From positions 1 to 17,431 of IMG/VR virus record IMGVR_UViG_2541047898_000005: a stretch of DNA of 17,431 nt; one strand, 5' to 3'. The notes under the pieces are model-generated. The model had not been told where the DNA came from. It ran no database searches and worked only from the letters and a program-made list of their open reading frames with translations. The position numbers were made by a program, and so were the translations under genes. This document shows positions 1 to 17,431 of this stretch, one piece after another (within the stretch, counting starts at the first letter, position 1; each line of letters starts with the position of its first letter). Source of the DNA: a virus. Lineage: Duplodnaviria > Heunggongvirae > Uroviricota > Caudoviricetes.

Positions 1-1344
1 CTGGTGCTGATGCCGTCGGCAGACTATGCACGCCAGATTTGTGGTGCGGGAAGTCAGCTGGCGCGTATGGTCGAGGCTTATCGCCAGACTGACCCGTTTG
101 GCGAGCTGTATGTGATTGCCGTTCCGGAAGCCACAGGCGCGGCGGCAACGGTTACGCTGACGGTGACCGGGGAAGCAACCGAAAGCGGCACGGTGAATGT
201 CTATGTGGGACGTACCCGCGTGCAGGCTCCGGTGACCAACGGCGATAACGTCACGACGATTGCCAGCAGTATCCAGGATGCCATCAATGCCGTTCCGACT
301 CTGCCGTTTACAGCTTCATCTTCGGCTGGTGTTGTCACGCTGACCGCGCGTCATAAGGGGCTTTGCGGGAATGAAATTCCTGTCAGCCTCAATTACTACG
401 GCTTCGGTGGGGGTGAAGTGCTGCCAGCGGGCGTACAGATTGCCGTGGCGACGGGGACCGCCGGAACGGGCGCTCCGGTTCTCACCGGCGCGGTGGCTGC
501 AATGGCGGATGAGCCGTTTGATTATATCGGTCTGCCGTTCAACGACACGGCCTCCGTTAACACGCTGGTGACCGAGATGAACGATACCAGCGGTCGCTGG
601 AGCTATGCGCGTCAGCTGTATGGTCATGTGTATACGGCAAAGACCGGCACACTGTCAGAACTGGTGAACGCAGGTGACCAGTTTAACCAGCAGCACATCA
701 CCCTGGCGGGGTACGAAAAAGAGACCCAGACGCCTGCCGACGAGCTGGCGGCAAGCCGTACCGCCCGCGCAGCGGTGTTTATCCGCAACGATCCGGCACG
801 TCCCACGCAGACCGGTGAGCTGGTGGGTATGCTGCCTGCGCCGAAGGGGAAACGGTTCACGATGACCGAGCAGCAGACCCTGCTGTCTCATGGCGTGGCA
901 ACGGCGTATGTCGAAAGCGGGGGGCTGCGCATTCAGCGTGATGTCACCACGTACAGGAAAAATGCTTACGGGGTTGCGGATAACAGCTACCTCGACAGCG
1001 AGACGCTGCATACCAGTGCGTATGTACTGCGCAAACTGAAATCCGTCATTACCAGTAAGTACGGGCGTCACAAGCTTGCCAGCGACGGTACCCGCTTTGG
1101 TCCCGGTCAGGCGATTGTCACCCCGGCGGTAATCAAAGGGGAACTGCTGGCAACCTACCGTCAGCTTGAGCGTGCGGGGATCGTAGAAAACTACGAACTG
1201 TTTAAGCAGTACCTGGTTGTTGAGCGTGATGCCAGCGATCCGAACCGCCTGAACACGCTGTTCCCGCCTGACTATGTTAACCAGTTGCGTGTTTTTGCCG
1301 TGGTTAACCAGTTCCGTCTTCAGTATTCAGAGGAGTCTGCATAA
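1..1344 (+). CDS. Contractile tail sheath protein (Mu gpL-like), 5'-truncated by the window edge
   Basis: Frame is open from nt 1 and ends at TAA 1342-1344. It is followed directly by a 118-aa tube-like gene, a frameshifted chaperone and a tape-measure gene, which is the canonical myovirus order. No homology search run. Confidence 0.6.
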   Translation: MVLMPSADYARQICGAGSQLARMVEAYRQTDPFGELYVIAVPEATGAAATVTLTVTGEATESGTVNVYVGRTRVQAPVTNGDNVTTIASSIQDAINAVPTLPFTASSSAGVVTLTARHKGLCGNEIPVSLNYYGFGGGEVLPAGVQIAVATGTAGTGAPVLTGAVAAMADEPFDYIGLPFNDTASVNTLVTEMNDTSGRWSYARQLYGHVYTAKTGTLSELVNAGDQFNQQHITLAGYEKETQTPADELAASRTARAAVFIRNDPARPTQTGELVGMLPAPKGKRFTMTEQQTLLSHGVATAYVESGGLRIQRDVTTYRKNAYGVADNSYLDSETLHTSAYVLRKLKSVITSKYGRHKLASDGTRFGPGQAIVTPAVIKGELLATYRQLERAGIVENYELFKQYLVVERDASDPNRLNTLFPPDYVNQLRVFAVVNQFRLQYSEESA

Positions 1345-1700
1345 TGGCCCGTATCGGGGGAACCTGTTATTTCAAAATTGACGGTCAGCAGCTATCGCTG
1401 ACCGGCGGCATTGAGGTGCCCATGAACAGGACGGTCAATGATGACATCATCGGCCTGGACGGCTCAGTGGACCGCAAGGAAACTCACCGTGCGCCTTATG
1501 TCAAAGGGACCTTCAAGGTGCCGAAGAATTTTCCGGTGAGCAAAATCACCTCGTCTGATGAGATGACCATCACTGCCGAGCTGGCGAACGGTCAGGTCTA
1601 TGTATTGTCGTCCGCCTGGCTGCACGGAGAAGCGAACCATAATGCCGAAGAAGGCACGGTTGATCTTGAGTTCCACGGTGAAGAAGGGGATTACCAGTAA
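1344..1700 (+). CDS. Tail tube protein (Mu gpM-like)
   Basis: 118-aa ORF with ATG overlapping the upstream stop (TAATG) and a GAGGAG Shine-Dalgarno; sits between the sheath and chaperone genes. Confidence 0.6.
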   Translation: MARIGGTCYFKIDGQQLSLTGGIEVPMNRTVNDDIIGLDGSVDRKETHRAPYVKGTFKVPKNFPVSKITSSDEMTITAELANGQVYVLSSAWLHGEANHNAEEGTVDLEFHGEEGDYQ

Positions 1701-1969
1701 TGAAAGAGCTTGAGTTAAAGAAACCGATTATCGCTCATGGTGAGACACTCTCCGTACTGGAGTTTGATGAACCCACCGGGAAGGATGTCCGCGAGCTGGG
1801 GTATCCCTACCAGATGAATCAGGATGAGTCCGTCAGACTTCTGGCGCATGTGGTGTCGAAATACATTGTGCGGCTGGCGAAAGTGCCGCAAAGCTCTGTC
1901 GACCAGATGTCTCCGGCAGACCTGAATGCAGCGGCGTGGCTTGTGGCTGGTTTTTTCCTCCAGGCCTGA
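1700..1969 (+). CDS. Tail assembly chaperone (lambda G-like short product)
   Basis: 89-aa ORF, TAATG overlap with the tube gene, immediately upstream of the tape-measure gene; contains the slippery heptamer T_TTT_TTC at 1951-1957. Confidence 0.6.
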   Translation: MKELELKKPIIAHGETLSVLEFDEPTGKDVRELGYPYQMNQDESVRLLAHVVSKYIVRLAKVPQSSVDQMSPADLNAAAWLVAGFFLQA

Positions 1970-2118
1970 CGGCTGAATACCTCACTGATCGCTTCTTTGA
2001 CTGCGCCAGCTACTGGCGCATTAATCCCTTCGAATTGCTGAATATGCCGATCAGTGAAATTCCCTTGCTGGTCAGTCAGGCAAACAGGATAGAGCAGGAG
2101 AAACGCACACATGGCTGA
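1700..2118 (+). CDS. Tail assembly chaperone frameshift fusion (lambda GT-like), made by -1 slippage at 1951-1957
   Basis: ORF 1936-2118 is in the -1 frame relative to 1700-1969 and overlaps it across the X_XXY_YYZ heptamer T_TTT_TTC. The fused reading would be ...LVAGFF then PPGLTAEY... The extension ends 7 nt into the tape-measure gene. Confidence 0.5.
1951..1957 (+). other. Slippery heptamer TTTTTTC for programmed -1 ribosomal frameshift
   Basis: Zero-frame codons GGT TTT TTC; after a -1 slip the next codon is CCT (1957-1959), which continues ORF 1936-2118. Confidence 0.5.
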
Positions 2119-4063
2119 ATTTGAGCTTAAGGCGTTGATCACCGGTGTCGACAGGCTTTCTCCCGCGCTGTCGAAAATGCAAAAGAAAATCCGGGGATTT
2201 AAACGCCAGGCGGAAGAAGCGTCACAGGGTGGGCTGGCGCTTGGTGGCGGACTGGCAGCGGGGCTGACGCTTTCCCTGAAATCTTATGCCGATCAGGAAA
2301 ACGCCGCTACCGGGCTGAAAGTCGCCATGATGGATGCGAACGGCGAGGTTGGAAAGAGCTTTCAGGACATCAATAAACTGGCTATTGGCCTGGGTAACCA
2401 GCTACCCGGTACAACGGCTGATTTCCAGAACATGATGCAGATGCTGGTGCGTCAGGGGATCCCGGCAGAAAACATTCTGGGTGGTGTGGGTAAAGCGACA
2501 GCTTATCTTGCGGTACAACTGAAAAAAACACCGGAAGCGGCTGCCGAGTTTGCCGCAAAGATGCAGGATGCTACCGGAACGGCCTCAGAAGACATGATGG
2601 GGCTGTTCGACACAATTCAGAAGGCGTTTTATCTGGGCGTTGACGACACCAACATGCTGTCATTCTTCACTAAAACCAGCTCTGTTCTGAAGATGGTGAA
2701 TAAGGACGGTCTTCAGGCTGCACAGAGTCTTGCCCCCATCAGTGTCATGATGGATCAGATGGGGATGAACGGGGAGTCGGCAGGTAATGCCCTGCGAAAA
2801 GTTATCCAGTCCGGATTAAGCGTTAAGAAAATCAGGGACGTCAATAAAATCATGGCCCGCCAGAAACTCGGAGTACAGCTCGATTTTACTGATGGCAAAG
2901 GGAGTTTTGGTGGTCTTGATAACATGTTCAGGCAACTGGCAAAGCTGCGAAAACTGACCGACGTTAAGCGAACCGGTGTACTTAAGGCAATATTTGGTGA
3001 TGATGCCGAAACCCTTCAGGTGGTCAATGCGCTGATCGATAAAGGAAAGGATGGCTACGATCAGATCCAGCAGAAGATGAATAAACAGGCCAGCCTGAAT
3101 AAACGTGTTCAGGCTCAGCTTGGTACGCTGTCCAACCTGTGGGAGGCAATGACGGGGACCGCAACTAACGGCCTTGCGGCTATTGGCGGCGCATTTTCTG
3201 GTGACGCTAAGAACATCACGCAGTGGCTGGGGGAGTTGGGGGAGAAATTCACGAAGTTTGCGGATGAAAATCCCCGGGTTATTCGCGGCGTCGTCGGGCT
3301 TGCTGCCGGTCTTGCGATTCTGAAACTGGGATTGATGGGCGTGGGCAGTGCCATCAGCATTGTCAGCAGGATCATGTCGATGACGCCGATTGGCATGATT
3401 GCGACGGCGATAGCCCTGGCTGCGGGATTAATTATCACCAACTGGGATGTTGTCGGACCTTATTTCAAGAAGCTCTGGGAAACCATTAGTCCTTATTTTG
3501 AGGCTGGCTGGGAACTCCTTAAGAAAGTTTTTGCCTGGTCGCCGCTGGGGATGGTGATCAATAACTGGGGGCCGGTTGTTAAGTGGTTTCAGGATATGTG
3601 GGACAAGCTGAAGCCAATTATTGAGTGGTTTACCGACAGTTCCGGTGACACGGTCGATGCCATTAACTCTGCGCAGTGGGGCGCGGGTGCTTATGATGCT
3701 TATGGGACGGGAATACCGCCACGGGGATACACTCCTTATCCGGCGCAGTCAAACAACGCCTCCGGTGACACGGTCGATGCCATTAACTCGGCGCAGTGGG
3801 GCGCGGGTGCTTATGATGCTTATGGGACGGGAATACCGGCGCGGGGATACACACCTTATCCGGCGGTAGATCCGGCTCAGTCAAACAACGCCTCCGATGC
3901 CACAGGCTCGAATCCCTTCATGATTAATAAAGCTACCGCGCCAAAAGTTGATGGTGAGATCAAGGTATCATTTATAAATATGCCACCAGGTATGCGGGTT
4001 ACGGAAACACGCTCCAGTGGCATTGATATAAATCACGATGTTGGCTATACCCGATTTTGGTAG
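2111..4063 (+). CDS. Tail tape measure protein
   Basis: 650-aa ORF directly after the frameshifted chaperone pair; Ala/Gly-rich helical N-terminal part, hydrophobic central stretch (GVVGLAAGLAILKLGLMGVGSAISIV...), CAGGAG Shine-Dalgarno before the ATG. Confidence 0.8.
   Translation: MAEFELKALITGVDRLSPALSKMQKKIRGFKRQAEEASQGGLALGGGLAAGLTLSLKSYADQENAATGLKVAMMDANGEVGKSFQDINKLAIGLGNQLPGTTADFQNMMQMLVRQGIPAENILGGVGKATAYLAVQLKKTPEAAAEFAAKMQDATGTASEDMMGLFDTIQKAFYLGVDDTNMLSFFTKTSSVLKMVNKDGLQAAQSLAPISVMMDQMGMNGESAGNALRKVIQSGLSVKKIRDVNKIMARQKLGVQLDFTDGKGSFGGLDNMFRQLAKLRKLTDVKRTGVLKAIFGDDAETLQVVNALIDKGKDGYDQIQQKMNKQASLNKRVQAQLGTLSNLWEAMTGTATNGLAAIGGAFSGDAKNITQWLGELGEKFTKFADENPRVIRGVVGLAAGLAILKLGLMGVGSAISIVSRIMSMTPIGMIATAIALAAGLIITNWDVVGPYFKKLWETISPYFEAGWELLKKVFAWSPLGMVINNWGPVVKWFQDMWDKLKPIIEWFTDSSGDTVDAINSAQWGAGAYDAYGTGIPPRGYTPYPAQSNNASGDTVDAINSAQWGAGAYDAYGTGIPARGYTPYPAVDPAQSNNASDATGSNPFMINKATAPKVDGEIKVSFINMPPGMRVTETRSSGIDINHDVGYTRFW
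3641..3892 (+). repeat. In-frame tandem duplication inside the tape-measure gene (unit 1 = 120 bp at 3641-3760; unit 2 = 132 bp at 3761-3892 with a 12-bp insertion)
   Basis: Near-identical DNA copies encode SGDTVDAINSAQWGAGAYDAYGTGIP(P/A)RGYTPYPA...QSNNA twice; read directly from the sequence. Confidence 0.9.
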
Positions 4064-4091
4064 CCAGGATTCCCCTCACATGTATTGCTGG

Positions 4092-4119
4092 TTGTAAGTC
4101 ATAAATAGAGTGATAGAAT
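4092..4119 (+). promoter_or_regulatory. Putative sigma70 promoter for the moron gene (-35 TTGTAA 4092-4097, 16-nt spacer, -10 TAGAAT 4114-4119)
   Basis: Hexamer match and spacing, about 35 nt upstream of the ATG at 4155; no experimental support. Confidence 0.3.
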
Positions 4120-4154
4120 TAATGCACATTTAGAAAAATGTTAATAGGCGAAAA

Positions 4155-4685
4155 ATGAAAGGCTATATCACAGCAAGTGTAATTCTTGGAGCAGCGGCTA
4201 TTTTTTCATCTCTCATAATCTCTGGCAACATCTCCTTTAAAGATGAACATATTATTCAGTTATCTGGAGGAGCCATAAAACTTGGTGATGTTTATAAAGA
4301 AAATAAATTGATAAGTGCAAAGATTATTTTTCCAGATAATCAGGGCGAACAGATTCTTGTTGTCGACGGCAATCCTGAAAACTTTAAGGAGGATTTTCAG
4401 GAGAAATTAAATAAAGTAATAAAAACTTTAAATGCGTCAAAGAAAAAAGATGAAGAGAAAGTTAGCCTGGATAATTTAAGTGTTATTGAAGAGTCTAAAC
4501 TAGAGCTCGTTTCTGCGGTGCGTTACTCTGCTCAGTATGTTCCTATGTTTACTCTGACGCTGGACAAAAAAGAAATTACCATGCCTAAAAATACGGTAAT
4601 ATTTCCATTTGCCAGCGATGAAACAGCTAAGTATTTAAATGAACAACAGCAAAAGTATAAAGATTCGTTGTTTCTGACTCGCTAA
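4155..4685 (+). CDS. Hypothetical secreted or membrane-anchored protein (moron inserted in the tail module)
   Basis: 176-aa ORF, visibly AT-rich and Lys-rich compared with the flanking tail genes. N-terminal hydrophobic segment (ITASVILGAAAIFSSLIISG) suggests a signal peptide or TM anchor; there is no Cys, so not a lipoprotein. Flanked by its own candidate promoter and a rho-independent terminator. Confidence 0.6.
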   Translation: MKGYITASVILGAAAIFSSLIISGNISFKDEHIIQLSGGAIKLGDVYKENKLISAKIIFPDNQGEQILVVDGNPENFKEDFQEKLNKVIKTLNASKKKDEEKVSLDNLSVIEESKLELVSAVRYSAQYVPMFTLTLDKKEITMPKNTVIFPFASDETAKYLNEQQQKYKDSLFLTR

Positions 4686-4702
4686 TTAATAAAATTCATT
4701 AC

Positions 4703-4736
4703 AAGGCCACCTTCTAATAGGTGGCTTTTTTATTTT
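4703..4736 (+). terminator. Rho-independent terminator after the moron gene
   Basis: Stem GCCACC (4706-4711) pairs with GGTGGC (4720-4725) around an 8-nt loop, followed by TTTTTTATTTT (4726-4736). Confidence 0.6.
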
Positions 4737-4746
4737 CGGAGTGTAT

Positions 4747-6117
4747 ATGACGTGGAAAGACAGGCTTCAGGATGCGTCATTTCGAGGTGTGCCGTTTAAG
4801 GTTGAAGAAGAAAGTGCGGGAACCGGCCGTCGTGTGGAAACACACGAATATCCGAACCGCGACAAACCCTATACCGAAGATCTGGGAAAAGTCACTTTCC
4901 GCCCGTCCATCACGGCTTATGTGGTGGGAGATGACTGCTTTGACCAGCGCGATCGCCTGATTGACGCGCTGAATAAACCCGGTCCCGGCACGCTTGTCCA
5001 TCCGACTTACGGTGAGCTGAAAGTCTGTGTTGACGGGGAAGTTCGGGTCAGCACATCGAAGAGTGAAGGGCGTATTGTCCGCTTTGACCTGAAGTTTGTC
5101 GAAGCGGGAGAACTCTCTTATCCCACTTCAGGTGCGGCGACGGCGCAGACGCTGATGTCATCCTGTTCTGCACTGGATGACTGCATCAGTGACAGCTTCA
5201 GTGGTTTCAGTATCGATGGCGTGGCGGATTTTGTGCAGAACGACGTCGTCGGTAATGCCGGCACAATGCTGGGGTATGTTTCTGATGCGATGAAAGTGGT
5301 GGATTCTGCCGTATCGGATGCCGCCAGGCTGTTGCAGGGGGATATCTCGGTACTTCTGCCGCCGCCATCGTCAGGCAAAAATTTCGTTGAGCAGGTGCAG
5401 AAAATGTGGCGTACCGGGAAACGCCTTTATGGTAACGCCAGCGACCTGGTCACCATGATCAAAACGCTTTCCGGTGTCAGCCTCGGCAGCGATCTGCAAC
5501 CGCGCGGCGTCTGGAAAACGGACAGTAAAACCACCGCCACGGCGACGCAGCAGCGTAACGTGGTTGCCAGCACCCTTCGTGCGACCGCAATCAGCGAAGC
5601 GGCGTATGCCGTCACCCGATTGCCTGCGCCAACAACTTCCGCGGTGATGCAGAATGCCGCAGTGGGGCAGTCAACAACTTCCGCGGTGATGCAGAATGCC
5701 GCAGTGGGGCAGGCAACAACACCCGCGCAGAGCACTGGCTGGCCTTCCGTCACGCATCCGGCACTGAACAATGCTCCGGCGGTGAAAAGCACGGTTGACC
5801 TGCCGACGTGGGAAGAACTGACTGACATTCGCGACACACTGAATACGGCAACTGATAAGGAGTTGTCCCGTACAACCAGTGATGCGCTGTTTCTGGCGCT
5901 GCGCCGGGTGAAAGCAGATCTGAATGCGGATATCAACACGCGCCTTGAACAGTCTGCACGGATCATTCAGCGCACGCCGGATGAGGTTTTACCCGCGCTG
6001 GTGCTGGCGGCGACCTGGTTTGATAACGCGGCGCGTGACGCGGACATTATCCGGCGTAATGCCATTACGCATCCCGGCTTTGTGCCGGTGATCCCTCTGA
6101 AGGTGCCAGTGCAATGA
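4747..6117 (+). CDS. DNA circulation protein (Mu gpN / gp43-like)
   Basis: Position after the tape-measure gene in Mu order; N-terminus MTWKDRLQDASFRGVPF... matches my memory of the Mu N family. ATG at 4747 has a GGAG Shine-Dalgarno; the track's GTG at 4741 is less likely. Confidence 0.65.
   Translation: MTWKDRLQDASFRGVPFKVEEESAGTGRRVETHEYPNRDKPYTEDLGKVTFRPSITAYVVGDDCFDQRDRLIDALNKPGPGTLVHPTYGELKVCVDGEVRVSTSKSEGRIVRFDLKFVEAGELSYPTSGAATAQTLMSSCSALDDCISDSFSGFSIDGVADFVQNDVVGNAGTMLGYVSDAMKVVDSAVSDAARLLQGDISVLLPPPSSGKNFVEQVQKMWRTGKRLYGNASDLVTMIKTLSGVSLGSDLQPRGVWKTDSKTTATATQQRNVVASTLRATAISEAAYAVTRLPAPTTSAVMQNAAVGQSTTSAVMQNAAVGQATTPAQSTGWPSVTHPALNNAPAVKSTVDLPTWEELTDIRDTLNTATDKELSRTTSDALFLALRRVKADLNADINTRLEQSARIIQRTPDEVLPALVLAATWFDNAARDADIIRRNAITHPGFVPVIPLKVPVQ
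5632..5715 (+). repeat. 42-bp in-frame tandem duplication (2 units) inside the DNA-circulation gene
   Basis: acaacttccgcggtgatgcagaatgccgcagtggggcag(t/g)ca twice, encoding TTSAVMQNAAVGQ(S/A) twice. Confidence 0.9.
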
Positions 6118-7193
6118 ACGATAACGTCACGCTACGGGTAAATGGCCGAGAGTGGAATGGCTGGACATCGGTGCGCATCGGTGCCGGTATTGAACGGCTG
6201 GCGCGGGATTTCAGCGTGGAGATCACCCGCCAGTGGCCGGGAGATGAGGGTATCACCACGCTTCAGCCGCGCATTAAAAATGGTTCAAAAGTGGAAGTGC
6301 TGATTGGTGATGAGCTGGTGATCACCGGCTGGGTGGAGTCGACCCCCGTTCGTTACGATGCCCGTTCGGTCAGCACCGGTATTGCCGGACGTAGTCTGAC
6401 TGCTGACCTGATTGACTGTGCAGCCGAACCGACACAGTTTAACGGACGATCGCTGGTACAGATTGCGCAGGCGCTTGCTGCGCCTTTCGGCATTGAGGTG
6501 GTGAACAGCGATGCGCCGTCGGGTGTTATTCCGGATGTCCAGCCTGATCACGGTGAAACGGTGATCGAAGTGATCAACAAAATACTCGGTCAGCAGCAGG
6601 CGCTGGCTTATGACGACCCGCACGGCAGGCTGGTGATTGGTGGTATTGGCTCAACGCGGGCACATACCGCGCTGGTACTTGGGGAAAACATCCTTTCCTG
6701 TGATACGGAGAAGAGTATCCGGGAGCGGTTTTCAGTTTACCAGGTGGCGGGGCAGCGTGCCGGAAACGACGATGATTTCGGTGAGGCCACCACCACCGCG
6801 CTGCGGGCCCGCACAGAGGATGCATTTATTGCCCGTTACCGTCCGATGTATATCAGGCAGACAGGGCAGGCTACGGGGGCAGGCTGTATTGCGCGTGCTG
6901 ACTTTGAAGCCCGACAACGGGCGGCGCGGACGGATGAAACCACCTATGTGGTGCAGGGCTGGCGACAGGGTAACGGTACGCTGTGGCAGCCCAACCAGCG
7001 GGTGATTGTCTTCGATCCGGTCTGTGGTTTCGACAATACCGAACTGCTTGTCTCGGAAGTCACGTTTACTCAGGACCAGAATGGCACCCTGACGGAAATC
7101 CGTGTCGGCCCACCTGATGCTTATCTGCCTGAACCCGAAGCCCCCGGCGCGCGGAAAAAGAAAAAAGCCAGAGTACAGGAGGACCCGTTCTGA
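6114..7193 (+). CDS. Baseplate hub / tail protein (Mu gpP / gp44-like)
   Basis: 359-aa ORF with ATGA overlap to the upstream gene; synteny between the DNA-circulation and spike genes. Confidence 0.55.
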   Translation: MNDNVTLRVNGREWNGWTSVRIGAGIERLARDFSVEITRQWPGDEGITTLQPRIKNGSKVEVLIGDELVITGWVESTPVRYDARSVSTGIAGRSLTADLIDCAAEPTQFNGRSLVQIAQALAAPFGIEVVNSDAPSGVIPDVQPDHGETVIEVINKILGQQQALAYDDPHGRLVIGGIGSTRAHTALVLGENILSCDTEKSIRERFSVYQVAGQRAGNDDDFGEATTTALRARTEDAFIARYRPMYIRQTGQATGAGCIARADFEARQRAARTDETTYVVQGWRQGNGTLWQPNQRVIVFDPVCGFDNTELLVSEVTFTQDQNGTLTEIRVGPPDAYLPEPEAPGARKKKKARVQEDPF

Positions 7194-7741
7194 TGAGGAC
7201 GATTGAAGCCATGCAGCGACAACTTCTCGGCCTGATTGGGCGGGCCGTGGTGAAAAGCATCAGTGCCGCCACGAAATGTCAGACCGTGGATGTGTCCCTG
7301 ATTGCCGGTGAACCCAAAGCCGGGGTTGAACATCTTGAACCCTACGGTTTTACCGCAAGGGCAAACAGCGGTGCGGAAGCGGTGGTGTTGTTTCCGGATG
7401 GCGACCGTTCTCATGCGGTGGTTGTTACGGTGTCGGACCGGCGCTACCGCCTGAAAGGGCTGCAGACGGGTGAGGTGGCTGTCTATGACGATCAGGGGCA
7501 GTCCGTGACGCTGACCCGGGAGGGGATCGTGGTGGACGGTGCAGGGAAAACGATCACGTTTCGCAATGCACCTGAAGCACGTTTTGAAATGGATCTGGAA
7601 GTGACCGGACAGGTGAAAGACCTGTGCGACTCCGGCGGCACCACCATGTCAGCGATGCGGCTTGCCTATAACGGGCATCGTCACAGAGAGAACGGTCAGG
7701 GTAGTAACACCGACAAACCTGATAAAGCGATGGAGGCATGA
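7193..7741 (+). CDS. Baseplate spike / assembly protein V-like (Mu gp45-like)
   Basis: 182-aa ORF with TGATG overlap; position and size fit the gpV-type spike in Mu/P2 baseplate modules. Confidence 0.55.
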   Translation: MRTIEAMQRQLLGLIGRAVVKSISAATKCQTVDVSLIAGEPKAGVEHLEPYGFTARANSGAEAVVLFPDGDRSHAVVVTVSDRRYRLKGLQTGEVAVYDDQGQSVTLTREGIVVDGAGKTITFRNAPEARFEMDLEVTGQVKDLCDSGGTTMSAMRLAYNGHRHRENGQGSNTDKPDKAMEA

Positions 7742-8166
7742 TGGAACTGTGGCTGACGGTGAACGGTAAACGCACCTGCGCCAGCGCACCGCTGGATCCG
7801 CTGACCCGCGCCGTGGTGATTTCCCTGTTCACCTGGCGGCGGGCGGAGCCTGATGACAATGCCGACGTCCCGATGGGATGGTGGGGGGATACCTGGCCTG
7901 CGGTACAGAATGACCGTTACGGCTCCCGACTGTGGCTGCTTCAGCGCAGCAAACTGACCAATCAGCTGGTGCAGACGGTAAGGGGATATATCCGCGAATG
8001 CCTGCAATGGATGACTGATGACGGCGTGGTGTCCCGTATTGATCTGGATATCCGCCGCACCGGGATTAATGAACTGGGTAACAGTATCACTCTCTGGCGT
8101 CGTGACGGACCGGTAATGATTTCTTTTGATGATCTGTGGAGTGCGATAACGCATGGCGGACAGTGA
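7738..8166 (+). CDS. Baseplate wedge protein, gp25/GPW-like (Mu gp46-like)
   Basis: 142-aa ORF, translationally coupled (ATGA overlap), sitting between the spike and the J-like gene. Confidence 0.55.
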   Translation: MMELWLTVNGKRTCASAPLDPLTRAVVISLFTWRRAEPDDNADVPMGWWGDTWPAVQNDRYGSRLWLLQRSKLTNQLVQTVRGYIRECLQWMTDDGVVSRIDLDIRRTGINELGNSITLWRRDGPVMISFDDLWSAITHGGQ

Positions 8167-9211
8167 ATTTCAGCGCCCGACGCTGGCAGAAAATATCAGT
8201 ATGCTCCGTAACGATTTATTCGCCAGGCTGGACGTCAGCGACACGCTCCGGCGCATGGATGAAGACGTGCGGGCAAAGGTGTATGCGGCGGCGCTGCATA
8301 CGGTTTACGGTTACATCGATTATCTGGCAATGAACATGCTGCCTGACCTGTGCGATGAGTCCTGGCTGGCGCGACATGCTGCGATGAAACGGTGTCCGCG
8401 CAAGGGGGCCACGACTGCCAGCGGGTATATGCGCTGGGAAGGTGTCAGCGATGGCCTGAAGGTGACCGCCGGGAGTGTTATTCAGCGCGATGACCTGGTT
8501 CAGTACACGGCAACTTCTGATGCAACCAGCTCAGGTGGAGTCCTGCGCGTGCCGATCGCCTGCTCAACTGCAGGCGCGGTCGGTAACGCTGACGACGGTA
8601 CGGCATTAATCCTGGTCACGCCGGTGAATGGTCTGCCGTCTTCCGGTGTGGCAGATACCCTGACTGGCGGATTCGATACTGAAGATCTGGAAACGTGGCG
8701 CGCCCGCGTCATTGAGCGGTATTACTGGACGCCGCAGGGCGGGGCTGACGGGGACTATGTCGTCTGGGCTAAAGAAGTGCCCGGCATTACCCGCGCATGG
8801 ACATACCGTCACTGGATGGGAACGGGAACTGTCGGTGTGATGATTGCCAGCAGTGACCTGATTAATCCCATTCCGGAAGAATCAACGGAAACGGCGGCAA
8901 GACAACACATTGAGCCACTGGCCCCGGTGGCAGGCTCTGATTTGTATGTGTTCAGGCCGGTGGCGCATACTGTGGATTTTCATATCCGCGTGACGCCGGA
9001 CACACCCGAAATACGGGCTGCCATCACCGCCGAGTTGCGTTCGTTCCTGCTGCGTGATGGTTATCCGCAGGGAGAACTGAAGGTGTCACGTATCAGTGAA
9101 GCGATTTCCGGTGCGAACGGGGAATACAGCCATCAGTTGCTTGCACCGGCAGACAATATCTCCATTGCAAAAAATGAGCTGGCAGTTCTGGGGACGATTT
9201 CATGGACGTGA
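8153..9211 (+). CDS. Baseplate J-like protein (Mu gp47 / P2 gpJ-like)
   Basis: 352-aa ORF in the expected position; overlaps its neighbours in the way coupled baseplate genes do. Confidence 0.6.
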
Positions 9212-9786
9212 CAAACGATGATTACATCCGTCTGTTGTCGGCGCTGCTGCCGCCCGGTCCGGCGTGGTCAGCCAGCGATCCGGCGATTGCCGGTGCGGCA
9301 CCGTCATTAACCCGCGTTCATCAGCGTGCGGATGCCCTGATGCGGGAGCTGGATCCGCGCACCACCACCGAACTGATAAATCGCTGGGAGCGTCTGTGCG
9401 GCCTGCCGGATGAATGTAATCCCGCAGGGACACAGACCCTTCGCCAGCGTCAGCAACGGCTGGATGCGAAGGTTAACCTGGCGGGTGGCATCAACGAGGA
9501 TTTTTATCTTGCACAGCTCGCTGCCCTGGGCAGACCAGATGCCGCCATCACGCGATACGACAAAAGCACGTTCACCTGCTCATCAGCCTGCACTGACGCT
9601 GTGAATGCGCCGGAATGGCGGTATTACTGGCAGGTCAACATGCCAGCCGCCACCAACACCACCTGGATGACATGTGGCGATCCCTGTGATTCCGCACTGC
9701 GTATCTGGGGGGACACCGTTGTCGAGTGTGTGCTTAACAAACTCTGCCCGTCGCATACCTACGTAATTTTTAAATATCCGGAGTAA
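9202..9786 (+). CDS. Tail/baseplate protein, Mu gp48 / P2 gpI-like (YmfQ-like)
   Basis: 194-aa ORF immediately upstream of the tail-fibre gene; same length and position as the e14 ymfQ product as I recall it. Confidence 0.55.
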
Positions 9787-9789
9787 TCC

Positions 9790-10293
9790 ATGCATCGTAT
9801 AGACACGAAAACCGCGCAGAAGGATAAGTTCGGCGCGGGTAAGAACGGTTTTACCCGTGGTAACCCCCAGACCGGCACGCCTGCCACCGATCTGGATGAT
9901 GACTACTTTGACATGTTGCAGGAGGAGCTTTGCAGCGTTGTGGAGGCATCCGGTGCCAGCCTGGAGAAGGGGCGGCACGACCAGTTGCTTACCGCGCTTC
10001 GTGCGCTGCTGTTAAGCCGCAAGAATCCGTTTGGCGATATCAAATCGGATGGCACGGTGAAAACGGCTCTCGAAAACCTTGGTTTGGGAGAAGCGGCTAA
10101 ACGAAATGTGGGAGCACCTGATCATCGGATTCCAGACATATCTGCATCAGGCTCTGGCAAATACAACTGTGAGGTATCTTGTGCTCAAAATGACCCAGAG
10201 TTGTCAAAGGATTTTCCTGGGAAGGAATCAACTGAATCAAGAGGTAATTTTATTATTGGATGTGATGACGGCGCAGGGGTTGATACAGGCTGA
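9790..10293 (+). CDS. Tail fibre protein: constant N-terminal part (9790-10096) fused to the currently expressed variable C-terminal cassette (10097-10293)
   Basis: ORF runs across the left inverted repeat into the invertible segment. The post-repeat C-terminus resembles the minus-strand cassette at the other end (GEAAKR...SGKYN...ESRG(N/K)F). Confidence 0.6.
10079..10096. repeat. Left inverted repeat / putative recombination crossover site of the invertible segment (ttggtttgggagaagcgg)
   Basis: Perfect 18-bp inverted repeat with 11911-11928, lying inside the tail-fibre ORF and next to a Gin/Pin-family invertase gene. Confidence 0.85.
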
Positions 10294-10997
10294 TGTTCAG
10301 TGGGTACTCAAGCCGCAGCGCCGGCCTAGAAACTTATTCCGTTTGTGGCAACCAAGGGATAAGAATCAATAGAAGTATCAGACCGGGCGGCTATGTATAG
10401 AAGAGTAAATATGGAAATAGGAGGATTTTATGCATCAGCAGACTTAGGGCGCCTGGGCCAATCACTGACACGTTATTAATTAAGAAAACACTTTAATACT
10501 GGCTGGAACGAGGCCTGTTGATGCATTAGTTCATCTAGCTGAAATGTGAGTGATATATATGGGAGAACGCCGAATAGGAAAGAGCCCAGATTGCTAGGAA
10601 GATGGTTAACATAACTGGCTATAAATACCTCGGTGATACGAGGGAGAATTTATTTACAAGGACTGATCAGATAGCAATGGGTGTCGGAACTCGACCAAAT
10701 TCCTCTTTAACCGTAAATAGTAGCCCGGTGACTGGGTTAATGATTTGCCGATAGGTGAGGAACAGGCCCTGTATATATTTTGCCTACAATAGCGGTGGGA
10801 ACGTGTGCAGGATGATAATGGCGGGGGCCAAGAAAATGACTGCCCTAGGCGACTGGCCGTAAAGGCCAACTGCCGTCCGCCGGGGAGCTCGTAACTGTAA
10901 CTGGCATCGCGTAAAAGTGATCACGGACAGTGTTAAGTATGATTGTGCCGGAGTAGGTCCGGCTGAGTCCCGGCTGCAGTCACTGTTTAATCCGGCT

Positions 10998-11009
10998 GAG
11001 GGTACCCTC
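10998..11009. repeat. Perfect 12-bp palindrome gagggtaccctc at the exact centre of the invertible segment
   Basis: Symmetry axis falls between 11003 and 11004, which equals (10079+11928)/2. Confidence 0.9.
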
Positions 11010-11644
11010 TGTTTCATCCAACTGAGATTGGAGCTCTGCTTTAAACGCTCCTACGCCGGAACCGTCTTATTTCTCAGTGTCTTGCACCAAATTTACGCCG
11101 TCACAGTAACAGAATCCCGTTAACCGCCGGATAGCGGTTGTACTGAACGGCCAGTGGCGTAGGCCTTTCATTACTTTGCCATCCCGCGGTTTGAAGCTAC
11201 ACACGTGCCTACCGAGATGGTCTCACAAAATTTCATTGCATTTGAACCCCACAGAACAGCCGACTATAAGAGGCGCCATCGGTCTACTGTTAGCGTCTAA
11301 AGAGTTAGATGCCCGGATACCTACATACTCGCCTAGATGATTCGTTGATGTAGATATATATTCCCTCTGATCGTGGACGTATTTATAGACAGGTGGGTAC
11401 CCCGCTTTCCTATTAAACTCGTCTTTTCTCTATACGGCGTTATCCAATATATTGTACAGAAAATACATTTAGATGCACTATTTCATGGGCGGGTCACGCT
11501 CCATTCACTACATCAGATTTTCTCACATTAACGGAGTGAAGGTCATTTGATGAGAGTCACTAAGGAAGTGGATTCATCAAGCCTCCTTCCTTGGGTATAC
11601 GTAGTTCTAAACATACCAGTTCGTGCCGATTCTTCTTTTGTGTC

Positions 11645-11928
11645 TTACGTATCTTTTGTGATAACCGCCTTACGGTGCTTGGCCGGCGCACCGGCTAGTG
11701 TACTCTCTGAAAATCGTCCTCTATCAATAACTGCCCCGGCAGCCAAGGCAAGAGGAAACTTACCGCGAGATTCGTGAGATTTCGCTCTTTGATCATCCTT
11801 CGCAAACTTCGGGTATATATCACCACTAAGTAACTGAAAGTTGTATTTGCCAGATCGAAATGGAGATATAGCTGAAATCTGTTGATCAGGTATTCCAACA
11901 GTTCGTTTTGCCGCTTCTCCCAAACCAA
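11645..11928 (-). CDS. Alternative tail-fibre variable C-terminal cassette (promoterless; would fuse to the constant part after inversion)
   Basis: Minus-strand frame open from the right inverted repeat to a stop at 11645, encoding GEAAKRTVGIPDQQISAISPFRSGKYNF...ESRGKF..., parallel to the plus-strand cassette. Confidence 0.45.
11911..11928. repeat. Right inverted repeat / putative recombination crossover site (reverse complement of 10079-10096)
   Basis: ccgcttctcccaaaccaa is the exact reverse complement of ttggtttgggagaagcgg. Confidence 0.85.
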
Positions 11929-11994
11929 CGTTTATGAAAATGAAGAAATAACAAGCAAATGGCATCATTCCTGCTTTTACCAGGGGGATTTAAC

Positions 11995-12549
11995 ATGCTT
12001 ATTGGCTATGTACGTGTATCAACAAATGACCAGAATACCGATCTACAACGTAATGCGCTGAACTGTGCAGGATGTGAGCTGATTTTTGAAGACAAGATAA
12101 GCGGTACAAAGTCCGACAGACCAGGACTGAAAAAGCTGCTCAGGACATTATCGGCAGGTGACACGCTGGTGGTCTGGAAACTGGACCGACTGGGGCGCAG
12201 TATGCGGCATCTTGTCGTGCTGGTGGAGGAGTTGCGCGAACGAGGCATCAACTTTCGTAGTCTGACGGATTCAATTGATACCAGTACCCCAATGGGGCGC
12301 TTTTTCTTTCATGTGATGGGTGCCCTGGCTGAAATGGAGCGTGAACTGATTGTTGAACGAACAAAAGCTGGACTGGAAGCTGCTCGCGCACAGGGACGAA
12401 TTGGTGGACGTCGCCCCAAACTTACACCAGAACAATGGGAGCAGGCCGGACGATTAATTGCAGCAGGAATTCCTCGCCAGAAGGTAGCGATCATCTATGA
12501 TGTTGGTGTATCGACACTGTATAAGATGTTTCCGGTCGGAGATAAATGA
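11995..12549 (+). CDS. pin: Site-specific DNA invertase, serine recombinase of the Gin/Hin/Pin/Cin family
   Basis: 184-aa product beginning MLIGYVRVSTNDQNTDLQRNAL... with the catalytic Ser in the YVRVST motif, ...VVWKLDRLGRSM..., and a C-terminal HTH-like region (GIPRQKVAIIYDVGVSTLYK). It matches the Gin/PinE sequences I remember closely. GGGGGA Shine-Dalgarno 6 nt upstream. The track's upstream Met (11959) is probably not the start. Confidence 0.9.
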   Translation: MLIGYVRVSTNDQNTDLQRNALNCAGCELIFEDKISGTKSDRPGLKKLLRTLSAGDTLVVWKLDRLGRSMRHLVVLVEELRERGINFRSLTDSIDTSTPMGRFFFHVMGALAEMERELIVERTKAGLEAARAQGRIGGRRPKLTPEQWEQAGRLIAAGIPRQKVAIIYDVGVSTLYKMFPVGDK

Positions 12550-12716
12550 AACCGCAGGCTCGTCGTATGCAAGAACGTGCTGCGGCTGGCTGGTGAACTT
12601 CCGATAGTGCGAGTATTGAATGATTTACAGCCGTTATTGATTTTACATATTTTTTGTATGAAAGGATTAGCGCCTCCTCCCACCGATCCTCCATGACTTT
12701 ACGCCACTGTCTCTCG

Positions 12717-12741
12717 GACTGCTATGTGCCAGGAGCGGATG
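12717..12741. repeat. Junction motif copy A (ggactgctatgtgccaggagcggatg)
   Basis: Shares gct(a/c)tgtg(c/t)caggagcgga(t/c)g with the copy at 14257-14281; located between pin and the first cargo gene. Confidence 0.5.
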
Positions 12742-12792
12742 CGACCCATCGGCATGTTTTAGTCGTCGCAAGCAAATCATAACGGTTAATTG

Positions 12793-12822
12793 TTGAGTAG
12801 ATTTTTCATGTCAATTTATATT
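12793..12822 (+). promoter_or_regulatory. Possible sigma70 promoter for the 432-aa cargo gene (TTGAGT, 18 nt, TATATT)
   Basis: Weak hexamer matches in an AT-rich leader; AAGGAAG Shine-Dalgarno before the ATG at 12882. Low confidence. Confidence 0.2.
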
Positions 12823-12881
12823 ATTGTAGATAAGTCTGATAAAAATTTCAGTCACATCCTCTTGGATAATAAGGAAGTTAT

Positions 12882-14180
12882 ATGAAAGCTCGTTTAATAC
12901 CACCGTACGAAAACTACACTGGCAATGTTTTATGGCGAAAAGAGGATTTTATTAATAAAGTCGACGATATCTCAACATCTCTAAAAAAGTTAAGAGATAT
13001 GGGATATTGGGCCAGTGCCTATCCTGAAGGAGATGGCATTACATTTAAATATACCAAGGATAGTTATCAAAAAAGCAGTATCGAAATTCTAGAAGACTTC
13101 TCAATATGCTTTGAGTGGGTAGAAATAGAGTTAGCTAAATCAAGAAGCTCTAACCTAGAATTAGCTGAATTAGAGGGTAAAAACAAAAATATGGAGTGCA
13201 TAGTTATTGTGCCGATTGAGAAGATTTTCATTCAGGAAACCATCGAGATCGGAAAGTATATTTTTTATTGCGGAAGACAATTTGATGAAGAGTCACATAA
13301 GCGATTATCAGAGCAAGATGGTTCGTATATACAGTTTAACTGTGACCTACCATATATTGATTTATTAAAACTTAATTCAAGCATTGATCATAACAGCCAT
13401 GTTATAAACATGTGTTTATCTATAGCTGAATATGCGCTTGATTTAGTCAGATTTTCTCACAGCTCATTTACACGTATGGAATATACCCCTAATCCTGCAG
13501 GTCAACGCTCTGACGGATTTTATGATGTAGAAATCATTCCTCGTGAGAGGACTCATCTTAAACCAATTAAGATAAGTGGAATATCAAGACCCCTTGCTGT
13601 GAGTAATAATTGGCTAGGCCCTCAGGTTGACAGCTTGTATTACCCTGGGTTGCAATATTTATCTTCTATCTACGATGGAGTCGTTGAAAATGAACTTTCA
13701 AAATTAGTTAGCTCCGTAGTTAGGGCATGTAGGCAATCTTTTTATTCAATTGGCGCGGAATCACAATTTCTAAACCTAGTCTTTGCACTTGATGGTCTTG
13801 CTAATATTGACCCAAATTGGAAAGGATGGAAGCAAAGGACCTACATTGCAGCACTTACATGTAATAACTCACTAATCAAATTTAAGAAAAACCTAGAAGT
13901 TTATGACGAGTTATATACTGACGTAAGAAACAAGCTTGTTCATGATGGTAAAGATTTTTACGAACTTAACGTCAACGCGAACGAATCCTCTGAACAAATC
14001 TTTAAGTATATTAAGATAATTATAATACTCATCGAAAGTAACGGCTTTTCCACTTTGCAAGAATTGAGAGATTATGCAGTTCACCTACTTCAGCAGGAGG
14101 ATTATAGAACTGCTTCTGTTGAGATAATTGACAAAGTATCTCTTTTAAGAGGAAAAAAACCTAATTATCCTTCATGGTGA
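12882..14180 (+). CDS. Hypothetical cargo protein with a C-terminal HEPN-like R-x4-H motif (candidate abortive-infection RNase)
   Basis: 432-aa AT-rich ORF with a strong Shine-Dalgarno. Motif DVRNKLVHDG fits the HEPN R-[NQ]-x3-H signature, about 90 residues from the C-terminus in a predicted helical region. Family assignment is inference. Confidence 0.45.
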   Translation: MKARLIPPYENYTGNVLWRKEDFINKVDDISTSLKKLRDMGYWASAYPEGDGITFKYTKDSYQKSSIEILEDFSICFEWVEIELAKSRSSNLELAELEGKNKNMECIVIVPIEKIFIQETIEIGKYIFYCGRQFDEESHKRLSEQDGSYIQFNCDLPYIDLLKLNSSIDHNSHVINMCLSIAEYALDLVRFSHSSFTRMEYTPNPAGQRSDGFYDVEIIPRERTHLKPIKISGISRPLAVSNNWLGPQVDSLYYPGLQYLSSIYDGVVENELSKLVSSVVRACRQSFYSIGAESQFLNLVFALDGLANIDPNWKGWKQRTYIAALTCNNSLIKFKKNLEVYDELYTDVRNKLVHDGKDFYELNVNANESSEQIFKYIKIIIILIESNGFSTLQELRDYAVHLLQQEDYRTASVEIIDKVSLLRGKKPNYPSW

Positions 14181-14256
14181 TTAAATCAACGTGCTAATTA
14201 ATTTTTAATATAACTTCTGCTCCTCGCTCTCAGCGGACCTTCAGCTCAGTGATATC

Positions 14257-14281
14257 GTCCGCTCTGTGTCAGGAGCGGACG
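14257..14281. repeat. Junction motif copy B, forming a hairpin (stem GTCCGCTC/GAGCGGAC, loop tgtgtcag) between convergent cargo genes
   Basis: 8-bp perfect stem read from the sequence; no U-tract, so not a canonical intrinsic terminator. Left half matches copy C, right half matches copy A. Confidence 0.5.
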
Positions 14282-14373
14282 TTACTGACATCACAATGTG
14301 TTAATCAATGGAGAGCAGGTCACCATAATGTCATGGGTATCGCTGGTGATATGATCGCAATACACGACAATTA

Positions 14374-15063
14374 TTATTTAATTATTTTAAAAAGTTCATT
14401 GTAGCTACAACCTTTGAATATTTCGAACTGATCATGGTAATTTGAATAAGCGCTTGCCATCATTCCGATATAACTATCCCATGATGACTCAGAAACTACC
14501 ATTTCACCACGCTCTAATTCATCAATTAAAATATAAATGATATTAAATTGTGCAACAAGAGCAGTGTAGGTGGTGATGAGATTATTTAGAAGGTCTGAAT
14601 GATTAGGTTTGATTTTCCACAAACCAAAACTATCCCGAATTGCAACTAATTCGAATCGTAAATCTTTTGACTCAGAAAGTAACTCCCTCCCACTTGTAGT
14701 GAGATGCTTGTAGAGTATGGGGTTCTCACTTTTTATTCTTGGCTGTATAGAAATAAGTGATTGATAACATTGATGATTTAAGTCCTTTGATCGAAACATG
14801 CTGTCGATGAACAATGTAGTTCTCTCGAAAGCCTTTTCTGATTTTTTGTTTTTAATCCATTCATTTACCCTTGTTAATGCATAAATCGCTAGTCCAAGTG
14901 TTATTGTTGAAACTGTTGCAGTAATTGTTGATGGTTCAATTTTTTTAAAAAACCAGATATCAATCCATGCAAAAGAGACTGAGCCGAGATACATAAACAA
15001 CATGTGACTCGCGAAGTATTCCCAAACACCTTTTAAATAGCTTTTCATGTAGATCCTTAACAT
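14374..15063 (-). CDS. Hypothetical membrane protein (two N-terminal TM helices plus a ~150-aa cytoplasmic domain); real start probably the internal Met at 15048
   Basis: AT-rich ORF. Hydrophobic segments MLFMYLGSVSFAWIDIWFF and ITATVSTITLGLAIYAL. The ATG whose reverse complement is at 15046-15048 has an AAGGA Shine-Dalgarno 5 nt upstream, whereas the first ATG has none. Confidence 0.5.
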   Translation of the reverse strand: MLRIYMKSYLKGVWEYFASHMLFMYLGSVSFAWIDIWFFKKIEPSTITATVSTITLGLAIYALTRVNEWIKNKKSEKAFERTTLFIDSMFRSKDLNHQCYQSLISIQPRIKSENPILYKHLTTSGRELLSESKDLRFELVAIRDSFGLWKIKPNHSDLLNNLITTYTALVAQFNIIYILIDELERGEMVVSESSWDSYIGMMASAYSNYHDQFEIFKGCSYNELFKIIK

Positions 15064-15217
15064 TTTCTTAATTATATTTTATGGTGGTATTTTTGTTAGT
15101 ATCGGTATGGATTAGAAATAGTTGATACTTTTATGCCCTGAGAGCATGAAAACTGGAAAAGCCTTGCTCATGATATAAATAGTGTTAGTTGCCACTGCTT
15201 TGGAAGTTATCCTTTAA

Positions 15218-15412
15218 ATGGGCTATCGGAAAGCCAGACTTCTAGCAGATGCTGAATCCGTGATTTTGCCGCTGGAGCGCGCTGTCAGGCTGAATATGGC
15301 AACAGATGAGGAGCGCAGTCGACTGGAGGCATGGGAACGCTACAGCGTTCTGGTCAGTCGTGTGGATCCTGCAAATCCTGAATGGCCGGAAATGCCGCAA
15401 GAAGTTGTATGA
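15218..15412 (+). CDS. Hypothetical small protein (64 aa; Glu/Arg-rich, predicted helical)
   Basis: ORF with normal (non-AT-rich) composition inside the 640-bp spacer between two cargo genes; no recognisable motif. May be a gene fragment. Confidence 0.25.
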
Positions 15413-15438
15413 GCTCTGGTGTGAGCTTACATATCTAT

Positions 15439-15478
15439 GGCACAGAGTAAAGCCTAATCTGACAGTCCGCTCTGTGCC
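15439..15478. repeat. Junction motif copy C within a 9-bp-stem hairpin (ggcacagag ... ctctgtgcc, 22-nt loop)
   Basis: Contains gtccgctctgtgcc, which shares 12 contiguous nt with copy B; lies between the membrane-protein gene and the RES-like gene. Confidence 0.5.
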
Positions 15479-15702
15479 GAAGCTAGCAAAGCCATGGTCC
15501 TTTCGCAGCAAGTTGCGTAAATAAGGCGTTTTTATCTCTTGAAGCATTCTACAAAGCCAACTCCTCGCTCAAACAGACGTGTCTGTTCAGCAATCTGCCC
15601 GCTTGGTATCAAGGGACGCCAGTAACGCGATACCGGGTGAATTCCTTCCTTAACTGCCCTCACATCATCTTTAATAATAGTTTACCCTGATATAACGGAT
15701 GA

Positions 15703-17082
15703 TCAGAAGTCAATCAGGTCATCGAATTTCTGAGGTGGCTCTTGTTTTCGAACGCTATCTCCCTGATGAATCTCCGTCTCACTTGTTTGGTATTTTACAC
15801 CAGTAATTTTATGATAAGTCATACTGTTGGTTTTCAACAGTAGTGCATCATTTTTGTCATGCGAGGATGAAAATGAACCCATATGTCTCGGTTTTATTTG
15901 TTCCTCAACTATCAACTGAATTTCCGGAACAAAAGCATACTGGTCATCTTCGATGTGTTCATACATCTCAACATTATATCGGCGAGATTTATCTGCGGCA
16001 TGCCTGACGCCGGAAGACTTATTAAACAGAACGACATTATATCCTGTCTCAGCATCCTCACCGTTGGCATCTACCTGGGTAGATTTAAAGCTGACACCAT
16101 CAAGCTTAAATTTATTTCGGTCACCTAGGTAATCGGCAACCACTTGGGTGATGAGGTAATCACTGTCCTGCCTTTTTCCAAAAGTAGGAAGCGTCAACTT
16201 ACGGGAAAGCGTACTGAAAAAAATCGCGCGCTCACTGGTTTTGCGAGTCTGAGGATCAAATTTACTACCTGAGCCGAAACTAATCGAGTCAAGGGCAGAA
16301 ATGTCCAGCACTTTTAGCTCGCGTAACGGTACAAAACAGGCCGTTACTACAATACTGCCGACGGGCGGCCTTACTTCAGCAATTGCCAAATTCACTGAGG
16401 TTGCACCGTAAAATACTGAAATCCCCTGTGCGTTCATACGGCCCGAGCGAGCCAAAGTTGTTGGGGGAGGTCCAAAATTTTTCTCGGGATGCTCCAAGGC
16501 TTGCTTTACTTCCTCTTGGTCCTCAAAAACCCTTGCACGAAAAAGATGAACCTCATCAGTCAGAGTTTTTATCGGTGAATTACTGTCTCTGTTTTTTAGT
16601 TTATCGATATCACTGAAAAGTGAATCTAGGAAATCATTAACTTCACGGTTAAAATATCGTGTTTCTTTCATAAGGGAGTCAGTGGCTTTACTCCAGGTAT
16701 GCGCAAGCTCTCCGCTATAGTGATTTATGTGCCGATAAAGAAACCCGTCATTATACCGGATGTAGTCATAATCGTTATGCGGATTATATTCATCACAAAG
16801 AAATTCATAAATATCTTCAGCTACGTCCCATTCGACGCCCAGTTCTCCGTAGATGACATCCTGCGCGCTATCACCGCGCCCGGAATCATAGATATCCTCA
16901 TATATATCATAGTAGTACTCAAAAACCTCATTCATCATCTTGAGAATATATTTGAGGTGGATGTTTTTACGCTTCCTTTTGCAGTAAGAGCAAATCTGAA
17001 AATTATTTCCAGTTTTTATTATATGCTGCATGACATATTTATCGTTCACGCATTTATGACAAATATACTTATCTTCCCACAT
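15703..17082 (-). CDS. RES-domain-like protein with an N-terminal Cys4 zinc-ribbon-like motif (candidate NAD+-targeting effector)
   Basis: 459-aa AT-rich ORF. N-terminus has CHKC...CSYC. Central segment LFRARV...(~25 aa)...ARSGRMNAQGISVFYGATSVNLAIAEV...(later) VSFKS...YNVVLF fits my memory of the RES (Arg-Glu-Ser) core, G-R-x-N...G...Y.A......A..E. No HMM search run. Confidence 0.55.
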   Translation of the reverse strand: MWEDKYICHKCVNDKYVMQHIIKTGNNFQICSYCKRKRKNIHLKYILKMMNEVFEYYYDIYEDIYDSGRGDSAQDVIYGELGVEWDVAEDIYEFLCDEYNPHNDYDYIRYNDGFLYRHINHYSGELAHTWSKATDSLMKETRYFNREVNDFLDSLFSDIDKLKNRDSNSPIKTLTDEVHLFRARVFEDQEEVKQALEHPEKNFGPPPTTLARSGRMNAQGISVFYGATSVNLAIAEVRPPVGSIVVTACFVPLRELKVLDISALDSISFGSGSKFDPQTRKTSERAIFFSTLSRKLTLPTFGKRQDSDYLITQVVADYLGDRNKFKLDGVSFKSTQVDANGEDAETGYNVVLFNKSSGVRHAADKSRRYNVEMYEHIEDDQYAFVPEIQLIVEEQIKPRHMGSFSSSHDKNDALLLKTNSMTYHKITGVKYQTSETEIHQGDSVRKQEPPQKFDDLIDF

Positions 17083-17278
17083 TTTTTACTCACTCATCAT
17101 CAGCTGATACAAGGTCACTTTCCTGCAATTTTATAATTAAATCAAGCATAAAAACCCTCTTCACACCTTAATGCTTTCAGTGTGAAAATAATTAGTGGTG
17201 CACTGTACTGATAATAATTACGAACTTCCGCTTCTCGCTCATAACAGACATTCACTACAGTTATGGTAGAAGGTATGT

Positions 17279-17431
17279 ATGCTGATTGGGGAAAGTGTGA
17301 AAGAAAAGAAGACTGCTGCGCTGTTTGTCGTCACCTTTATCTTCATTGGCTATGCAAGTCATAATACAAGGTGGGACAAAACTGAGACACATAAGGCCTC
17401 ACAATGGCTTGCAAGGCTTTACATGTTTTGA
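17279..17431 (+). CDS. Possible small membrane peptide (50 aa), divergent from the RES-like gene; ORF ends exactly at the window edge
   Basis: ATG at 17279 preceded by AGAAGG. Translation MLIGESVKEKKTAALFVVTFIFIGYASHNTRWDKTETHKASQWLARLYMF has one hydrophobic helix. Below the ORF-track length cut-off; weak support. Confidence 0.2.
   Translation: MLIGESVKEKKTAALFVVTFIFIGYASHNTRWDKTETHKASQWLARLYMF

Follow-up and report, generated by a model that had tools for sequence, protein, structure and literature searches.

Duplications and deletions in gp29 of phage T4 alter the length of its tail. Engineered duplications in the tape-measure protein (TMP) likewise lengthen the tails of phages lambda (Katsura 1987, as cited in PMC9022992) and TP901-1 (PMC5099701), and according to these two sources each TMP residue accounts for ~0.145-0.15 nm of tail length. 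The figure for TP901-1 is 0.145 nm per residue, and in this phage the last 60 residues of the TMP are essential (PMC5099701). Tandem repeats were reported in about half of TMPs in one survey (PMC13585406), and a block of 44 aa is present three or four times in prophages of the Bacillus cereus group (Belcaid et al. 2011, PMC3271669). In phage Mu, which has a tail of 30 rings, residues 674-690 of the TMP gp42 were modelled as touching the hub protein gp44 and the spike protein gp45 (PMC11915804). The tail of phage SfI is ~110 nm long (PMC3636060), and its TMP possesses a single copy of the repeat unit discussed below.

Here we analyze a stretch of 17,431 nt (hereafter the window) from an E. coli prophage, whose TMP gene contains two such units in tandem. 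This TMP resembles those of SfV (orf14), SfI, SfII and e14/SfV-like prophages in gene order, in the unit itself, in the Trp-rich region and in the C-terminal module, but these relatives have one unit and a gene of ~1833-1836 nt, whereas the window has two units and a gene of 1953 nt. With the natural TMP repeats described earlier (PMC3271669, PMC5099701, PMC13585406) it shares the presence of in-frame tandem blocks, the number of which varies between close prophages. However, the repeats of Belcaid et al. and of TP901-1 are helical ruler units with an 11-residue Trp/Phe period, whereas the unit in the window lacks this period and is apparently located in a non-helical linker. The engineered changes in lambda gpH and in the TP901-1 TMP illustrate the same principle of TMP length setting tail length, but they concerned helical ruler segments and were measured by electron microscopy, while the change in the window is natural and maps to a coil-like linker. 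Finally, both the TMP of the window and Mu gp42 belong to Mu-type contractile tails, and the window encodes gp43-, gp44-, gp45-, gp46-, gp47- and gp48-like partners; there is no sequence-level match in the PDB between the two TMPs, and C-terminal anchoring of the window protein is proposed by analogy only. The general kind of variation is already well documented, and the novelty is confined to the linker site and the lack of the 11-residue periodicity.

A tape-measure gene with two repeat units

The open reading frame (ORF) at 2111-4063 had been called a tape-measure gene in a first-pass annotation made from the letters of the window, and this assignment is borne out by its match to PF10145 (PhageMin_Tail, TP901-family core; residues 88-296, 94 bits against a cut-off of 33.2, E = 1.4e-26), by the gene order and by homology to SfV orf14. 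At the DNA level the gene is 96-97% identical to the annotated TMP genes of SfV (orf14), SfI and SfII. It is preceded by genes for the sheath (4-1344), the tube (1344-1700) and a chaperone (1700-1969), and followed by an unknown ORF of 176 aa, by a gene for a gp43-like "DNA circularisation" protein and by gp44-, gp45-, gp46-, gp47- and gp48-like genes; a location after the tube and chaperone and before the baseplate hub genes is the one expected for a TMP. The host element is an SfV-like, Mu-type contractile-tailed E. coli prophage. An exact-sequence look-up retrieved the same protein from E. coli UMEA 3199-1 as WP_021563586.1, so that it is already present, and correctly named, in RefSeq; bases 1-14,063 of the window (the reach of the compared locus) are identical to scaffold KE701968.1 of the UMEA 3199-1 draft genome. 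Rfam scans of the window and of the region 10100-11960 gave no matches, nor did a PADLOC scan of four cargo ORFs. The features relevant to the repeat are as follows:

2111-4063, + strand: TMP gene, 650 aa plus stop, Mu/SfV type (Pfam PF10145, SfV-type homology)
3287-3439, + strand: hydrophobic, membrane-like TMP segment, residues ~393-443 (translation; helices in a low-confidence model)
3440-3637, + strand: Trp-rich repeat region typical of TMPs, residues ~444-509, the last clearly helical stretch before the unit
3641-3760, + strand: repeat copy 1, 120 nt, 40 aa, residues 511-550, with PPR and a synonymous ACT and without the 12 nt encoding VDPA
3761-3892, + strand: repeat copy 2, 132 nt, 44 aa, residues 551-594
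3866-3877, + strand: 12-nt segment GTAGATCCGGCT encoding VDPA, present in copy 2 and missing in copy 1 (sequence, alignment)
3893-3906, + strand: imperfect direct repeat of the unit start, TCCGATGCCACAGG versus TCCGGTGACACGG at 3641 and 3761 (repeat search, sequences)
3893-4060, + strand: conserved C-terminal module, residues 595-650 (...GEIKVSF.N.PPGMRV...HDVGYT..), conserved in distant TMPs

Tandem Repeats Finder detected a repeat of period 120 at 3641-3865 (1.9 copies, 96% matches, score 422). In pairwise alignment the two copies differ by four substitutions (unit positions 30, 79, 81 and 93) and one 12-nt indel, and the repeat finder, the alignment and the translation together agree with the location near the C-terminus, the coordinates, the unit size and the four-codon difference given in the first-pass annotation, as well as with its description of the duplication as in-frame: both copies are read in the frame of ORF 2111-4063 (650 aa), 57-140 residues short of the C-terminus. 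A match of 105 nt at 96% identity within 17 kb is far beyond chance. The unit, SGDTVDAINSAQWGAGAYDAYGTGIP.RGYTPYPAVDPAQSNNA, is a Gly/Pro/Tyr-rich motif of 40-44 residues, which include six Gly, four Pro, four Tyr and one Trp but no Phe (23-25% Gly plus Pro, from the translation); we searched its translation for the 11-residue Trp/Phe spacing of the Belcaid type and did not find it. We also considered an overlapping ORF of 82 aa in another frame (3621-3869) as a separate gene, but it lies inside the TMP gene as a by-product of the stop-free repeat and is unsupported.

Approximately 6 kb downstream, the segment 10094-11816, which separates the tail-fibre gene from the pin invertase gene, has no ORF of more than 77 codons wholly inside it on either strand. 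It has no close match in complete genomes, and can be aligned gap-free with the invertible fibre segment of strain MB06231 in either orientation (63.6% and 59.8% identity). As many as 99.4% of its bases match one orientation or the other, with a switch every 1.9 informative sites on average, and we read this segment as a consensus artefact from a culture with a flipping segment.

Copy number among relatives and origin of the duplication

The TMP gene is carried by ~920 of 5426 complete E. coli genomes, nearly all of which have one unit; in the 40 of these ~920 matches that were listed, the gene spans 1827-1833 nt, the length expected with one unit. We looked in all 5426 genomes for an intact 60-mer with the junction of copy 1 and copy 2 at its centre, which turned up in only five of them (1332KP, G5, 730V1, 873.10 and HH107), which come from five countries. 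Each of the five has a TMP gene of 1956 nt with the same two units and the same variant copy 1, which gives the two-unit allele a frequency of ~0.5% among the E. coli prophages with this TMP in complete genomes. We preferred this count to one derived from protein clusters at 90% identity, where the 650-aa protein of the window falls into a cluster with a 610-aa representative. Database matches include 31 two-unit protein variants of 651 aa, and most of the named ones are labelled E. coli; a few two-unit proteins bear the label Salmonella enterica, as given by their source. Among the proteins listed is the two-unit TMP of only one of the five complete genomes. None of the eight sequenced phages with the TMP gene has two units. 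Thus, the first-pass annotation was right to expect copy-number variation between isolates, and identical copy number in all relatives, which it had named as an observation that would count against its reading, is not what the relatives exhibit. The in-frame repeat number of this TMP differs among close relatives, as is characteristic of a natural length polymorphism. Because the two-unit allele recurs in independent complete genomes, it is itself no assembly artefact.

The same comparison bears on the polarity of the indel, which the first-pass annotation had interpreted as a four-codon insertion in copy 2. The single unit of the relatives is identical to copy 2 save for one synonymous site (3790), the 12 nt for VDPA included. 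All single-unit alleles seen, that of SfV included, encode VDPA or VDLA, as do the two copies of an independent duplication (see below), and for this reason we assign the 12-nt change to copy 1 as a deletion. The proposed insertion is thereby reversed: VDPA/VDLA is ancestral, and the comparison indicates that the ancestral unit is 44 residues long, that copy 1 lost four codons and that copy 2 gained none. The lost segment is bracketed by 7-nt direct repeats ATCCGGC (3858-3864 and 3870-3876), and this arrangement fits a loss of 12 nt from copy 1 by slippage between them, as we infer from the sequence.

A short direct repeat, TCCGGTG(A/C)CAC, brackets the unit and marks both end points of the duplication; in SfV, L008 and other alleles the repeat that follows the unit reads TCCGGTGCCACAGG. 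In GCA_020170735.1 we found a second duplication, composed of two copies of 132 nt (2 x 44 aa) that differ by 1 nt and have identical end points. It occurred in a VDLA background, which indicates that it is independent of the one in the window and truly recent. As duplication recurs at identical end points, an origin by microhomology-mediated slippage or unequal exchange is supported and plausible, with an exact microhomology of only 7 nt. According to this model, slipped mispairing or unequal exchange at TCCGGTG(A/C)CAC would duplicate exactly one unit, and would have done so at least twice with the same ends; in the allele of the window type, copy 1 would later have lost 12 nt between the ATCCGGC repeats. 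The PPR variant of copy 1 is also found in the single-unit allele P0139, hence some of what distinguishes the two copies, PPR in particular, may be older than the duplication.

Probable route of the two-unit stretch into this prophage

Outside the repeat, the TMP gene of the window differs from that of the single-unit L1PEag1 at one of 1833 sites, in addition to the extra 120 nt. In comparison with the five two-unit alleles it exhibits 71-74 substitutions in the gene, only one or two of which lie within 3572-3900; elsewhere these alleles are ~3.7% diverged from the window, and they possess another C-terminal module and another downstream cargo gene. Across the whole window, the nearest single-unit relative is 19SZHZ886Rt; at 76 of the 78 informative sites in 641-3640 that separate it from a two-unit allele, the window sides with 19SZHZ886Rt. 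SNP maps delimit the following feature:

3671-3900 at its largest and 3719-3790 at its smallest, + strand: donor-like patch, inside which the window is of the two-unit 1332KP/G5 type, while outside it is of the single-unit L1PEag1/19SZHZ886Rt type

A second donor-like patch, from 5573 to ~5700 and thus 1.7 kb downstream, includes an additional copy of the 42-nt repeat located at 5630-5727 in the gp43-like gene; the interval that separates the patches still has the cargo gene and the SNPs proper to the window. The three substitutions and the deletion in copy 1 are too many for a lineage with one change per 1.8 kb, which argues for import: the two-unit stretch is probably older than the lineage of the window and was acquired, most simply, by short-patch recombination, in which a 1332KP-like donor would have contributed 72-230 nt to the prophage.

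The first-pass annotation had taken the near-identity of the copies as evidence of a recent event, and a duplication in situ in the prophage lineage of this strain could indeed be suggested by the adjacency and 96% identity of the copies and by the fact that the closest relatives (99.7% identical over the region) are single-unit. We nevertheless regard it as extremely improbable, since three substitutions and a 12-nt deletion separate copy 1 from the ancestral unit, against a single site that differs from L1PEag1 in the remaining 1833 nt of the gene, and since the identical variant of copy 1 is found in ~3.7%-diverged alleles with a different C-terminal module and cargo gene. A recent date in this lineage is contradicted by the same observation, as all peculiarities of copy 1 (PPR, ACT and the 12-nt deletion) occur in alleles that diverge from the window at ~72 sites. 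An independent origin of the window's duplication was also considered and rejected, as it would need the same three substitutions and the same 12-nt deletion to be recreated.

Another explanation would attribute the mosaic to a chimeric draft assembly: UMEA 3199-1 would contain two related prophages, one with one unit and one with two, and the assembler could have put the two-unit loop and the 42-nt repeat from one of them into a one-unit background. The scaffold was built from short reads and has a gap of 2440 N inside the prophage, the segment 10094-11816 is a base-by-base mix of two orientations of an invertible segment, both donor-like patches are located exactly at tandem repeats, which are typical spots for assembler error, and only one contig yielded the exact protein in which this background is combined with the two-unit patch. 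On the other hand, 76 of the 78 upstream informative sites are of one type, which speaks against general mixing of two prophages, the protein constitutes a RefSeq entry in a UniRef100 cluster with four members, and the two-unit allele is real in five complete genomes. We therefore consider a chimera unlikely. The possibility of an assembly artefact, raised already in the first-pass annotation as a potential refutation, can be discarded for the two-unit allele as such, owing to the five complete genomes, whereas the local context of the allele in the draft scaffold is putative. Taken as a whole, we consider it likely that the window contains a genuine, rare two-unit TMP allele, born by slippage and imported as a patch, which adds 40 non-helical residues to the protein.

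The unit in the protein and its predicted effect on the tail

Upstream of the unit, the Trp-rich region is the part to which most distant TMPs can be matched (residues 1-40 of a C-terminal query composed of window residues 471-650). A PDB sequence search with the TMP gave only a weak match, to a Clostridioides TMP (8v3w), also in the Trp-rich region, and the same search gave no match to any Mu gp42 chain. Relatives that are 36-44% identical over the C-terminal query keep a related motif, ..W-G-x-G..Y-x-T-G..G-Y/F-N-P-Y.., while the most distant full-length TMPs examined have Gly/Ala/Pro-rich stretches of very different lengths at the position of the unit, flanked by the Trp-rich repeats on one side and by the conserved C-terminal module, ..GE(I/L).V.F.NAPPGMRV...DVGYR.., on the other. 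Other in-frame indels in the family include deletions of 11, 30, 33, 35 and 52 aa as well as a 41-aa duplication; the duplication and the 11- and 30-aa deletions affect the Trp-rich region, and many of the family indels are singletons. We modelled the full TMP with AlphaFold2 from a shallow alignment of 23 sequences, and used only the secondary-structure outline of the resulting model (mean pLDDT 33). According to DSSP, the helices of this low-confidence model end at residue 522, residues 523-628 form coil and beta strands occupy 629-649; the translation itself displays the Trp-rich and hydrophobic segments. The unit apparently lies in a Gly/Pro/Tyr-rich, non-helical linker of variable length between the Trp-rich helices and the C-terminal module, and the helical ruler rule of 0.15 nm per residue need not hold for it. 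By analogy to the TMPs of Mu (PMC11915804) and TP901-1 (PMC5099701), the protein would occupy the lumen of the tube and set tail length, and by analogy to Mu gp42 we infer that the C-terminal module anchors in the baseplate hub and spike.

Extension by 40 non-helical residues of the stretch that connects the ruler helices to the hub anchor could leave the tail unchanged or make it longer by up to ~1-2 tube rings, and a longer tail is plausible within this limit. If counted like a helix, the 40 residues would contribute ~6-7 nm, i.e. one to two rings, and if slack, nothing, and the data agree with both outcomes; the predicted gain on a tail of ~110 nm is ~4-7 nm at most. It is quite conceivable that the unit is a neutral linker polymorphism, in which the extra 40 residues would be accommodated as slack in the lumen of the tube or hub, with tail length and infectivity unchanged. 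Such slack would agree with the Gly plus Pro content of the unit (23-25%) and its coil in the model, with the wide variation of the linker in length and sequence among distant TMPs, and with observations on TP901-1, in which deletions are tolerated directly before the essential C-terminal 60 residues and ~127 TMP residues add nothing to tail length (PMC5099701). However, the unit is placed between the hub anchor and the ruler helices, where any axial extent should add length, and the rarity of the allele (~0.5%) fits a mild cost as well as neutrality.

The unit could also be envisaged as a functional module, with the microhomology-bounded duplication serving as a recurrent switch of ring number or of TMP exit from the hub, co-selected with the repeat expansion in the gp43-like gene. 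The motif W-G-x-G ... Y-x-T-G ... G-Y-x-P-Y is conserved in TMPs down to 36-39% identity over the C-terminal query, and the 14-residue repeat of the gp43-like gene is present in two or more copies in four of the five complete two-unit genomes and in the window, compared to at most 8% of the genomes with that gene sequence. We regard such a switch as very unlikely.

If the extra unit does lengthen the tail, then the SfV, SfI and SfII group of well-studied temperate phages would include natural one- and two-unit variants, which could reveal whether a non-helical segment adjacent to the hub anchor is read as part of the ruler of a contractile tail. Otherwise, the locus would exemplify the routine processes by which structural genes of prophages change, namely mosaic recombination and slippage at repeats. 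In either case, it illustrates that near-identical copies do not date a duplication in a given genome, and that an insertion can be distinguished from a deletion only with outgroups.

Length variation in the tape-measure protein family and the gp43-like gene

Further in-frame length differences were found in the homologues of the tape-measure protein (TMP) P0032, P0033, P0041 and P0046-P0049. Changes among TMP relatives comprise the duplication of a Trp-rich segment (41 aa) and deletions of 11, 30, 33, 35 and 52 residues; most of them are single occurrences, and some may be assembly errors. A second gene of the tail module also contains a repeat:

5630-5727: in-frame tandem repeat of 42 nt (14 residues) in the gp43-like "DNA circularisation" gene

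19SZHZ886Rt (the closest single-unit relative over the whole window) has one copy of this repeat, the window and 1332KP have two each, and 730V1 has three. At least two copies are found in at most 39 of the 471 complete genomes that match the sequence, but in four of the five complete genomes with the two-unit TMP. In the window, the repeat falls inside the second donor-like patch, i.e. a stretch resembling the 1332KP-like, two-unit alleles.

The left edge of the window adjoins a gap in the source scaffold (locus L011):

5451-7890 of L011: run of 2440 N within the prophage, immediately upstream of window position 1

The gap stands in place of approximately 1170 nt, where relatives have genes for the tail terminator and a DUF2635 protein, followed by the first part of the sheath gene; for this reason the sheath ORF is truncated at this edge.

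Two positions with variable cargo

4155-4685: variable cargo slot, flanked by TMP and the gp43-like gene
12882-17082: three cargo ORFs downstream of pin, of 432 aa (+), 229 aa (-) and 459 aa (-)

In the window and its closest relatives the first slot is occupied by a 176-aa ORF, for which neither Pfam nor PADLOC returned a match; in the five two-unit prophages it encodes a PH-domain protein, and in SfV and GCA_020170735.1 (a genome with an independent TMP unit duplication) it is empty. Downstream of pin, the 459-aa ORF encodes a RES-domain protein with a weak N-terminal HEPN/RES match, whose annotation elsewhere is RES-family NAD+ phosphorylase; the 432-aa and 229-aa ORFs matched no family, and PADLOC gave no matches for any of the three. 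Since in other strains this position is occupied by AAA ATPase, FRG-domain, DUF6602 or Avs2 genes, it is suggested to be a defence-gene hotspot.

The scrambled stretch upstream of pin

10094-11816: scrambled stretch between a truncated tail-fibre ORF (9790-10293) and pin (11959-12549)

No ORF of more than 77 codons lies wholly within this stretch. Comparison with the invertible segment of strain MB06231 revealed that it is a base-by-base mixture of two orientations of a pin-invertible fibre/tfa segment: identity is 63.6% to one orientation and 59.8% to the other, 99.4% of the bases agree with at least one of them, and at informative sites the mean run before the orientation switches is 1.9, with neither indels nor a codon-position pattern. 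The same mixture is present in the public scaffold KE701968.1. We read the stretch as a consensus artefact from a culture with mixed segment orientations; if so, an active invertase would be implied.

What the first reader, a model, noticed from the sequence alone, without database searches (positions are those of the whole stretch)
4064..4740. AT-rich moron with its own promoter and terminator inserted between the tape-measure and DNA-circulation genes
The tail genes on either side are tightly packed and mostly translationally coupled. This 176-aa gene is compositionally foreign, preceded by ~90 nt of non-coding DNA with a plausible sigma70 promoter, and followed by a clean intrinsic terminator (6-bp GC stem plus T-run). 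The product has an N-terminal signal or anchor sequence and is Lys-rich. Morons in this kind of position often encode lysogenic-conversion or superinfection-exclusion functions expressed from the prophage.
Basis: partly seen in the sequence, partly recalled or inferred. Interest (0 to 1): 0.6.

Follow-up and report, generated by a model that had tools for sequence, protein, structure and literature searches.

The report
Prophage tail-operon moron, exported protein
This is a real extra "cargo" gene sitting in a swap-in/swap-out slot between two tail genes of an SfV-like E. coli prophage; it encodes a membrane-anchored periplasmic protein of an uncharacterised family whose best-guess job is to protect the lysogen against other phages, so it is a good but fairly ordinary example of a known kind of element.

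Summary
ORF 4155-4685 (176 aa) is 34% GC against 52-57% in the flanking tape-measure and DNA-circulation genes. A 91-nt spacer precedes it. A strong hairpin plus T-run follows it (-15.6 kcal/mol, z -5.8).

- Flanks 95-97% identical occur in 1,096 of 5,426 complete E. coli genomes; only 179 carry this cassette.
- Phages SfV, SfI and SfII and strain UTI89 have an empty junction.
- Other relatives carry one of three unrelated AT-rich cargos there. All three also encode exported or anchored proteins.
- The cassette is 99.1-100% identical across 67 prophages whose flanks differ by 0-4%. pN/pS is about 0.2.

Caveats:
- The promoter is only a consensus match.
- A hairpin plus T-run sits at this junction even when it is empty.
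- Homologues (41-55% identity, also AT-rich) hold the same slot in Leclercia/Lelliottia and Edwardsiella prophages, so the family is an old resident of the slot.

The protein has one N-terminal helix (N-in, C-out) and an alpha/beta domain (pLDDT 84). It has no Pfam, NCBIfam, PADLOC or PDB relative; it belongs to phrog_5485, function unknown.

Function is inferred only. Superinfection exclusion is most likely (about 0.35-0.4).

The parts
2111..4063 (+). Tail tape-measure gene, the left boundary of the slot. RefSeq starts the equivalent gene at window 2231. It contains a 120-nt tandem duplication at 3641-3865.
   Evidence: PF10145 1.4e-26; RefSeq annotation; TRF. The last few codons differ between junction states.
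4064..4154 (+). 91-nt non-coding leader of the cassette. It holds a promoter-like site: -35 TTGTAA 4092-4097, 16-nt spacer, TG 4111-4112, -10 TAGAAT 4114-4119. A weak SD (AGG) lies at 4146-4148.
   Evidence: Consensus scan and sequence. Not above chance by count and not conserved in homologues. Function as a promoter is inferred, not shown.
4155..4685 (+). Cargo CDS of 176 aa: bitopic or secreted envelope protein, member of phrog_5485, function unknown.
   Evidence: ORF. phrog_5485 3.8e-108. No Pfam, NCBIfam or PADLOC hit. pN/pS about 0.2 over 74 intact copies. AF2 model of residues 25-176 has pLDDT 84.
4167..4223 (+). Codons 5-23: the single N-terminal hydrophobic helix, either a signal anchor or an uncleaved-looking Sec signal. 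Predicted N-in/C-out.
   Evidence: Mean KD 2.1, N-side net charge +2, C-side -1. The same layout holds in 54 of 57 family members and no second hydrophobic segment exists.
4703..4737 (+). Intrinsic-terminator-like hairpin (4703-4728) plus T-run, 18 nt after the stop codon.
   Evidence: -15.6 kcal/mol, z -5.8. Equivalent hairpins with different stem sequences occur in all homologous and alternative co-directional cassettes and in the empty junction.
4738..6117 (+). SD GGAG (4738-4741) and the DNA-circulation (Mu gp43/N-like) gene starting at ATG 4747; the right boundary of the slot.
   Evidence: PF07157 3e-34; RefSeq start. Homology between all junction states resumes at the T-run/RBS.

Best explanation
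The 4064-4740 stretch is a moron-type cargo cassette. It occupies a polymorphic slot between the tape-measure and DNA-circulation genes of an SfV-like E. coli prophage (HK97-type head, Mu-type contractile tail).

Anatomy, shown directly: an AT-rich leader, one 176-aa gene, and a strong hairpin plus T-run.

Product, predicted: a protein held in the inner membrane by one N-terminal helix, or released by signal peptidase. Its roughly 150-residue alpha/beta domain lies in the periplasm.

How it most likely works, inferred:
1. In the lysogen the gene is transcribed from its own weak sigma-70 promoter and stops at its terminator. The surrounding late genes therefore stay silent.
2. After induction, Q-modified RNA polymerase reads through the hairpin, so tail-gene expression is not disturbed.
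3. The periplasmic domain acts as a binding protein rather than an enzyme. No catalytic-type residues are conserved; the only invariant or near-invariant residues are G39, L43, G44, E49, Y124 and L134.
4. It interferes with an envelope step of infection by incoming phages, most plausibly tail-tip penetration or genome delivery. That would be superinfection exclusion, functionally like HK97 gp15 or T4 Sp.

Sub-confidences: accessory cargo cassette about 0.9; periplasm-facing envelope protein about 0.8; superinfection exclusion as the function about 0.35-0.4.
For: Accessory status:
- The flanks occur in 1,096 of 5,426 E. coli genomes and the cassette in 179.
- The junction is empty in UTI89, SfV, SfI and SfII.
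- Three unrelated cargos sit at the same junction. One is a minus-strand TM + tRNA_anti-like OB-fold protein (79 genomes). One is a lipobox protein (55 genomes). One is the Sec-signal protein of isolated phage SKA5 (85 genomes).
- All four cargos are AT-rich, 0.31-0.42 GC against about 0.50-0.52 for their loci.
- All four carry N-terminal export signals.

Mobility and selection:
- The cassette is 99.1-100% identical in 67 IMG/VR prophages (median 99.6%). Their flanks are 95.9-100% identical (median about 97.3%).
- There are 13 synonymous and 10 non-synonymous polymorphic sites, over about 111 and 417 sites respectively.

Topology.

Terminator. An antiterminator Q gene is present in the same prophage.

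Not structural: remote homologues (about 23% identity) lie in Pseudomonas integrative islands. Their neighbours are resolvase, an Mrr-type nuclease, a DUF5906 protein and an integrase, not tail genes.

Precedent: HK97 gp15 is a moron next to the tape-measure gene. It encodes an inner-membrane protein that blocks genome entry (PMC3594210).

Fold: the only significant viral structural match is an annotated phage lipoprotein (Foldseek E 2.3e-6, TM 0.60-0.63).
Against: - No experiment or annotation links this family to any function. There is no PADLOC, Pfam or NCBIfam hit.
- The family is not homologous to HK97 gp15 (hhalign probability 0.2%).
- Promoter evidence is weak and not conserved. Expression in the lysogen is therefore unproven.
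- The gene is co-directional with the late operon, so it would also be made late in lytic growth. That is equally compatible with a lytic-cycle role.
- Synteny across three genera could mean it serves the phage itself.
- None of the 50,697 deposited phage genomes carries it.
Confidence: 0.45

Rival explanations
1. Lysogenic-conversion factor unrelated to phage exclusion. The prophage-expressed envelope protein changes host physiology or host interaction, for example serum resistance, adhesion, envelope-stress tolerance or colicin/toxin protection, as lambda Bor and Lom do.
For: The anatomy is that of classic late-operon morons encoding envelope proteins (PMC3594210). The product is predicted to be periplasmic or membrane-located. 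The gene is under purifying selection. It is present in strains from humans, livestock and the environment.
Against: No similarity to any known virulence or envelope family. No enrichment in any host or pathotype is apparent in the listed hits. Homologues occur in environmental Leclercia, Edwardsiella and marine Pseudomonas elements, which argues against a host-animal-specific role.
Confidence: 0.25
2. Lytic-cycle accessory protein serving the phage itself. It would be made from the late operon and exported. Possible roles are preventing progeny from injecting into already-infected cells or debris, modulating lysis, or assisting periplasmic steps of its own infection cycle. It would be dispensable but advantageous.
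For: The gene is co-directional with and embedded in the late tail operon. Homologues are kept in the same slot next to the tape-measure gene in three genera, with divergence that roughly tracks the flanks. The promoter is unproven.
Against: One alternative cargo in the same slot is on the opposite strand and cannot be late-transcribed. Remote homologues lie in non-phage islands. The terminator and 91-nt spacer separate the gene from translationally coupled neighbours.
Confidence: 0.15
3. Ancestral structural or assembly component of this tail type that has been lost in some lineages.
For: The syntenic position is shared in Escherichia, Leclercia/Lelliottia and Edwardsiella prophages.
Against: It is absent from the viable phages SfV, SfI and SfII and from most E. 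coli prophages with near-identical tail genes. It is replaced by unrelated genes in others. An export signal and persistently low GC are atypical of virion proteins. There is no translational coupling.
Confidence: 0.03

Closest known systems
HK97 gene 15 moron (gp15, YebO-related superinfection-exclusion protein)
   Same: A single-gene cassette inside a tail operon, directly adjacent to the tape-measure gene. It is followed by its own terminator and is absent from close relatives. The product is inserted in the inner membrane, and expression from the prophage blocks genome entry (PMC3594210; HK97 annotation).
   Different: gp15 lies upstream of the tape-measure gene (between the chaperone and H), not downstream. 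It is 62 aa rather than 176 aa. There is no sequence relationship (hhalign probability 0.2%). HK97 has a non-contractile tail. Function has been shown for gp15 and not for this gene.
phrog_5485 (PHROGs v4, unknown function)
   Same: Full-length match, 1-176 of 176, E 3.8e-108. This is the family to which the gene belongs.
   Different: The family carries no functional annotation, so membership explains nothing about mechanism.
T4 Sp (spackle) and Imm
   Same: By my own knowledge and PMC11436027: small membrane or periplasmic proteins that stop genome delivery by contractile-tailed phages after adsorption. Sp has an N-terminal export signal and a periplasmic domain, which is the architecture predicted here.
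Lambda bor / lom, classic late-region morons
   Same: AT-rich independent units embedded in the late region. They are expressed from the prophage and encode envelope proteins (PMC3594210).
   Different: Bor is an outer-membrane lipoprotein and Lom an outer-membrane beta-barrel. Both have host-interaction roles, and neither is homologous to this gene.
'Lipoprotein' A0A2H4P829 of Pseudomonas phage ventosus (BFVD model)
   Same: The only significant fold-level match: Foldseek E 2.3e-6, probability 1.00, TM 0.60/0.63 over 150 columns. It is of similar size (144 aa), phage-encoded and envelope-anchored.
   Different: 12% identity. It has a lipid anchor rather than a TM helix. Its function is unknown and its genomic context was not examined.

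Membership tests
Moron (Juhala/Hendrix definition, as summarised in PMC3594210) | Extra DNA between genes that are adjacent in closely related phages | tested here: met
   The junction is empty in UTI89, SfV, SfI and SfII, whose flanks are 95-97% identical. The cassette is in 179 of the 1,096 E. coli genomes that have the flanks.
Moron (Juhala/Hendrix definition, as summarised in PMC3594210) | Nucleotide composition different from surrounding genes | tested here: met
   GC 0.34 against 0.52 and 0.57; GC3 0.31 against 0.57 and 0.61. Homologues in other genera are also 0.35-0.39.
Moron (Juhala/Hendrix definition, as summarised in PMC3594210) | Own transcription terminator | tested here: met
   Hairpin plus T-run at 4703-4737, -15.6 kcal/mol, z -5.8. 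Caveat: the empty junction also has a hairpin plus T-run.
Moron (Juhala/Hendrix definition, as summarised in PMC3594210) | Own promoter | tested here: inconclusive
   One 9/12 match with an extended -10 at 4092-4119. The count is no higher than in shuffles. There is no conserved promoter in homologues or in the other cargos. The minus-strand OB-fold cargo must have its own promoter, yet the scan does not find one, so the scan is insensitive.
Moron (Juhala/Hendrix definition, as summarised in PMC3594210) | Expression from the repressed prophage | not testable with these tools
   Needs RNA-seq or 5'-RACE on uninduced lysogens.
HK97 gp15 / YebO family | Sequence homology to gp15/YebO | tested here: not met
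   hhalign of the family profile A2 against HK97 gp15 gives probability 0.2%. No Pfam hit of any kind.
Superinfection-exclusion proteins (functional class) | Located in the cell envelope of the lysogen | tested here: met
   Prediction only: a single N-terminal hydrophobic helix with N-in/C-out charge bias, conserved in 54 of 57 family members.
Superinfection-exclusion proteins (functional class) | Blocks infection by other phages independently of repressor immunity | not testable with these tools
   Needs plating-efficiency, adsorption and DNA-entry assays.
Known anti-phage defence systems (PADLOC-DB v2) | Match to a model of a known or candidate defence protein | tested here: not met
   0 families at E <= 0.01.
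Structural tail protein of Mu/SfV-type tails | Present in all functional members of the tail module | tested here: not met
   Absent from SfV, SfI and SfII and from most E. coli prophages carrying the same tail genes. Replaced by unrelated genes in others.

The most novel reading that the evidence does not exclude
The tape-measure/DNA-circulation junction of SfV/Mu-type tail operons may be a dedicated cargo hotspot. It rotates among at least four unrelated families of exported proteins. The 176-aa family found here has about 77 clusters at 50% identity, is spread from enterobacterial prophages to Pseudomonas islands, and has no Pfam entry and no solved relative. It could be a new class of periplasmic superinfection-exclusion proteins that act against tail penetration or genome delivery. 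It may be kept next to the tape-measure gene because its specificity is tied to that protein.
Probability: 0.3. Interest if true: 0.6.

Novelty: new member of a known kind. Interest (0 to 1): 0.35.

Why it matters
Morons are the main route by which prophages change their hosts, yet most moron proteins have no known function. This cassette is the commonest cargo at a well-defined slot. It is in about 3% of complete E. coli genomes, is under purifying selection, and has natural controls: empty and alternative-cargo alleles on near-identical backgrounds. That makes it a tractable candidate for discovering a new envelope-level phage-exclusion or conversion function.

If the slot as a whole proves to be an exclusion hotspot, it would extend the 'defence hotspot' idea from P2/P4-type elements to the middle of a tail operon. 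It would also be relevant to predicting phage-therapy host range in E. coli and Shigella. As it stands it is a well-supported but unsurprising example of a known phenomenon.

Tried and rejected
- Family scans: Pfam, NCBIfam and PADLOC gave nothing for the protein. Pfam on all 57 family members gave only scattered noise.
- PDB sequence search with the family profile gave nothing below E 0.6.
- The afdb50 fold library was unavailable.
- tblastn against 50,697 phage genomes found no match for the window protein and only noise for a Pseudomonas homologue.
- Viral-contig scans with three mid-distance homologues found nothing.
- The genome-contig scan with A1 found one species representative only, Edwardsiella anguillarum.
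- Promoter conservation: upstream spacers of homologues do not align. The consensus scan finds a suitably placed site only in the window and in L006.
- Insertion mechanism: no direct or inverted repeats bracket the cassette, so there is no transposon-type signature.
- Rfam: no RNA family anywhere in the window.
- I first recalled that HK97 gene 15 lies downstream of the tape-measure gene. The annotation shows it is upstream, and this is corrected in the report.
- The primary gp15 paper (PMC3430355) is not held, so the commentary PMC3594210 was used instead.
- 'Plasmid' records carrying the cassette show the same tail context plus IS26. They were not taken as evidence of an active phage.
- A literature search for the RefSeq protein accession found nothing.

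Full report
**1. What is there**

The window is the late region and right end of an E. coli prophage. It matches NZ_CP080080 at 99.4-99.9% identity. The prophage has an HK97-type head module, a lambda-type lysis cassette, a Q antiterminator and a Mu/SfV-type contractile tail.

The flagged stretch lies between two genes. On the left is the tape-measure gene (2111-4063, PF10145). On the right is the DNA-circulation gene (PF07157). Its start is most likely ATG 4747 behind SD GGAG 4738-4741, not the GTG at 4741.

- ORF 4155-4685 encodes 176 aa. Nothing of 50 aa or more is on the opposite strand.
- GC is 0.345 (GC3 0.305), against 0.523 and 0.569 for the neighbours.
- The 91-nt leader contains TTGTAA-16-TAGAAT preceded by TG.
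- Eighteen nt after the stop codon there is a 10-bp hairpin plus T-run, -15.6 kcal/mol, z -5.8.

Only the terminator is individually better than chance. The promoter-like site is one of 3 in 1.6 kb where shuffles give 2.7.

**2. Is it an insertion?**

I joined 600 nt of each flank, leaving the cassette out, and searched 5,426 complete E. coli genomes. 1,096 genomes have the junction, mostly at 95-97% identity. Only 179 have the cassette.

The junction exists in at least five states:

| State | Example | Genomes |
|---|---|---|
| Empty: 60 nt holding only a hairpin plus T-run and the RBS | UTI89; phages SfV, SfI, SfII (SfII authors annotate a terminator there) | not counted directly |
| This 176-aa gene | the window | 179 |
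| 148-aa TM + tRNA_anti-like OB-fold protein, opposite strand | EH09-18-41 | 79 |
| 225-aa protein with lipobox-like LLGGC | BY63 | 55 |
| 170-aa protein with a classical Sec signal | isolated phage SKA5 | 85 |

All four cargos are AT-rich, 0.31-0.42 GC. All four carry N-terminal export or anchor signals.

Homology between states ends at the last codons of the tape-measure gene. It resumes at the T-run/RBS of the DNA-circulation gene. No repeats bracket the cassette. Exchange by recombination in the conserved flanks is therefore more likely than transposition; this is inference.

In 67 IMG/VR prophage contigs the cassette always abuts both flanks. There it is 99.1-100% identical (median 99.6%), while the flanks are 95.9-100% identical (median about 97.3%). 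The cassette is thus younger than, or moves between, the diverged tail modules.

Among 74 intact copies there are 13 synonymous and 10 non-synonymous polymorphic sites, over about 111 and 417 sites. That gives pN/pS of about 0.2, so it is a functional gene.

**3. Wider family**

Homologues at 53-55% identity (Leclercia, Lelliottia, metagenomes) and at 41% identity (Edwardsiella anguillarum) sit in exactly the same slot of related tail modules. They too are 0.35-0.39 GC and each is followed by a hairpin plus T-run.

Their divergence roughly tracks that of the neighbours but runs faster:

| Pair | Moron | DNA-circulation | gpP-like |
|---|---|---|---|
| Closest pair | 85% | 93% | 98% |
| Other pairs | 41-64% | 64-69% | 81-86% |

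The family is therefore an old occupant of the slot, not a one-off insertion.

An exhaustive profile search found 77 representatives at the 50%-identity cluster level. Nearly all are 170-180 aa and share the N-terminal helix, a juxtamembrane motif G-x-V-[KR]-L-G-x-[VI]-Y-x-E, and a Y-x-S-E-x-x-P-x-F-x-L strand.

The remote members I could place (about 23% identity, marine Pseudomonas) are not in tail operons. They lie in small integrative islands beside a resolvase, an Mrr-type nuclease, a DUF5906 protein and an integrase. They follow another exported protein.

This argues against a structural tail role. It fits an accessory gene carried by mobile elements.

**4. The protein**

It has one hydrophobic segment, residues 5-23 (KD 2.1). 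Net charge is +2 on the N-side and -1 on the C-side. This layout holds in 54 of 57 family members, and there is no second hydrophobic segment. There is no lipobox. The window protein has no Cys, and most family members have none or one.

The C-terminal roughly 150 residues are therefore predicted to be periplasmic. Whether the signal is cleaved (possible sites after S23 or G24) cannot be decided here.

AlphaFold2 on residues 25-176 with 16 sequences gives pLDDT 84 and pTM 0.77. The model is a beta-hairpin plus a four-stranded antiparallel sheet packed against two long helices.

- Foldseek against BFVD gives one real match, an annotated lipoprotein of Pseudomonas phage ventosus (E 2.3e-6, TM about 0.6, 12% identity).
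- There are no Pfam, NCBIfam, PADLOC or PDB-sequence matches.
- The protein is a full-length member of phrog_5485, function unknown.
- Conserved residues are Gly, Leu, Glu and Tyr. This suggests a binding scaffold rather than an enzyme; this is inference.

**5. How it most likely works**

*Shown:*
- it is a dispensable, mobile, selected, compositionally foreign single-gene cassette with a strong terminator;
- its product is predicted to be envelope-located;
- every alternative occupant of the slot is also exported.

*Established knowledge:*
- Morons in late operons are tolerated because Q-modified polymerase ignores intrinsic terminators.
- They are typically expressed from the repressed prophage (PMC3594210).
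- The prototype, HK97 gene 15, lies next to the tape-measure gene. It encodes an inner-membrane protein that blocks genome entry in a tail-dependent way.

*Inferred:* the 176-aa protein acts in the periplasm of the lysogen to block penetration or genome delivery by incoming phages. I put this at about 0.35-0.4.

*Rivals:*
- another lysogenic-conversion role at the envelope (0.25);
- a dispensable lytic-cycle role for the phage itself, favoured by co-orientation with the late operon, synteny across genera and the unproven promoter (0.15);
- a structural role (0.03 or less).

**6.

1. The promoter is only a consensus match. Homologues' leaders do not align, and the scan finds a suitably placed site in only one of them. 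It finds none in front of the other cargos, including the minus-strand one that must have a promoter, so the scan is uninformative either way.
2. The hairpin plus T-run is present at the junction in all co-directional states, including the empty one. The stem sequences differ but pairing is preserved. The terminator is thus a conserved feature of the junction, or a remnant left by cargo loss, and not a specific mark of this insertion.
3. 'Lys-rich' is a codon-bias effect. The mature domain has net charge -2.

**7. Comparison and verdict**

The cassette meets three of the five defining features of a moron. One is inconclusive (promoter) and one is untestable here (prophage expression). It is analogous to, but not homologous with, HK97 gp15 (hhalign probability 0.2%). 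It lies on the other side of the tape-measure gene.

It is a new member of a known kind. The modestly new aspects are the multi-allelic slot for exported-protein cargo in SfV-type tail operons and an uncharacterised family of about 175 aa with no solved relative. Interest: 0.35.

Noticed in passing
window 3641-3865: A 120-nt tandem duplication (1.9 copies, 96% match) lies inside the tape-measure gene. It makes the window's tape-measure protein 40 aa longer than in the otherwise 99.8%-identical genome NZ_CP080080. This could lengthen the tail slightly.
   Followed up: partly
window 4703-4746; L010 2000-2043; L012 2697-2740; L019 1455-1530; L002 8538-8582; L101 1625-1667: A hairpin plus T-run directly upstream of the DNA-circulation RBS is kept in every co-directional junction state, including the empty one. 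The stem sequences differ but pairing is preserved. A terminator in mid-tail-operon therefore seems to be selected in its own right.
   Followed up: partly
L011 2013-2459 (-), L012 2008-2685 (+), L019 926-1438 (+): Three unrelated AT-rich cargo genes occupy the same junction in other E. coli prophages or phages: a TM + tRNA_anti-like OB-fold protein, a lipobox protein and a Sec-signal protein. All are exported or anchored. They occur in 79, 55 and 85 genomes respectively.
   Followed up: partly
window 10093-11895: The tail-fibre C-terminal and fibre-assembly region next to the Pin-type invertase gene (11959-12549) has no blastn match to the closest genome, which is otherwise 99.4-99.9% identical. 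This looks like mosaic replacement of host-range genes.
   Followed up: no
window 12882-17082: There is an AT-rich (0.32-0.40 GC) cargo block at the prophage right end. It holds a 432-aa protein with no family (12882-14180, +), a 229-aa protein with no family (14374-15063, -), and a 459-aa RES-domain protein with a HEPN/RES N-terminal domain (15703-17082, -). RefSeq annotates the last as a RES family NAD+ phosphorylase. None matches PADLOC. The block is a possible toxin or defence module.
   Followed up: partly
L013 6401-7534; L017 5935-7531: Remote homologues (about 23% identity) in marine Pseudomonas lie in small integrative islands, next to a resolvase, an Mrr-type nuclease, DUF5906 and an integrase. 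In L013 the homologue is preceded by another 180-aa protein with a Sec signal that is not a paralogue.
   Followed up: partly
L002 10013-11808 (also L003-L005, L009): Leclercia-type relatives carry two extra genes (about 503 aa and 94 aa, no Pfam) between the DNA-circulation and gpP-like baseplate genes. The E. coli module lacks them. This may be a second variable slot in the same tail operon.
   Followed up: no
L102 (CP088862.1, 35.4 kb 'plasmid'): A circular record labelled as a plasmid holds the late region of this prophage type. It includes the cassette in the same context, plus IS26, but has no integrase or repressor region. It may be an IS26-mediated circle or an assembly artefact.
   Followed up: no

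Follow-up and report, generated by a model that had tools for sequence, protein, structure and literature searches.

Positions 10081-11926 of the window (by which we mean the whole 17,431-nt stretch of caudoviral DNA that was analysed, IMG/VR record IMGVR_UViG_2541047898_000005) combine, base by base and at roughly 50:50, both orientations of an invertible P segment that is itself normal and intact. The in-register palindromy that sets this stretch apart follows statistically from the mixing of a sequence and its reverse complement, and is not a real biological feature. The locus itself is a standard Pin-type host-range switch and adds nothing to what is known of invertible segments. We are highly confident that the deposited segment was produced computationally and does not exist as real DNA.

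The palindrome was first described in a reading of the sequence alone, and all of its descriptive claims are confirmed, while its interpretation is partly supported. Position p was said to pair with position 22007-p without any shift of register; it is indeed complementary at 580 of 937 pairs (61.9%, 10067-11003 against the mirror arm), with zero indels and in this single register, the identity being 61.1% at offset 0 vs 22.7-27.8% at offsets -6 to +6. Mirror identity is even along the arm (0.43-0.83 per 30-nt stretch), and shuffled segment controls gave 25.3 ± 1.3%, which places the real signal about 27 SD over chance. A recount of the earlier sample, 10501-10560 vs 11447-11506, returned exactly the same 38 of 60 matches. 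Mismatches near the ends of the arms had been found to fall equally on the three codon positions, and the count over the whole arm, which the sequence-only reading had proposed as a check, is similarly even (108/118/126). Its outer coordinates, 10067 and 11940, turn out to be the outer edges of two 26-bp invertase crossover sites. There is a perfect terminal inverted repeat as well, 19 bp long and not 18 bp as first given. Finally, GAGGGTACCCTC at 10998-11009 is the perfect 12-bp palindrome reported for the segment centre; by itself it is not meaningful, given that six matching pairs in a row have p≈0.06 under the coin-flip model set out below.

The origin of the signal becomes apparent when the segment is compared with a natural counterpart. 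The reference for this test was the e14-type P segment of E. coli MB06231 (locus L001), the length of which is exactly that of the locus in the window. Aligned in register, MB06231 and the window share 93-100% of their bases per 100-nt block of the flanks, and 54-65% within the segment. Each base was then labelled as F (matching the forward reference), R (matching the flipped reference), "=" (matching both) or x (matching neither). Over 10067-11940, with the raw reference, the labels amount to 674 forward, 706 flipped, 484 both and 10 neither, and beyond the crossover sites F is the only label among informative positions. Seven strain SNPs relative to MB06231 are enough to explain the 10 exceptions; six of these SNPs lie at or beside the tfaB gene, namely five within the gene and one, 11132, two bases away from it. 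Three SNPs appear as complementary mirrored pairs, the pattern to be expected of one polymorphism sampled from both orientations. With these seven SNPs taken into account, the two-orientation model explains 1846/1846 positions of 10081-11926 (667 forward, 715 flipped, 464 both), vs only 43-48% in controls with the reference shifted by 1, 2, 3 or 7 nt. The bounds of the mixing are exactly the crossover sites, and every base between them can be read from a real segment in one orientation or the other.

Such a mixture accounts for the properties that made the segment look unusual. Two mirrored positions drawn from opposite templates, which happens with a probability of one half, always match, and otherwise they match by chance at about 0.25, so that a mirror identity of about 0.625 results. 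The coin-flip model, with 0.251 sites at which both orientations agree plus half of the rest, predicts a palindromic identity of 62.6%; the observed values are 61.1-61.9%. Divergence does not yield about 0.62 identity without a single indel. The broken reading frames, in turn, are due to the base-by-base interleaving of the two orientations.

The choice between the two templates behaves like a series of independent fair coin flips. With the raw reference, the ratio of forward to flipped bases is 656:706 among 1362 informative sites (binomial p=0.18), and 705 runs were observed vs 681 expected (z=1.3), with geometric run lengths (364, 177, 83, 44, 19, 9 and so on). Correlations from lag 1 to lag 10 all have |r|<0.04, the template at one position does not depend on that at its mirror position (joint counts RR 184, FR 169, RF 167, FF 164), and base preference follows no consistent rule, the largest pair imbalances being 93:126 and 94:125. 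These statistics exclude several ways of merging two sequences. Recombination or gene-conversion tracts are excluded by the 705 switches at 1362 informative sites and by the geometric run lengths. Majority voting by read depth would anticorrelate mirrored choices and autocorrelate neighbouring ones, whereas the joint counts are flat and autocorrelation is close to zero. Deterministic tie-breaking (e.g. alphabetical) yields no palindromic matches at sites where the orientations differ and would leave an identity of only about 25%; moreover, the base-pair tables show no rule. A graph-path consensus (POA or heaviest-path) switches templates only at shared bases, whereas direct switches from F to R with no shared base in between are common. 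With voting, tie-breaking, tracts and graph paths excluded, what remains is the random resolution, column by column, of a two-way ambiguity. A standard read-pileup or graph-path consensus would not yield choices that are independent from base to base, which argues for a putative random-number step.

How such a step could have come about may be pictured as follows. E. coli UMEA 3199-1, the strain behind the record, would carry an ordinary Pin-type invertible tail-fibre segment within an e14-like prophage with a Mu-like tail, in the order constant 5' part of the fibre gene, crossover site, C-terminus A, tfaA, tfaB (reverse), C-terminus B (reverse), crossover site and pinE. Pin would flip the segment during growth of the culture, and the sequenced DNA would consequently hold both orientations. 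We infer the presence of both orientations in the UMEA 3199-1 culture from the mixture itself, as this is the only evident source of a flipped template, and the scramble suggests that the switch was inverting in the culture that was sequenced. The two versions being equal in length and in their flanks, the assembler apparently kept them as two equal-length alternatives, which may then have been flattened column by column, each two-way ambiguity being resolved at random. As to the specific route, we lean towards ALLPATHS-LG, through its efasta output or through ambiguity codes. The paper on bacterial assembly with ALLPATHS-LG describes that the assembler explicitly stores 'local ambiguities', mixed sites included (PMC3483556), and the efasta format writes alternatives separated by commas (PMC6434015). 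A rule for flattening these ambiguities is not stated in PMC3483556 and was not found in the literature searched. Alternatively, the superposition could have arisen in the wet lab or during base calling, if the segment was finished by direct sequencing of a PCR product or genomic template of mixed orientation and one peak was picked per position. Superposed traces would be in register, free of indels and bounded by the crossover sites, all of which is observed. Nonetheless we regard this explanation as very unlikely, since peak picking should bring base or context bias, ambiguity codes and a decay of quality with read length, whereas the observed choices are unbiased (656:706), uncorrelated and uniform across 1.85 kb, and consist only of A, C, G and T.

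The scrambled segment can be followed into the public databases. Over the 14,063 nt compared, the whole segment included, the window does not differ from scaffold KE701968.1 in GenBank, which belongs to E. coli UMEA 3199-1 (GCA_000460715.1); this 3.56 Mb scaffold of a draft assembly also carries the window's 650-aa tape-measure protein. We take the accession series of KE701968.1 to be that of Broad Institute ALLPATHS-LG assemblies, and GCA_000460715.1 presumably belongs to a series of Illumina-only drafts without finishing. The letters of the window are A, C, G and T only; ambiguity codes are absent. Two spurious open reading frames that run into the segment (Table 1) were deposited as proteins, and both are unique to GCA_000460715.1. 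The exact protein EQX88197.1 is recorded only in this assembly, forms a singleton cluster and has no Pfam domain, and WP_248699682.1 clusters only with its start-codon variant, a UniParc/MetaClust twin that does not have the first Met. More than 3,000 complete E. coli genomes have e14-like prophages to which the segment flanks match at 95-99%; the segment interior is covered by 0 of 5,426 complete E. coli genomes, and a search of metagenome contigs for the exact central 40-mer gave 0 matches. In the literature we found no paper on strain UMEA 3199-1. The coin-flip statistics resemble the output of a pseudo-random generator, and one might think of a sequence synthesised or planted in the window, be it a test decoy or the output of a generative model. 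This is highly improbable, given that the window is identical base for base to KE701968.1 across the segment and that GenBank, RefSeq and UniParc accessions exist for the scrambled ORFs.

Table 1. Features of the invertible locus and its surroundings, in window coordinates. Rows marked as deconvolved refer to genes reconstructed with the natural reference.
Feature	Position	Strand	Remarks
Constant 5' part of tail-fibre gene	9790..10080	+	Genuine; outside the invertible segment, upstream of the crossover dinucleotide
Spurious 167-aa ORF	9790..10293	+	Real N-terminus followed by a scrambled tail; EQX88197.1, 'phage tail protein'
Left 26-bp crossover site	10067..10092	+	CTCTCGAAAACC-TT-GGTTTGGGAGAA; core TT at 10079-10080
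19-bp perfect inverted repeat	10079..10097, partner 11910-11928	.	Longest perfect run in the mirror comparison
Scrambled invertible P segment	10081..11926	.	Two-orientation fit 1846/1846 after 7 SNPs
Fibre C-terminus A, deconvolved (not as deposited)	10081..10560	+	Collar, PF07484, E=1.4e-15; coordinates from the annotation of L001
tfaA, deconvolved, 200 aa	10560..11162	+	Caudo_TAP, PF02413, E=5.5e-32
tfaB, deconvolved, 147 aa	11134..11577	-	Caudo_TAP, PF02413, E=2e-31
Fibre C-terminus B, deconvolved	11579..11926	-	Gp53-like_C, PF21882, E=2.7e-8
Spurious 107-aa ORF	11645..11968	-	Enters the scrambled segment from the pin side; WP_248699682.1; no Pfam domain
Right 26-bp crossover site	11915..11940	+	TTCTCCCAAACC-AA-CGTTTATGAAAA; core AA at 11927-11928; mirrors the left site
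pinE serine invertase, 184 aa	11995..12549	+	Intact, genuine; Resolvase, PF00239, E=1.3e-51; HTH_7, PF02796, E=1.4e-14

Once deconvolved, the underlying segment reads as a normal module, predicted to carry two alternative fibre C-termini and two tfa chaperone genes, all of them intact (Table 1). As deposited, the interior has no open reading frame longer than 77 aa, as had been noted before, and no Pfam domain; after deconvolution with the natural reference, the mirrored fibre and tfa arrangement is complete. C-terminus A and the constant part together make an intact reconstructed fibre of 256 aa, and the flipped reconstruction, with C-terminus B, translates to a fibre of 212 aa. The impression that the element lacks tfa genes and is non-functional was therefore wrong for the organism, in which both fibre ends and both tfa genes would be intact. 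The sequence-only reading had allowed that a homology search might reveal tfa-like genes overlooked through an error of frame or coordinates; such genes are indeed present, though in an unexpected way, their bases being intermixed one by one with those of the reverse complement. Outside the segment, the sequence is genuine: the constant part shares 93-99% of its bases, per block of 100 nt, with natural e14-like prophages and has F labels only, and the pinE stretch is 100% identical to MB06231 and is annotated as pinE, WP_000904960.1, in homologous records. Both crossover sites fit the Din-family consensus (PMC4134206, Table 3).

Natural homologous loci contain the intact four-gene segment in either orientation. 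In MB06231 the Collar end is fused to the constant part, and in 2012C-4221 a 99.5%-identical segment is flipped, so that the C-terminus B orientation is joined to the constant part; further natural loci show both orientations. The natural segment versions examined have chance-level self-complementarity (0.23-0.27), and the median in-register value among the 58 natural loci with both crossover sites is 0.268, with a single exception (L075, described below). Of the two interpretations offered by the sequence-only reading, that of a non-natural sequence was correct, in the form of a per-base mixture of both orientations of an intact P segment. The other, real DNA descended from an ancient inverted duplication that decayed to about 62% arm identity, fits arms that are 62% complementary in register and devoid of intact genes, but its probability is practically negligible, considering that each base fits one of two unrelated templates (99.5% raw and 100% after the 7 SNPs), which no divergence process would achieve, that the template changes 705 times over 1362 informative sites, in runs whose lengths are geometric, that there are zero indels over 937 nt despite 38% divergence, and that natural copies of the segment are non-palindromic. 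The two arms did not arise by divergence of one copy from the other. In-register self-complementarity about a central point is shared with genuine long palindromes and inverted duplications; the difference is that the arms in the window are not homologous copies.

With the e14 P segment and PinE, and with the Din family in general (Gin/Mu G, Cin/P1 C, Min/p15B, Hin), the locus shares the adjoining 184-aa serine invertase, two 26-bp crossover sites in inverted orientation, each centred on a dinucleotide, a constant 5' part of the fibre gene outside the segment, both orientations among natural strains and, after deconvolution, two fibre C-termini, each with its own tfa gene. It differs in that the interior is unreadable as deposited, which is a property of the record and not of the element. 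The surrounding prophage, which is not the e14 remnant of K-12, is equipped with a contractile tail and baseplate module of Mu-like type (sheath, tube, gp44-48 homologues). Both orientations of the e14 pinE segment are known to co-exist in clonal E. coli cultures (PMC4272514), and mixed tail-fibre orientations disturb assemblies (PMC4134206). The PacBio assembly of EC958, with its alternative-allele contigs, and short-read drafts with breaks or gaps have the same root cause as the present case, namely both orientations in the culture (PMC4134206). However, these known assembly failures result in a break, a gap or a duplicate contig, whereas the window holds a per-base random merge, a failure mode of which we found no description in the literature searched.

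The value of this case is one of forensics and database hygiene, as it concerns a corrupted public record with a recognisable signature. A public GenBank/RefSeq record very probably holds 1.85 kb of sequence absent from the organism, and at least two fictitious proteins have entered NR, RefSeq and UniParc (EQX88197.1 and WP_248699682.1). The signature mimics exotic biology, a giant palindrome without genes, which genome scans could chase and trained models could learn. A simple diagnostic is available, namely an in-register self-complementarity of about 62.5% together with every base being that of a sequence X or of the reverse complement of X. Only tentatively would we propose that one particular assembly pipeline yields the scramble reproducibly from any culture holding both orientations of an invertible segment. 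If that were true, legacy drafts would contain a marker of DNA that was actively inverting when sequenced, in the form of in-register palindromes of about 60-65% identity between short inverted repeats, and the marker could be mined across thousands of assemblies, both for invertible switches, unrecognised ones included, and for the purging of bogus proteins.

We surveyed 89 further PinE-neighbour loci, taken from NCBI genomes and IMG/VR and including 58 whose segment is complete, and found the 0.62 signature in none of them; a systematic artefact would be an infrequent one in this sample. A protein search for further scrambled fibres gave, among the best 120 of 6,101 matches, almost exclusively natural fibres of normal length (mostly 230-275 aa, with about 75% identity), which says nothing about how general the artefact is. 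Two of the loci surveyed are unusual in other ways. In one draft assembly (L015, GCA_000495075.1) a gap of 2,089 N begins within the same segment. The exception in self-complementarity, L075, is an IMG/VR contig in which perfect inverted arms of 955 bp surround a centre of 197 bp, which is a different phenomenon.

The scramble, that is, the invertible P segment deposited as a per-base mix of its forward and flipped orientations, gives rise to two open reading frames whose products are fictitious proteins (see the table below). The two have entered GenBank (EQX88197.1, under the name 'phage tail protein') and RefSeq (WP_248699682.1), and have spread further into UniRef/UniParc and MetaClust.

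Two other PinE-neighbour loci deserve mention here. In the draft assembly GCA_000495075.1 (KI538794.1; locus L015, positions 1-2089) a scaffold gap of 2,089 Ns starts within the same invertible segment, and the only resolved genes are tfaB, fibre end B and pinE. This gap is a second mode in which the invertible-segment locus defeats short-read assembly. In IMGVR_UViG_2540341091_000003 (locus L075), positions 1826-3932 correspond to a homologous invertible segment with perfect inverted arms of 955 bp each (1826-2780 versus 2978-3932) around a non-palindromic centre of approximately 197 bp. As a consequence, one fibre C-terminus is encoded twice, once in each arm, and the two arms also share most of a tfa gene. 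Their identity could reflect natural homogenisation, or an assembly error of another kind.

Downstream of pinE lie three cargo genes. The 459-aa product carries a RES domain, with a weak match to the N-terminal HEPN/RES domain. Neither the 432-aa nor the 229-aa protein has a Pfam or PADLOC match. Other strains have Avs2, LEM-3-like GIY-YIG, AAA ATPase, FRG or DUF6602 genes in this place or close to it. The region looks like a variable cargo slot, probably with an anti-phage role. The same region holds a Caudo_TAP fragment, whose counterpart in a homologous complete genome is annotated as a pseudogene; it appears to be the relic of a further fibre module past pinE.

Further features of the window
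Feature	Window position	Details
Scramble-derived ORF	9790-10293	
Scramble-derived ORF	11645-11968	
Cargo genes	12882-17082	
Tail-fibre assembly protein (Caudo_TAP), C-terminal fragment	15218-15412	64-aa ORF, E=5.5e-18
Tandem repeat, tape-measure gene	3641-3865	120-bp unit ×1.9, in-frame
Tandem repeat, DNA-circularisation gene	5630-5727	42-bp unit ×2.3, in-frame

The two tandem repeats account, respectively, for the extra 120 and 42 nt that the window shows in comparison with 19SZHZ886Rt, the closest complete genome. Finally, the mechanical ORF list places pinE at 11959-12549 (196 aa) because it begins the gene at an ATG further upstream, at 11959. In annotated homologues the start lies at 11995, which gives 184 aa (MLIGYVRVS...) and agrees with the start of the Resolvase domain.

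Follow-up and report, generated by a model that had tools for sequence, protein, structure and literature searches.

The e14 element of Escherichia coli K-12, a deleted prophage remnant integrated in icd and long known for mcrA, has the gene order pinE-mcrA-attR (icdC), with the slot between the invertase gene and the attachment site filled by a defence gene, that of the HNH type IV restriction enzyme McrA. In P2, the Z/fun (TO) region between genes G and FI is documented as a defence hotspot (PMC9519451; 10.1101/2024.10.15.618418) and houses validated defence systems (PMC9519451). The non-essential b region of lambda runs from the tail-fibre genes to attP and holds genes of the ea47/ea31/ea59 type, without an invertase. 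At the protein level, the closest tested relative of a gene described here is the aRES of E. coli UC5, which upon phage infection phosphorolyses NAD+ to ADPR-1''P and protects the cell; it defends as a standalone protein, without an antitoxin, NAD+ is depleted, and active-site mutants lose the defence (Osterman et al., bioRxiv 10.64898/2026.01.28.702374).

We analysed a viral stretch of 17,431 nucleotides (the window), which belongs to the same phage family as e14: positions 8424-10093, in the tail region, are 96% identical to K-12 e14, and pinE, so annotated in an identical locus (L001), is 94% identical to its K-12 counterpart. An identical locus in NZ_CP080080 is a complete prophage that carries Mu-type tail genes, ymfQ, ymfR and pinE. 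The attachment site is yagP'-paoD, as against icd for the K-12 remnant. The features downstream of the tail genes are as follows.

11995..12549, + strand: pinE serine invertase, anchoring the slot on its left (Pfam: Resolvase at 1.6e-51, and HTH_7)
12550..12740, + strand: conserved post-pin sequence, matched at 92-99.7% identity as far as 12585 or 12739 by prophages that carry other cargo
12717-12740, + strand: degenerate copy of the L palindrome, 3 mismatches to the motif, at the end of the conserved post-pin sequence
12882..14180, + strand: ORF1, 432 aa, predicted new N-terminal alpha/beta domain and C-terminal HEPN-like domain; GC/GC3 0.354/0.305
14215..14280, + strand: tandem junction palindromes, the R variant TTCTGCTCCTCGCTCTCAGCGGAC at 14215-14238 and the perfect L hairpin GTCCGCTCTGTGTCAGGAGCGGAC at 14257-14280
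14374..15048, - strand: ORF2, 224 aa, probable two-helix membrane hairpin and predicted four-helix bundle; GC/GC3 0.335/0.317
15226..15478, + strand: scar, the 3' end of Peduovirus (P2) gene G plus about 66 bp (Caudo_TAP C-terminus, E = 5.5e-18)
15703..17082, - strand: ORF3, 459 aa, by sequence a standalone RES-domain NAD+ phosphorylase (aRES) with a Zn-ribbon/probable PF18870 N-terminal domain; GC/GC3 0.414/0.407
17223..17249, + strand: R junction motif AACTTCCGCTTCTCGCTCATAACAGAC, right edge of the cargo
17227..17431, + strand: right flank of the slot, conserved at 90-92% identity where prophages carry other cargo; homologous to lambda b-region sequence some 400 bp away from the attP core

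An earlier note on this DNA had described everything past pin as an AT-rich variable island with three CTAG-bearing ORFs, at 12882-14180 (+), 14374-15063 (-) and 15703-17082 (-), and all three positions, the composition and the CTAG density were borne out. GC content drops from 0.53 to 0.39 past the pin stop codon at 12549 (0.391 in 12550-17431 versus 0.532 in 1-12549, or 0.543 once a moron at 4155-4685 is left out; GC/GC3 of a baseplate gene, for comparison, is 0.575/0.615). CTAG is about four times denser in the island, at 2.05 per kb (10 sites over 4.88 kb), than in the tail region, at 0.56 per kb (7 sites over 12.5 kb); at the tail rate the island would have 2.7 sites (Poisson P(X>=10) = 5e-4), and the ratio of observed CTAG to that expected from mononucleotides is 0.58 versus 0.15. 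For ORF2, homologues suggest that the true start is M6 (15048). The extent of the island had to be trimmed: variability holds for about 12586 or 12740 to 17222, whereas 17227-17431 is conserved phage backbone and not cargo. Scanning the window against Rfam and for tRNAs produced no matches, promoter and terminator scans did not exceed shuffled expectation and lend no support to expression in the prophage, and a tblastn search covering 50,697 sequenced phage records matched none of the three proteins.

The full three-gene island is present in only 6 of 5,426 complete E. coli genomes. In related prophages, which often share the yagP'-paoD site, no fewer than 12 other cargos lie between pinE and the conserved right flank: mcrA in K-12 e14, DUF4365, DUF4145 (which we take to be a HEPN family), a LEM-3 GIY-YIG protein with FlxA, a 4-fold beta flower protein, DUF6602, a restriction endonuclease, IS1, further hypothetical proteins, or next to no cargo at all. 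This comparison of pin-proximal ends, with the same flanks and differing cargo, agrees with the proposal of the earlier note that this is the accessory slot of an e14-like prophage, at the position that mcrA occupies in e14; the three genes are neither conserved core content nor structural or lysis genes. Conserved flanks surround hypervariable cargo, and the cargo is rich in known defence genes (aRES here and McrA in K-12, with a restriction endonuclease, DUF4145 and a GIY-YIG nuclease, as named by RefSeq, in other variants), as judged from these named cargos. The whole region is a prophage defence hotspot, a known kind of system. By its position after the tail-fibre module and before att, and by the sequence of its right flank, the slot corresponds to the lambda b region: the flank shows visible homology to lambda DE3 in the stretch some 200-400 bp to the left of the att core, with 97% identity across the aligned 34-nt core. 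The flank, not the cargo, is what the two have in common.

The cargo is a stack of three sharply bordered cassettes of one gene each, at about 12741-14256 (ORF1), 14257-15225 (ORF2) and 15477-17249 (ORF3). We consider it probable that this e14-family moron slot, reaching from the invertase module to attR, acquired them independently and that each most likely protects the lysogen against other phages. This gives the e14 family a well-defined defence hotspot that would be easy to clone, places a near-identical counterpart of the validated aRES in a prophage context, and supplies two uncharacterised single-gene candidates for testing, one from a widespread putative HEPN family (ORF1) and one a rare, probable membrane protein with a diversifying C-terminus (ORF2).

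Comparison with the UC5 protein shows ORF3, at the level of sequence, to be an aRES. The two match in 390 of the 399 residues compared, with one further difference in the C-terminal 60 (about 97.8% identity), and the 3' coding DNA has 4 mismatches in 399 nt; none of the ten substitutions falls in a family-invariant column, and C8/C11/C31/C34, R215, Y225, E236 and S334 are invariant or nearly so across the family. The RES domain (PF08808, residues 205-361) matches at E = 3.2e-14 with 53.7 bits against a cut-off of 23.2; the preprint's methods give RES as 'PF00808', the accession found here being PF08808. HEPN_RES_NTD1 (PF18870) scores E = 7.8e-4 and 20.2 bits by hmmscan, below the Pfam cut-off of 27.4, while the preprint applies an hhsearch probability above 80%; a precomputed PF18870 match is on record for many homologues at 40-70% identity. 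At 459 aa the protein lies within the aRES length range (300-600 aa), and it has no operon partner: on one side is a 639-bp gap that holds only the scar of the tail-fibre-assembly gene, on the other no credible ORF, and homologue loci have neither a conserved neighbour nor an antitoxin-like gene. A RES-Xre toxin-antitoxin pair was rejected, given the lack of a flanking Xre/HTH ORF and a length of 459 aa with an N-terminal extension versus about 150-200 aa for the toxin. Searches of ORF3 against PDB sequences, by phmmer and by profile, did not reach the solved RES toxins. ORF3 shares length class, RES domain (with a probable PF18870 domain), standalone organization and a mobile defence context with UC5 aRES, which is the tested allele, whereas ORF3 differs by ten substitutions, lies in an e14-like prophage slot and has putative activity. 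By analogy, phage infection would trigger phosphorolysis of NAD+ to nicotinamide and ADPR-1''-phosphate, which would arrest growth and abort the infection.

ORF1 belongs to an unnamed family and has a predicted HEPN fold. Its motif RNxLVH (R349-N350-K-L-V-H354) has the Rx4-6H spacing of HEPN proteins, the R, N, L, V and H do not vary among 28 sequences whose identity goes down to 44%, and the predicted structure places it in a four-helix up-and-down fold. No significant match to a curated Pfam HEPN family was obtained for ORF1, and 3 of the 28 homologues matched HEPN_RiboL-PSP weakly (best 0.0045). Neither ORF1 nor ORF2 matched anything in PADLOC 2.0, Pfam (also with their domains searched separately), NCBIfam or annotated PHROGs, and PADLOC, NCBIfam and PHROG scans of all three proteins gave no useful match. 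ORF1 resembles the single-protein HEPN abortive-infection or defence proteins (ApeA, AbiD/F-type proteins, HEPN toxins) in that its HEPN-like four-helix domain contains an Rx4H motif (RNxxxH type), its N-terminal domain is large and its gene stands by itself on mobile elements; unlike them, it lacks a Pfam or PADLOC match, and its RNase and defence activities are putative. It is not ApeA: hhalign against a genuine ApeA, which matches both ApeA Pfam models, gave a probability of 0.3%, and neither ApeA_NTD1 (PF18862) nor HEPN_Apea (PF18739) was matched at E <= 1 by ORF1 or 27 homologues. The family of about 430 aa is widespread, with 171 clusters in Gamma- and Betaproteobacteria; its neighbours include integrases, a DEAD helicase, MazG and an SLFN helicase, and the gene is solitary in Pseudomonas, Serratia and Klebsiella (a Serratia neighbour considered as a relative of ORF2 was rejected). 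ORF1 may be a HEPN-type RNase that the large N-terminal domain keeps inactive until infection, when it would cleave RNA and cause abortive infection.

The ORF2 family is rare, with 12 clusters among 5.8 billion proteins and 36 representatives by profile search, and Pfam gave no match across 31 of its members. The N-terminal 90 residues are nearly invariant among homologues and the C-terminus is about 45% identical. The AF2 model has a pLDDT of 89.7; the two N-terminal segments are just moderately hydrophobic, and the four-helix-bundle match is generic, designed bundles scoring equally. A SLATT-type 2TM effector was rejected (no SLATT Pfam match; in BFVD a SLATT protein came 31st, at E = 1 and TM 0.2), and the BFVD search yielded one uncharacterised myovirus protein. 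Homologues lie in a BREX/AAA-HNH island, in a P1-like element and at the end of an icd-integrated prophage. ORF2 may be an inner-membrane protein that uses its diversifying four-helix bundle, in the cytoplasm, to sense or block a phage component, and would act by exclusion or by membrane-disrupting abortive infection. The defence-hotspot assignment proposed by the earlier note stands on different footings along the slot: ORF3 is near-identical to a validated aRES, while ORF1 and ORF2 are candidate defence genes by motif, predicted folds and domains, and context.

The gap of some 640 bp noted earlier between ORF2 and ORF3 measures 639 bp and holds the fragment of gene G, a tail-fibre-assembly gene. 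The fragment is 94-96% identical to G of P2, P22H4 and others, duplicates the intact G end in a P2-like prophage (L023), and ends in a truncated L motif (15465-15478). The block of ORF2, scar and aRES recurs at 99.4% identity in the Z/fun hotspot of the P2-like prophage AHB5, which shares with our slot this block, the origin of the scar and the junction motifs; it differs in phage family and flanking genes, and lies between tail genes whereas our slot lies beside the attachment site. The aRES cassette alone, at 97.4% identity, is found in a lambdoid prophage, where it adjoins a lit-family exclusion gene and hokD. Because near-identical cassettes occur in e14-like, P2-like and lambdoid hotspots, unrelated temperate phages share one cargo pool, and the P2 gene scar is a fossil of transfer between phages.

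That the three genes do not form one operon, as the earlier note had held, follows from the finding of each elsewhere without the other two, and the same findings leave next to no room for a multi-gene system with interdependent parts, whether ORF1 with ORF2 or ORF2 with aRES. ORF1 and ORF2 are neighbouring and convergent, and the ORF2-aRES block has travelled together between prophages. Yet this slot also houses ORF1 next to unrelated genes (260 aa or 373 aa) in place of ORF2, a finding on which we rejected a two-gene ORF1-ORF2 system; the ORF2 cassette is found alone in CU42ET-1, and ORF2 without ORF1 or aRES in a genomic island; aRES both occurs and acts alone, and the scar parts it from ORF2.

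The most serious competitor to protection by all three cassettes, which we nonetheless regard as unlikely, is that aRES alone is defensive and that ORF1, ORF2 or both are conversion morons unrelated to phages (serving stress, membrane physiology or competition) or decaying passengers. It draws on the missing defence-database matches, on the generic fold of ORF2 and on the junction motif, which in other Enterobacterales flanks the non-defence accessory genes LysE, RcnB-like and MFS. Against it, ORF1 is conserved at full length with its HEPN motif invariant in 28 diverse homologues at 44-86% identity, and is therefore under selection as an enzyme; the ORF2 homologues lie in the BREX/AAA-HNH island and in prophage hotspots, and the alternative cargos are mostly of nuclease or HEPN types. 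Addiction or stabilisation toxins, keeping the prophage in its lineage rather than defending against phages, are a very improbable identity for the cargo: none of the genes has a small partner ORF such as Xre or MNT beside it, here or in homologue loci, standalone aRES acts as defence without an antitoxin, and the genes are often swapped, not retained. Protection of the lysogen by three independent cassettes is the reading we prefer.

All cassette borders bear a related palindromic motif, of which there are two kinds (L and R) that share the stem GTCCGCT/AGCGGAC. These palindromes mark the cargo edge in P2-like, lambdoid, P1-like and e14-like phage hotspots; the R motif accompanies the aRES cassette in three settings (e14-like, P2-like and lambdoid) and is present too in e14-like prophages with other cargo. 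In 71 phage contigs with 53 different downstream sequences, conservation stops 2-3 nt past the L motif. As in integron attC arrays, the cassettes are single-gene, often promoterless-looking and stacked, and imperfect palindromes with conserved stems bound each of them at sharp junctions; unlike in integrons, no integron integrase lies nearby, the cassettes stand in both orientations, and the motif is a putative recombination site. It lacks the GTTRRRY core and is unrelated in sequence to attC. We propose that cassettes pass between unrelated prophages by recombination at the short shared palindromes, which would leave scars such as the gene G fragment. We find it improbable that the palindromes are sites of an integron-like exchange, not encoded by an integron, which shuttles single defence genes across temperate phages and islands, with ORF1 and ORF2 as two new defence systems so carried. 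The motif is also a multi-copy repeat in soil Alphaproteobacteria, and because of this and of the non-defence genes that it flanks, it may be an intergenic element of a general kind and not a site of recombination. The R motif is not a REP-like high-copy E. coli repeat (it occurs at 1-3 places per genome), nor is it lambda sib, since the hairpin that we take to be sib lies about 200 bp nearer att. The shared palindromes offer a testable handle on how cargo exchange occurs. Folding at the tandem palindromes gives dG -25.8 kcal/mol (z = -5.8), and the R and L pair also lies 3' of ORF1 in further loci (L033-L037) and 3' of the G scar in phage 899. The post-pin region (12550..12740) shares a 19-nt direct repeat with 14261-14279.

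The island beyond the invertase gene pinE (12550-17431) is a prophage defence hotspot, a known kind of system, and the interpretation of it as a defence or accessory hotspot at the prophage end, put forward in an earlier note made from the sequence alone, is supported by our analysis. One of its three genes belongs to an already characterised defence family, aRES, and the other two are good candidates. The window itself is the late half of the prophage. NZ_CP080080 carries an identical locus, matching the window at 99.4-99.9% except in the invertible tail-fibre segment, in the order terminase-portal-capsid-sheath-tube-tape measure-baseplate-ymfQ-tail fibre/tfa-pinE, island, host yagP'-paoDCBA. 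Past the pin stop (12549) GC content drops from 0.53 to 0.39, GC3 is 0.31-0.41 in the three island ORFs versus 0.58-0.62 in the tail genes, and CTAG occurs 10 times in the 4.9 kb of the island versus 7 times in 12.5 kb (Poisson P = 5e-4). The sharp compositional change, the AT-rich ORFs and the CTAG tetranucleotides noticed earlier are thus borne out, and the three ORFs, their strands and the ORF2-ORF3 gap (639 bp) all lie as the earlier note had placed them.

The slot between pinE and the right flank is variable, as had been proposed. The complete island is present in only 6 of the 5,426 complete E. coli genomes, and many more genomes share pinE and the ~205-bp right flank, with other content between them: hypotheticals with DUF4365, DUF4145 with a hypothetical, LEM-3-like GIY-YIG with FlxA-like, a 4-fold beta flower protein, DUF6602, a restriction endonuclease with an integrase, IS1, further hypotheticals and, in one genome, almost nothing. 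Several of these prophages occupy the identical yagP'-paoD site. The e14 prophage of K-12 resembles the window prophage (96% identity over jayE-ymfQ-stfP, 94% over pinE) and has mcrA at the position of the island, in agreement with the earlier note. Lambda DE3 sequence ~200-400 bp to the left of the att core shows visible homology to the right flank (17227-17431), with an aligned 34-nt core 97% identical; the slot is therefore the counterpart of the lambda b region in position and, on the right side, also in sequence. The same flank (4003-4210 in the compared locus L041) is homologous to b-region sequence near the P arm, and a 50-codon ORF within it (17279-17431), which has no RefSeq annotation, stops precisely at the end of the window. 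In strain JB2 (NZ_CP182203; L027, 5483-7508) an ISKpn26 (IS5-family) insertion truncates ORF1 after ~300 codons, and the remainder of the island is deleted together with adjoining host DNA up to rclA.

The island is composed of three independent cassettes, whose borders, determined by BLAST against other loci, are sharp:

about 12741-14256: cassette A, ORF1 (+ strand, 432 aa)
14257-15225: cassette B, ORF2 (- strand, 224 aa)
15226-15478: scar, 3' end of P2 gene G
15477-17249: cassette C, ORF3 (- strand, 459 aa)

Other E. coli and Salmonella prophages have cassette A in this slot too, with unrelated genes of 260 or 373 aa after it. Strain CU42ET-1 has cassette B by itself in a genomic island, and cassette C occurs alone (97.4%) in a lambdoid prophage, between a Lit-family exclusion gene and hokD. 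With two cassettes found alone and the third with other partners, the earlier doubt that the three genes form one operon was justified. B, scar and C also occur as a single block (99.4%) in a P2-like prophage, between the tail-fibre-assembly gene G and the sheath gene FI. This position is the Z/fun hotspot of P2, which houses validated defence systems (PMC9519451; 10.1101/2024.10.15.618418). Gene G of P2 and its relatives has a 3' end that matches the scar at 94-96% identity. In the P2-like prophage, where G is also present intact, the scar is a second copy of that gene's end, and phage 899 has the same type of scar between two different cargo genes. The block was thus built up by stacking at a hotspot of the P2 type and transferred later into the e14-type slot.

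ORF3 matches the Pfam RES domain (3.2e-14) and, below cut-off, HEPN_RES_NTD1. Its family (772 clusters) has invariant or near-invariant positions that include a four-cysteine ribbon (C8, C11, C31, C34), a GRMN motif, FYG, E236 and S334, the last kept in at least 90% of the sequences. In a January 2026 preprint, aRES are defined as standalone proteins of 300-600 aa with RES and PF18870, three of which, including that of E. coli UC5, guard E. coli against diverse phages with growth arrest; T7 infection leads to NAD+ depletion with ADPR-1''-phosphate as the product, and active-site mutants lose defence (10.64898/2026.01.28.702374). ORF3 and the UC5 protein (Table S4 of the preprint) are identical at 390 of 399 aa, the 3' 399 nt of the two genes differ at 4 positions, and the substitutions all spare the family-invariant columns. 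By this near-identity, with the invariant columns untouched, ORF3 is at the sequence level an allele of the validated defence gene. In four Rahnella loci (L014-L017, 5001-7903) an aRES homologue (51% identical) is directly followed on the same strand by a gene for an FRG-domain protein. FRG is also a member of the ART superfamily, and so the pair may be a two-gene variant.

ORF1 had no match in Pfam, PADLOC, NCBIfam or PHROGs. Its homologues form 171 clusters of uniform length (~430 aa) from Gamma- and Betaproteobacteria and one cyanobacterium. They are solitary genes in Pseudomonas (an integrase/DUF3987 element, adjoining a DEAD helicase, MazG and an SLFN-type helicase), Serratia (a two-gene islet) and Klebsiella aerogenes (an island adjoining smpB, with integrase fragments). 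ORF1 is probably, if not securely, an HEPN RNase-type abortive-infection protein. Its assignment as ApeA was rejected, with 0 ApeA Pfam matches in 28 members and an hhalign probability of 0.3% against genuine ApeA.

ORF2 is rare: 12 clusters among 5.8 billion proteins, with 36 representatives from a profile search. The N-terminal ~90 residues, made up of two helices of moderate hydrophobicity and a basic amphipathic stretch, are near-invariant, whereas identity over the remaining ~135 residues falls to ~45% (homologues P0129-P0132), a contrast suggesting that domains have been swapped or that the bundle domain is under diversifying selection. The structural model (pLDDT 89.7) begins with a helical hairpin and continues as a four-helix bundle; matches to the bundle are generic, and the entire fold is shared with one uncharacterised myovirus protein. 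Homologues lie in a Klebsiella island between BrxC/D-DEAD plus AAA-HNH genes and a large helicase, after a umuC-like gene in a P1-like element, and at a Citrobacter prophage end adjoining an icd remnant. More tentatively than for ORF1, we consider that ORF2 may be a membrane-anchored protein of phage exclusion or abortive infection whose sensor domain diversifies.

Every cassette border has one of two palindromes, L (GTCCGCTC-TGTGYCAG-GAGCGGAC) or R (TTCCGCTYCTCGCTCA-n3-C(A/G)GAC), with the common stem GTCCGCT/AGCGGAC:

12717-12740: L, degenerate
14215-14238: R variant
14257-14280: L, perfect
15465-15478: L, truncated, exactly at the start of cassette C
17223-17249: R

The motifs also bound cargo in the P2-like, phage 899, CU42ET-1, Salmonella and Klebsiella loci, and R is present in the lambda b region. 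Across the loci compared (L023, L026, L028, L032-L041, L042-L160), palindromes mark the edge of hotspot cargo in P2-like, lambdoid, P1-like and e14-like phages. At least 119 IMG/VR contigs contain L; conservation ends 2-3 nt past it, the following 500 nt are hypervariable and fall into 53 clusters, and the upstream sequence is mostly one of three conserved modules, lambdoid DUF1627/DUF977, P2 tail fibre/G or P1-like umuC. The cargo at these motifs includes AbiH, a TIR-TM protein and a PF18870-HEPN protein, and in Pantoea SIR2 and genuine ApeA. One IMG/VR contig (L058) encodes, directly downstream of L, a 340-aa protein with a weak PF18870 match and an RNHLVH HEPN-type motif, which looks like an HEPN counterpart of aRES in a lambdoid hotspot.

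Two results speak against a recombination site specific to defence genes: in other Enterobacterales the cassettes that lie between two L motifs carry ordinary accessory genes, and identical L 24-mers are multi-copy per genome in MAGs of soil Alphaproteobacteria (Pseudolabrys, Xanthobacteraceae; L161-L240, for example L162, L163, L176 and L232), as tandems of two hairpins ~20 nt apart adjoining ABC_sub_bind-like genes, an identity of the L element that extends across phyla. Among E. coli genomes, 21-26% carry the motifs, in low copy number (1-4 places). The motifs may serve as handles for recombination, form RNA 3'-end structures or belong to a repeat family travelling with acquired DNA. Nilsson et al. 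(2004) may already have described these repeats for P2.

Elsewhere in the window, a second AT-rich moron (4155-4685; GC 0.345, 176 aa) lies between the tape-measure and DNA-circularisation genes and matches phrog_5485 (unknown function; 3.8e-108) and, weakly, an endonuclease PHROG. Inverted repeats of ~40 bp (10074-10113 and about 11893-11933) bound the invertible tail-fibre segment (10074-11933), and the NZ_CP080080 prophage (L001) has nothing that matches the interior of this segment (about 10114-11894). The host-range cassette thus differs between prophages that are otherwise 99.4-99.9% identical.

Follow-up and report, generated by a model that had tools for sequence, protein, structure and literature searches.

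Paired 24-bp sequences as apparent exchange boundaries of accessory cassettes in unrelated prophages and genomic islands

Most new anti-phage systems are coming from hotspots in prophages and islands, and how unrelated cargo comes to reach the same position in unrelated backbones is unexplained; published accounts invoke flanking homology or cos ends. The question is posed in compact form by the stretch of tailed-phage DNA considered here (17,431 nt in all, referred to below as the window), in which a conserved phage gene, pin, is followed by accessory genes whose junctions carry short, related motifs. What are these motifs, and what do they say about the arrival of the cargo? An initial annotation had offered three possibilities, namely recombination sites, scars of serial cassette insertion, or structured RNA elements, and we weigh these and other explanations here.

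Two site types at the cargo junctions

The motifs first noted were three, A, B and C, and their coordinates and sequences hold as originally given (Table 1). The degenerate pattern proposed for them matches A, B and C and nothing else in the 17.4 kb, a count reached in 0 of 200 shuffles, and a pattern for the right half said to be common to A and B matches only those two. The three are indeed related, being copies of one site, which we call T1 (24-nt consensus GTCCGCT-y-TGTGCCA-nn-AGCGGAC); what does not hold is the idea of a single type, as there is also a T2 (24 nt, GTCCGCT-yy-TCGCTCA-n-AGCrGAC), which is approximately an inverted T1 with another 7-nt core. Both are dyad-symmetric DNA sites in which arms of 7–8 nt surround an invariant asymmetric 7-nt core, and it is in or at this core that the cross-backbone joints described below fall. 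An 11+2+11 symmetry is visible in both, with a GC dinucleotide at the dyad centre (positions 12–13). A search with the full-length consensuses, allowing up to 3 mismatches, returned only the described sites in the window and none in 200 shuffles.

Table 1. Elements of the cargo region and its flanks, in window coordinates
Element	Position	Strand	Remarks
pin-type serine DNA invertase	11959–12549	+	Pfam Resolvase and HTH_7; pinE in a near-identical E. coli record
Motif A, T1	12717–12740	+	GACTGCT A TGTGCCA GG AGCGGAT; decayed arms; core 12725–12731
Cassette 1 cargo	12741–14214	+	432-aa protein at 12882–14180
T2, left half of the B double element	14215–14238	+	TTCTGCT CC TCGCTCT C AGCGGAC; core 14224–14230; inverted repeat
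18-nt linker between T2 and T1	14239–14256	+	cttcagctcagtgatatc; conserved in L002–L005
Motif B, T1	14257–14280	+	GTCCGCT C TGTGTCA GG AGCGGAC; core 14265–14271, one substitution relative to TGTGCCA
Cassette 2 cargo	14281–17225		229-aa ORF, tail-fibre-assembly remnant, relic C, RES-domain protein
229-aa ORF	14374–15063	-	cassette 2
Tail-fibre-assembly gene remnant	15218–15412	+	Pfam Caudo_TAP; cassette 2
Motif C with upstream partner	15439–15487	+	T1 with decayed right arm (GTCCGCT C TGTGCC GA AGCTAGC)
459-aa RES-domain protein	15703–17082	-	Pfam RES and HEPN_RES_NTD1; cassette 2
Fourth element, T2	17226–17249	+	TTCCGCT TC TCGCTCA T AACAGAC; core 17235–17241; right platform site

Read from left to right, the region runs pin, T1, a HEPN-like gene, a T2.T1 doublet, 3 kb of further cargo and T2. 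The pin gene is the last conserved phage gene ahead of the cargo and forms, together with positions 12550–12724, a left platform; its downstream flank is kept in other prophages as far as A, the left platform site of the window's prophage family, 168 bp away. Three other pin-carrying prophages (L247–L249) have the same left flank and the left arm of A followed by different cargo, and they also share the right arm and flank of the T2 at 17226–17249, which closes the cargo region. B forms the right-hand part of a double element of 66 nt, with a T2 as its start-side partner, then the linker, then B itself. The initial placement of three copies at cargo-gene boundaries stands for A and B and fails for C, which lies within a single 3-kb cassette. 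The C region corresponds to a conserved stretch found after the tail-fibre-assembly gene in P2-like phages, its decayed right arm reaching 15487, and on the evidence of its sequence C is an internal relic in cassette 2 and no active junction. The window's phage has a Mu-type baseplate and its cargo follows pin, so that the cargo lies outside the P2 G–FI position. Several homologs of the 432-aa protein are named Apea-like HEPN domain protein in UniRef; neither this protein nor the 229-aa ORF has a match in Pfam, PADLOC, PHROGs or NCBIfam. Beyond the window, a tRNA-like fragment received no confirmation from ARAGORN.

Cassettes shared between unrelated backbones

The same arrangement recurs widely. 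In more than 240 fetched loci the order is T1–cargo–T2, with neighbouring cassettes joined by T2–18 nt–T1. Among 119 viral loci, which were collected with a T1-only pattern, T2 nonetheless co-occurs: a T1 is followed by a T2 in 61 instances, 0.5–5.8 kb apart, and a T2 by a T1 in 15, with a start-to-start spacing of 40–42 nt in 11 of these 15. In P2-like prophages, T1 lies 68 bp past the tail-fibre-assembly gene and T2 about 216 bp ahead of the sheath gene. Cargo is oriented forward relative to the sites in 27 cases and in reverse in 14. The concern that the motif might be a common genome-wide repeat unrelated to cargo does not apply to E. coli, in which 849 of 5426 genomes carry the B element, normally as one copy (maximum 3), and it lies under no annotated feature in 60 of the 60 matches listed. 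In soil Alphaproteobacteria the same hairpin recurs as a densely dispersed intergenic repeat, with 470 copies across the 537 kb of loci fetched, a REP-like pattern that may reflect some other mobilising activity.

It had been suggested that cargo polymorphisms be compared for breaks at the motifs, and such breaks are found in or at A, B, C and the T2 at 17226. For example, positions 14257–17249 of the window are the entire Z/fun hotspot content of a P2-like locus, L112 (99.5% over 2993 bp). The first base of this match is the first base of B; at the other end the two sequences are identical through TCGCTCA and then read TAACAGAC-attcac in the window versus AAGCAGAC-tgtcag in L112, a joint directly past the T2 core. 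Cassette 1 has a counterpart in Klebsiella aerogenes L268 (91.4% over 1515 bp, window 12725–14238), where the homology starts at the first core base of A and ends at the T2 at 14215–14238, and where the cassette sits directly downstream of a gene for a small integrase, the 200-aa tyrosine recombinase discussed below. The same cassette is found between T1 and T2 in Serratia; next to a Pseudomonas homolog of the 432-aa gene both T1 and T2 are absent. Homology with other pin-carrying prophages stops inside A, and more than 40 P2-like loci align to 15225–15478, ending at 15477–15483, i.e. at C.

Four cargo families occur on more than one backbone, and in all four T1 position 8 follows the backbone and positions 16–17 follow the cargo. 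Wherever cross-backbone cases have informative markers, every joint falls between T1 positions 8 and 16 or directly after the T2 core; the outer half-site remains with the backbone and the inner half-site moves with the cargo. Breakpoint histograms have their modes at T1 position 16 and T2 position 9 and are not exclusive, with 50 of 367 same-left pairs, a count of non-independent events, already differing at position 8. The backbones that share the same cargo are the P2 Z/fun hotspot, the post-pin locus, a lambdoid early-region locus and islands around the 200-aa tyrosine recombinase; conversely, one backbone may receive many cargos: P2 Z/fun has 12 families and the lambdoid locus 9. Clinically relevant cargo includes an eptA-type cluster in Idiomarina and, in CFT073, an operon for iron uptake. 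These comparisons show that the sites mark exchange boundaries of accessory (mostly anti-phage) cassettes among unrelated prophages and genomic islands, and the early suggestions of recombination sites or serial insertion scars gain support from the 99.5% L112 and 91% Klebsiella boundaries, which lie at the sites. The loci yielded no excised circle, no empty site and no product of inversion, nor was any recombination event seen or reconstructed in real time.

A candidate enzyme and the competing explanations

The window contains no IntI-like ORF among its reading frames, and most T1/T2 sites, including those of the window and of all P2-like loci, lie in prophages without a nearby small recombinase. 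The exchange enzyme is probably the tiny, very conserved tyrosine recombinase encountered beside cassette 1 in Klebsiella. This protein has 200 aa and comprises the catalytic domain only, with no N-terminal core-binding domain; it matches Pfam Phage_integrase (E = 5e-19), its catalytic set (R51, K79, H148, R151, H174, Y183) is complete and unchanged in 10 homologs that represent six genera, and it is 76–96% identical from E. coli to Idiomarina, Pseudoalteromonas and Cycloclasticus. A PDB sequence search gave nothing at E <= 1e-3. The int module is carried by 986 of 5426 E. coli genomes (∼18%), and in 7 of 7 E. coli and viral loci the gene lies between a T2 core (...T|CGCTCATAAGGGAC) and a T1 core (...CAGCCC TGTGCCA|nn AGCGGAC). 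The T1' downstream of the gene is kept in Idiomarina and Cycloclasticus, and in Idiomarina 6.9 kb of cargo, closed by a perfect T2, comes after int–T1'. In Klebsiella L268, int is followed by three cassettes separated by T2.T1 doublets, and E. coli CFT073 (L004) is laid out alike.

Because the protein has no N-terminal core-binding domain and scores weakly against models of FimB/FimE-type invertases (18–27 bits; cut-offs 221–222), its real reaction might be inversion. One candidate inversion, suggested by dynamin genes that lie to one side of int in L003 and to the other in L004, was ruled out, the dynamin genes being unrelated; the two loci have only T1-HEC08-int-T1' in common. FimB/FimE-type enzymes resemble the small recombinase in their length of ∼200 aa and in having a catalytic domain with a short N-terminal region, and they act, where this is known, on short inverted repeats; they differ in the scores just given, which are far below the cut-offs, and in their associated DNA, which is a promoter switch and not a set of exchangeable cargo units. 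When the E. coli-type enzyme was sought in 90 alphaproteobacterial loci, only one weak FimB-like match appeared, and the FimB-like family there has hairpin doublets upstream of its gene in 6 of 7 contexts, although at about 1 hairpin per kb they may lie there by chance. No paper connecting the small recombinase to T1/T2 was found in the searchable literature.

We consider it reasonably probable that T1 and T2 are site-specific cassette-exchange sites, integron-like or pdif-like, with the small tyrosine recombinase as the likeliest enzyme; the exchange boundaries are those shown by the joints above, and the enzyme is one that we infer. Each site would be a double-stranded core site, two inverted arms around an asymmetric overlap, that undergoes conservative site-specific recombination; the architecture fits the general plan of tyrosine-recombinase core sites, in which strands are exchanged within an overlap of 6–8 bp between the binding arms. 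From their two-base core difference, the T1 and T2 cores would be mutually incompatible, and because the cores differ, a T1...T2 unit would be exchangeable as a block, as in recombinase-mediated cassette exchange with heterospecific sites or in integron or pdif-module traffic. The recombinase is itself encoded between a T2 core and a T1 core; prophages that have no copy, such as the window's, would depend on its action in trans. A and the T2 at 17226 would then be the phage's two docking sites, B the seam joining two cassettes, and C a scar that cassette 2 retains from former residence in a P2-like phage.

Several other explanations deserve consideration. The sites could be passive homology patches, REP-like palindromes whose primary role is another one, if they have any, and at which cassettes are swapped by general, short-homology or gyrase-type illegitimate recombination without a dedicated recombinase. 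Copies of the sites are near-identical over 24 bp, about the least that RecA-dependent exchange requires, and such a patch could support short-homology recombination; the scarcity of recombinase genes near the sites, the joints that map outside the core and the dense dispersed hairpins of the Alphaproteobacteria also fit. We nevertheless regard this as unlikely, given the confinement of the informative cross-backbone joints, the distinct invariant 7-nt cores with their fixed T1...T2 order and orientation, the recombinase gene embedded precisely between a T2 core and a T1 core, and the decayed A and 17226 T2, which have no 24-bp identity and still bound cassettes. A function at the level of RNA, as terminators, insulators or mRNA-stabilising stem-loops for autonomous cassette expression that would mark boundaries for that reason only, is decidedly improbable. 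The hairpins originally proposed are real: B has an 8–9 bp stem (-11.3 kcal/mol as DNA, z = -6.0) and C an alternative stem of 9–10 bp with the upstream ggcacagag (-10 kcal/mol, z = -2.7), both folding significantly better than shuffles. Additionally, the sites are always intergenic, and REP elements are known to stabilise upstream mRNA. The structured-RNA proposal is unsupported, however, in view of A, which folds no better than shuffles (z = 0.2), and of the T2 at 17226–17249, which has no fold, yet both are exact boundaries; of T2 arms without covariation (5.50 paired positions vs 5.49 +/- 0.06 shuffled), with perfect stems in only 10 of 64 T2; and of 24-nt letters that are conserved, loop core included, where the pairing of the stem is not. 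Moreover, the sequence after the sites is not T-rich and has no T-run, none of four terminator-like calls in 12500–17431 lies on a T1/T2 site, cargo genes occur in either orientation relative to the sites, and Rfam returned nothing relevant (gathering threshold for the window and 13 loci, E-value threshold for 12550–17431).

Further down the scale, as very improbable, we place the use of T1/T2 as secondary sites by a neighbouring serine invertase, whether Pin or the invertases of the P2 Z/fun locus. The closeness of pin to A would suit such an enzyme, as would the pin-like genes that adjoin T1 or T2 in L092, L123 and L148, the frequency of invertases in the P2 Z/fun hotspot described in a preprint, and the central GC dinucleotide of both site types. 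Most T1/T2 loci, however, have no invertase, and the informative joints are only loosely placed either side of position 12–13. Gin/Hin/Pin-type crossover sites, which are 26 bp long, have AAACC..GGTTT-type half-sites and work with a Fis-dependent enhancer that lies in the invertase gene, look unlike T1/T2 when the consensus sequences are compared by eye; enzymes of this type need the enhancer and promote inversion, not exchange, and pin's own crossover sites presumably lie in the tail-fibre segment 9790–11950. That the sites are classical attC sites, folded as single strands and recombined by IntI, is scarcely credible, for all that integrons look alike in several respects: a tyrosine recombinase beside arrays of mostly single-gene cassettes, one imperfect palindrome of ∼60–70 nt made of paired 7-nt boxes per junction (here the ∼66-nt T2–linker–T1 element with its four boxes), variant sites next to the recombinase gene, as attI is, anti-phage genes among the cargo and, here, a GTT that often directly follows T1. 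IntI is about 320 aa with an extra IntI-specific segment, and attC is conserved in structure and not in sequence, the reverse of the pattern seen for T1/T2. The recombinase here has 200 aa, with the catalytic domain only, and reaches 16–18 bits against NCBIfam integron-integrase models whose cut-offs are 265 and 435; the failed model scores and the reversed conservation effectively refute integron membership. Additionally, here two site types with different cores stand one either side of each cassette, crossovers fall in the spacers of these two different sites instead of at G|TT in a single R' box, the recombinase gene has cassettes to either side of it, cassettes occur in both orientations, and T1/T2 are also built into phage genomes as docking points.

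Relation to known systems and implications

The pdif modules of Acinetobacter plasmids, in which XerC/XerD sites flank resistance modules, are likewise discrete modules bounded by short, inversely oriented, dyad-symmetric tyrosine-recombinase sites, with the same module found in different backbones with exact boundaries. They differ in that here a dedicated small recombinase is physically linked to the sites and the sites reside in prophages and islands, in Enterobacterales as well as in other Gammaproteobacteria; we also take T1/T2 to be without resemblance to dif (the 28-bp, 11-6-11 XerC/XerD site). Engineered cassette exchange with heterospecific lox or FRT sites uses the same arms with different spacers, so that a flanked block is exchangeable without excision, and the T1/T2 system would be a natural version. 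REP, BIME and REPIN elements are also short intergenic palindromes, often in inverted doublets with a fixed linker, and in alphaproteobacterial MAGs the same hairpins reach a REP-like density, which makes the comparison lineage-dependent; in E. coli, by contrast, T1/T2 are low-copy, confined to accessory DNA and ordered T1...T2 around cargo, they have no GTAG-type head, and the linked enzyme is a true tyrosine recombinase. No HUH/Y1 (RAYT) transposase gene was seen in the fetched loci.

Prophage defence hotspots, and the P2 Z/fun locus among them, overlap with the window in content. Cassette 2 is what fills a P2-like Z/fun hotspot, a position bounded by the tail-fibre-assembly gene G and the sheath gene FI, with identical cargo at that locus in L112 and a remnant of gene G inside the cassette. 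Nilsson et al. 2004 refers in its title to site-specific recombination and is possible prior art. The defence cargo of the Z/fun hotspot is documented (Vassallo 2022; Rousset 2022), and the hotspot papers define the locus through the genes on its flanks, with cos-end or homologous recombination as the suggested mechanism. These two papers, the iLund4u preprint and papers on P2 diversity and P2 regulatory genes contain no T1/T2, double junction or small recombinase, and literature searches by exact site sequence, protein accession and topic returned no description of T1/T2.

A wider hypothesis is one that we hold tentatively, as somewhat less than an even prospect: T1/T2 may be the att sites of an unrecognised, widespread cassette system in which the 200-aa recombinase would swap units at docking sites. 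These docking sites would be hard-wired in P2-like, lambdoid and pin-carrying myoviruses, integrative elements and chromosomal islands across Gammaproteobacteria, and the cargo would comprise defence, metal-resistance, eptA-type and iron-uptake genes. It may also have ties to the FimB-like recombinases and hairpin-doublet repeats found throughout soil Alphaproteobacteria.

A defined 24-bp site pair with a candidate enzyme would make the question of how cargo lands testable at the bench, and T1/T2 sites would account for identical systems in P2-like, lambdoid and Mu-tailed phages. The pair would also supply a simple sequence rule by which cassettes can be delimited and unknown defence genes mined, for example the three unannotated ORFs here, and the T1/T2 system could yield a compact natural cassette-exchange tool. 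If the wider hypothesis is true, the system would be a second, integron-independent cassette route and the mechanism behind 'defence hotspots'.

Two types of site at the cargo junctions

The window holds the last part of an E. coli prophage whose baseplate genes are of the Mu type, and a 99.9% identical copy of it is present in E. coli 19SZHZ886Rt. Adjoining pin is an ordinary Gin/Pin-type host-range switch: an invertible tail-fibre segment that holds alternative fibre C-termini and two tail-fibre-assembly genes in opposite orientations. On the 3' side of pin are four ORFs without phage function (Table). Homologs of the 432-aa ORF, 44-99% identical, occur in Salmonella, Klebsiella, Serratia, Pantoea, Pseudomonas, Vibrio and Shewanella, and some are named Apea-like HEPN in UniRef; the 229-aa ORF has no match whatever. 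The 459-aa RES-domain protein, whose gene is carried by both the P2-like hotspot and the window phage, has no match in PADLOC, PHROG or NCBIfam and is a candidate stand-alone NAD-targeting defence toxin.

Table. Features of the cargo region and of the adjoining phage genes (window positions)
Feature	Position	Strand	Remarks
Mu-type phage genes			Sheath, tape measure, baseplate J, Gp48
Invertible tail-fibre segment	9790-11950
pin	11959-12549		Pin-type serine invertase
Motif A	12717-12741		T1, arms decayed
432-aa ORF	12882-14180		No family match
Left partner of B	14215-14238		T2
Motif B	14257-14281		T1 (14257-14280), core 14265-14271
229-aa ORF	14374-15063	Opposite to 432-aa ORF
Tail-fibre-assembly gene remnant			64 codons, among the four ORFs after pin
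Inverted core copy tGGCACAgag	15439-15447		In P2-like prophage L002, 4172-4180; in lambdoid platforms, e.g. L005, about 4796-4804
Motif C	15465-15478		T1, right arm decayed
459-aa RES-domain protein	15703-17082	-	RES domain; weak HEPN/RES N-terminal domain match
Fourth element	17226-17249		T2

The initial annotation had described three related motifs, A, B and C, at the boundaries of these cargo genes, and they are present exactly as described. Its degenerate pattern matches the 17.4-kb window only at 12717, 14257 and 15465, a number of matches reached in 0 of 200 dinucleotide-preserving shuffles, and a pattern for the right half matches A and B only. Folded as single-stranded DNA, B forms the hairpin that had been proposed, with a 9-bp stem (-11.3 kcal/mol, z = -6.0), and C pairs as proposed with the upstream ggcacagag (-10 kcal/mol, z = -2.7); A folds no better than its shuffles in the same calculation. 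Additionally, B makes up the right half of a double element in which two sites are separated by an 18-nt linker and which a repeat finder reports as a 28-nt imperfect inverted repeat, and a fourth related element lies shortly beyond the last cargo gene.

Set against the P2-like prophage L002 and the genomic islands L003-L005, the motifs fall into two 24-nt families with common 7-nt arms, T1 (GTCCGCT y TGTGCCA nn AGCGGAC) and T2 (GTCCGCT yy TCGCTCA n AGCrGAC), each with a 7-nt core between the arms. Read as its reverse complement, T2 aligns with T1 in register and differs from it at two core positions (TGAGCGA vs TGTGCCA). That B has its left half in common with C and its right half with A, as remarked earlier, is explained by all three being copies of a single site. 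The core of B reads TGTGTCA in the window and TGTGCCA in both the 99.9% identical E. coli record L001 and the P2-like prophage L112. This single change might inactivate the junction of the two cassettes, provided that crossover takes place in the core. In P2-like and lambdoid platforms, some 16-18 nt upstream of T1, its core recurs in inverted form as tGGCACAgag; in the lambdoid platform both partners have changed (ggcacaggg with cTTTGTGCC), the pairing being kept through G-T. This inverted copy may serve as an accessory binding site or form an alternative structure, or it may be a relic of an inverted T1.

Joints of the same cargo on different backbones

The initial annotation had suggested testing whether cargo polymorphisms break at the motifs, and where the same cargo is found on unlike backbones, the joints are indeed exact at the sites. 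For example, cassette 2, the cargo between B and the fourth element, matches L112 at 99.5% identity over 2993 bp (14257-17249) and makes up, in that P2-like prophage, the entire gene G-gene FI content. Identity starts at base 1 of the T1 of B and continues on the right side through the T2 core TCGCTCA, after which the two sequences diverge immediately (TAACAGAC-attcactac in the window vs AAGCAGAC-tgtcagattt in P2). Cassette 1, the cargo between A and B that holds the 432-aa gene, matches Klebsiella aerogenes (L268) at 91.4% identity over 1515 bp (12725-14238), from the first core base of A to the end of the T2 of B. Here the right arm AGCGGAT and the following gYgacccatcgRcatgtttt move with the cargo, and the left arm is specific to the backbone (GACTGCTA in the window vs AGCAGCCC in Klebsiella). 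In other E. coli prophages that carry pin, different cargo stands between the left flank and left arm of A and the right arm and flank of the fourth element: a single hypothetical gene, IS1 plus a gene, or a BCCT transporter plus two more genes.

Each of three further cargo families has two backbones: P2 and lambdoid, lambdoid and integrase island, or P2 and another. Two of the three have backbones that differ at T1 position 8, and there the base at position 8 goes with the backbone and those at positions 16-17 go with the cargo. T2 is identical in all three families to the end of its core, or to a point just before it, and then continues as the backbone. Among site pairs with only one flank in common, T1 position 16 is the commonest place of the first difference and T2 position 9 that of the last; these positions flank the invariant cores. 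These pair counts represent non-independent events and their distributions have tails; they are consistent with core-centred exchange, short of proof. At the level of sequence, these comparisons show that T1 and T2 are the boundaries of exchangeable units, that the joints are precise, with the sites remaining 24 nt long throughout, and that cross-backbone cases in which the markers are informative have their joints in or at the core.

Motif C has a different place in this layout. Window 15225-15478 aligns with more than 40 P2-like loci, in alignments that end at 15477-15483, and in L002 the same sequence runs on into a complete T1; therefore C and the remnant of gene G together are a P2-like phage's left docking site, one that was taken along as cassette 2 grew. 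The initial suggestion that the motifs are scars of serial insertion thus stands for C in part: it is a scar, but it is internal to the unit common to L112 and the window and not a current junction.

A candidate recombinase and the rival explanations

What kind of element are these sites, and what acts on them? The initial annotation had also offered structured RNA, and B and C do form hairpins, but several findings speak against this option. The largest cargo ORF lies on the plus strand in 27 and on the minus strand in 14 of 41 distinct T1...T2 units. The T2 arms, at sites ascertained independently of the arms, form a mean of 5.50 Watson-Crick pairs of 7, vs 5.49 +/- 0.06 with arms shuffled among sites, i.e. 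they do not covary, and perfect stems occur in 10 of 64 T2 sites. Neither A nor the T2 at 17226 folds, yet each is an exact boundary; the sites lack a T-tail, a terminator scan called none of them, and they have no match in Rfam. What is conserved is both arms, each independently, and an asymmetric core, a pattern that looks like that of a protein-bound double-stranded recombination site and is the opposite of that seen in integron attC. By their defining membership tests, the T1/T2 system belongs to neither integrons, REP/BIME elements nor terminators.

A tyrosine recombinase gene is built into the T2/T1 junction. Each of the four non-P2 contexts of the B element examined in E. coli holds this 603-nt gene, int, with the annotation site-specific integrase, and int occupies the exact place of the 18-nt linker of B in 7 of 7 E. 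coli and viral loci. Its 200-aa product consists of a Phage_integrase catalytic domain only, with an intact and invariant R-K-H-R-H-Y catalytic set; it scores far under the cut-offs of the XerC/D, IntI and FimB/E models, and its identity between E. coli and Providencia, Proteus, Pantoea, Idiomarina, Pseudoalteromonas, Rheinheimera and Cycloclasticus is 76-96%. Upstream of int is a T2 variant (T2') in which the left arm and yy of the neighbouring cargo are joined to a constant CGCTCATAAGGGAC; downstream is a T1 variant (T1') in which a constant GGGCTG-loop-CAGCCC TGTGCCA is joined to the nn AGCGGAC of the next cargo, and T1' is retained in Idiomarina and Cycloclasticus. The islands L003 and L004 have only the block T1-HEC08-T2'-int-T1' in common, and in Klebsiella the cassette nearest after int is a homolog of the 432-aa gene of the window. 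The int module is present in 986 of 5426 E. coli genomes.

We hypothesize that the recombinase would bind the arms and exchange strands within the 7-nt cores. The unlike cores would exclude T1 x T2 recombination, so that a T1...T2 unit would be swapped as a block by two crossovers; in prophages without int, the window's included, the enzyme would act in trans from an island within the same cell. That the small recombinase exchanges T1...T2 units at their cores, in trans for int-less prophages, seems to us somewhat the likelier account. The main rival, which we regard as rather unlikely, is that the sites are 24-bp patches used by general or illegitimate recombination with no dedicated enzyme.

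Order, spread and cargo of the sites

T2 co-occurs with T1 in viral contig loci that had been fetched with a pattern for T1 only (at least 119 loci). Among the matches listed, T1 is followed by T2 along the T1 strand 61 times, 0.5-5.8 kb apart, and T2 by T1 15 times, 11 of these at 40-42 nt, the B-type seam; irregular orders are T2-T2 (7 times) and T1-T1 (3 times). In P2-like prophages, T1 lies 68 bp 3' of gene G (tail-fibre assembly) and T2 ∼216 bp ahead of gene FI (sheath), the interval known as the Z/fun variable locus. In total, 104 T1...T2 units represent 53 cargo families on about 30 backbone flank families, with 12 cargo families at the P2 locus and 9 at the lambdoid early-region locus. 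The B double element is found in 849 of 5426 complete E. coli genomes, one per genome (maximum 3), and lies under no annotated feature in 60 of 60 matches listed.

The cargo includes the known single-gene defence systems PD-T7-1, PD-T7-5 and HEC-08. In E. coli CFT073 (L004 6045-11788; NZ_CP051263 273743-279486), a complete 5.7-kb operon for a TonB-dependent receptor and an ABC transporter lies between T1 and T2; therefore cargo is not confined to single defence genes. In Idiomarina, a 6.9-kb sensor-kinase/eptA/PAP2 cluster comes after int-T1' and is closed by a perfect T2. In Idiomarina sp. X4 (CP025000; L250 8001-15534), this cluster, with a sensor kinase, response regulator, EptA-type phosphoethanolamine transferase, PAP2, DAG kinase and sulfatase, is a polymyxin-resistance-type module packaged as a cassette beside gcvP. 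In Proteus, the int element lies with single-gene units in the rpoS-mutS region, a classic hypervariable region of an enterobacterium; in Proteus mirabilis (L256-L258 5996-9353), the small integrase is accompanied in this intergenic region by T1/T2-bounded NUDIX, acetyltransferase and Fic units. Separately, ∼250 bp past the window end and after the last T2, L001 14590-14640 resembles a tRNA 3' end (…GGTTCGACTCCTATTATCGGCACCA); ARAGORN calls no tRNA there, and the stretch may be a prophage attachment-site remnant beside the pao operon.

A one-genome-per-species scan with the T1 pattern gave at least 120 loci, and those among the matches listed comprise about 30 in Gammaproteobacteria, mostly Enterobacterales, and about 90 in MAGs of soil Alphaproteobacteria (L127-L246; Pseudolabrys, Xanthobacteraceae, Hyphomicrobiales and Methyloceanibacter, with a few Acidobacteriota and Actinomycetota bins). 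The soil MAGs carry an identical T1, GTCCGCT T TGTGCCA AT AGCGGAC, usually preceded across a ∼21-nt linker by a second hairpin; such sister hairpins have the same arms and the loops TTGGGTCAAA and TTACCCCCGAA. There are 470 hairpins in 537 kb of fetched soil loci, with doublets about 1 per kb, and they occupy many intergenic gaps beside ABC-substrate-binding-protein paralogs. A separate family of ∼200-aa FimB-like recombinases, unrelated to the small int, has a doublet just upstream of its gene in 6 of 7 contexts, an adjacency that could be fortuitous at this hairpin density; in L261, three consecutive genes, the recombinase last, have a doublet between each. Either the T1 family has become a REP-like repeat in these genomes, or the cassette reading reaches far beyond Enterobacterales.

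The P2 Z/fun hotspot and its defence cargo were already known. Searches by sequence, accession and topic gave no paper on T1/T2, the double junction, the docking sites in other phage families or the small recombinase; Nilsson et al. may have noted the repeats that flank Z/fun. By analogy, T1 and T2 would form a site-specific gene-cassette system that can be likened to integrons and pdif modules.

Follow-up and report, generated by a model that had tools for sequence, protein, structure and literature searches.

The 432-aa open reading frame at positions 12882-14180 of the window, by which we mean the whole stretch of 17,431 nt that was analysed, codes for an uncharacterised HEPN-type protein, ORF432, whose sequence suggests that it probably cuts RNA. 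Together with its own 5' region and a promoter-like site, the gene forms a stand-alone, AT-rich cassette of 1.5 kb (about 12725-14238), and the protein defines a small, horizontally mobile family. By analogy with known HEPN systems ORF432 would most likely be an anti-phage suicide switch. On balance we consider it probable that it is a single-gene HEPN effector of infection-activated, RNA-cutting abortive defence, and that its cassette arrived via exchange within the cores of short junction units.

The cargo region lies in an SfV-like E. coli prophage with a Mu-type tail, in a hotspot between pin and the prophage end. The docking site is 3' of pin, where the prophage adjoins the host yagP/paoD genes; in a locus that is 99.8% identical to the window (L001) the invertase gene is annotated as 'pinE' in RefSeq. 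Three concatenated modules make up the cargo region, with a doublet of junction units (types B and A) and a truncated unit in between:

11959..12549, plus strand: pinE-type serine DNA invertase, the final conserved prophage gene ahead of the cargo (Pfam Resolvase 1.6e-51, and HTH_7)
12550..12724, plus strand: conserved backbone 3' of pin, extending through the left arm of unit A1 (comparison with locus L002)
12717..12740, plus strand: junction unit A1, a hybrid, GACTGCTA / TGTGCCAG / GAGCGGAT (comparison with L002 and with Klebsiella aerogenes L140)
12793..12822, plus strand: candidate sigma-70-like promoter within the cassette, TTGAGT-18-TATATT (9 of 12 matches to the consensus)
12882..14180, plus strand: ORF432, 432 aa (ORF call, fold and homologue alignment)
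14215..14238, plus strand: junction unit B1, TTCTGCTC / CTCGCTCT / CAGCGGAC, which closes the ORF432 cassette on the right (L140 homology stops at 14238)
14239..14256, plus strand: 18-nt linker of the B-A doublet, CTTCAGCTCAGTGATATC (kept in other doublets)
14257..14280, plus strand: junction unit A2, a perfect palindrome, GTCCGCTC / TGTGTCAG / GAGCGGAC, which opens the next module (homology breakpoints)
14374..15063, minus strand: ORF229 (224 aa in RefSeq), second cargo module, without a family match
15227..15412, plus strand: 3' fragment of a tail-fibre-assembly gene, a pseudogene scar (RefSeq annotation in L001; identical arrangement in the P2-like hotspot L011)
15465..15478, plus strand: truncated A unit, GTCCGCTCTGTGCC, with unrelated sequence after it (comparison with L011)
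15703..17082, minus strand: RES-domain protein with HEPN/RES N-terminal domain 1, the third cargo gene (Pfam RES 3.1e-14, HEPN_RES_NTD1 7.8e-4)
17226..17249, plus strand: junction unit B2, a hybrid, TTCCGCTT / CTCGCTCA / TAACAGAC, the right end of the cargo region (flank comparisons)

The ORF432 gene has an ATG start with a Shine-Dalgarno sequence (AAGGA) 7 nt upstream and is AT-rich, as originally predicted (33-37% GC vs 48-50% in the pin region). The candidate promoter is a mere consensus match of a kind that is no more numerous than in shuffled sequences; its region is conserved in the K. aerogenes cassette. The protein divides into an N-terminal alpha/beta region (residues ~1-250), with 13 beta strands in the N-terminal half, and a C-terminal HEPN domain (~257-422) with the four-helix up-and-down core of the HEPN superfamily. 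The original prediction pointed to DVRNKLVHDG near the C-terminus as a HEPN-like R-x4-H signature. The peptide is there, at residues 347-356, which is some 80% of the way along and not the extreme C-terminus, and the reading of the signature is borne out by the fold and by the homologues: R349-N-K-L-V-H354 is an Rx4-6H motif of the HEPN type, R349, N350, L352, V353 and H354 are invariant in 48/48 homologues with identities down to 44%, and the wider signature R-N-x-[LIV]-V-H-x-G is conserved in the domain. Among distant relatives that share only residues ~150-429, the R and the H are retained in 35/35. The protein is also modular, in as much as residues 1-125 are found on other C-termini and residues 150-429 on other N-termini.

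The best structural matches of ORF432 include the HEPN domains of AF0298 (2hsb) and sacsin (3o10) as well as minimal HEPN/HepT toxins; Foldseek against PDB and BFVD gave no match at E<0.1, and family searches in Pfam, NCBIfam, PHROGs and PADLOC returned none. When the 48 homologues were run against Pfam, a weak HEPN_RiboL-PSP match appeared in 6/48 (best E 0.0045), the rest being scattered noise. Sequence-profile matches in PDB to the N-terminal helix of Hsp90 (E 0.44-1.2) were rejected as chance because the N of the GHKL motif is missing. Several of the top structural matches, AF0298 and sacsin among them, are HEPN domains without a shown RNase activity, and one could therefore imagine a non-catalytic or non-RNA role for ORF432, such as ligand or nucleotide binding, regulation or lysogenic conversion. 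We regard this as quite improbable, since the R, N and H and the flanking G are strictly invariant across two homologue tiers, as would be expected of a catalytic Rx4-6H site, and since the site matches that of ApeA, which is dead on R-to-A substitution.

It is instructive to compare ORF432 with ApeA, an anti-phage HEPN system that consists of one gene (Gao et al. 2020; bioRxiv 10.64898/2026.01.26.701840); its R-to-A mutants lose defence, and the protein cleaves tRNA anticodon loops. Both are stand-alone single genes with a C-terminal HEPN domain and non-catalytic N-terminal domains, both share, by eye, the RNx[IL]VHxG signature and an ExQxLNLxxAx[ED]xL helix, and some ORF432 homologues are labelled 'Apea-like HEPN domain-containing protein' in UniRef. 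Anantharaman et al. 2013 list Apea-type HEPN domains with a fused 'ApeA-NTD1, ~300 aa, mostly beta'. On the other hand, ApeA has about 583 aa vs 432 aa in ORF432, and its N and Mid domains are all-helical, in contrast to the alpha/beta N-terminal half of ORF432, which lacks this three-domain architecture. The PADLOC ApeA model (PDLC02157) matched neither ORF432 (E<=1) nor 10 relatives (E<=0.01), while the positive controls P0270 (Ec2ApeA-type, 2.2e-12) and P0352 (1.7e-6) were matched, and an hhalign comparison of ORF432 with ApeA profiles aligned 72 columns, covering the catalytic helix only (E 0.012, probability 3.6%).

We infer RNase activity, activation by infection and a defence role for ORF432 along the following lines. 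An exchangeable module, made up of the first ~130 residues, is presumably the sensor. In analogy to ApeA and other HEPN defence proteins, the lysogen would most likely hold the protein in an inactive state until a phage infection supplies the activating cue. Once active it would cut cellular RNA (tRNA, rRNA or mRNA) and abort the infection, which would protect the lysogen population and the resident prophage. Alternatively, the same activity could serve to stabilise the cassette or the prophage: ORF432 would then be an addiction or toxin module that works by post-segregational killing and is not triggered by infection, the inhibitor being either the N-terminal region in cis or an unrecognised small antitoxin or RNA nearby. 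ORF432 does share the HEPN fold and the Rx4-6H motif with HEPN-MNT (HepT) and minimal HEPN proteins, but it is three times larger (432 aa vs about 130-140 aa for HepT toxins), it carries a fused N-terminal region, and the MNT (nucleotidyltransferase) antitoxin gene is absent beside it in every context compared. Neither was any other conserved partner gene found, the neighbours being different in each context compared and all of them without a family match; the intergenic spaces within the cassette are short and gave no RNA family match. These features make the addiction module improbable.

As for the nearest neighbours of ORF432 in the window, a two-gene system with ORF229 was dropped because ORF229 and the 266-aa neighbour in Serratia are unrelated. 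ORF229, for which family searches gave no match, belongs to the second cargo module and is not a partner of ORF432; the P2-like hotspot L011 contains it in the absence of ORF432, and ORF432 occurs elsewhere with neighbours other than ORF229. The whole ORF229-tfa'-RES module of the window is present in this P2-like G/FI hotspot. The gene at 15703..17082 is named 'RES family NAD+ phosphorylase' in RefSeq.

Clustered at 50% identity, a set of 1.84 billion proteins contains 194 clusters of the ORF432 family, and at 90% identity or above the protein is spread over eight or more genera of enterobacteria. Within E. coli the cassette is rare: its carriers are only 6-7 of 5426 complete genomes, and while ~190 nt at the start of the query are found in 1657 E. 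coli records, the remainder is found in only 6-7. The surroundings of the gene vary widely. In the prophage hotspot a RES-domain gene is near, the Pseudomonas relative shares its integrase island with DEAD, MazG and SLFN-type helicase genes, the Salmonella relative is among the conjugation genes of a conjugative element, and the K. aerogenes relative is inside a chromosomal cassette array. That array holds the same 1.5-kb unit at 91% identity among varied neighbours, which agrees with the prediction that the cassette was acquired as a unit, and a comparison of the locus across related elements, as had been suggested, showed that the presence of the cassette varies and that its borders are at the flanking units.

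The borders themselves deserve closer attention. The original prediction placed two copies of a motif at 12717-12741 (GACTGCTATGTGCCAGGAGCGGATG) and 14257-14281 (GTCCGCTCTGTGTCAGGAGCGGACG), where we also find them, and took the gene to be bracketed by the two. The copies are related (20/25 positions by our count and 17/19 by repeat search, with ~18/21 given earlier), and the left copy is indeed at the border; the right end of the cassette is however the inverted unit at 14215-14238, and the second copy opens the next module. Homology to K. aerogenes L140 begins at 12725 and ends at 14238, so that unit A1 is split, its left arm and core belonging to the prophage backbone and its right arm to the ORF432 cassette. 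Homology with the P2-like prophage hotspot begins at unit A2, and in L134, which has a different downstream cassette, homology to the window ends at 14283. Unit B2 is split as well: its left arm plus core go with the RES module, the right arm being prophage backbone. Homology between contexts breaks within the unit core, and the truncated unit at 15465..15478 is an old junction broken within the core. A transposon with terminal inverted repeats was considered and rejected, because the outer arm of each unit remains with the flank and not with the cassette. Pin was likewise rejected as the recombinase acting at the units: the same units occur in P2-like hotspots that lack an invertase in their vicinity.

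The type A unit has 24 bp and reads GTCCGCT-N-YGTGCCAR-N-AGCGGAC; at the two sites in the window (12717-12740 and 14257-14280), which mark cargo borders, the core is YGTGCCAR and the arms are GTCYGCT / AGCRGAC. Its inverted partner, type B, has the core TCGCTCA and is found at 14215-14238 and 17226-17249. A 16-nt degenerate motif pattern gave exact matches only at the two A sites, with ~0.6 matches expected even when 3 mismatches are allowed. In viral contigs a same-strand B unit follows 72/87 A units at a median distance of 1.5 kb, the 87 being those A units that have a downstream B unit or at least 4 kb of downstream sequence. GenBank records of the P2 Z region annotate these units as left and right inverted repeats (AJ512676-AJ512685; Nilsson et al. 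2004), and in P2-EC46 and related records an A unit that follows the tail-fibre assembly gene falls inside the annotated 'left inverted repeat'; apart from these 2004 repeats, the literature we searched contains no description of the units. The likeness to Z/fun, a variable locus of P2-like coliphages and the P2 hotspot of Rousset et al. 2022, is close, since both loci have the same 24-bp units and AT-rich foreign ORFs between inverted units; the ORF432 site differs in that it follows pin in an SfV-like prophage and is not between G and FI. In the e14 element of E. coli K-12 the defence gene mcrA does stand directly 3' of pinE at the prophage end, as stated in the original prediction, yet there is no A or B unit there and the downstream backbone is another one.

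Two explanations of the units have to be weighed. They might be structural or regulatory hairpins (at operon ends, or for RNA stability) that offer 24 bp of shared sequence without being recombinase sites. Cassettes would then be swapped through short-homology recombination of the Red/RecET type, ordinary homologous recombination or a template switch at the palindrome. The perfect units do fold as hairpins, the units are located at the ends of tail-fibre operons, and for P2/P4 hotspots, homologous and illegitimate recombination were invoked in a 2026 study. The hybrid units, including A1, do not fold, arm pairing is not kept (C-A mismatches and unpaired positions 8/17 are common), and the terminator scan found no intrinsic terminator at any unit and no T-tract after any of them; the two matches in Rfam are sub-threshold (E 0.12 and 0.31) and neither is at a junction unit. 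Moreover, the exchange points cluster in the 6-bp core, which is invariant, and not in the 7-bp arms, although these are just as conserved; unit positions 4, 8 and 9 track the left flank and 16, 17 and 21 the right flank, and the orientation of B relative to A in viral contigs is 81:1. The hairpin explanation therefore seems rather unlikely to us.

The other explanation, which we put forward tentatively, is a widespread cassette-exchange system that recombines at the units. Within cassette arrays, in 12/12 enterobacterial loci, a gene for a 200-aa tyrosine recombinase lies precisely between one B unit and one A unit, which also speaks against mere hairpins, and in other Proteobacteria related recombinases are followed by related CGGCCAR cores. 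In CFT073 the 200-aa protein is WP_001305361.1. The protein lacks an N-terminal core-binding domain, and its scores to Xer- and integron-integrase-like catalytic domains are weak, far below the cut-offs. It is a candidate for the enzyme that exchanges defence cassettes. It is not encoded in the prophage stretches examined (P2-like L011 and the SfV-like window), and tblastn of the phage collection found no enterobacterial phage with a close relative, observations that would suit the hairpins. For the enzymology we infer that this catalytic-domain-only recombinase, encoded in chromosomal or plasmid arrays of Enterobacterales, would catalyse crossover in the 6-8-bp cores. Because the flanking cores are inverted and non-identical (TGTGCCA vs reverse complement TGAGCGA), one cassette would replace another through A-by-A plus B-by-B exchange with neither excision nor inversion, like engineered recombinase-mediated cassette exchange, and the ORF432 cassette would have come in this way, through type A on the left and inverted type B on the right. 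The recombinase would act in trans on the phage hotspots, P2 G/FI and the site downstream of pin in SfV-like prophages, which would be its docking sites.

At first sight such a system resembles integrons, with arrays of short cassettes, imperfect-palindrome sites, a tyrosine recombinase gene in the array and a fixed exchange point in the site. The A and B units are however without GTTRRRY boxes, the recombinase of 200 aa is not of the IntI type and lies inside the array with cassettes on both sides, and the cassettes are flanked by two inverted non-identical cores, have their own promoters and occur in either orientation. Neither the recombinase nor an integron-like defence array was described in the literature we searched.

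ORF432 combines a HEPN signature with membership in a mobile family outside Pfam, NCBIfam, PHROGs and PADLOC and with a place in a prophage defence hotspot; it is therefore a well-defined candidate for a single-gene abortive-infection system, with a presumed sensor domain unlike that of ApeA. In our opinion the borders of the cassette weigh more than the protein itself. A 2026 survey of thousands of P2/P4 hotspots left unknown the mechanism that moves defence genes between hotspots and other mobile elements. Since exchange points map to the cores of the A and B units and a candidate recombinase gene is embedded between such units, this question of transfer becomes directly testable. If the proposal is true, a cassette-exchange system would explain how defence genes like ORF432 move between phages, islands and plasmids.

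The window covers the late-gene end of an SfV/SfI-type E. coli prophage, in which the genes for a Mu-like baseplate and tail, and for a tail fibre that has an invertible segment, lie upstream of the invertase gene pin. From pin to the window end (12550-17431) the sequence consists entirely of cargo: ORF432, ORF229, a tail-fibre-assembly pseudogene fragment (tfa scar) and a RES-domain gene, which are bounded by 24-bp junction units of two types, A and B.

Cargo and junction units downstream of the tail genes
11959-12549, pinE-type serine invertase gene (pin)
12717-12740, unit A1, left of ORF432
12882-14180 (+), ORF432, 432 aa
14215-14238, unit B1, right of ORF432 and 18 nt before A2
14257-14280, unit A2, preceding ORF229 (-) and the tfa scar
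14374-15063 (-), ORF229 (224 aa in RefSeq), without family match in any library
15227-15478, 3' fragment of a tail-fibre-assembly gene with a truncated A unit (15465-15478), before the RES gene
15703-17082 (-), RES-domain protein, 459 aa, with HEPN/RES N-terminal domain 1 (RefSeq: RES family NAD+ phosphorylase)
17226-17249, unit B2, right of the RES gene (-)

On the 99.8% identical chromosome NZ_CP080080 (locus L001) the prophage adjoins host yagP (a LysR fragment) and paoD. The 3' half of a thrW-like tRNA (including GGTTCGACTCCTATTATCGGCACCA; L001 ~10930-10995, ~50-115 nt beyond the window end) is located between the cargo and the truncated, yagP-like LysR gene, and is presumably a copy of the att site. 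Upstream of pin, the tail-fibre segment (~10293-11959) is found in both orientations among otherwise near-identical prophages (L227 vs L228, L134 vs L137), which points to an active pin inversion switch. Just past the pin stop codon, in conserved backbone, Rfam gives a hit below its threshold to CssrB, an sRNA encoded on the Shigella chromosome (12544-12584; E 0.12, with 23 bits where the gathering score is 76).

ORF432 has the length and the AT-richness originally described (33-37% GC vs 48-50% in the pin region), and the DVRNKLVHDG segment that had been read as a HEPN-like signature corresponds to its residues 347-356. The protein has no match in Pfam, NCBIfam, PHROGs or PADLOC. A collection of 5.8 billion proteins contains 171 homologues, nearly all 425-440 aa long; they come from gamma- and beta-proteobacteria, plus one cyanobacterium. 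Every one is called hypothetical, and UniRef labels a few 'Apea-like HEPN domain-containing protein'. Among 48 aligned homologues, with identities down to 44%, R349, N350, L352, V353 and H354 do not vary; these include the arginine and histidine of the predicted motif. The AlphaFold2 model built from the alignment is confident (pLDDT 91.8, pTM 0.85) and places an alpha/beta part at residues 1 to ~250 and a helical bundle at 257-422, the motif being at the end of helix 331-353; the HEPN-like fold anticipated for the C-terminal part is present in the model. The helical-bundle fold together with the invariant catalytic-type motif supports the reading of ORF432 as a HEPN protein, and from this we infer RNase activity.

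When 1.84 billion representatives were searched exhaustively with a profile, just 194 related clusters emerged. Three are full-length; of the others, some share residues ~150-429 and differ in their N-terminus, and some share ~1-125 and differ in their C-terminus. Judged by these partial relatives, ORF432 is modular. The motif form R-[NT]-x-[IVL]-[VT]-H-x-G is found in 35 of 35 C-terminal relatives, and ten relatives compared with Pfam and PADLOC gave no match (0/10).

A known parallel is ApeA, a single-gene HEPN defence protein that cuts tRNA anticodon loops, forms ring oligomers, is activated by deoxydinucleotides and is inactivated by R-to-A mutations in the motif. We recovered Ec2ApeA-type proteins at full length and aligned 32 of them for comparison. 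The two families have in common an ExQxLNLxxAx[ED]xL helix, whereas the motif reads RxRNxIVHSG in Ec2ApeA-type proteins and VRNKLVHDG in ORF432. ApeA (~583 aa) is mostly helical, while the N-terminal half of ORF432 is predicted to be beta-rich; the PADLOC ApeA model matches the ApeA controls but not ORF432, and the profile-profile alignment extends over only 72 columns (E 0.012, HH probability 3.6%). ORF432 is therefore outside the ApeA family as currently modelled. A 2013 HEPN census describes 'ApeA-NTD1', a mostly-beta domain of ~300 aa fused to an Apea-type HEPN, and this fusion may be the same architecture. By analogy, ORF432 probably works like ApeA.

The proposal that the gene and its putative promoter were acquired as a unit is supported by a K. 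aerogenes chromosomal array (L140), which contains a relative with 86% protein identity: DNA homology to the window extends from 12725 to 14238 (91%) and ends on both sides. The promoter candidate of this cassette is a consensus match only. The exact protein is always behind pin within this prophage family, followed by varying cargo (ORF229 plus RES, a 260-aa ORF, a 373-aa ORF or a DUF4365 gene). Other relatives are found in a Serratia chromosomal islet beside an unrelated 266-aa gene, in Salmonella as cargo of a conjugative element, and in Pseudomonas within an integrase island, next to DEAD, MazG and SLFN-type helicase genes. At least eight enterobacterial genera have proteins with 90% identity or more; among 5426 complete E. 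coli genomes, just 6-7 carry the gene.

The two related motif copies that were reported to bracket the gene, A1 and A2, are both present and agree at 20 of 25 positions (17 of 19 by repeat search); a 16-nt degenerate pattern has no other mismatch-free occurrence in the window. Each unit consists of two 8-nt inverted-repeat arms flanking an 8-nt core. Type A is GTCCGCT-N-YGTGCCAR-N-AGCGGAC. The type B core is NTCGCTCA; its reverse complement, TGAGCGA, shares 5 of 7 positions with the A core TGTGCCA, which makes B a non-identical copy of A in inverted orientation. A1 is a hybrid, with a left arm and core that match the backbone present in 1657 E. coli records and a right arm, GAGCGGAT, that belongs to the ORF432 cassette and is the first stretch common with K. 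aerogenes; in another lysogen the A1-type left arm and core are followed by TAGCAGAC and different cargo. B2 is the mirror image, as TTCCGCTT-CTCGCTCA travels with the RES module; next comes TAACAGAC in SfV-like prophages and AAGCAGAC in a P2-like prophage. The content of the G/FI hotspot in a P2-like prophage (L011) is identical to the ORF229-tfa'-RES module of the window, starting from A2. Within the module, the A unit after the tfa scar is broken inside the core, between GTCCGCTCTGTGCC and GAAGC; it is a fossil junction, and part of this cargo formerly stood behind a P2-type tail-fibre assembly gene. ORF229 moves together with the tfa scar and RES, not with ORF432, and the RES protein is a second toxin-like cargo gene of the same hotspot.

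The degenerate A pattern is found in at least 120 IMG/VR contigs, against ~0.2 chance matches by our own estimate; the search demanded both arms intact. Among 91 non-redundant A units, the commonest left flank, that behind the P2 tail-fibre assembly gene, occurs with 22 different right flanks. Variable positions 4, 8 and 9 are predicted by the left flank, while 16, 17 and 21 are fixed by the right flank and the left has no predictive value for them, which places the exchanges within the invariant GTGCCA core and not in the equally conserved arms. On this flank evidence, the GTGCCA core is the exchange point of the A unit. Among the 87 A units that have either a B unit or 4 kb and more of sequence downstream, 72 are followed by a same-strand B unit at a median distance of 1.5 kb, and the orientation of B relative to A is 81:1. 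Recombination by short homology or template switching at conserved hairpins could be an alternative account of the sites; arm complementarity is not kept up, hybrid units do not fold, and no T-tract or terminator likeness was found in the units. We consider this account doubtful. The A core (C/T)GTGCCA(A/G), e.g. window 12725-12732 and L012 3050-3057, includes GTGCCAA, which would correspond to the 7-bp core in the sfx sites used by Rci, the shufflon recombinase of R64.

The junction repeats of the P2 Z-region, the variable cargo locus of P2-like coliphages, are already known as GenBank features: AJ512676-AJ512685 ('proviral Z-region', P2-EC30 to P2-EC67) have a 'left inverted repeat' feature over these unit sequences, and AJ512680 additionally a 'right inverted repeat'. 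Rousset et al. 2022 cite Nilsson et al. 2004 for variable loci, and a 2026 NAR analysis of P2/P4 hotspots does not mention palindromes, hairpins or repeats and leaves open the mechanism of exchange with other elements.

A possible enzyme precedes the ORF432 cassette in K. aerogenes (L140:4215-4817), where the gene for a 200-aa tyrosine recombinase lies ~63 nt downstream of a B unit, with its stop codon 19 nt before an A unit (GGCTGC-aaca-GCAGCC-C-TGTGCCAR, then a variable arm). This setting, within arrays of A/B-bounded cassettes, was always found (L012:718-1320, L140, L145 and L147-L155), including nine further Enterobacterales species (L147-L155, ~6001-6603) whose B-A doublet arrays are all oriented like the recombinase gene. 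In E. coli MSB1_9I a 94% identical recombinase adjoins an HNH gene, a B-A doublet and a restriction gene, and the CFT073 array (L145, with the recombinase gene at 12076-12678) reads A-gene-B, int, A-ETEC_3214-B-gene-B.A-TonB receptor/ABC operon-B. The last CFT073 'cassette' (L145 14737-20522) is a 5.3-kb operon of a TonB-dependent receptor and an ABC transporter, hence the units also bound non-defence cargo. Of 5426 E. coli genomes, 904 have the recombinase, on the chromosome and in some cases on plasmids, and it occurs in at least 547 species genomes; tblastn against a phage collection found no close relative in enterobacterial phages. NCBIfam detects only a Xer/integron-integrase-like catalytic domain, far below cut-offs, and no N-terminal core-binding domain, and an R...HxxR...H...Y pattern is readable in the sequence. 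In non-enteric relatives (L160-L226) the gene is followed by a GC-rich hairpin and CGGCCAR-NAGCRGNC, a related core of different sequence, which suggests that recombinase and site lineages co-vary across Proteobacteria. We point to this protein as a candidate enzyme for the P2 Z/fun-type repeats, by association and not proof.

Recombinase-mediated cassette exchange offers an analogy for the proposed swapping of cargo between A and B units. Cassettes would be exchanged by crossover within the unit cores; since the two unit types are inverted relative to each other and their cores differ at two positions, exchange of A with A together with B with B would, by the same logic, replace one cassette with another without inversion or excision. 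As to the cargo itself, we think it reasonably likely that ORF432 is an infection-triggered HEPN RNase, such that phage infection would switch on the enzyme and lead to abortive infection.

Follow-up and report, generated by a model that had tools for sequence, protein, structure and literature searches.

A rare, mobile membrane-protein gene of enterobacterial prophages as a candidate phage-exclusion determinant

What does a short gene for a predicted membrane protein do among the cargo at the end of an Escherichia coli prophage, and does it do so alone or with the genes beside it? The window, by which we mean the whole stretch of 17,431 nucleotides that was analysed, comprises the right end and the late-gene half of an E. 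coli prophage whose contractile tail is Mu-like. Genes for sheath, tube, tape measure and baseplate lead up to an invertible segment of tail-fibre genes with its Pin-type invertase, and the prophage end adjoins the remnant of a LysR gene and paoD. Past the invertase, the GC content drops from about 55% to 34-40%, and three cargo genes lie 3' of it: one for a 432-aa protein, the target of this analysis, and one for a 459-aa protein with a RES domain, with the remnant of a tail fibre assembly gene between the latter two (Table 1). The original prediction, made from the sequence alone, described the target as AT-rich and as convergent with the 432-aa gene across a junction hairpin. Both descriptions hold, as the gene has a GC content of 33.5% (GC3 31.7%) vs 54.8% for positions 1-10000 of the window, and the hairpin is present where the two genes meet. 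In the invertible region (10300-12549), parts of tail fibre and assembly genes lie inverted on the two strands, with the invertase at 11959-12549 adjoining them, and the matching RefSeq sequence differs from the window in arrangement between about 10093 and 11898. A 176-aa open reading frame (4155-4685, plus strand), annotated as hypothetical in RefSeq, occupies an AT-rich patch (GC 0.34) that separates the tape measure and DNA circularization genes, and it looks like another accessory insertion within the tail operon.

The target is a real coding gene under purifying selection in both of its halves. The longest open reading frame (14374..15063, minus strand) would encode 229 aa, and residue numbering here follows it. 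The true start is taken to be the second ATG, at 15048, because the RefSeq protein (WP_042005101.1, 224 aa) and the relatives begin at MKSYLKG, and the first ATG is not conserved (it is ACG in the Citrobacter and Klebsiella copies) while the second is. A TAAGGA sequence containing the ribosome-binding site is conserved, as is the -10 element of the promoter-like site in the Citrobacter and Klebsiella copies, and the promoter resembles a constitutive one more than a late one. For the first 85 codons pairwise dN/dS is 0.03-0.08, and for the remainder 0.2-0.33, values which indicate that the protein is expressed and under selection. Those of the second part denote relaxed or fast evolution and fall short of demonstrated positive selection. 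The hairpin 3' of the gene has no T-run. Its GCGGAC/GTCCGC arm occurs three times within 14211-14290 (14232-38, 14257-63 and 14273-80), which gives rise to overlapping alternative hairpins at the junction of the convergent genes.

Table 1. Coordinates of the target gene, its parts and signals, and the neighbouring cargo genes in the window
Feature	Position	Strand	Comment
432-aa hypothetical protein	12882..14180	+	stop at 14180
GC-rich hairpin	14253..14284		12-nt arms TATCGTCCGCTC / GAGCGGACGTTA, 8-nt loop; 3' of target
Mobile cassette	14257..15225		969 bp; left edge inside hairpin
Target CDS	14374..15048	-	224 aa + stop, from conserved second ATG
Variable rest of bundle	14377..14793	-	aa 91-229; pLDDT ~75-95
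Membrane-adjacent helix	14794..14871	-	aa 65-90, RVNEWIKNKKSEKAFERTTLF; conserved V66, W69, K73, K77, F79
Membrane helix 2 (predicted)	14872..14928	-	aa 46-64; Ser/Thr/Ala-rich (TITATVSTITLGLAIYAL)
Membrane helix 1 (predicted)	14947..15021	-	aa 15-39; family-invariant G27, common S19-H20, D35
Ribosome-binding site AAGGA	15054..15058	-	5 nt to ATG at 15048; TAAGGA conserved
Sigma-70 promoter-like site CTAACA-17 nt-TATAAT	15099..15071	-	10/12 matches
459-aa RES-domain protein	15703..17082	-	Pfam RES E 3.2e-14

The product is predicted to be a small inner-membrane protein in which two N-terminal membrane helices are followed by about 160 aa of soluble helical domain. The two transmembrane helices of the original prediction are borne out by segments at about aa 15-39 and 44-64 that are hydrophobic in all 31 relatives compared, with mean Kyte-Doolittle maxima of 2.04 and 1.76, respectively. 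In the target allele the corresponding values are 1.53 and 1.46, and its membrane helices are marginally hydrophobic and Ser/Thr-rich. The loop preceding helix 2 is short (KKIEPS). Across the 31 relatives, the number of Lys and Arg residues averages 2.7 in the N-terminal tail, 0.8 in the loop and 5.4 in the 20 residues past helix 2, and this charge bias predicts that both ends of the protein are cytoplasmic, with a periplasmic loop of about 5 residues. The helix at aa 65-90 is likewise predicted to be cytoplasmic because it is rich in Lys and Arg. A third membrane helix at aa 158-184 was considered and rejected, as the hydrophobicity of this stretch is specific to the allele (family mean Kyte-Doolittle 0.54) and it forms a core helix within the modelled bundle.

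An AlphaFold2 model built from an 11-sequence alignment has a mean pLDDT of 74, with low confidence in the membrane part (about 50) and values mostly of 75-95 for residues 70-229. In this model, helix 2 appears continuous with the first helix of an up-down four-helix bundle. Foldseek returned nothing from the PDB at E<=0.001, and the single match in BFVD was an uncharacterised 196-aa gut Myoviridae protein (E 9.6e-5, TM 0.67/0.77). On these results the bundle fold is considered generic, and no function is assigned from it. The likeness to the bundles of chemoreceptors and sensor kinases (Tar, Tsr, PcaY and TorS) is one of four-helix up-down fold class only, since de novo designed bundles score as high against the target as the chemoreceptor sensor domains do. 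Those bundles sit in the periplasm, with a membrane helix on either side, and feed into HAMP or kinase modules, whereas the bundle of the target is C-terminal, predicted to be cytoplasmic and followed by no output domain, and the target has no match to Pfam 4HB_MCP. The family has no conserved polar cluster that would suggest an enzyme, and none of the conserved residues in the bundle looks catalytic.

The soluble domain had been described as free of recognisable motifs, and this description stands, as the target has no match at E<=1 in Pfam, NCBIfam, PHROGs or PADLOC, the defence profiles of PADLOC-DB 2.0.0 among them. Searches of the family libraries with the 31 relatives gave scattered weak matches, each from one or two members, and the single PADLOC match stronger than E 0.003 was to LeoA. 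A profile search of PDB sequences produced coiled-coil and designed-bundle noise alone. Searches of 50,697 phage records and of a plasmid collection with tblastn gave no match, and a literature search by accession gave no result. A word-indexed search of 5.8 billion proteins found 12 relatives, while a profile search run exhaustively over 1.84 billion representatives yielded only 36 at E<=0.001, almost all of them 214-266 aa long and aligning end to end. A second profile search found 34, all unnamed proteins without a Pfam domain. Those relatives that carry an organism name are from Pantoea, Enterobacter, Klebsiella and Citrobacter, all Enterobacterales. In species-representative genomes (185,579 species), scanned with two N-terminal peptide motifs of the close alignment only, none of the 100 pattern matches encodes a relative, and a locus search with the close alignment found only four near-identical viral contigs. 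The family is thus tiny, at about 36 clusters, and undescribed in every library searched.

Conservation within the family is distributed very unevenly along the protein. Only G27 and W69 are invariant across the family, with V66, K73, F79, W149 and F225 nearly so. The peak of conservation falls on helix 2, which is nearly invariant among the close and the 45%-identical relatives, and on the Lys-rich helix that follows it (consensus KVxxWLxxKxNEKAF), the latter being the most conserved part of the family. The rest of the bundle is as variable as the N-terminal tail, its family-wide conservation being limited to W149 and F225. When the E. coli allele is compared with the P1-type alleles, the first 85 residues are 86% identical and the remainder about 20%. 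The same pattern is displayed by tandem paralogues in Pantoea, at 59% vs 22% identity. These paralogues (8001-8801 and 8842-9567 of locus L009) lie in a Pantoea agglomerans prophage with a T7-like RNA polymerase gene, and they are near-identical in helix 2 and the adjacent helix, with bundles that are 22% identical. Comparison of the E. coli and P1-type alleles gave a dS of about 1.0 for the N-terminal part, with saturation in the C-terminal part, which is only suggestive of a mosaic origin of the two halves, as differing constraint is another explanation.

The original prediction placed the target among cargo genes, and this is supported. It is present in 8 of 5,426 complete E. coli genomes, and identity to its other E. 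coli contexts starts at 14257, on the middle one of the three repeated arms. A 98.9%-identical copy of the 969-bp cassette stands by itself in an unrelated island of E. coli, which lacks both neighbour genes and contains DUF932, patatin, RdcB, dynamin-family, DUF3800 and IS66 genes. The DUF3800 gene of this island is the PADLOC candidate PDC-M04A. A larger block of 2,993 bp (14257-17249), made up of the target, the tail-fibre-assembly remnant and the RES gene, is found at 99.4-99.5% identity in P2-like prophages (L016, 6884-9876; L018 and L020, 5815-8807), between the tail fibre assembly and sheath genes. This insertion site we take to be the Z/fun position on the P2 map. The Z/fun locus, together with a hotspot within the tail genes, is one of the defence and accessory hotspots of P2 (PMC13586616). 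The 3' end of the tail fibre assembly gene is duplicated and flanks the target on both sides, and this duplication is suggestive of separate recombination events, anchored in the assembly gene, by which the target and RES cassettes came to be stacked. With its own promoter-like site and hairpin, its deviant GC content and a 969-bp unit found alone elsewhere, the target is a phage moron, that is, an independent accessory cassette of temperate phages. Like described morons, it forms a transcription unit of its own, deviates in composition, lies between conserved phage genes and varies in its presence among phages that are otherwise near-identical, the term denoting a genetic arrangement and not a function (PMC3594210).

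Outside E. coli, the same family is found in several further kinds of element. Relatives at 84-89% identity occur in Citrobacter, at a prophage end with an icd remnant; in Enterobacter, directly 3' of the O/P replication genes of a lambdoid prophage; and in Klebsiella, in an island adjoining smpB. In the Klebsiella island, the relative lies between Septu PtuA/PtuB (E 7.5e-172 and 2.2e-78) and a Mokosh-like MkoC helicase, and downstream of Shango SngB/SngC. Relatives at 45% identity are found in P1-like elements after a lone umuC-like (IMS family) gene, at a site whose flanks we read, from the P1 map, as presumably pmgA-like and sit-like genes. One or two small unknown genes follow the relative at these loci (L002 and L003, 8677-11154). 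In Pantoea and Enterobacter, distant relatives with 18-25% identity are located at the extremities of prophages, where two conserved genes of the same orientation (67 and 144 aa) precede the relative (L011, L012 and L013, 7278-8675), and this subfamily may form a three-gene unit at the prophage end. The P2 hotspot, the prophage ends and the Septu/Mokosh-like island are locations typical of exclusion and defence genes, and as to setting the original prediction is supported. Not every copy is intact. In the Klebsiella pneumoniae copy (L006, 8001-8678), a T-run in the helix 1 coding sequence has lost 1 bp, and the frameshift replaces the N-terminus of the annotated protein; this copy is likely to be a pseudogene or a sequencing error. 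One further family copy (P0013) is truncated or frameshifted.

How might such a protein serve its prophage? The best explanation, held tentatively, is that the target is expressed from the prophage and excludes phages as a stand-alone single gene. An anti-phage function at the membrane by any mechanism, to which both location and anatomy point, comes close to an even chance while falling a little below it. The nearly invariant hairpin and its adjoining helix would be the working part, acting either by self-association into a leak or pore, which would amount to abortive infection, or by occupation of a conserved site in the inner membrane. The pattern of small residues and Ser/Thr in helix 2 would fit such helix-helix packing. 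Specificity would come from the fast-diverging bundle, through the sensing or binding of a phage product. Because almost nothing of the protein is predicted to face the periplasm, a leak leading to abortive infection is somewhat favoured over an entry block of the kind attributed to SieA, discussed below. In its most specific form, the proposal would have a latent pore or leak hairpin that is restrained and triggered by a rapidly diversifying bundle recognising phage proteins, together constituting a new single-protein anti-phage system. Alleles and tandem paralogues would then differ in the phages they act on, and P2-like, P1-like, lambdoid and Mu-like-tail phages would exchange the cassette between their hotspots. 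Stated in such detail, the proposal is unlikely.

Some support for an anti-phage reading comes from work on comparable loci. Among P4 satellites that carry only genes of unknown function at the main defence locus, 6 of 8 randomly chosen ones protected against phages (PMC13586616), and transmembrane proteins in known anti-phage systems are generally regarded as effectors of cell suicide (PMC9122126). The location of the target in hotspots is circumstantial evidence for defence, however. The target has no homology to a validated defence or exclusion protein, and the sole copy inside a certified defence island, that of Klebsiella, is frameshifted. Among the closest parallels are small membrane effectors of abortive-infection systems, namely the two-helix SLATT/DUF4231 effectors and Csx28, which also combine a short membrane anchor or hairpin with an all-helical cytoplasmic domain free of enzymatic motifs, and whose expected action is the oligomerisation and membrane leak proposed here for the target. 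Csx28, of type VI-B CRISPR systems, is a small, anchored helical protein that forms a pore (bioRxiv 10.1101/2021.11.02.466367). Unlike the SLATT/DUF4231 proteins, the target has no match to Pfam SLATT_1-6 or DUF4231 at E<=1, and DUF4231 is matched by 2 of the 31 relatives, at best with E 0.13. A further difference is that the target has no signal-generating partner such as a cyclase or Cas13, standing alone with its own promoter-like site, and among the called neighbours in the loci read there is no SMODS/CD-NTase, SLOG or TIR gene.

Alternatively, the target may be an accessory gene with no anti-phage role, serving instead in envelope stress, transport, immunity to colicins or toxins, or fitness in the gut, or simply persisting as a selfish or neutral passenger. 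This is the strongest of the competing readings, less likely than exclusion yet well worth considering. The absence of defence homology is consistent with it, as are the rarity of the gene (in E. coli and in the motif-based scan of species representatives alike) and the broken copies. P2 hotspots themselves hold non-defence cargo, including partition genes and toxins (PMC9122126). Against this reading, both halves of the protein are under purifying selection, and the cassette has been captured time and again: temperate phages of at least five unrelated types carry it in their hotspots, and so does one defence island. The combination of conserved hairpin, diversifying bundle and tandem paralogues is also typical of conflict systems.

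Another possibility is superinfection exclusion without cell death, in which the hairpin would block entry of the incoming genome, as P22 SieA and T4 Imm do, by binding either ejection proteins or a component of the host inner membrane through which the DNA passes. The reading is anti-phage, like the best explanation with which it overlaps, and the difference is one of mechanism; exclusion of this kind appears rather doubtful. In its favour, the target is a prophage-encoded, predicted inner-membrane protein with its own promoter-like site, located near tail fibre genes or prophage ends, and the extreme conservation of helix 2 and the adjoining helix would fit binding to a host partner that is itself conserved. 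SieA, too, is small, located in the inner membrane and expressed from a prophage as an independent accessory gene, and it is sufficient alone (PMC10883804). The resemblance ends there, as SieA has three predicted membrane helices in 162-164 aa and no large soluble domain (PMC10883804), against two helices and a large bundle in the target. The SieA motif FxRYPxEAxxFNK (PMC10883804) is absent from the target, and the tblastn search of the 50,697 phage records found no similarity to SieA or to any other phage sequence. With a variable domain predicted to be cytoplasmic and a predicted periplasmic loop of about 5 residues, the protein would expose little of itself to ejection proteins.

The idea that the target is the partner of neighbouring defence proteins, also raised in the original prediction, fared less well. 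Here the target would be the membrane effector or anchor of a multi-gene system with the 432-aa protein, the RES protein or both. Neither neighbour is without interest: the 432-aa protein has no match in any family library searched and an RNKLVH (Rx4H, HEPN-like) motif close to its C-terminus, while the 459-aa protein has a sub-threshold N-terminal match to HEPN_RES_NTD1 in Pfam and no PADLOC match. The RES protein is a stand-alone defence candidate in its own right and probably acts on NAD+. The three AT-rich genes are adjacent in the window and occur together in 6 E. coli genomes, and the target and RES gene travel jointly in P2-like prophages. They do not form an operon, however, since the target and the 432-aa gene are convergent and the assembly remnant separates the target from RES. 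In the 5,426 E. coli genomes the target occurs 8 times, the 432-aa gene 7 times and the RES gene 12 times; 2 genomes have the target but not the 432-aa gene, 1 has the target but not RES, and 5 have RES but not the target. One of the seven copies of the 432-aa gene is truncated and has no target beside it. Relatives in other genera always have different neighbours, and neither neighbour gene lies beside any relative outside E. coli in the loci read. Co-occurrence therefore leads us to reject a partnership with either gene, and a joint system is very improbable.

A holin- or antiholin-like regulator of lysis, with class II (S21-type) topology and an added cytoplasmic domain, is similarly far-fetched, for while the target shares with class II holins two weakly hydrophobic, Ser/Thr-rich helices and a predicted location of both ends in the cytoplasm, such holins are about one-third of its 224 aa and it differs from them in its large bundle of about 160 aa, lies outside the lysis cassettes in the window and in the P2-like, P1-like and lambdoid contexts, has no holin family match in Pfam or PHROGs (nor do the 31 relatives in a Pfam scan) and has a promoter that looks constitutive and not late.

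In kind, the undescribed family to which the target belongs is a familiar one, falling with the prophage membrane morons and the candidate exclusion proteins encoded by single genes. Hotspots of this sort hold many unknown genes, which are often defensive, and the conserved hairpin, variable bundle and clean cassette behaviour make this one a reasonable, not an outstanding, candidate. Should it be inactive against phages, it would be one of many uncharacterised prophage membrane proteins. If it is protective, it would be a very compact membrane defence protein that combines sensor and effector in one chain, and its natural allele series, in which swapped bundles are joined to a conserved hairpin, would be well suited to domain swaps addressing phage recognition. 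The locus is also a clean example of how single defence-candidate cassettes stack in a phage hotspot through recombination at the 3' end of an assembly gene.

Follow-up and report, generated by a model that had tools for sequence, protein, structure and literature searches.

Introduction

The stretch of viral DNA analysed here (17,431 nucleotides, IMG/VR record IMGVR_UViG_2541047898_000005; hereafter the window) carries, close to its right end, an AT-rich gene for a 459-residue protein with a RES-like core and no evident partner gene. The locus raises the question of whether such a gene encodes an antiphage effector that works alone, or the toxin of a toxin-antitoxin pair whose antitoxin has been overlooked. 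The original prediction, made from the letters of the DNA, favoured a stand-alone effector that depletes NAD+.

A system of this kind is already known. The antiphage RES-domain protein aRES was described in January 2026 in a preprint still awaiting peer review (Osterman et al., bioRxiv 10.64898/2026.01.28.702374), and its type member is an E. coli protein 97.8% identical to the product of the window gene. By the definition of the preprint, an aRES is a stand-alone protein of 300-600 aa that combines a RES domain with a PF18870 domain, the latter with an HHsearch probability above 80%; its Methods print the RES accession as 'PF00808', presumably a typographical error for PF08808. Homologues occur in approximately 4% of genomes, and the aRES proteins of E. 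coli UC5, Klebsiella pneumoniae and Enterobacter chengduensis conferred on E. coli MG1655 a protection from diverse phages that was accompanied by growth arrest (Osterman et al.). The UC5 protein acts alone and is tolerated, or silent, in uninfected cells; upon infection, it splits NAD+, inorganic phosphate serving as the nucleophile, and thereby releases nicotinamide and ADPR-1''-phosphate. The latter builds up in infected cells, and lysate of such cells yields it as the major product; NAD+ is depleted, growth stops and the phage fails to propagate (Osterman et al.). Point mutations in the predicted RES active site abolish defence, and Table S4 of the preprint lists the constructs R182A, R184A, R215A, Y225A, E236A and S334A. 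The phosphate group of the reaction product makes it unusable for NARP1, the common phage pathway for rebuilding NAD+, which by itself does not overcome aRES; the only escape routes are NARP2, NARP1 together with the Macro-domain phosphatase Adpp, and aRad1 inhibitors that plug the active site (Osterman et al.). The preprint makes no mention of the trigger, of zinc or of a role for the N-terminal domain.

Results

Relation of the window protein to aRES

The database protein to which the product of the gene is identical (Table 1) is annotated as 'RES family NAD+ phosphorylase'. When compared with UC5 aRES, the window protein differs at 10 of 459 residues (97.8% identity). The UC5 sequence was taken from Table S4 of the preprint, which holds the first 399 residues of the protein and the 3' 399 nt of the gene; 390 of the 399 residues matched, and the C-terminus was compared by translating the 3' DNA. 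The substitutions (window residue first) are E3K, F28V, Q29R, I60M, Y78C, L115V, H198Q, T208S, T346I and I457M. They spare every invariant column of the family alignment described below as well as all six residues mutated in the preprint, namely R182, R184, R215, Y225, E236 and S334, which occupy the same positions in the window protein. R215 and E236 are the very arginine (in GRMN) and glutamate (in AIAEV) that had been proposed as catalytic residues. Six of the ten substitutions fall within the N-terminal 160 residues, the putative sensor, without significant enrichment (binomial p = 0.11). The other aRES proteins tested in the preprint share 75% (Enterobacter) and 45% (Klebsiella) identity with the window protein.

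We consider it very probable that the window gene is an aRES allele, coding for an antiphage defence protein that acts alone. At 459 aa, its product lies within the length range of the family, and the near-identity to the experimentally validated UC5 protein supports the earlier reading as a stand-alone NAD+-depleting effector. By extension from the sequence, the window allele would be expected to confer phage resistance and to bring about infection-dependent NAD+ depletion with formation of ADPR-1''-phosphate.

Domain architecture and conserved residues

The Cys4 motif that had been noted near the N-terminus is found as C8-H-K-C11 and C31-S-Y-C34, and the quoted RES block, LFRAR / GRMNAQGISVFYGATSVNLAIAEV / VSFKS / NVVLF, is likewise present in the product. 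A database search for homologues returned 772 proteins, mostly full-length at approximately 450 aa, from Proteobacteria, Bacteroidota and Actinomycetota, many of which carry both the RES and PF18870 domains in precomputed Pfam assignments; the sequence cluster that contains the window protein has 132 members. When 34 full-length homologues (31-86% identity) are aligned, R182, R184, G214-R215-M216-N217, Y225, E236, Y309, Q313, D328-G329, Q336 and N349 are invariant, and S334 is conserved in at least 90%; the block from LFRAR to NVVLF thus holds R182, R184, the GRMN tetrad, Y225, E236 and N349, in addition to the nearly invariant S334. The four cysteines are conserved as well: C31 and C34 without exception, C8 and C11 in at least 90% of the homologues.

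A Pfam search bore out the RES assignment (PF08808, E 3.2e-14, 53.7 bits against a cutoff of 23.2, residues 205-361), a match that by its score is far beyond chance; the RES domain that defines aRES is thus found in the window protein. For PF18870 (HEPN_RES_NTD1), the window protein by itself scores E 7.8e-4 and 20.2 bits over aa 29-147, with the Pfam cutoff at 27.4; across the homologue alignment, RES was detected in 34/34 and PF18870 in 25/34 sequences (best E 4.6e-11). Since the aRES family has as its type member UC5 aRES, at 97.8% identity to the window protein, this N-terminal feature is, judged by sequence, almost certainly present in the window protein as well. In the AF2 model, the corresponding region contains helices at 43-57, 73-81, 85-99, 125-139 and 146-156, and we presume that it acts as a sensor or regulatory module. 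The C-terminal extension, outside the Pfam RES envelope, is modelled as beta-rich from 362 to 430 (a beta-hairpin at 369-390 and a strand at 414-425), followed by a low-confidence tail; L414 is nearly invariant, and an 'h-x-I-x-G-V' stretch recurs in the homologue alignment.

RES chains in the PDB were reached neither by phmmer with the protein nor by the 34-sequence family profile, and the kinship with solved RES toxins is visible only by structure comparison. PADLOC 2.0 (2023), NCBIfam and PHROGs gave no match for the window protein; aRES was described after PADLOC 2.0.

Table 1. Coordinates of the aRES gene, its domains and the surrounding features (window positions unless stated otherwise)
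Feature	Position	Strand	Details and basis
432-aa ORF	12882-14180	+	Between pin and aRES
229-aa hypothetical protein	14374-15063	-	Between pin and aRES; 33.5% GC; hydrophobic N-terminus; co-travels with aRES in cassette 14257-17249
Tail-fibre-assembly (tfa) fragment	15218-15412	+	Between pin and aRES; C-terminal 64 codons; Caudo_TAP E 5.5e-18, profile positions 71-131 of 131
Downstream region within minimal mobile unit	15477-15702	-	226 bp; begins at left boundary of the lambdoid (L002) match
aRES gene	15703-17082	-	459 aa; ATG start; protein identical to WP_021563595.1
C-terminal extension	15706-15999	-	aa 362-459; AF2 secondary structure and pLDDT
RES (ART-superfamily) catalytic domain	16000-16575	-	~aa 170-361; R182, R184, R215, Y225, E236, S334, N349
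Helical HEPN/RES-NTD1-like domain	16603-16956	-	~aa 43-160; PF18870 and AF2 helices
N-terminal Cys4 zinc-ribbon	16957-17082	-	aa 1-42; C8, C11, C31, C34; cysteine conservation
Upstream region always travelling with the gene	17083-17249	-	167 bp
attL/attR repeat	L001 21998-22053 (window-equivalent 17497-17552, just beyond the window); L004 20675-20730		56 bp; 98% identical; tRNA-Thr 3' end

Position in the prophage

The gene is indeed AT-rich, with 41.4% GC, whereas the structural genes of the prophage (1-10000) have 54.8%. In strain 19SZHZ886Rt (locus L001), the same region is part of a prophage that has a contractile tail and a head of the HK97 type and is integrated at tRNA-Thr (thrW) beside proA. 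The 56-bp repeat of the tRNA-Thr 3' end marks attR, so that aRES is the last gene of the element; the predicted location at a prophage end was thus correct, but the gene does not lie directly beside the invertase, because pin ends at 12549, 3.1 kb away, and two ORFs and a tfa fragment intervene. Of 5,426 complete E. coli genomes, only 12 contained the entire 1.9 kb around the gene, there too with the annotation 'RES family NAD+ phosphorylase', and a tblastn search of 50,697 phage genomes found the gene in none. As a separate observation, window positions 17217-17431 match approximately 3,600 of the 5,426 E. coli genomes, so that the attR-proximal stretch is widely shared within the species. 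A search of the six-frame ORFs of the prophage and the related loci for aRad1 (an HMM of seven proteins) and Adpp (phmmer) gave no match better than E 0.36; neither function is thus recognisable in the carrier prophage.

Several other features of the element were recorded. The serine invertase of the pin type (11959-12549, plus strand; Resolvase E 1.6e-51) adjoins opposed tail-fibre and tail-fibre-assembly genes (~10500-11950), the usual invertible host-range segment; simple searches for gix-like crossover sites or long inverted repeats around this segment found nothing convincing. Between the tape-measure and DNA-circularisation genes, a hypothetical ORF of 176 aa (4155-4685, plus strand) lies in an AT-rich pocket (34% GC at 4001-4500) and looks like a moron inserted in the tail module. 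The tape-measure ORF (2111-4063, plus strand) comprises 650 aa from its first possible start, against 610 aa as annotated in 19SZHZ886Rt (L001 6712-8544). The whole window is 100 bp longer than the matching stretch of L001 owing to an indel, and the two prophages are otherwise near-identical.

A single-gene mobile unit

An identical protein is encoded in the thrW prophage of L001 and in a P2-like prophage (L003), where aRES lies between the tail-fibre-assembly and tail-sheath genes and window positions 14257-17249 (2,993 bp) are matched at 99.4% identity. The tail genes of P2 have been described as a hotspot for accessory and defence genes (10.64898/2026.02.27.708500), and the aRES of L003 lies within these P2 tail genes. 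In a lambdoid prophage of E. coli PF9285 (L002), the part in common with the window is restricted to 15477-17249 (a 1,782-bp match, 97.2%), and the protein encoded there is 100% identical to UC5 aRES. This lambdoid allele sits in the early region, between a Lit-family phage-exclusion gene (10828-11751) and hokD (14240-14395), in a small cluster of defence and toxin genes.

Similarity ends on the right at 17249 in both the lambdoid and the P2-like contexts. The minimal mobile unit, 15477-17249 (1.78 kb), recurs in three prophage types and contains aRES as its sole gene, which lends independent support to stand-alone action and speaks against an antitoxin having been missed. The upstream region that always accompanies the gene presumably supplies its own promoter and ribosome-binding site; a simple scan of the coding strand upstream of the gene revealed no consensus sigma-70 site. 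More distant homologues were also found on plasmids (782 records, 486 of them from Klebsiella), with unrelated neighbours in those examined; across six contexts in total, the neighbours of aRES were unrelated, as is expected of a stand-alone gene.

The tfa fragment near the downstream edge of the unit is annotated as a pseudogene in both L001 and L003. The P2-like prophage carries an intact tfa gene whose 3' end matches the fragment at 95% identity, whereas the tfa genes of the window itself are unrelated to it at the DNA level; for this reason, the sequence comparison suggests that the fragment is a recombination scar and that the aRES cassette was probably imported from a P2-like phage. The 229-aa ORF that travels in the same cassette is missing from the lambdoid context, and its product has no match in Pfam, NCBIfam, PADLOC, PHROG or the PDB. 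The 432-aa ORF is a candidate for an uncharacterised HEPN effector; this HEPN-motif gene is absent from the PADLOC (2023), Pfam, NCBIfam and PHROGs libraries that were searched.

Alternative readings

If the protein were instead the toxin of a type II pair resembling Xre-RES, MbcTA or NatRT, with an overlooked antitoxin, it would serve persistence or stabilisation of the element and not phage defence. The RES fold that it has in common with MbcT, NatT and Res would fit such a role, as would the frequency of homologues on plasmids, where toxin-antitoxin modules act in maintenance, and the finding that one homologue adjoins VapBC and ParDE modules. However, no conserved neighbour was seen on either side of the gene in the six contexts examined, the mobile unit carries aRES alone, and a protein of 459 aa with two extra domains stands against RES toxins of 144-250 aa, the surplus residing in N-terminal and C-terminal extensions of ~160 and ~100 aa, respectively. 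Moreover, the lone gene could be cloned and provided defence, and UC5 aRES is reported to be non-toxic when expressed by itself and to become active only once a phage infects, which contradicts a toxin-antitoxin role (Osterman et al.). The absence of an adjacent small antitoxin was also confirmed, as the flanks contain nothing antitoxin-like, no ORF of the Xre/DUF2384 type and, in any context, no annotated partner. The only small ORFs in the flanks, 15532-15663 (43 aa) and 17142-17255 (37 aa, beginning outside the shared unit), both start with GTG and were rejected as a hidden antitoxin, there being no conserved neighbour. We therefore regard the toxin-antitoxin reading as highly improbable. 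An equally slight probability attaches to the idea that the RES domain is mainly a protein ADP-ribosyltransferase directed at one particular target in the host or the phage, in the way that ParT acts on Prs, with the loss of NAD+ being secondary: the structure is closer to those of MbcT and NatT, and ADPR-1''-phosphate was the product measured for UC5 aRES.

A different concern is that the ten substitutions, with six in the N-terminal 160 residues, have rendered the window allele inactive or have altered its phage specificity relative to the UC5 allele, and the occupation of different prophage types by the two alleles could be viewed in the same light. This appears unlikely, although less so than the readings above, given that the ORF is intact and full-length with all invariant family residues retained, that the identical protein is kept in two prophage backgrounds within a cluster of 132 sequences, and that defence is retained by aRES proteins sharing only 75% and 45% identity with the window protein.

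Discussion

Our preferred reading, an aRES allele that defends on its own, leads to a simple mechanistic proposal. Since the window allele has kept each of the six residues that the preprint mutated, it would be expected to act as UC5 aRES does, with infection leading to phosphorolysis of NAD+, growth arrest and failure of the phage. The gene would be expressed from its own 167-bp upstream region as a self-contained single-gene module, and the non-catalytic zinc-ribbon/NTD1 module, possibly together with the C-terminal extension, may hold the enzyme off and sense infection. A prophage-borne aRES might thereby shield the lysogen, and hence the prophage itself, from superinfecting phages (superinfection exclusion). 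We further speculate, with considerable reserve, that the zinc ribbon and NTD1 together represent a portable phage sensor common to RES and HEPN effectors, with allele differences tuning phage recognition, and that the 4.8-kb AT-rich attR-proximal region is a defence island captured as cassettes, comprising aRES, the 229-aa putative membrane protein from a P2-like phage and the 432-aa HEPN-motif protein.

These results contain little new biology in that a known defence protein is placed in one more prophage. Nevertheless, a reading of raw sequence arrived at an experimentally established answer, including two residues for which mutants exist. The occurrence of two natural alleles in three prophage types as a 1.78-kb unit backs the stand-alone claim and documents cassette traffic from prophage to prophage. 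The allele pair, which differs mostly in the N-terminal part, offers a ready tool for mapping the aRES trigger, which is still unreported. As a target for study, the nearby HEPN-motif gene of 432 aa may hold more novelty than the aRES finding.

The RES catalytic fold is common to the window protein and the type II RES toxins MbcT (Rv1989c), NatT, P. putida Res and VPA0770, as well as the ParST systems. These toxins are short chains neutralised by an adjacent antitoxin, whereas the window protein is much longer and lacks a partner gene. Its architecture corresponds exactly to the HEPN/RES-NTD1 fusions (PMC3710099; PF18870), in which a helical N-terminal domain is fused to RES with a further N-terminal zinc ribbon; the same N-terminal domain is elsewhere joined to HEPN RNases, unlike in the window protein. 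The authors of that study (Anantharaman et al. 2013) proposed, as a prediction, that RES is an RNase, without assigning a function to it. The effectors DSR1/DSR2 and those of the SIR2, TIR and SEFIR types likewise combine sensor and NADase in one polypeptide and respond to infection with NAD+ depletion and growth arrest, but their catalytic fold is unrelated and their product, ADPR, can be recycled by NARP1, unlike the ADPR-1''-phosphate of RES enzymes. The closest counterpart is UC5 aRES itself, with the same length of 459 aa, the same succession of zinc ribbon/NTD1, RES and C-terminal extension, and a stand-alone gene in mobile or defence DNA; the difference lies in the setting, the UC5 sequence being the allele of a lambdoid prophage and the window allele that of the thrW attR and the P2-like tail-gene hotspot.
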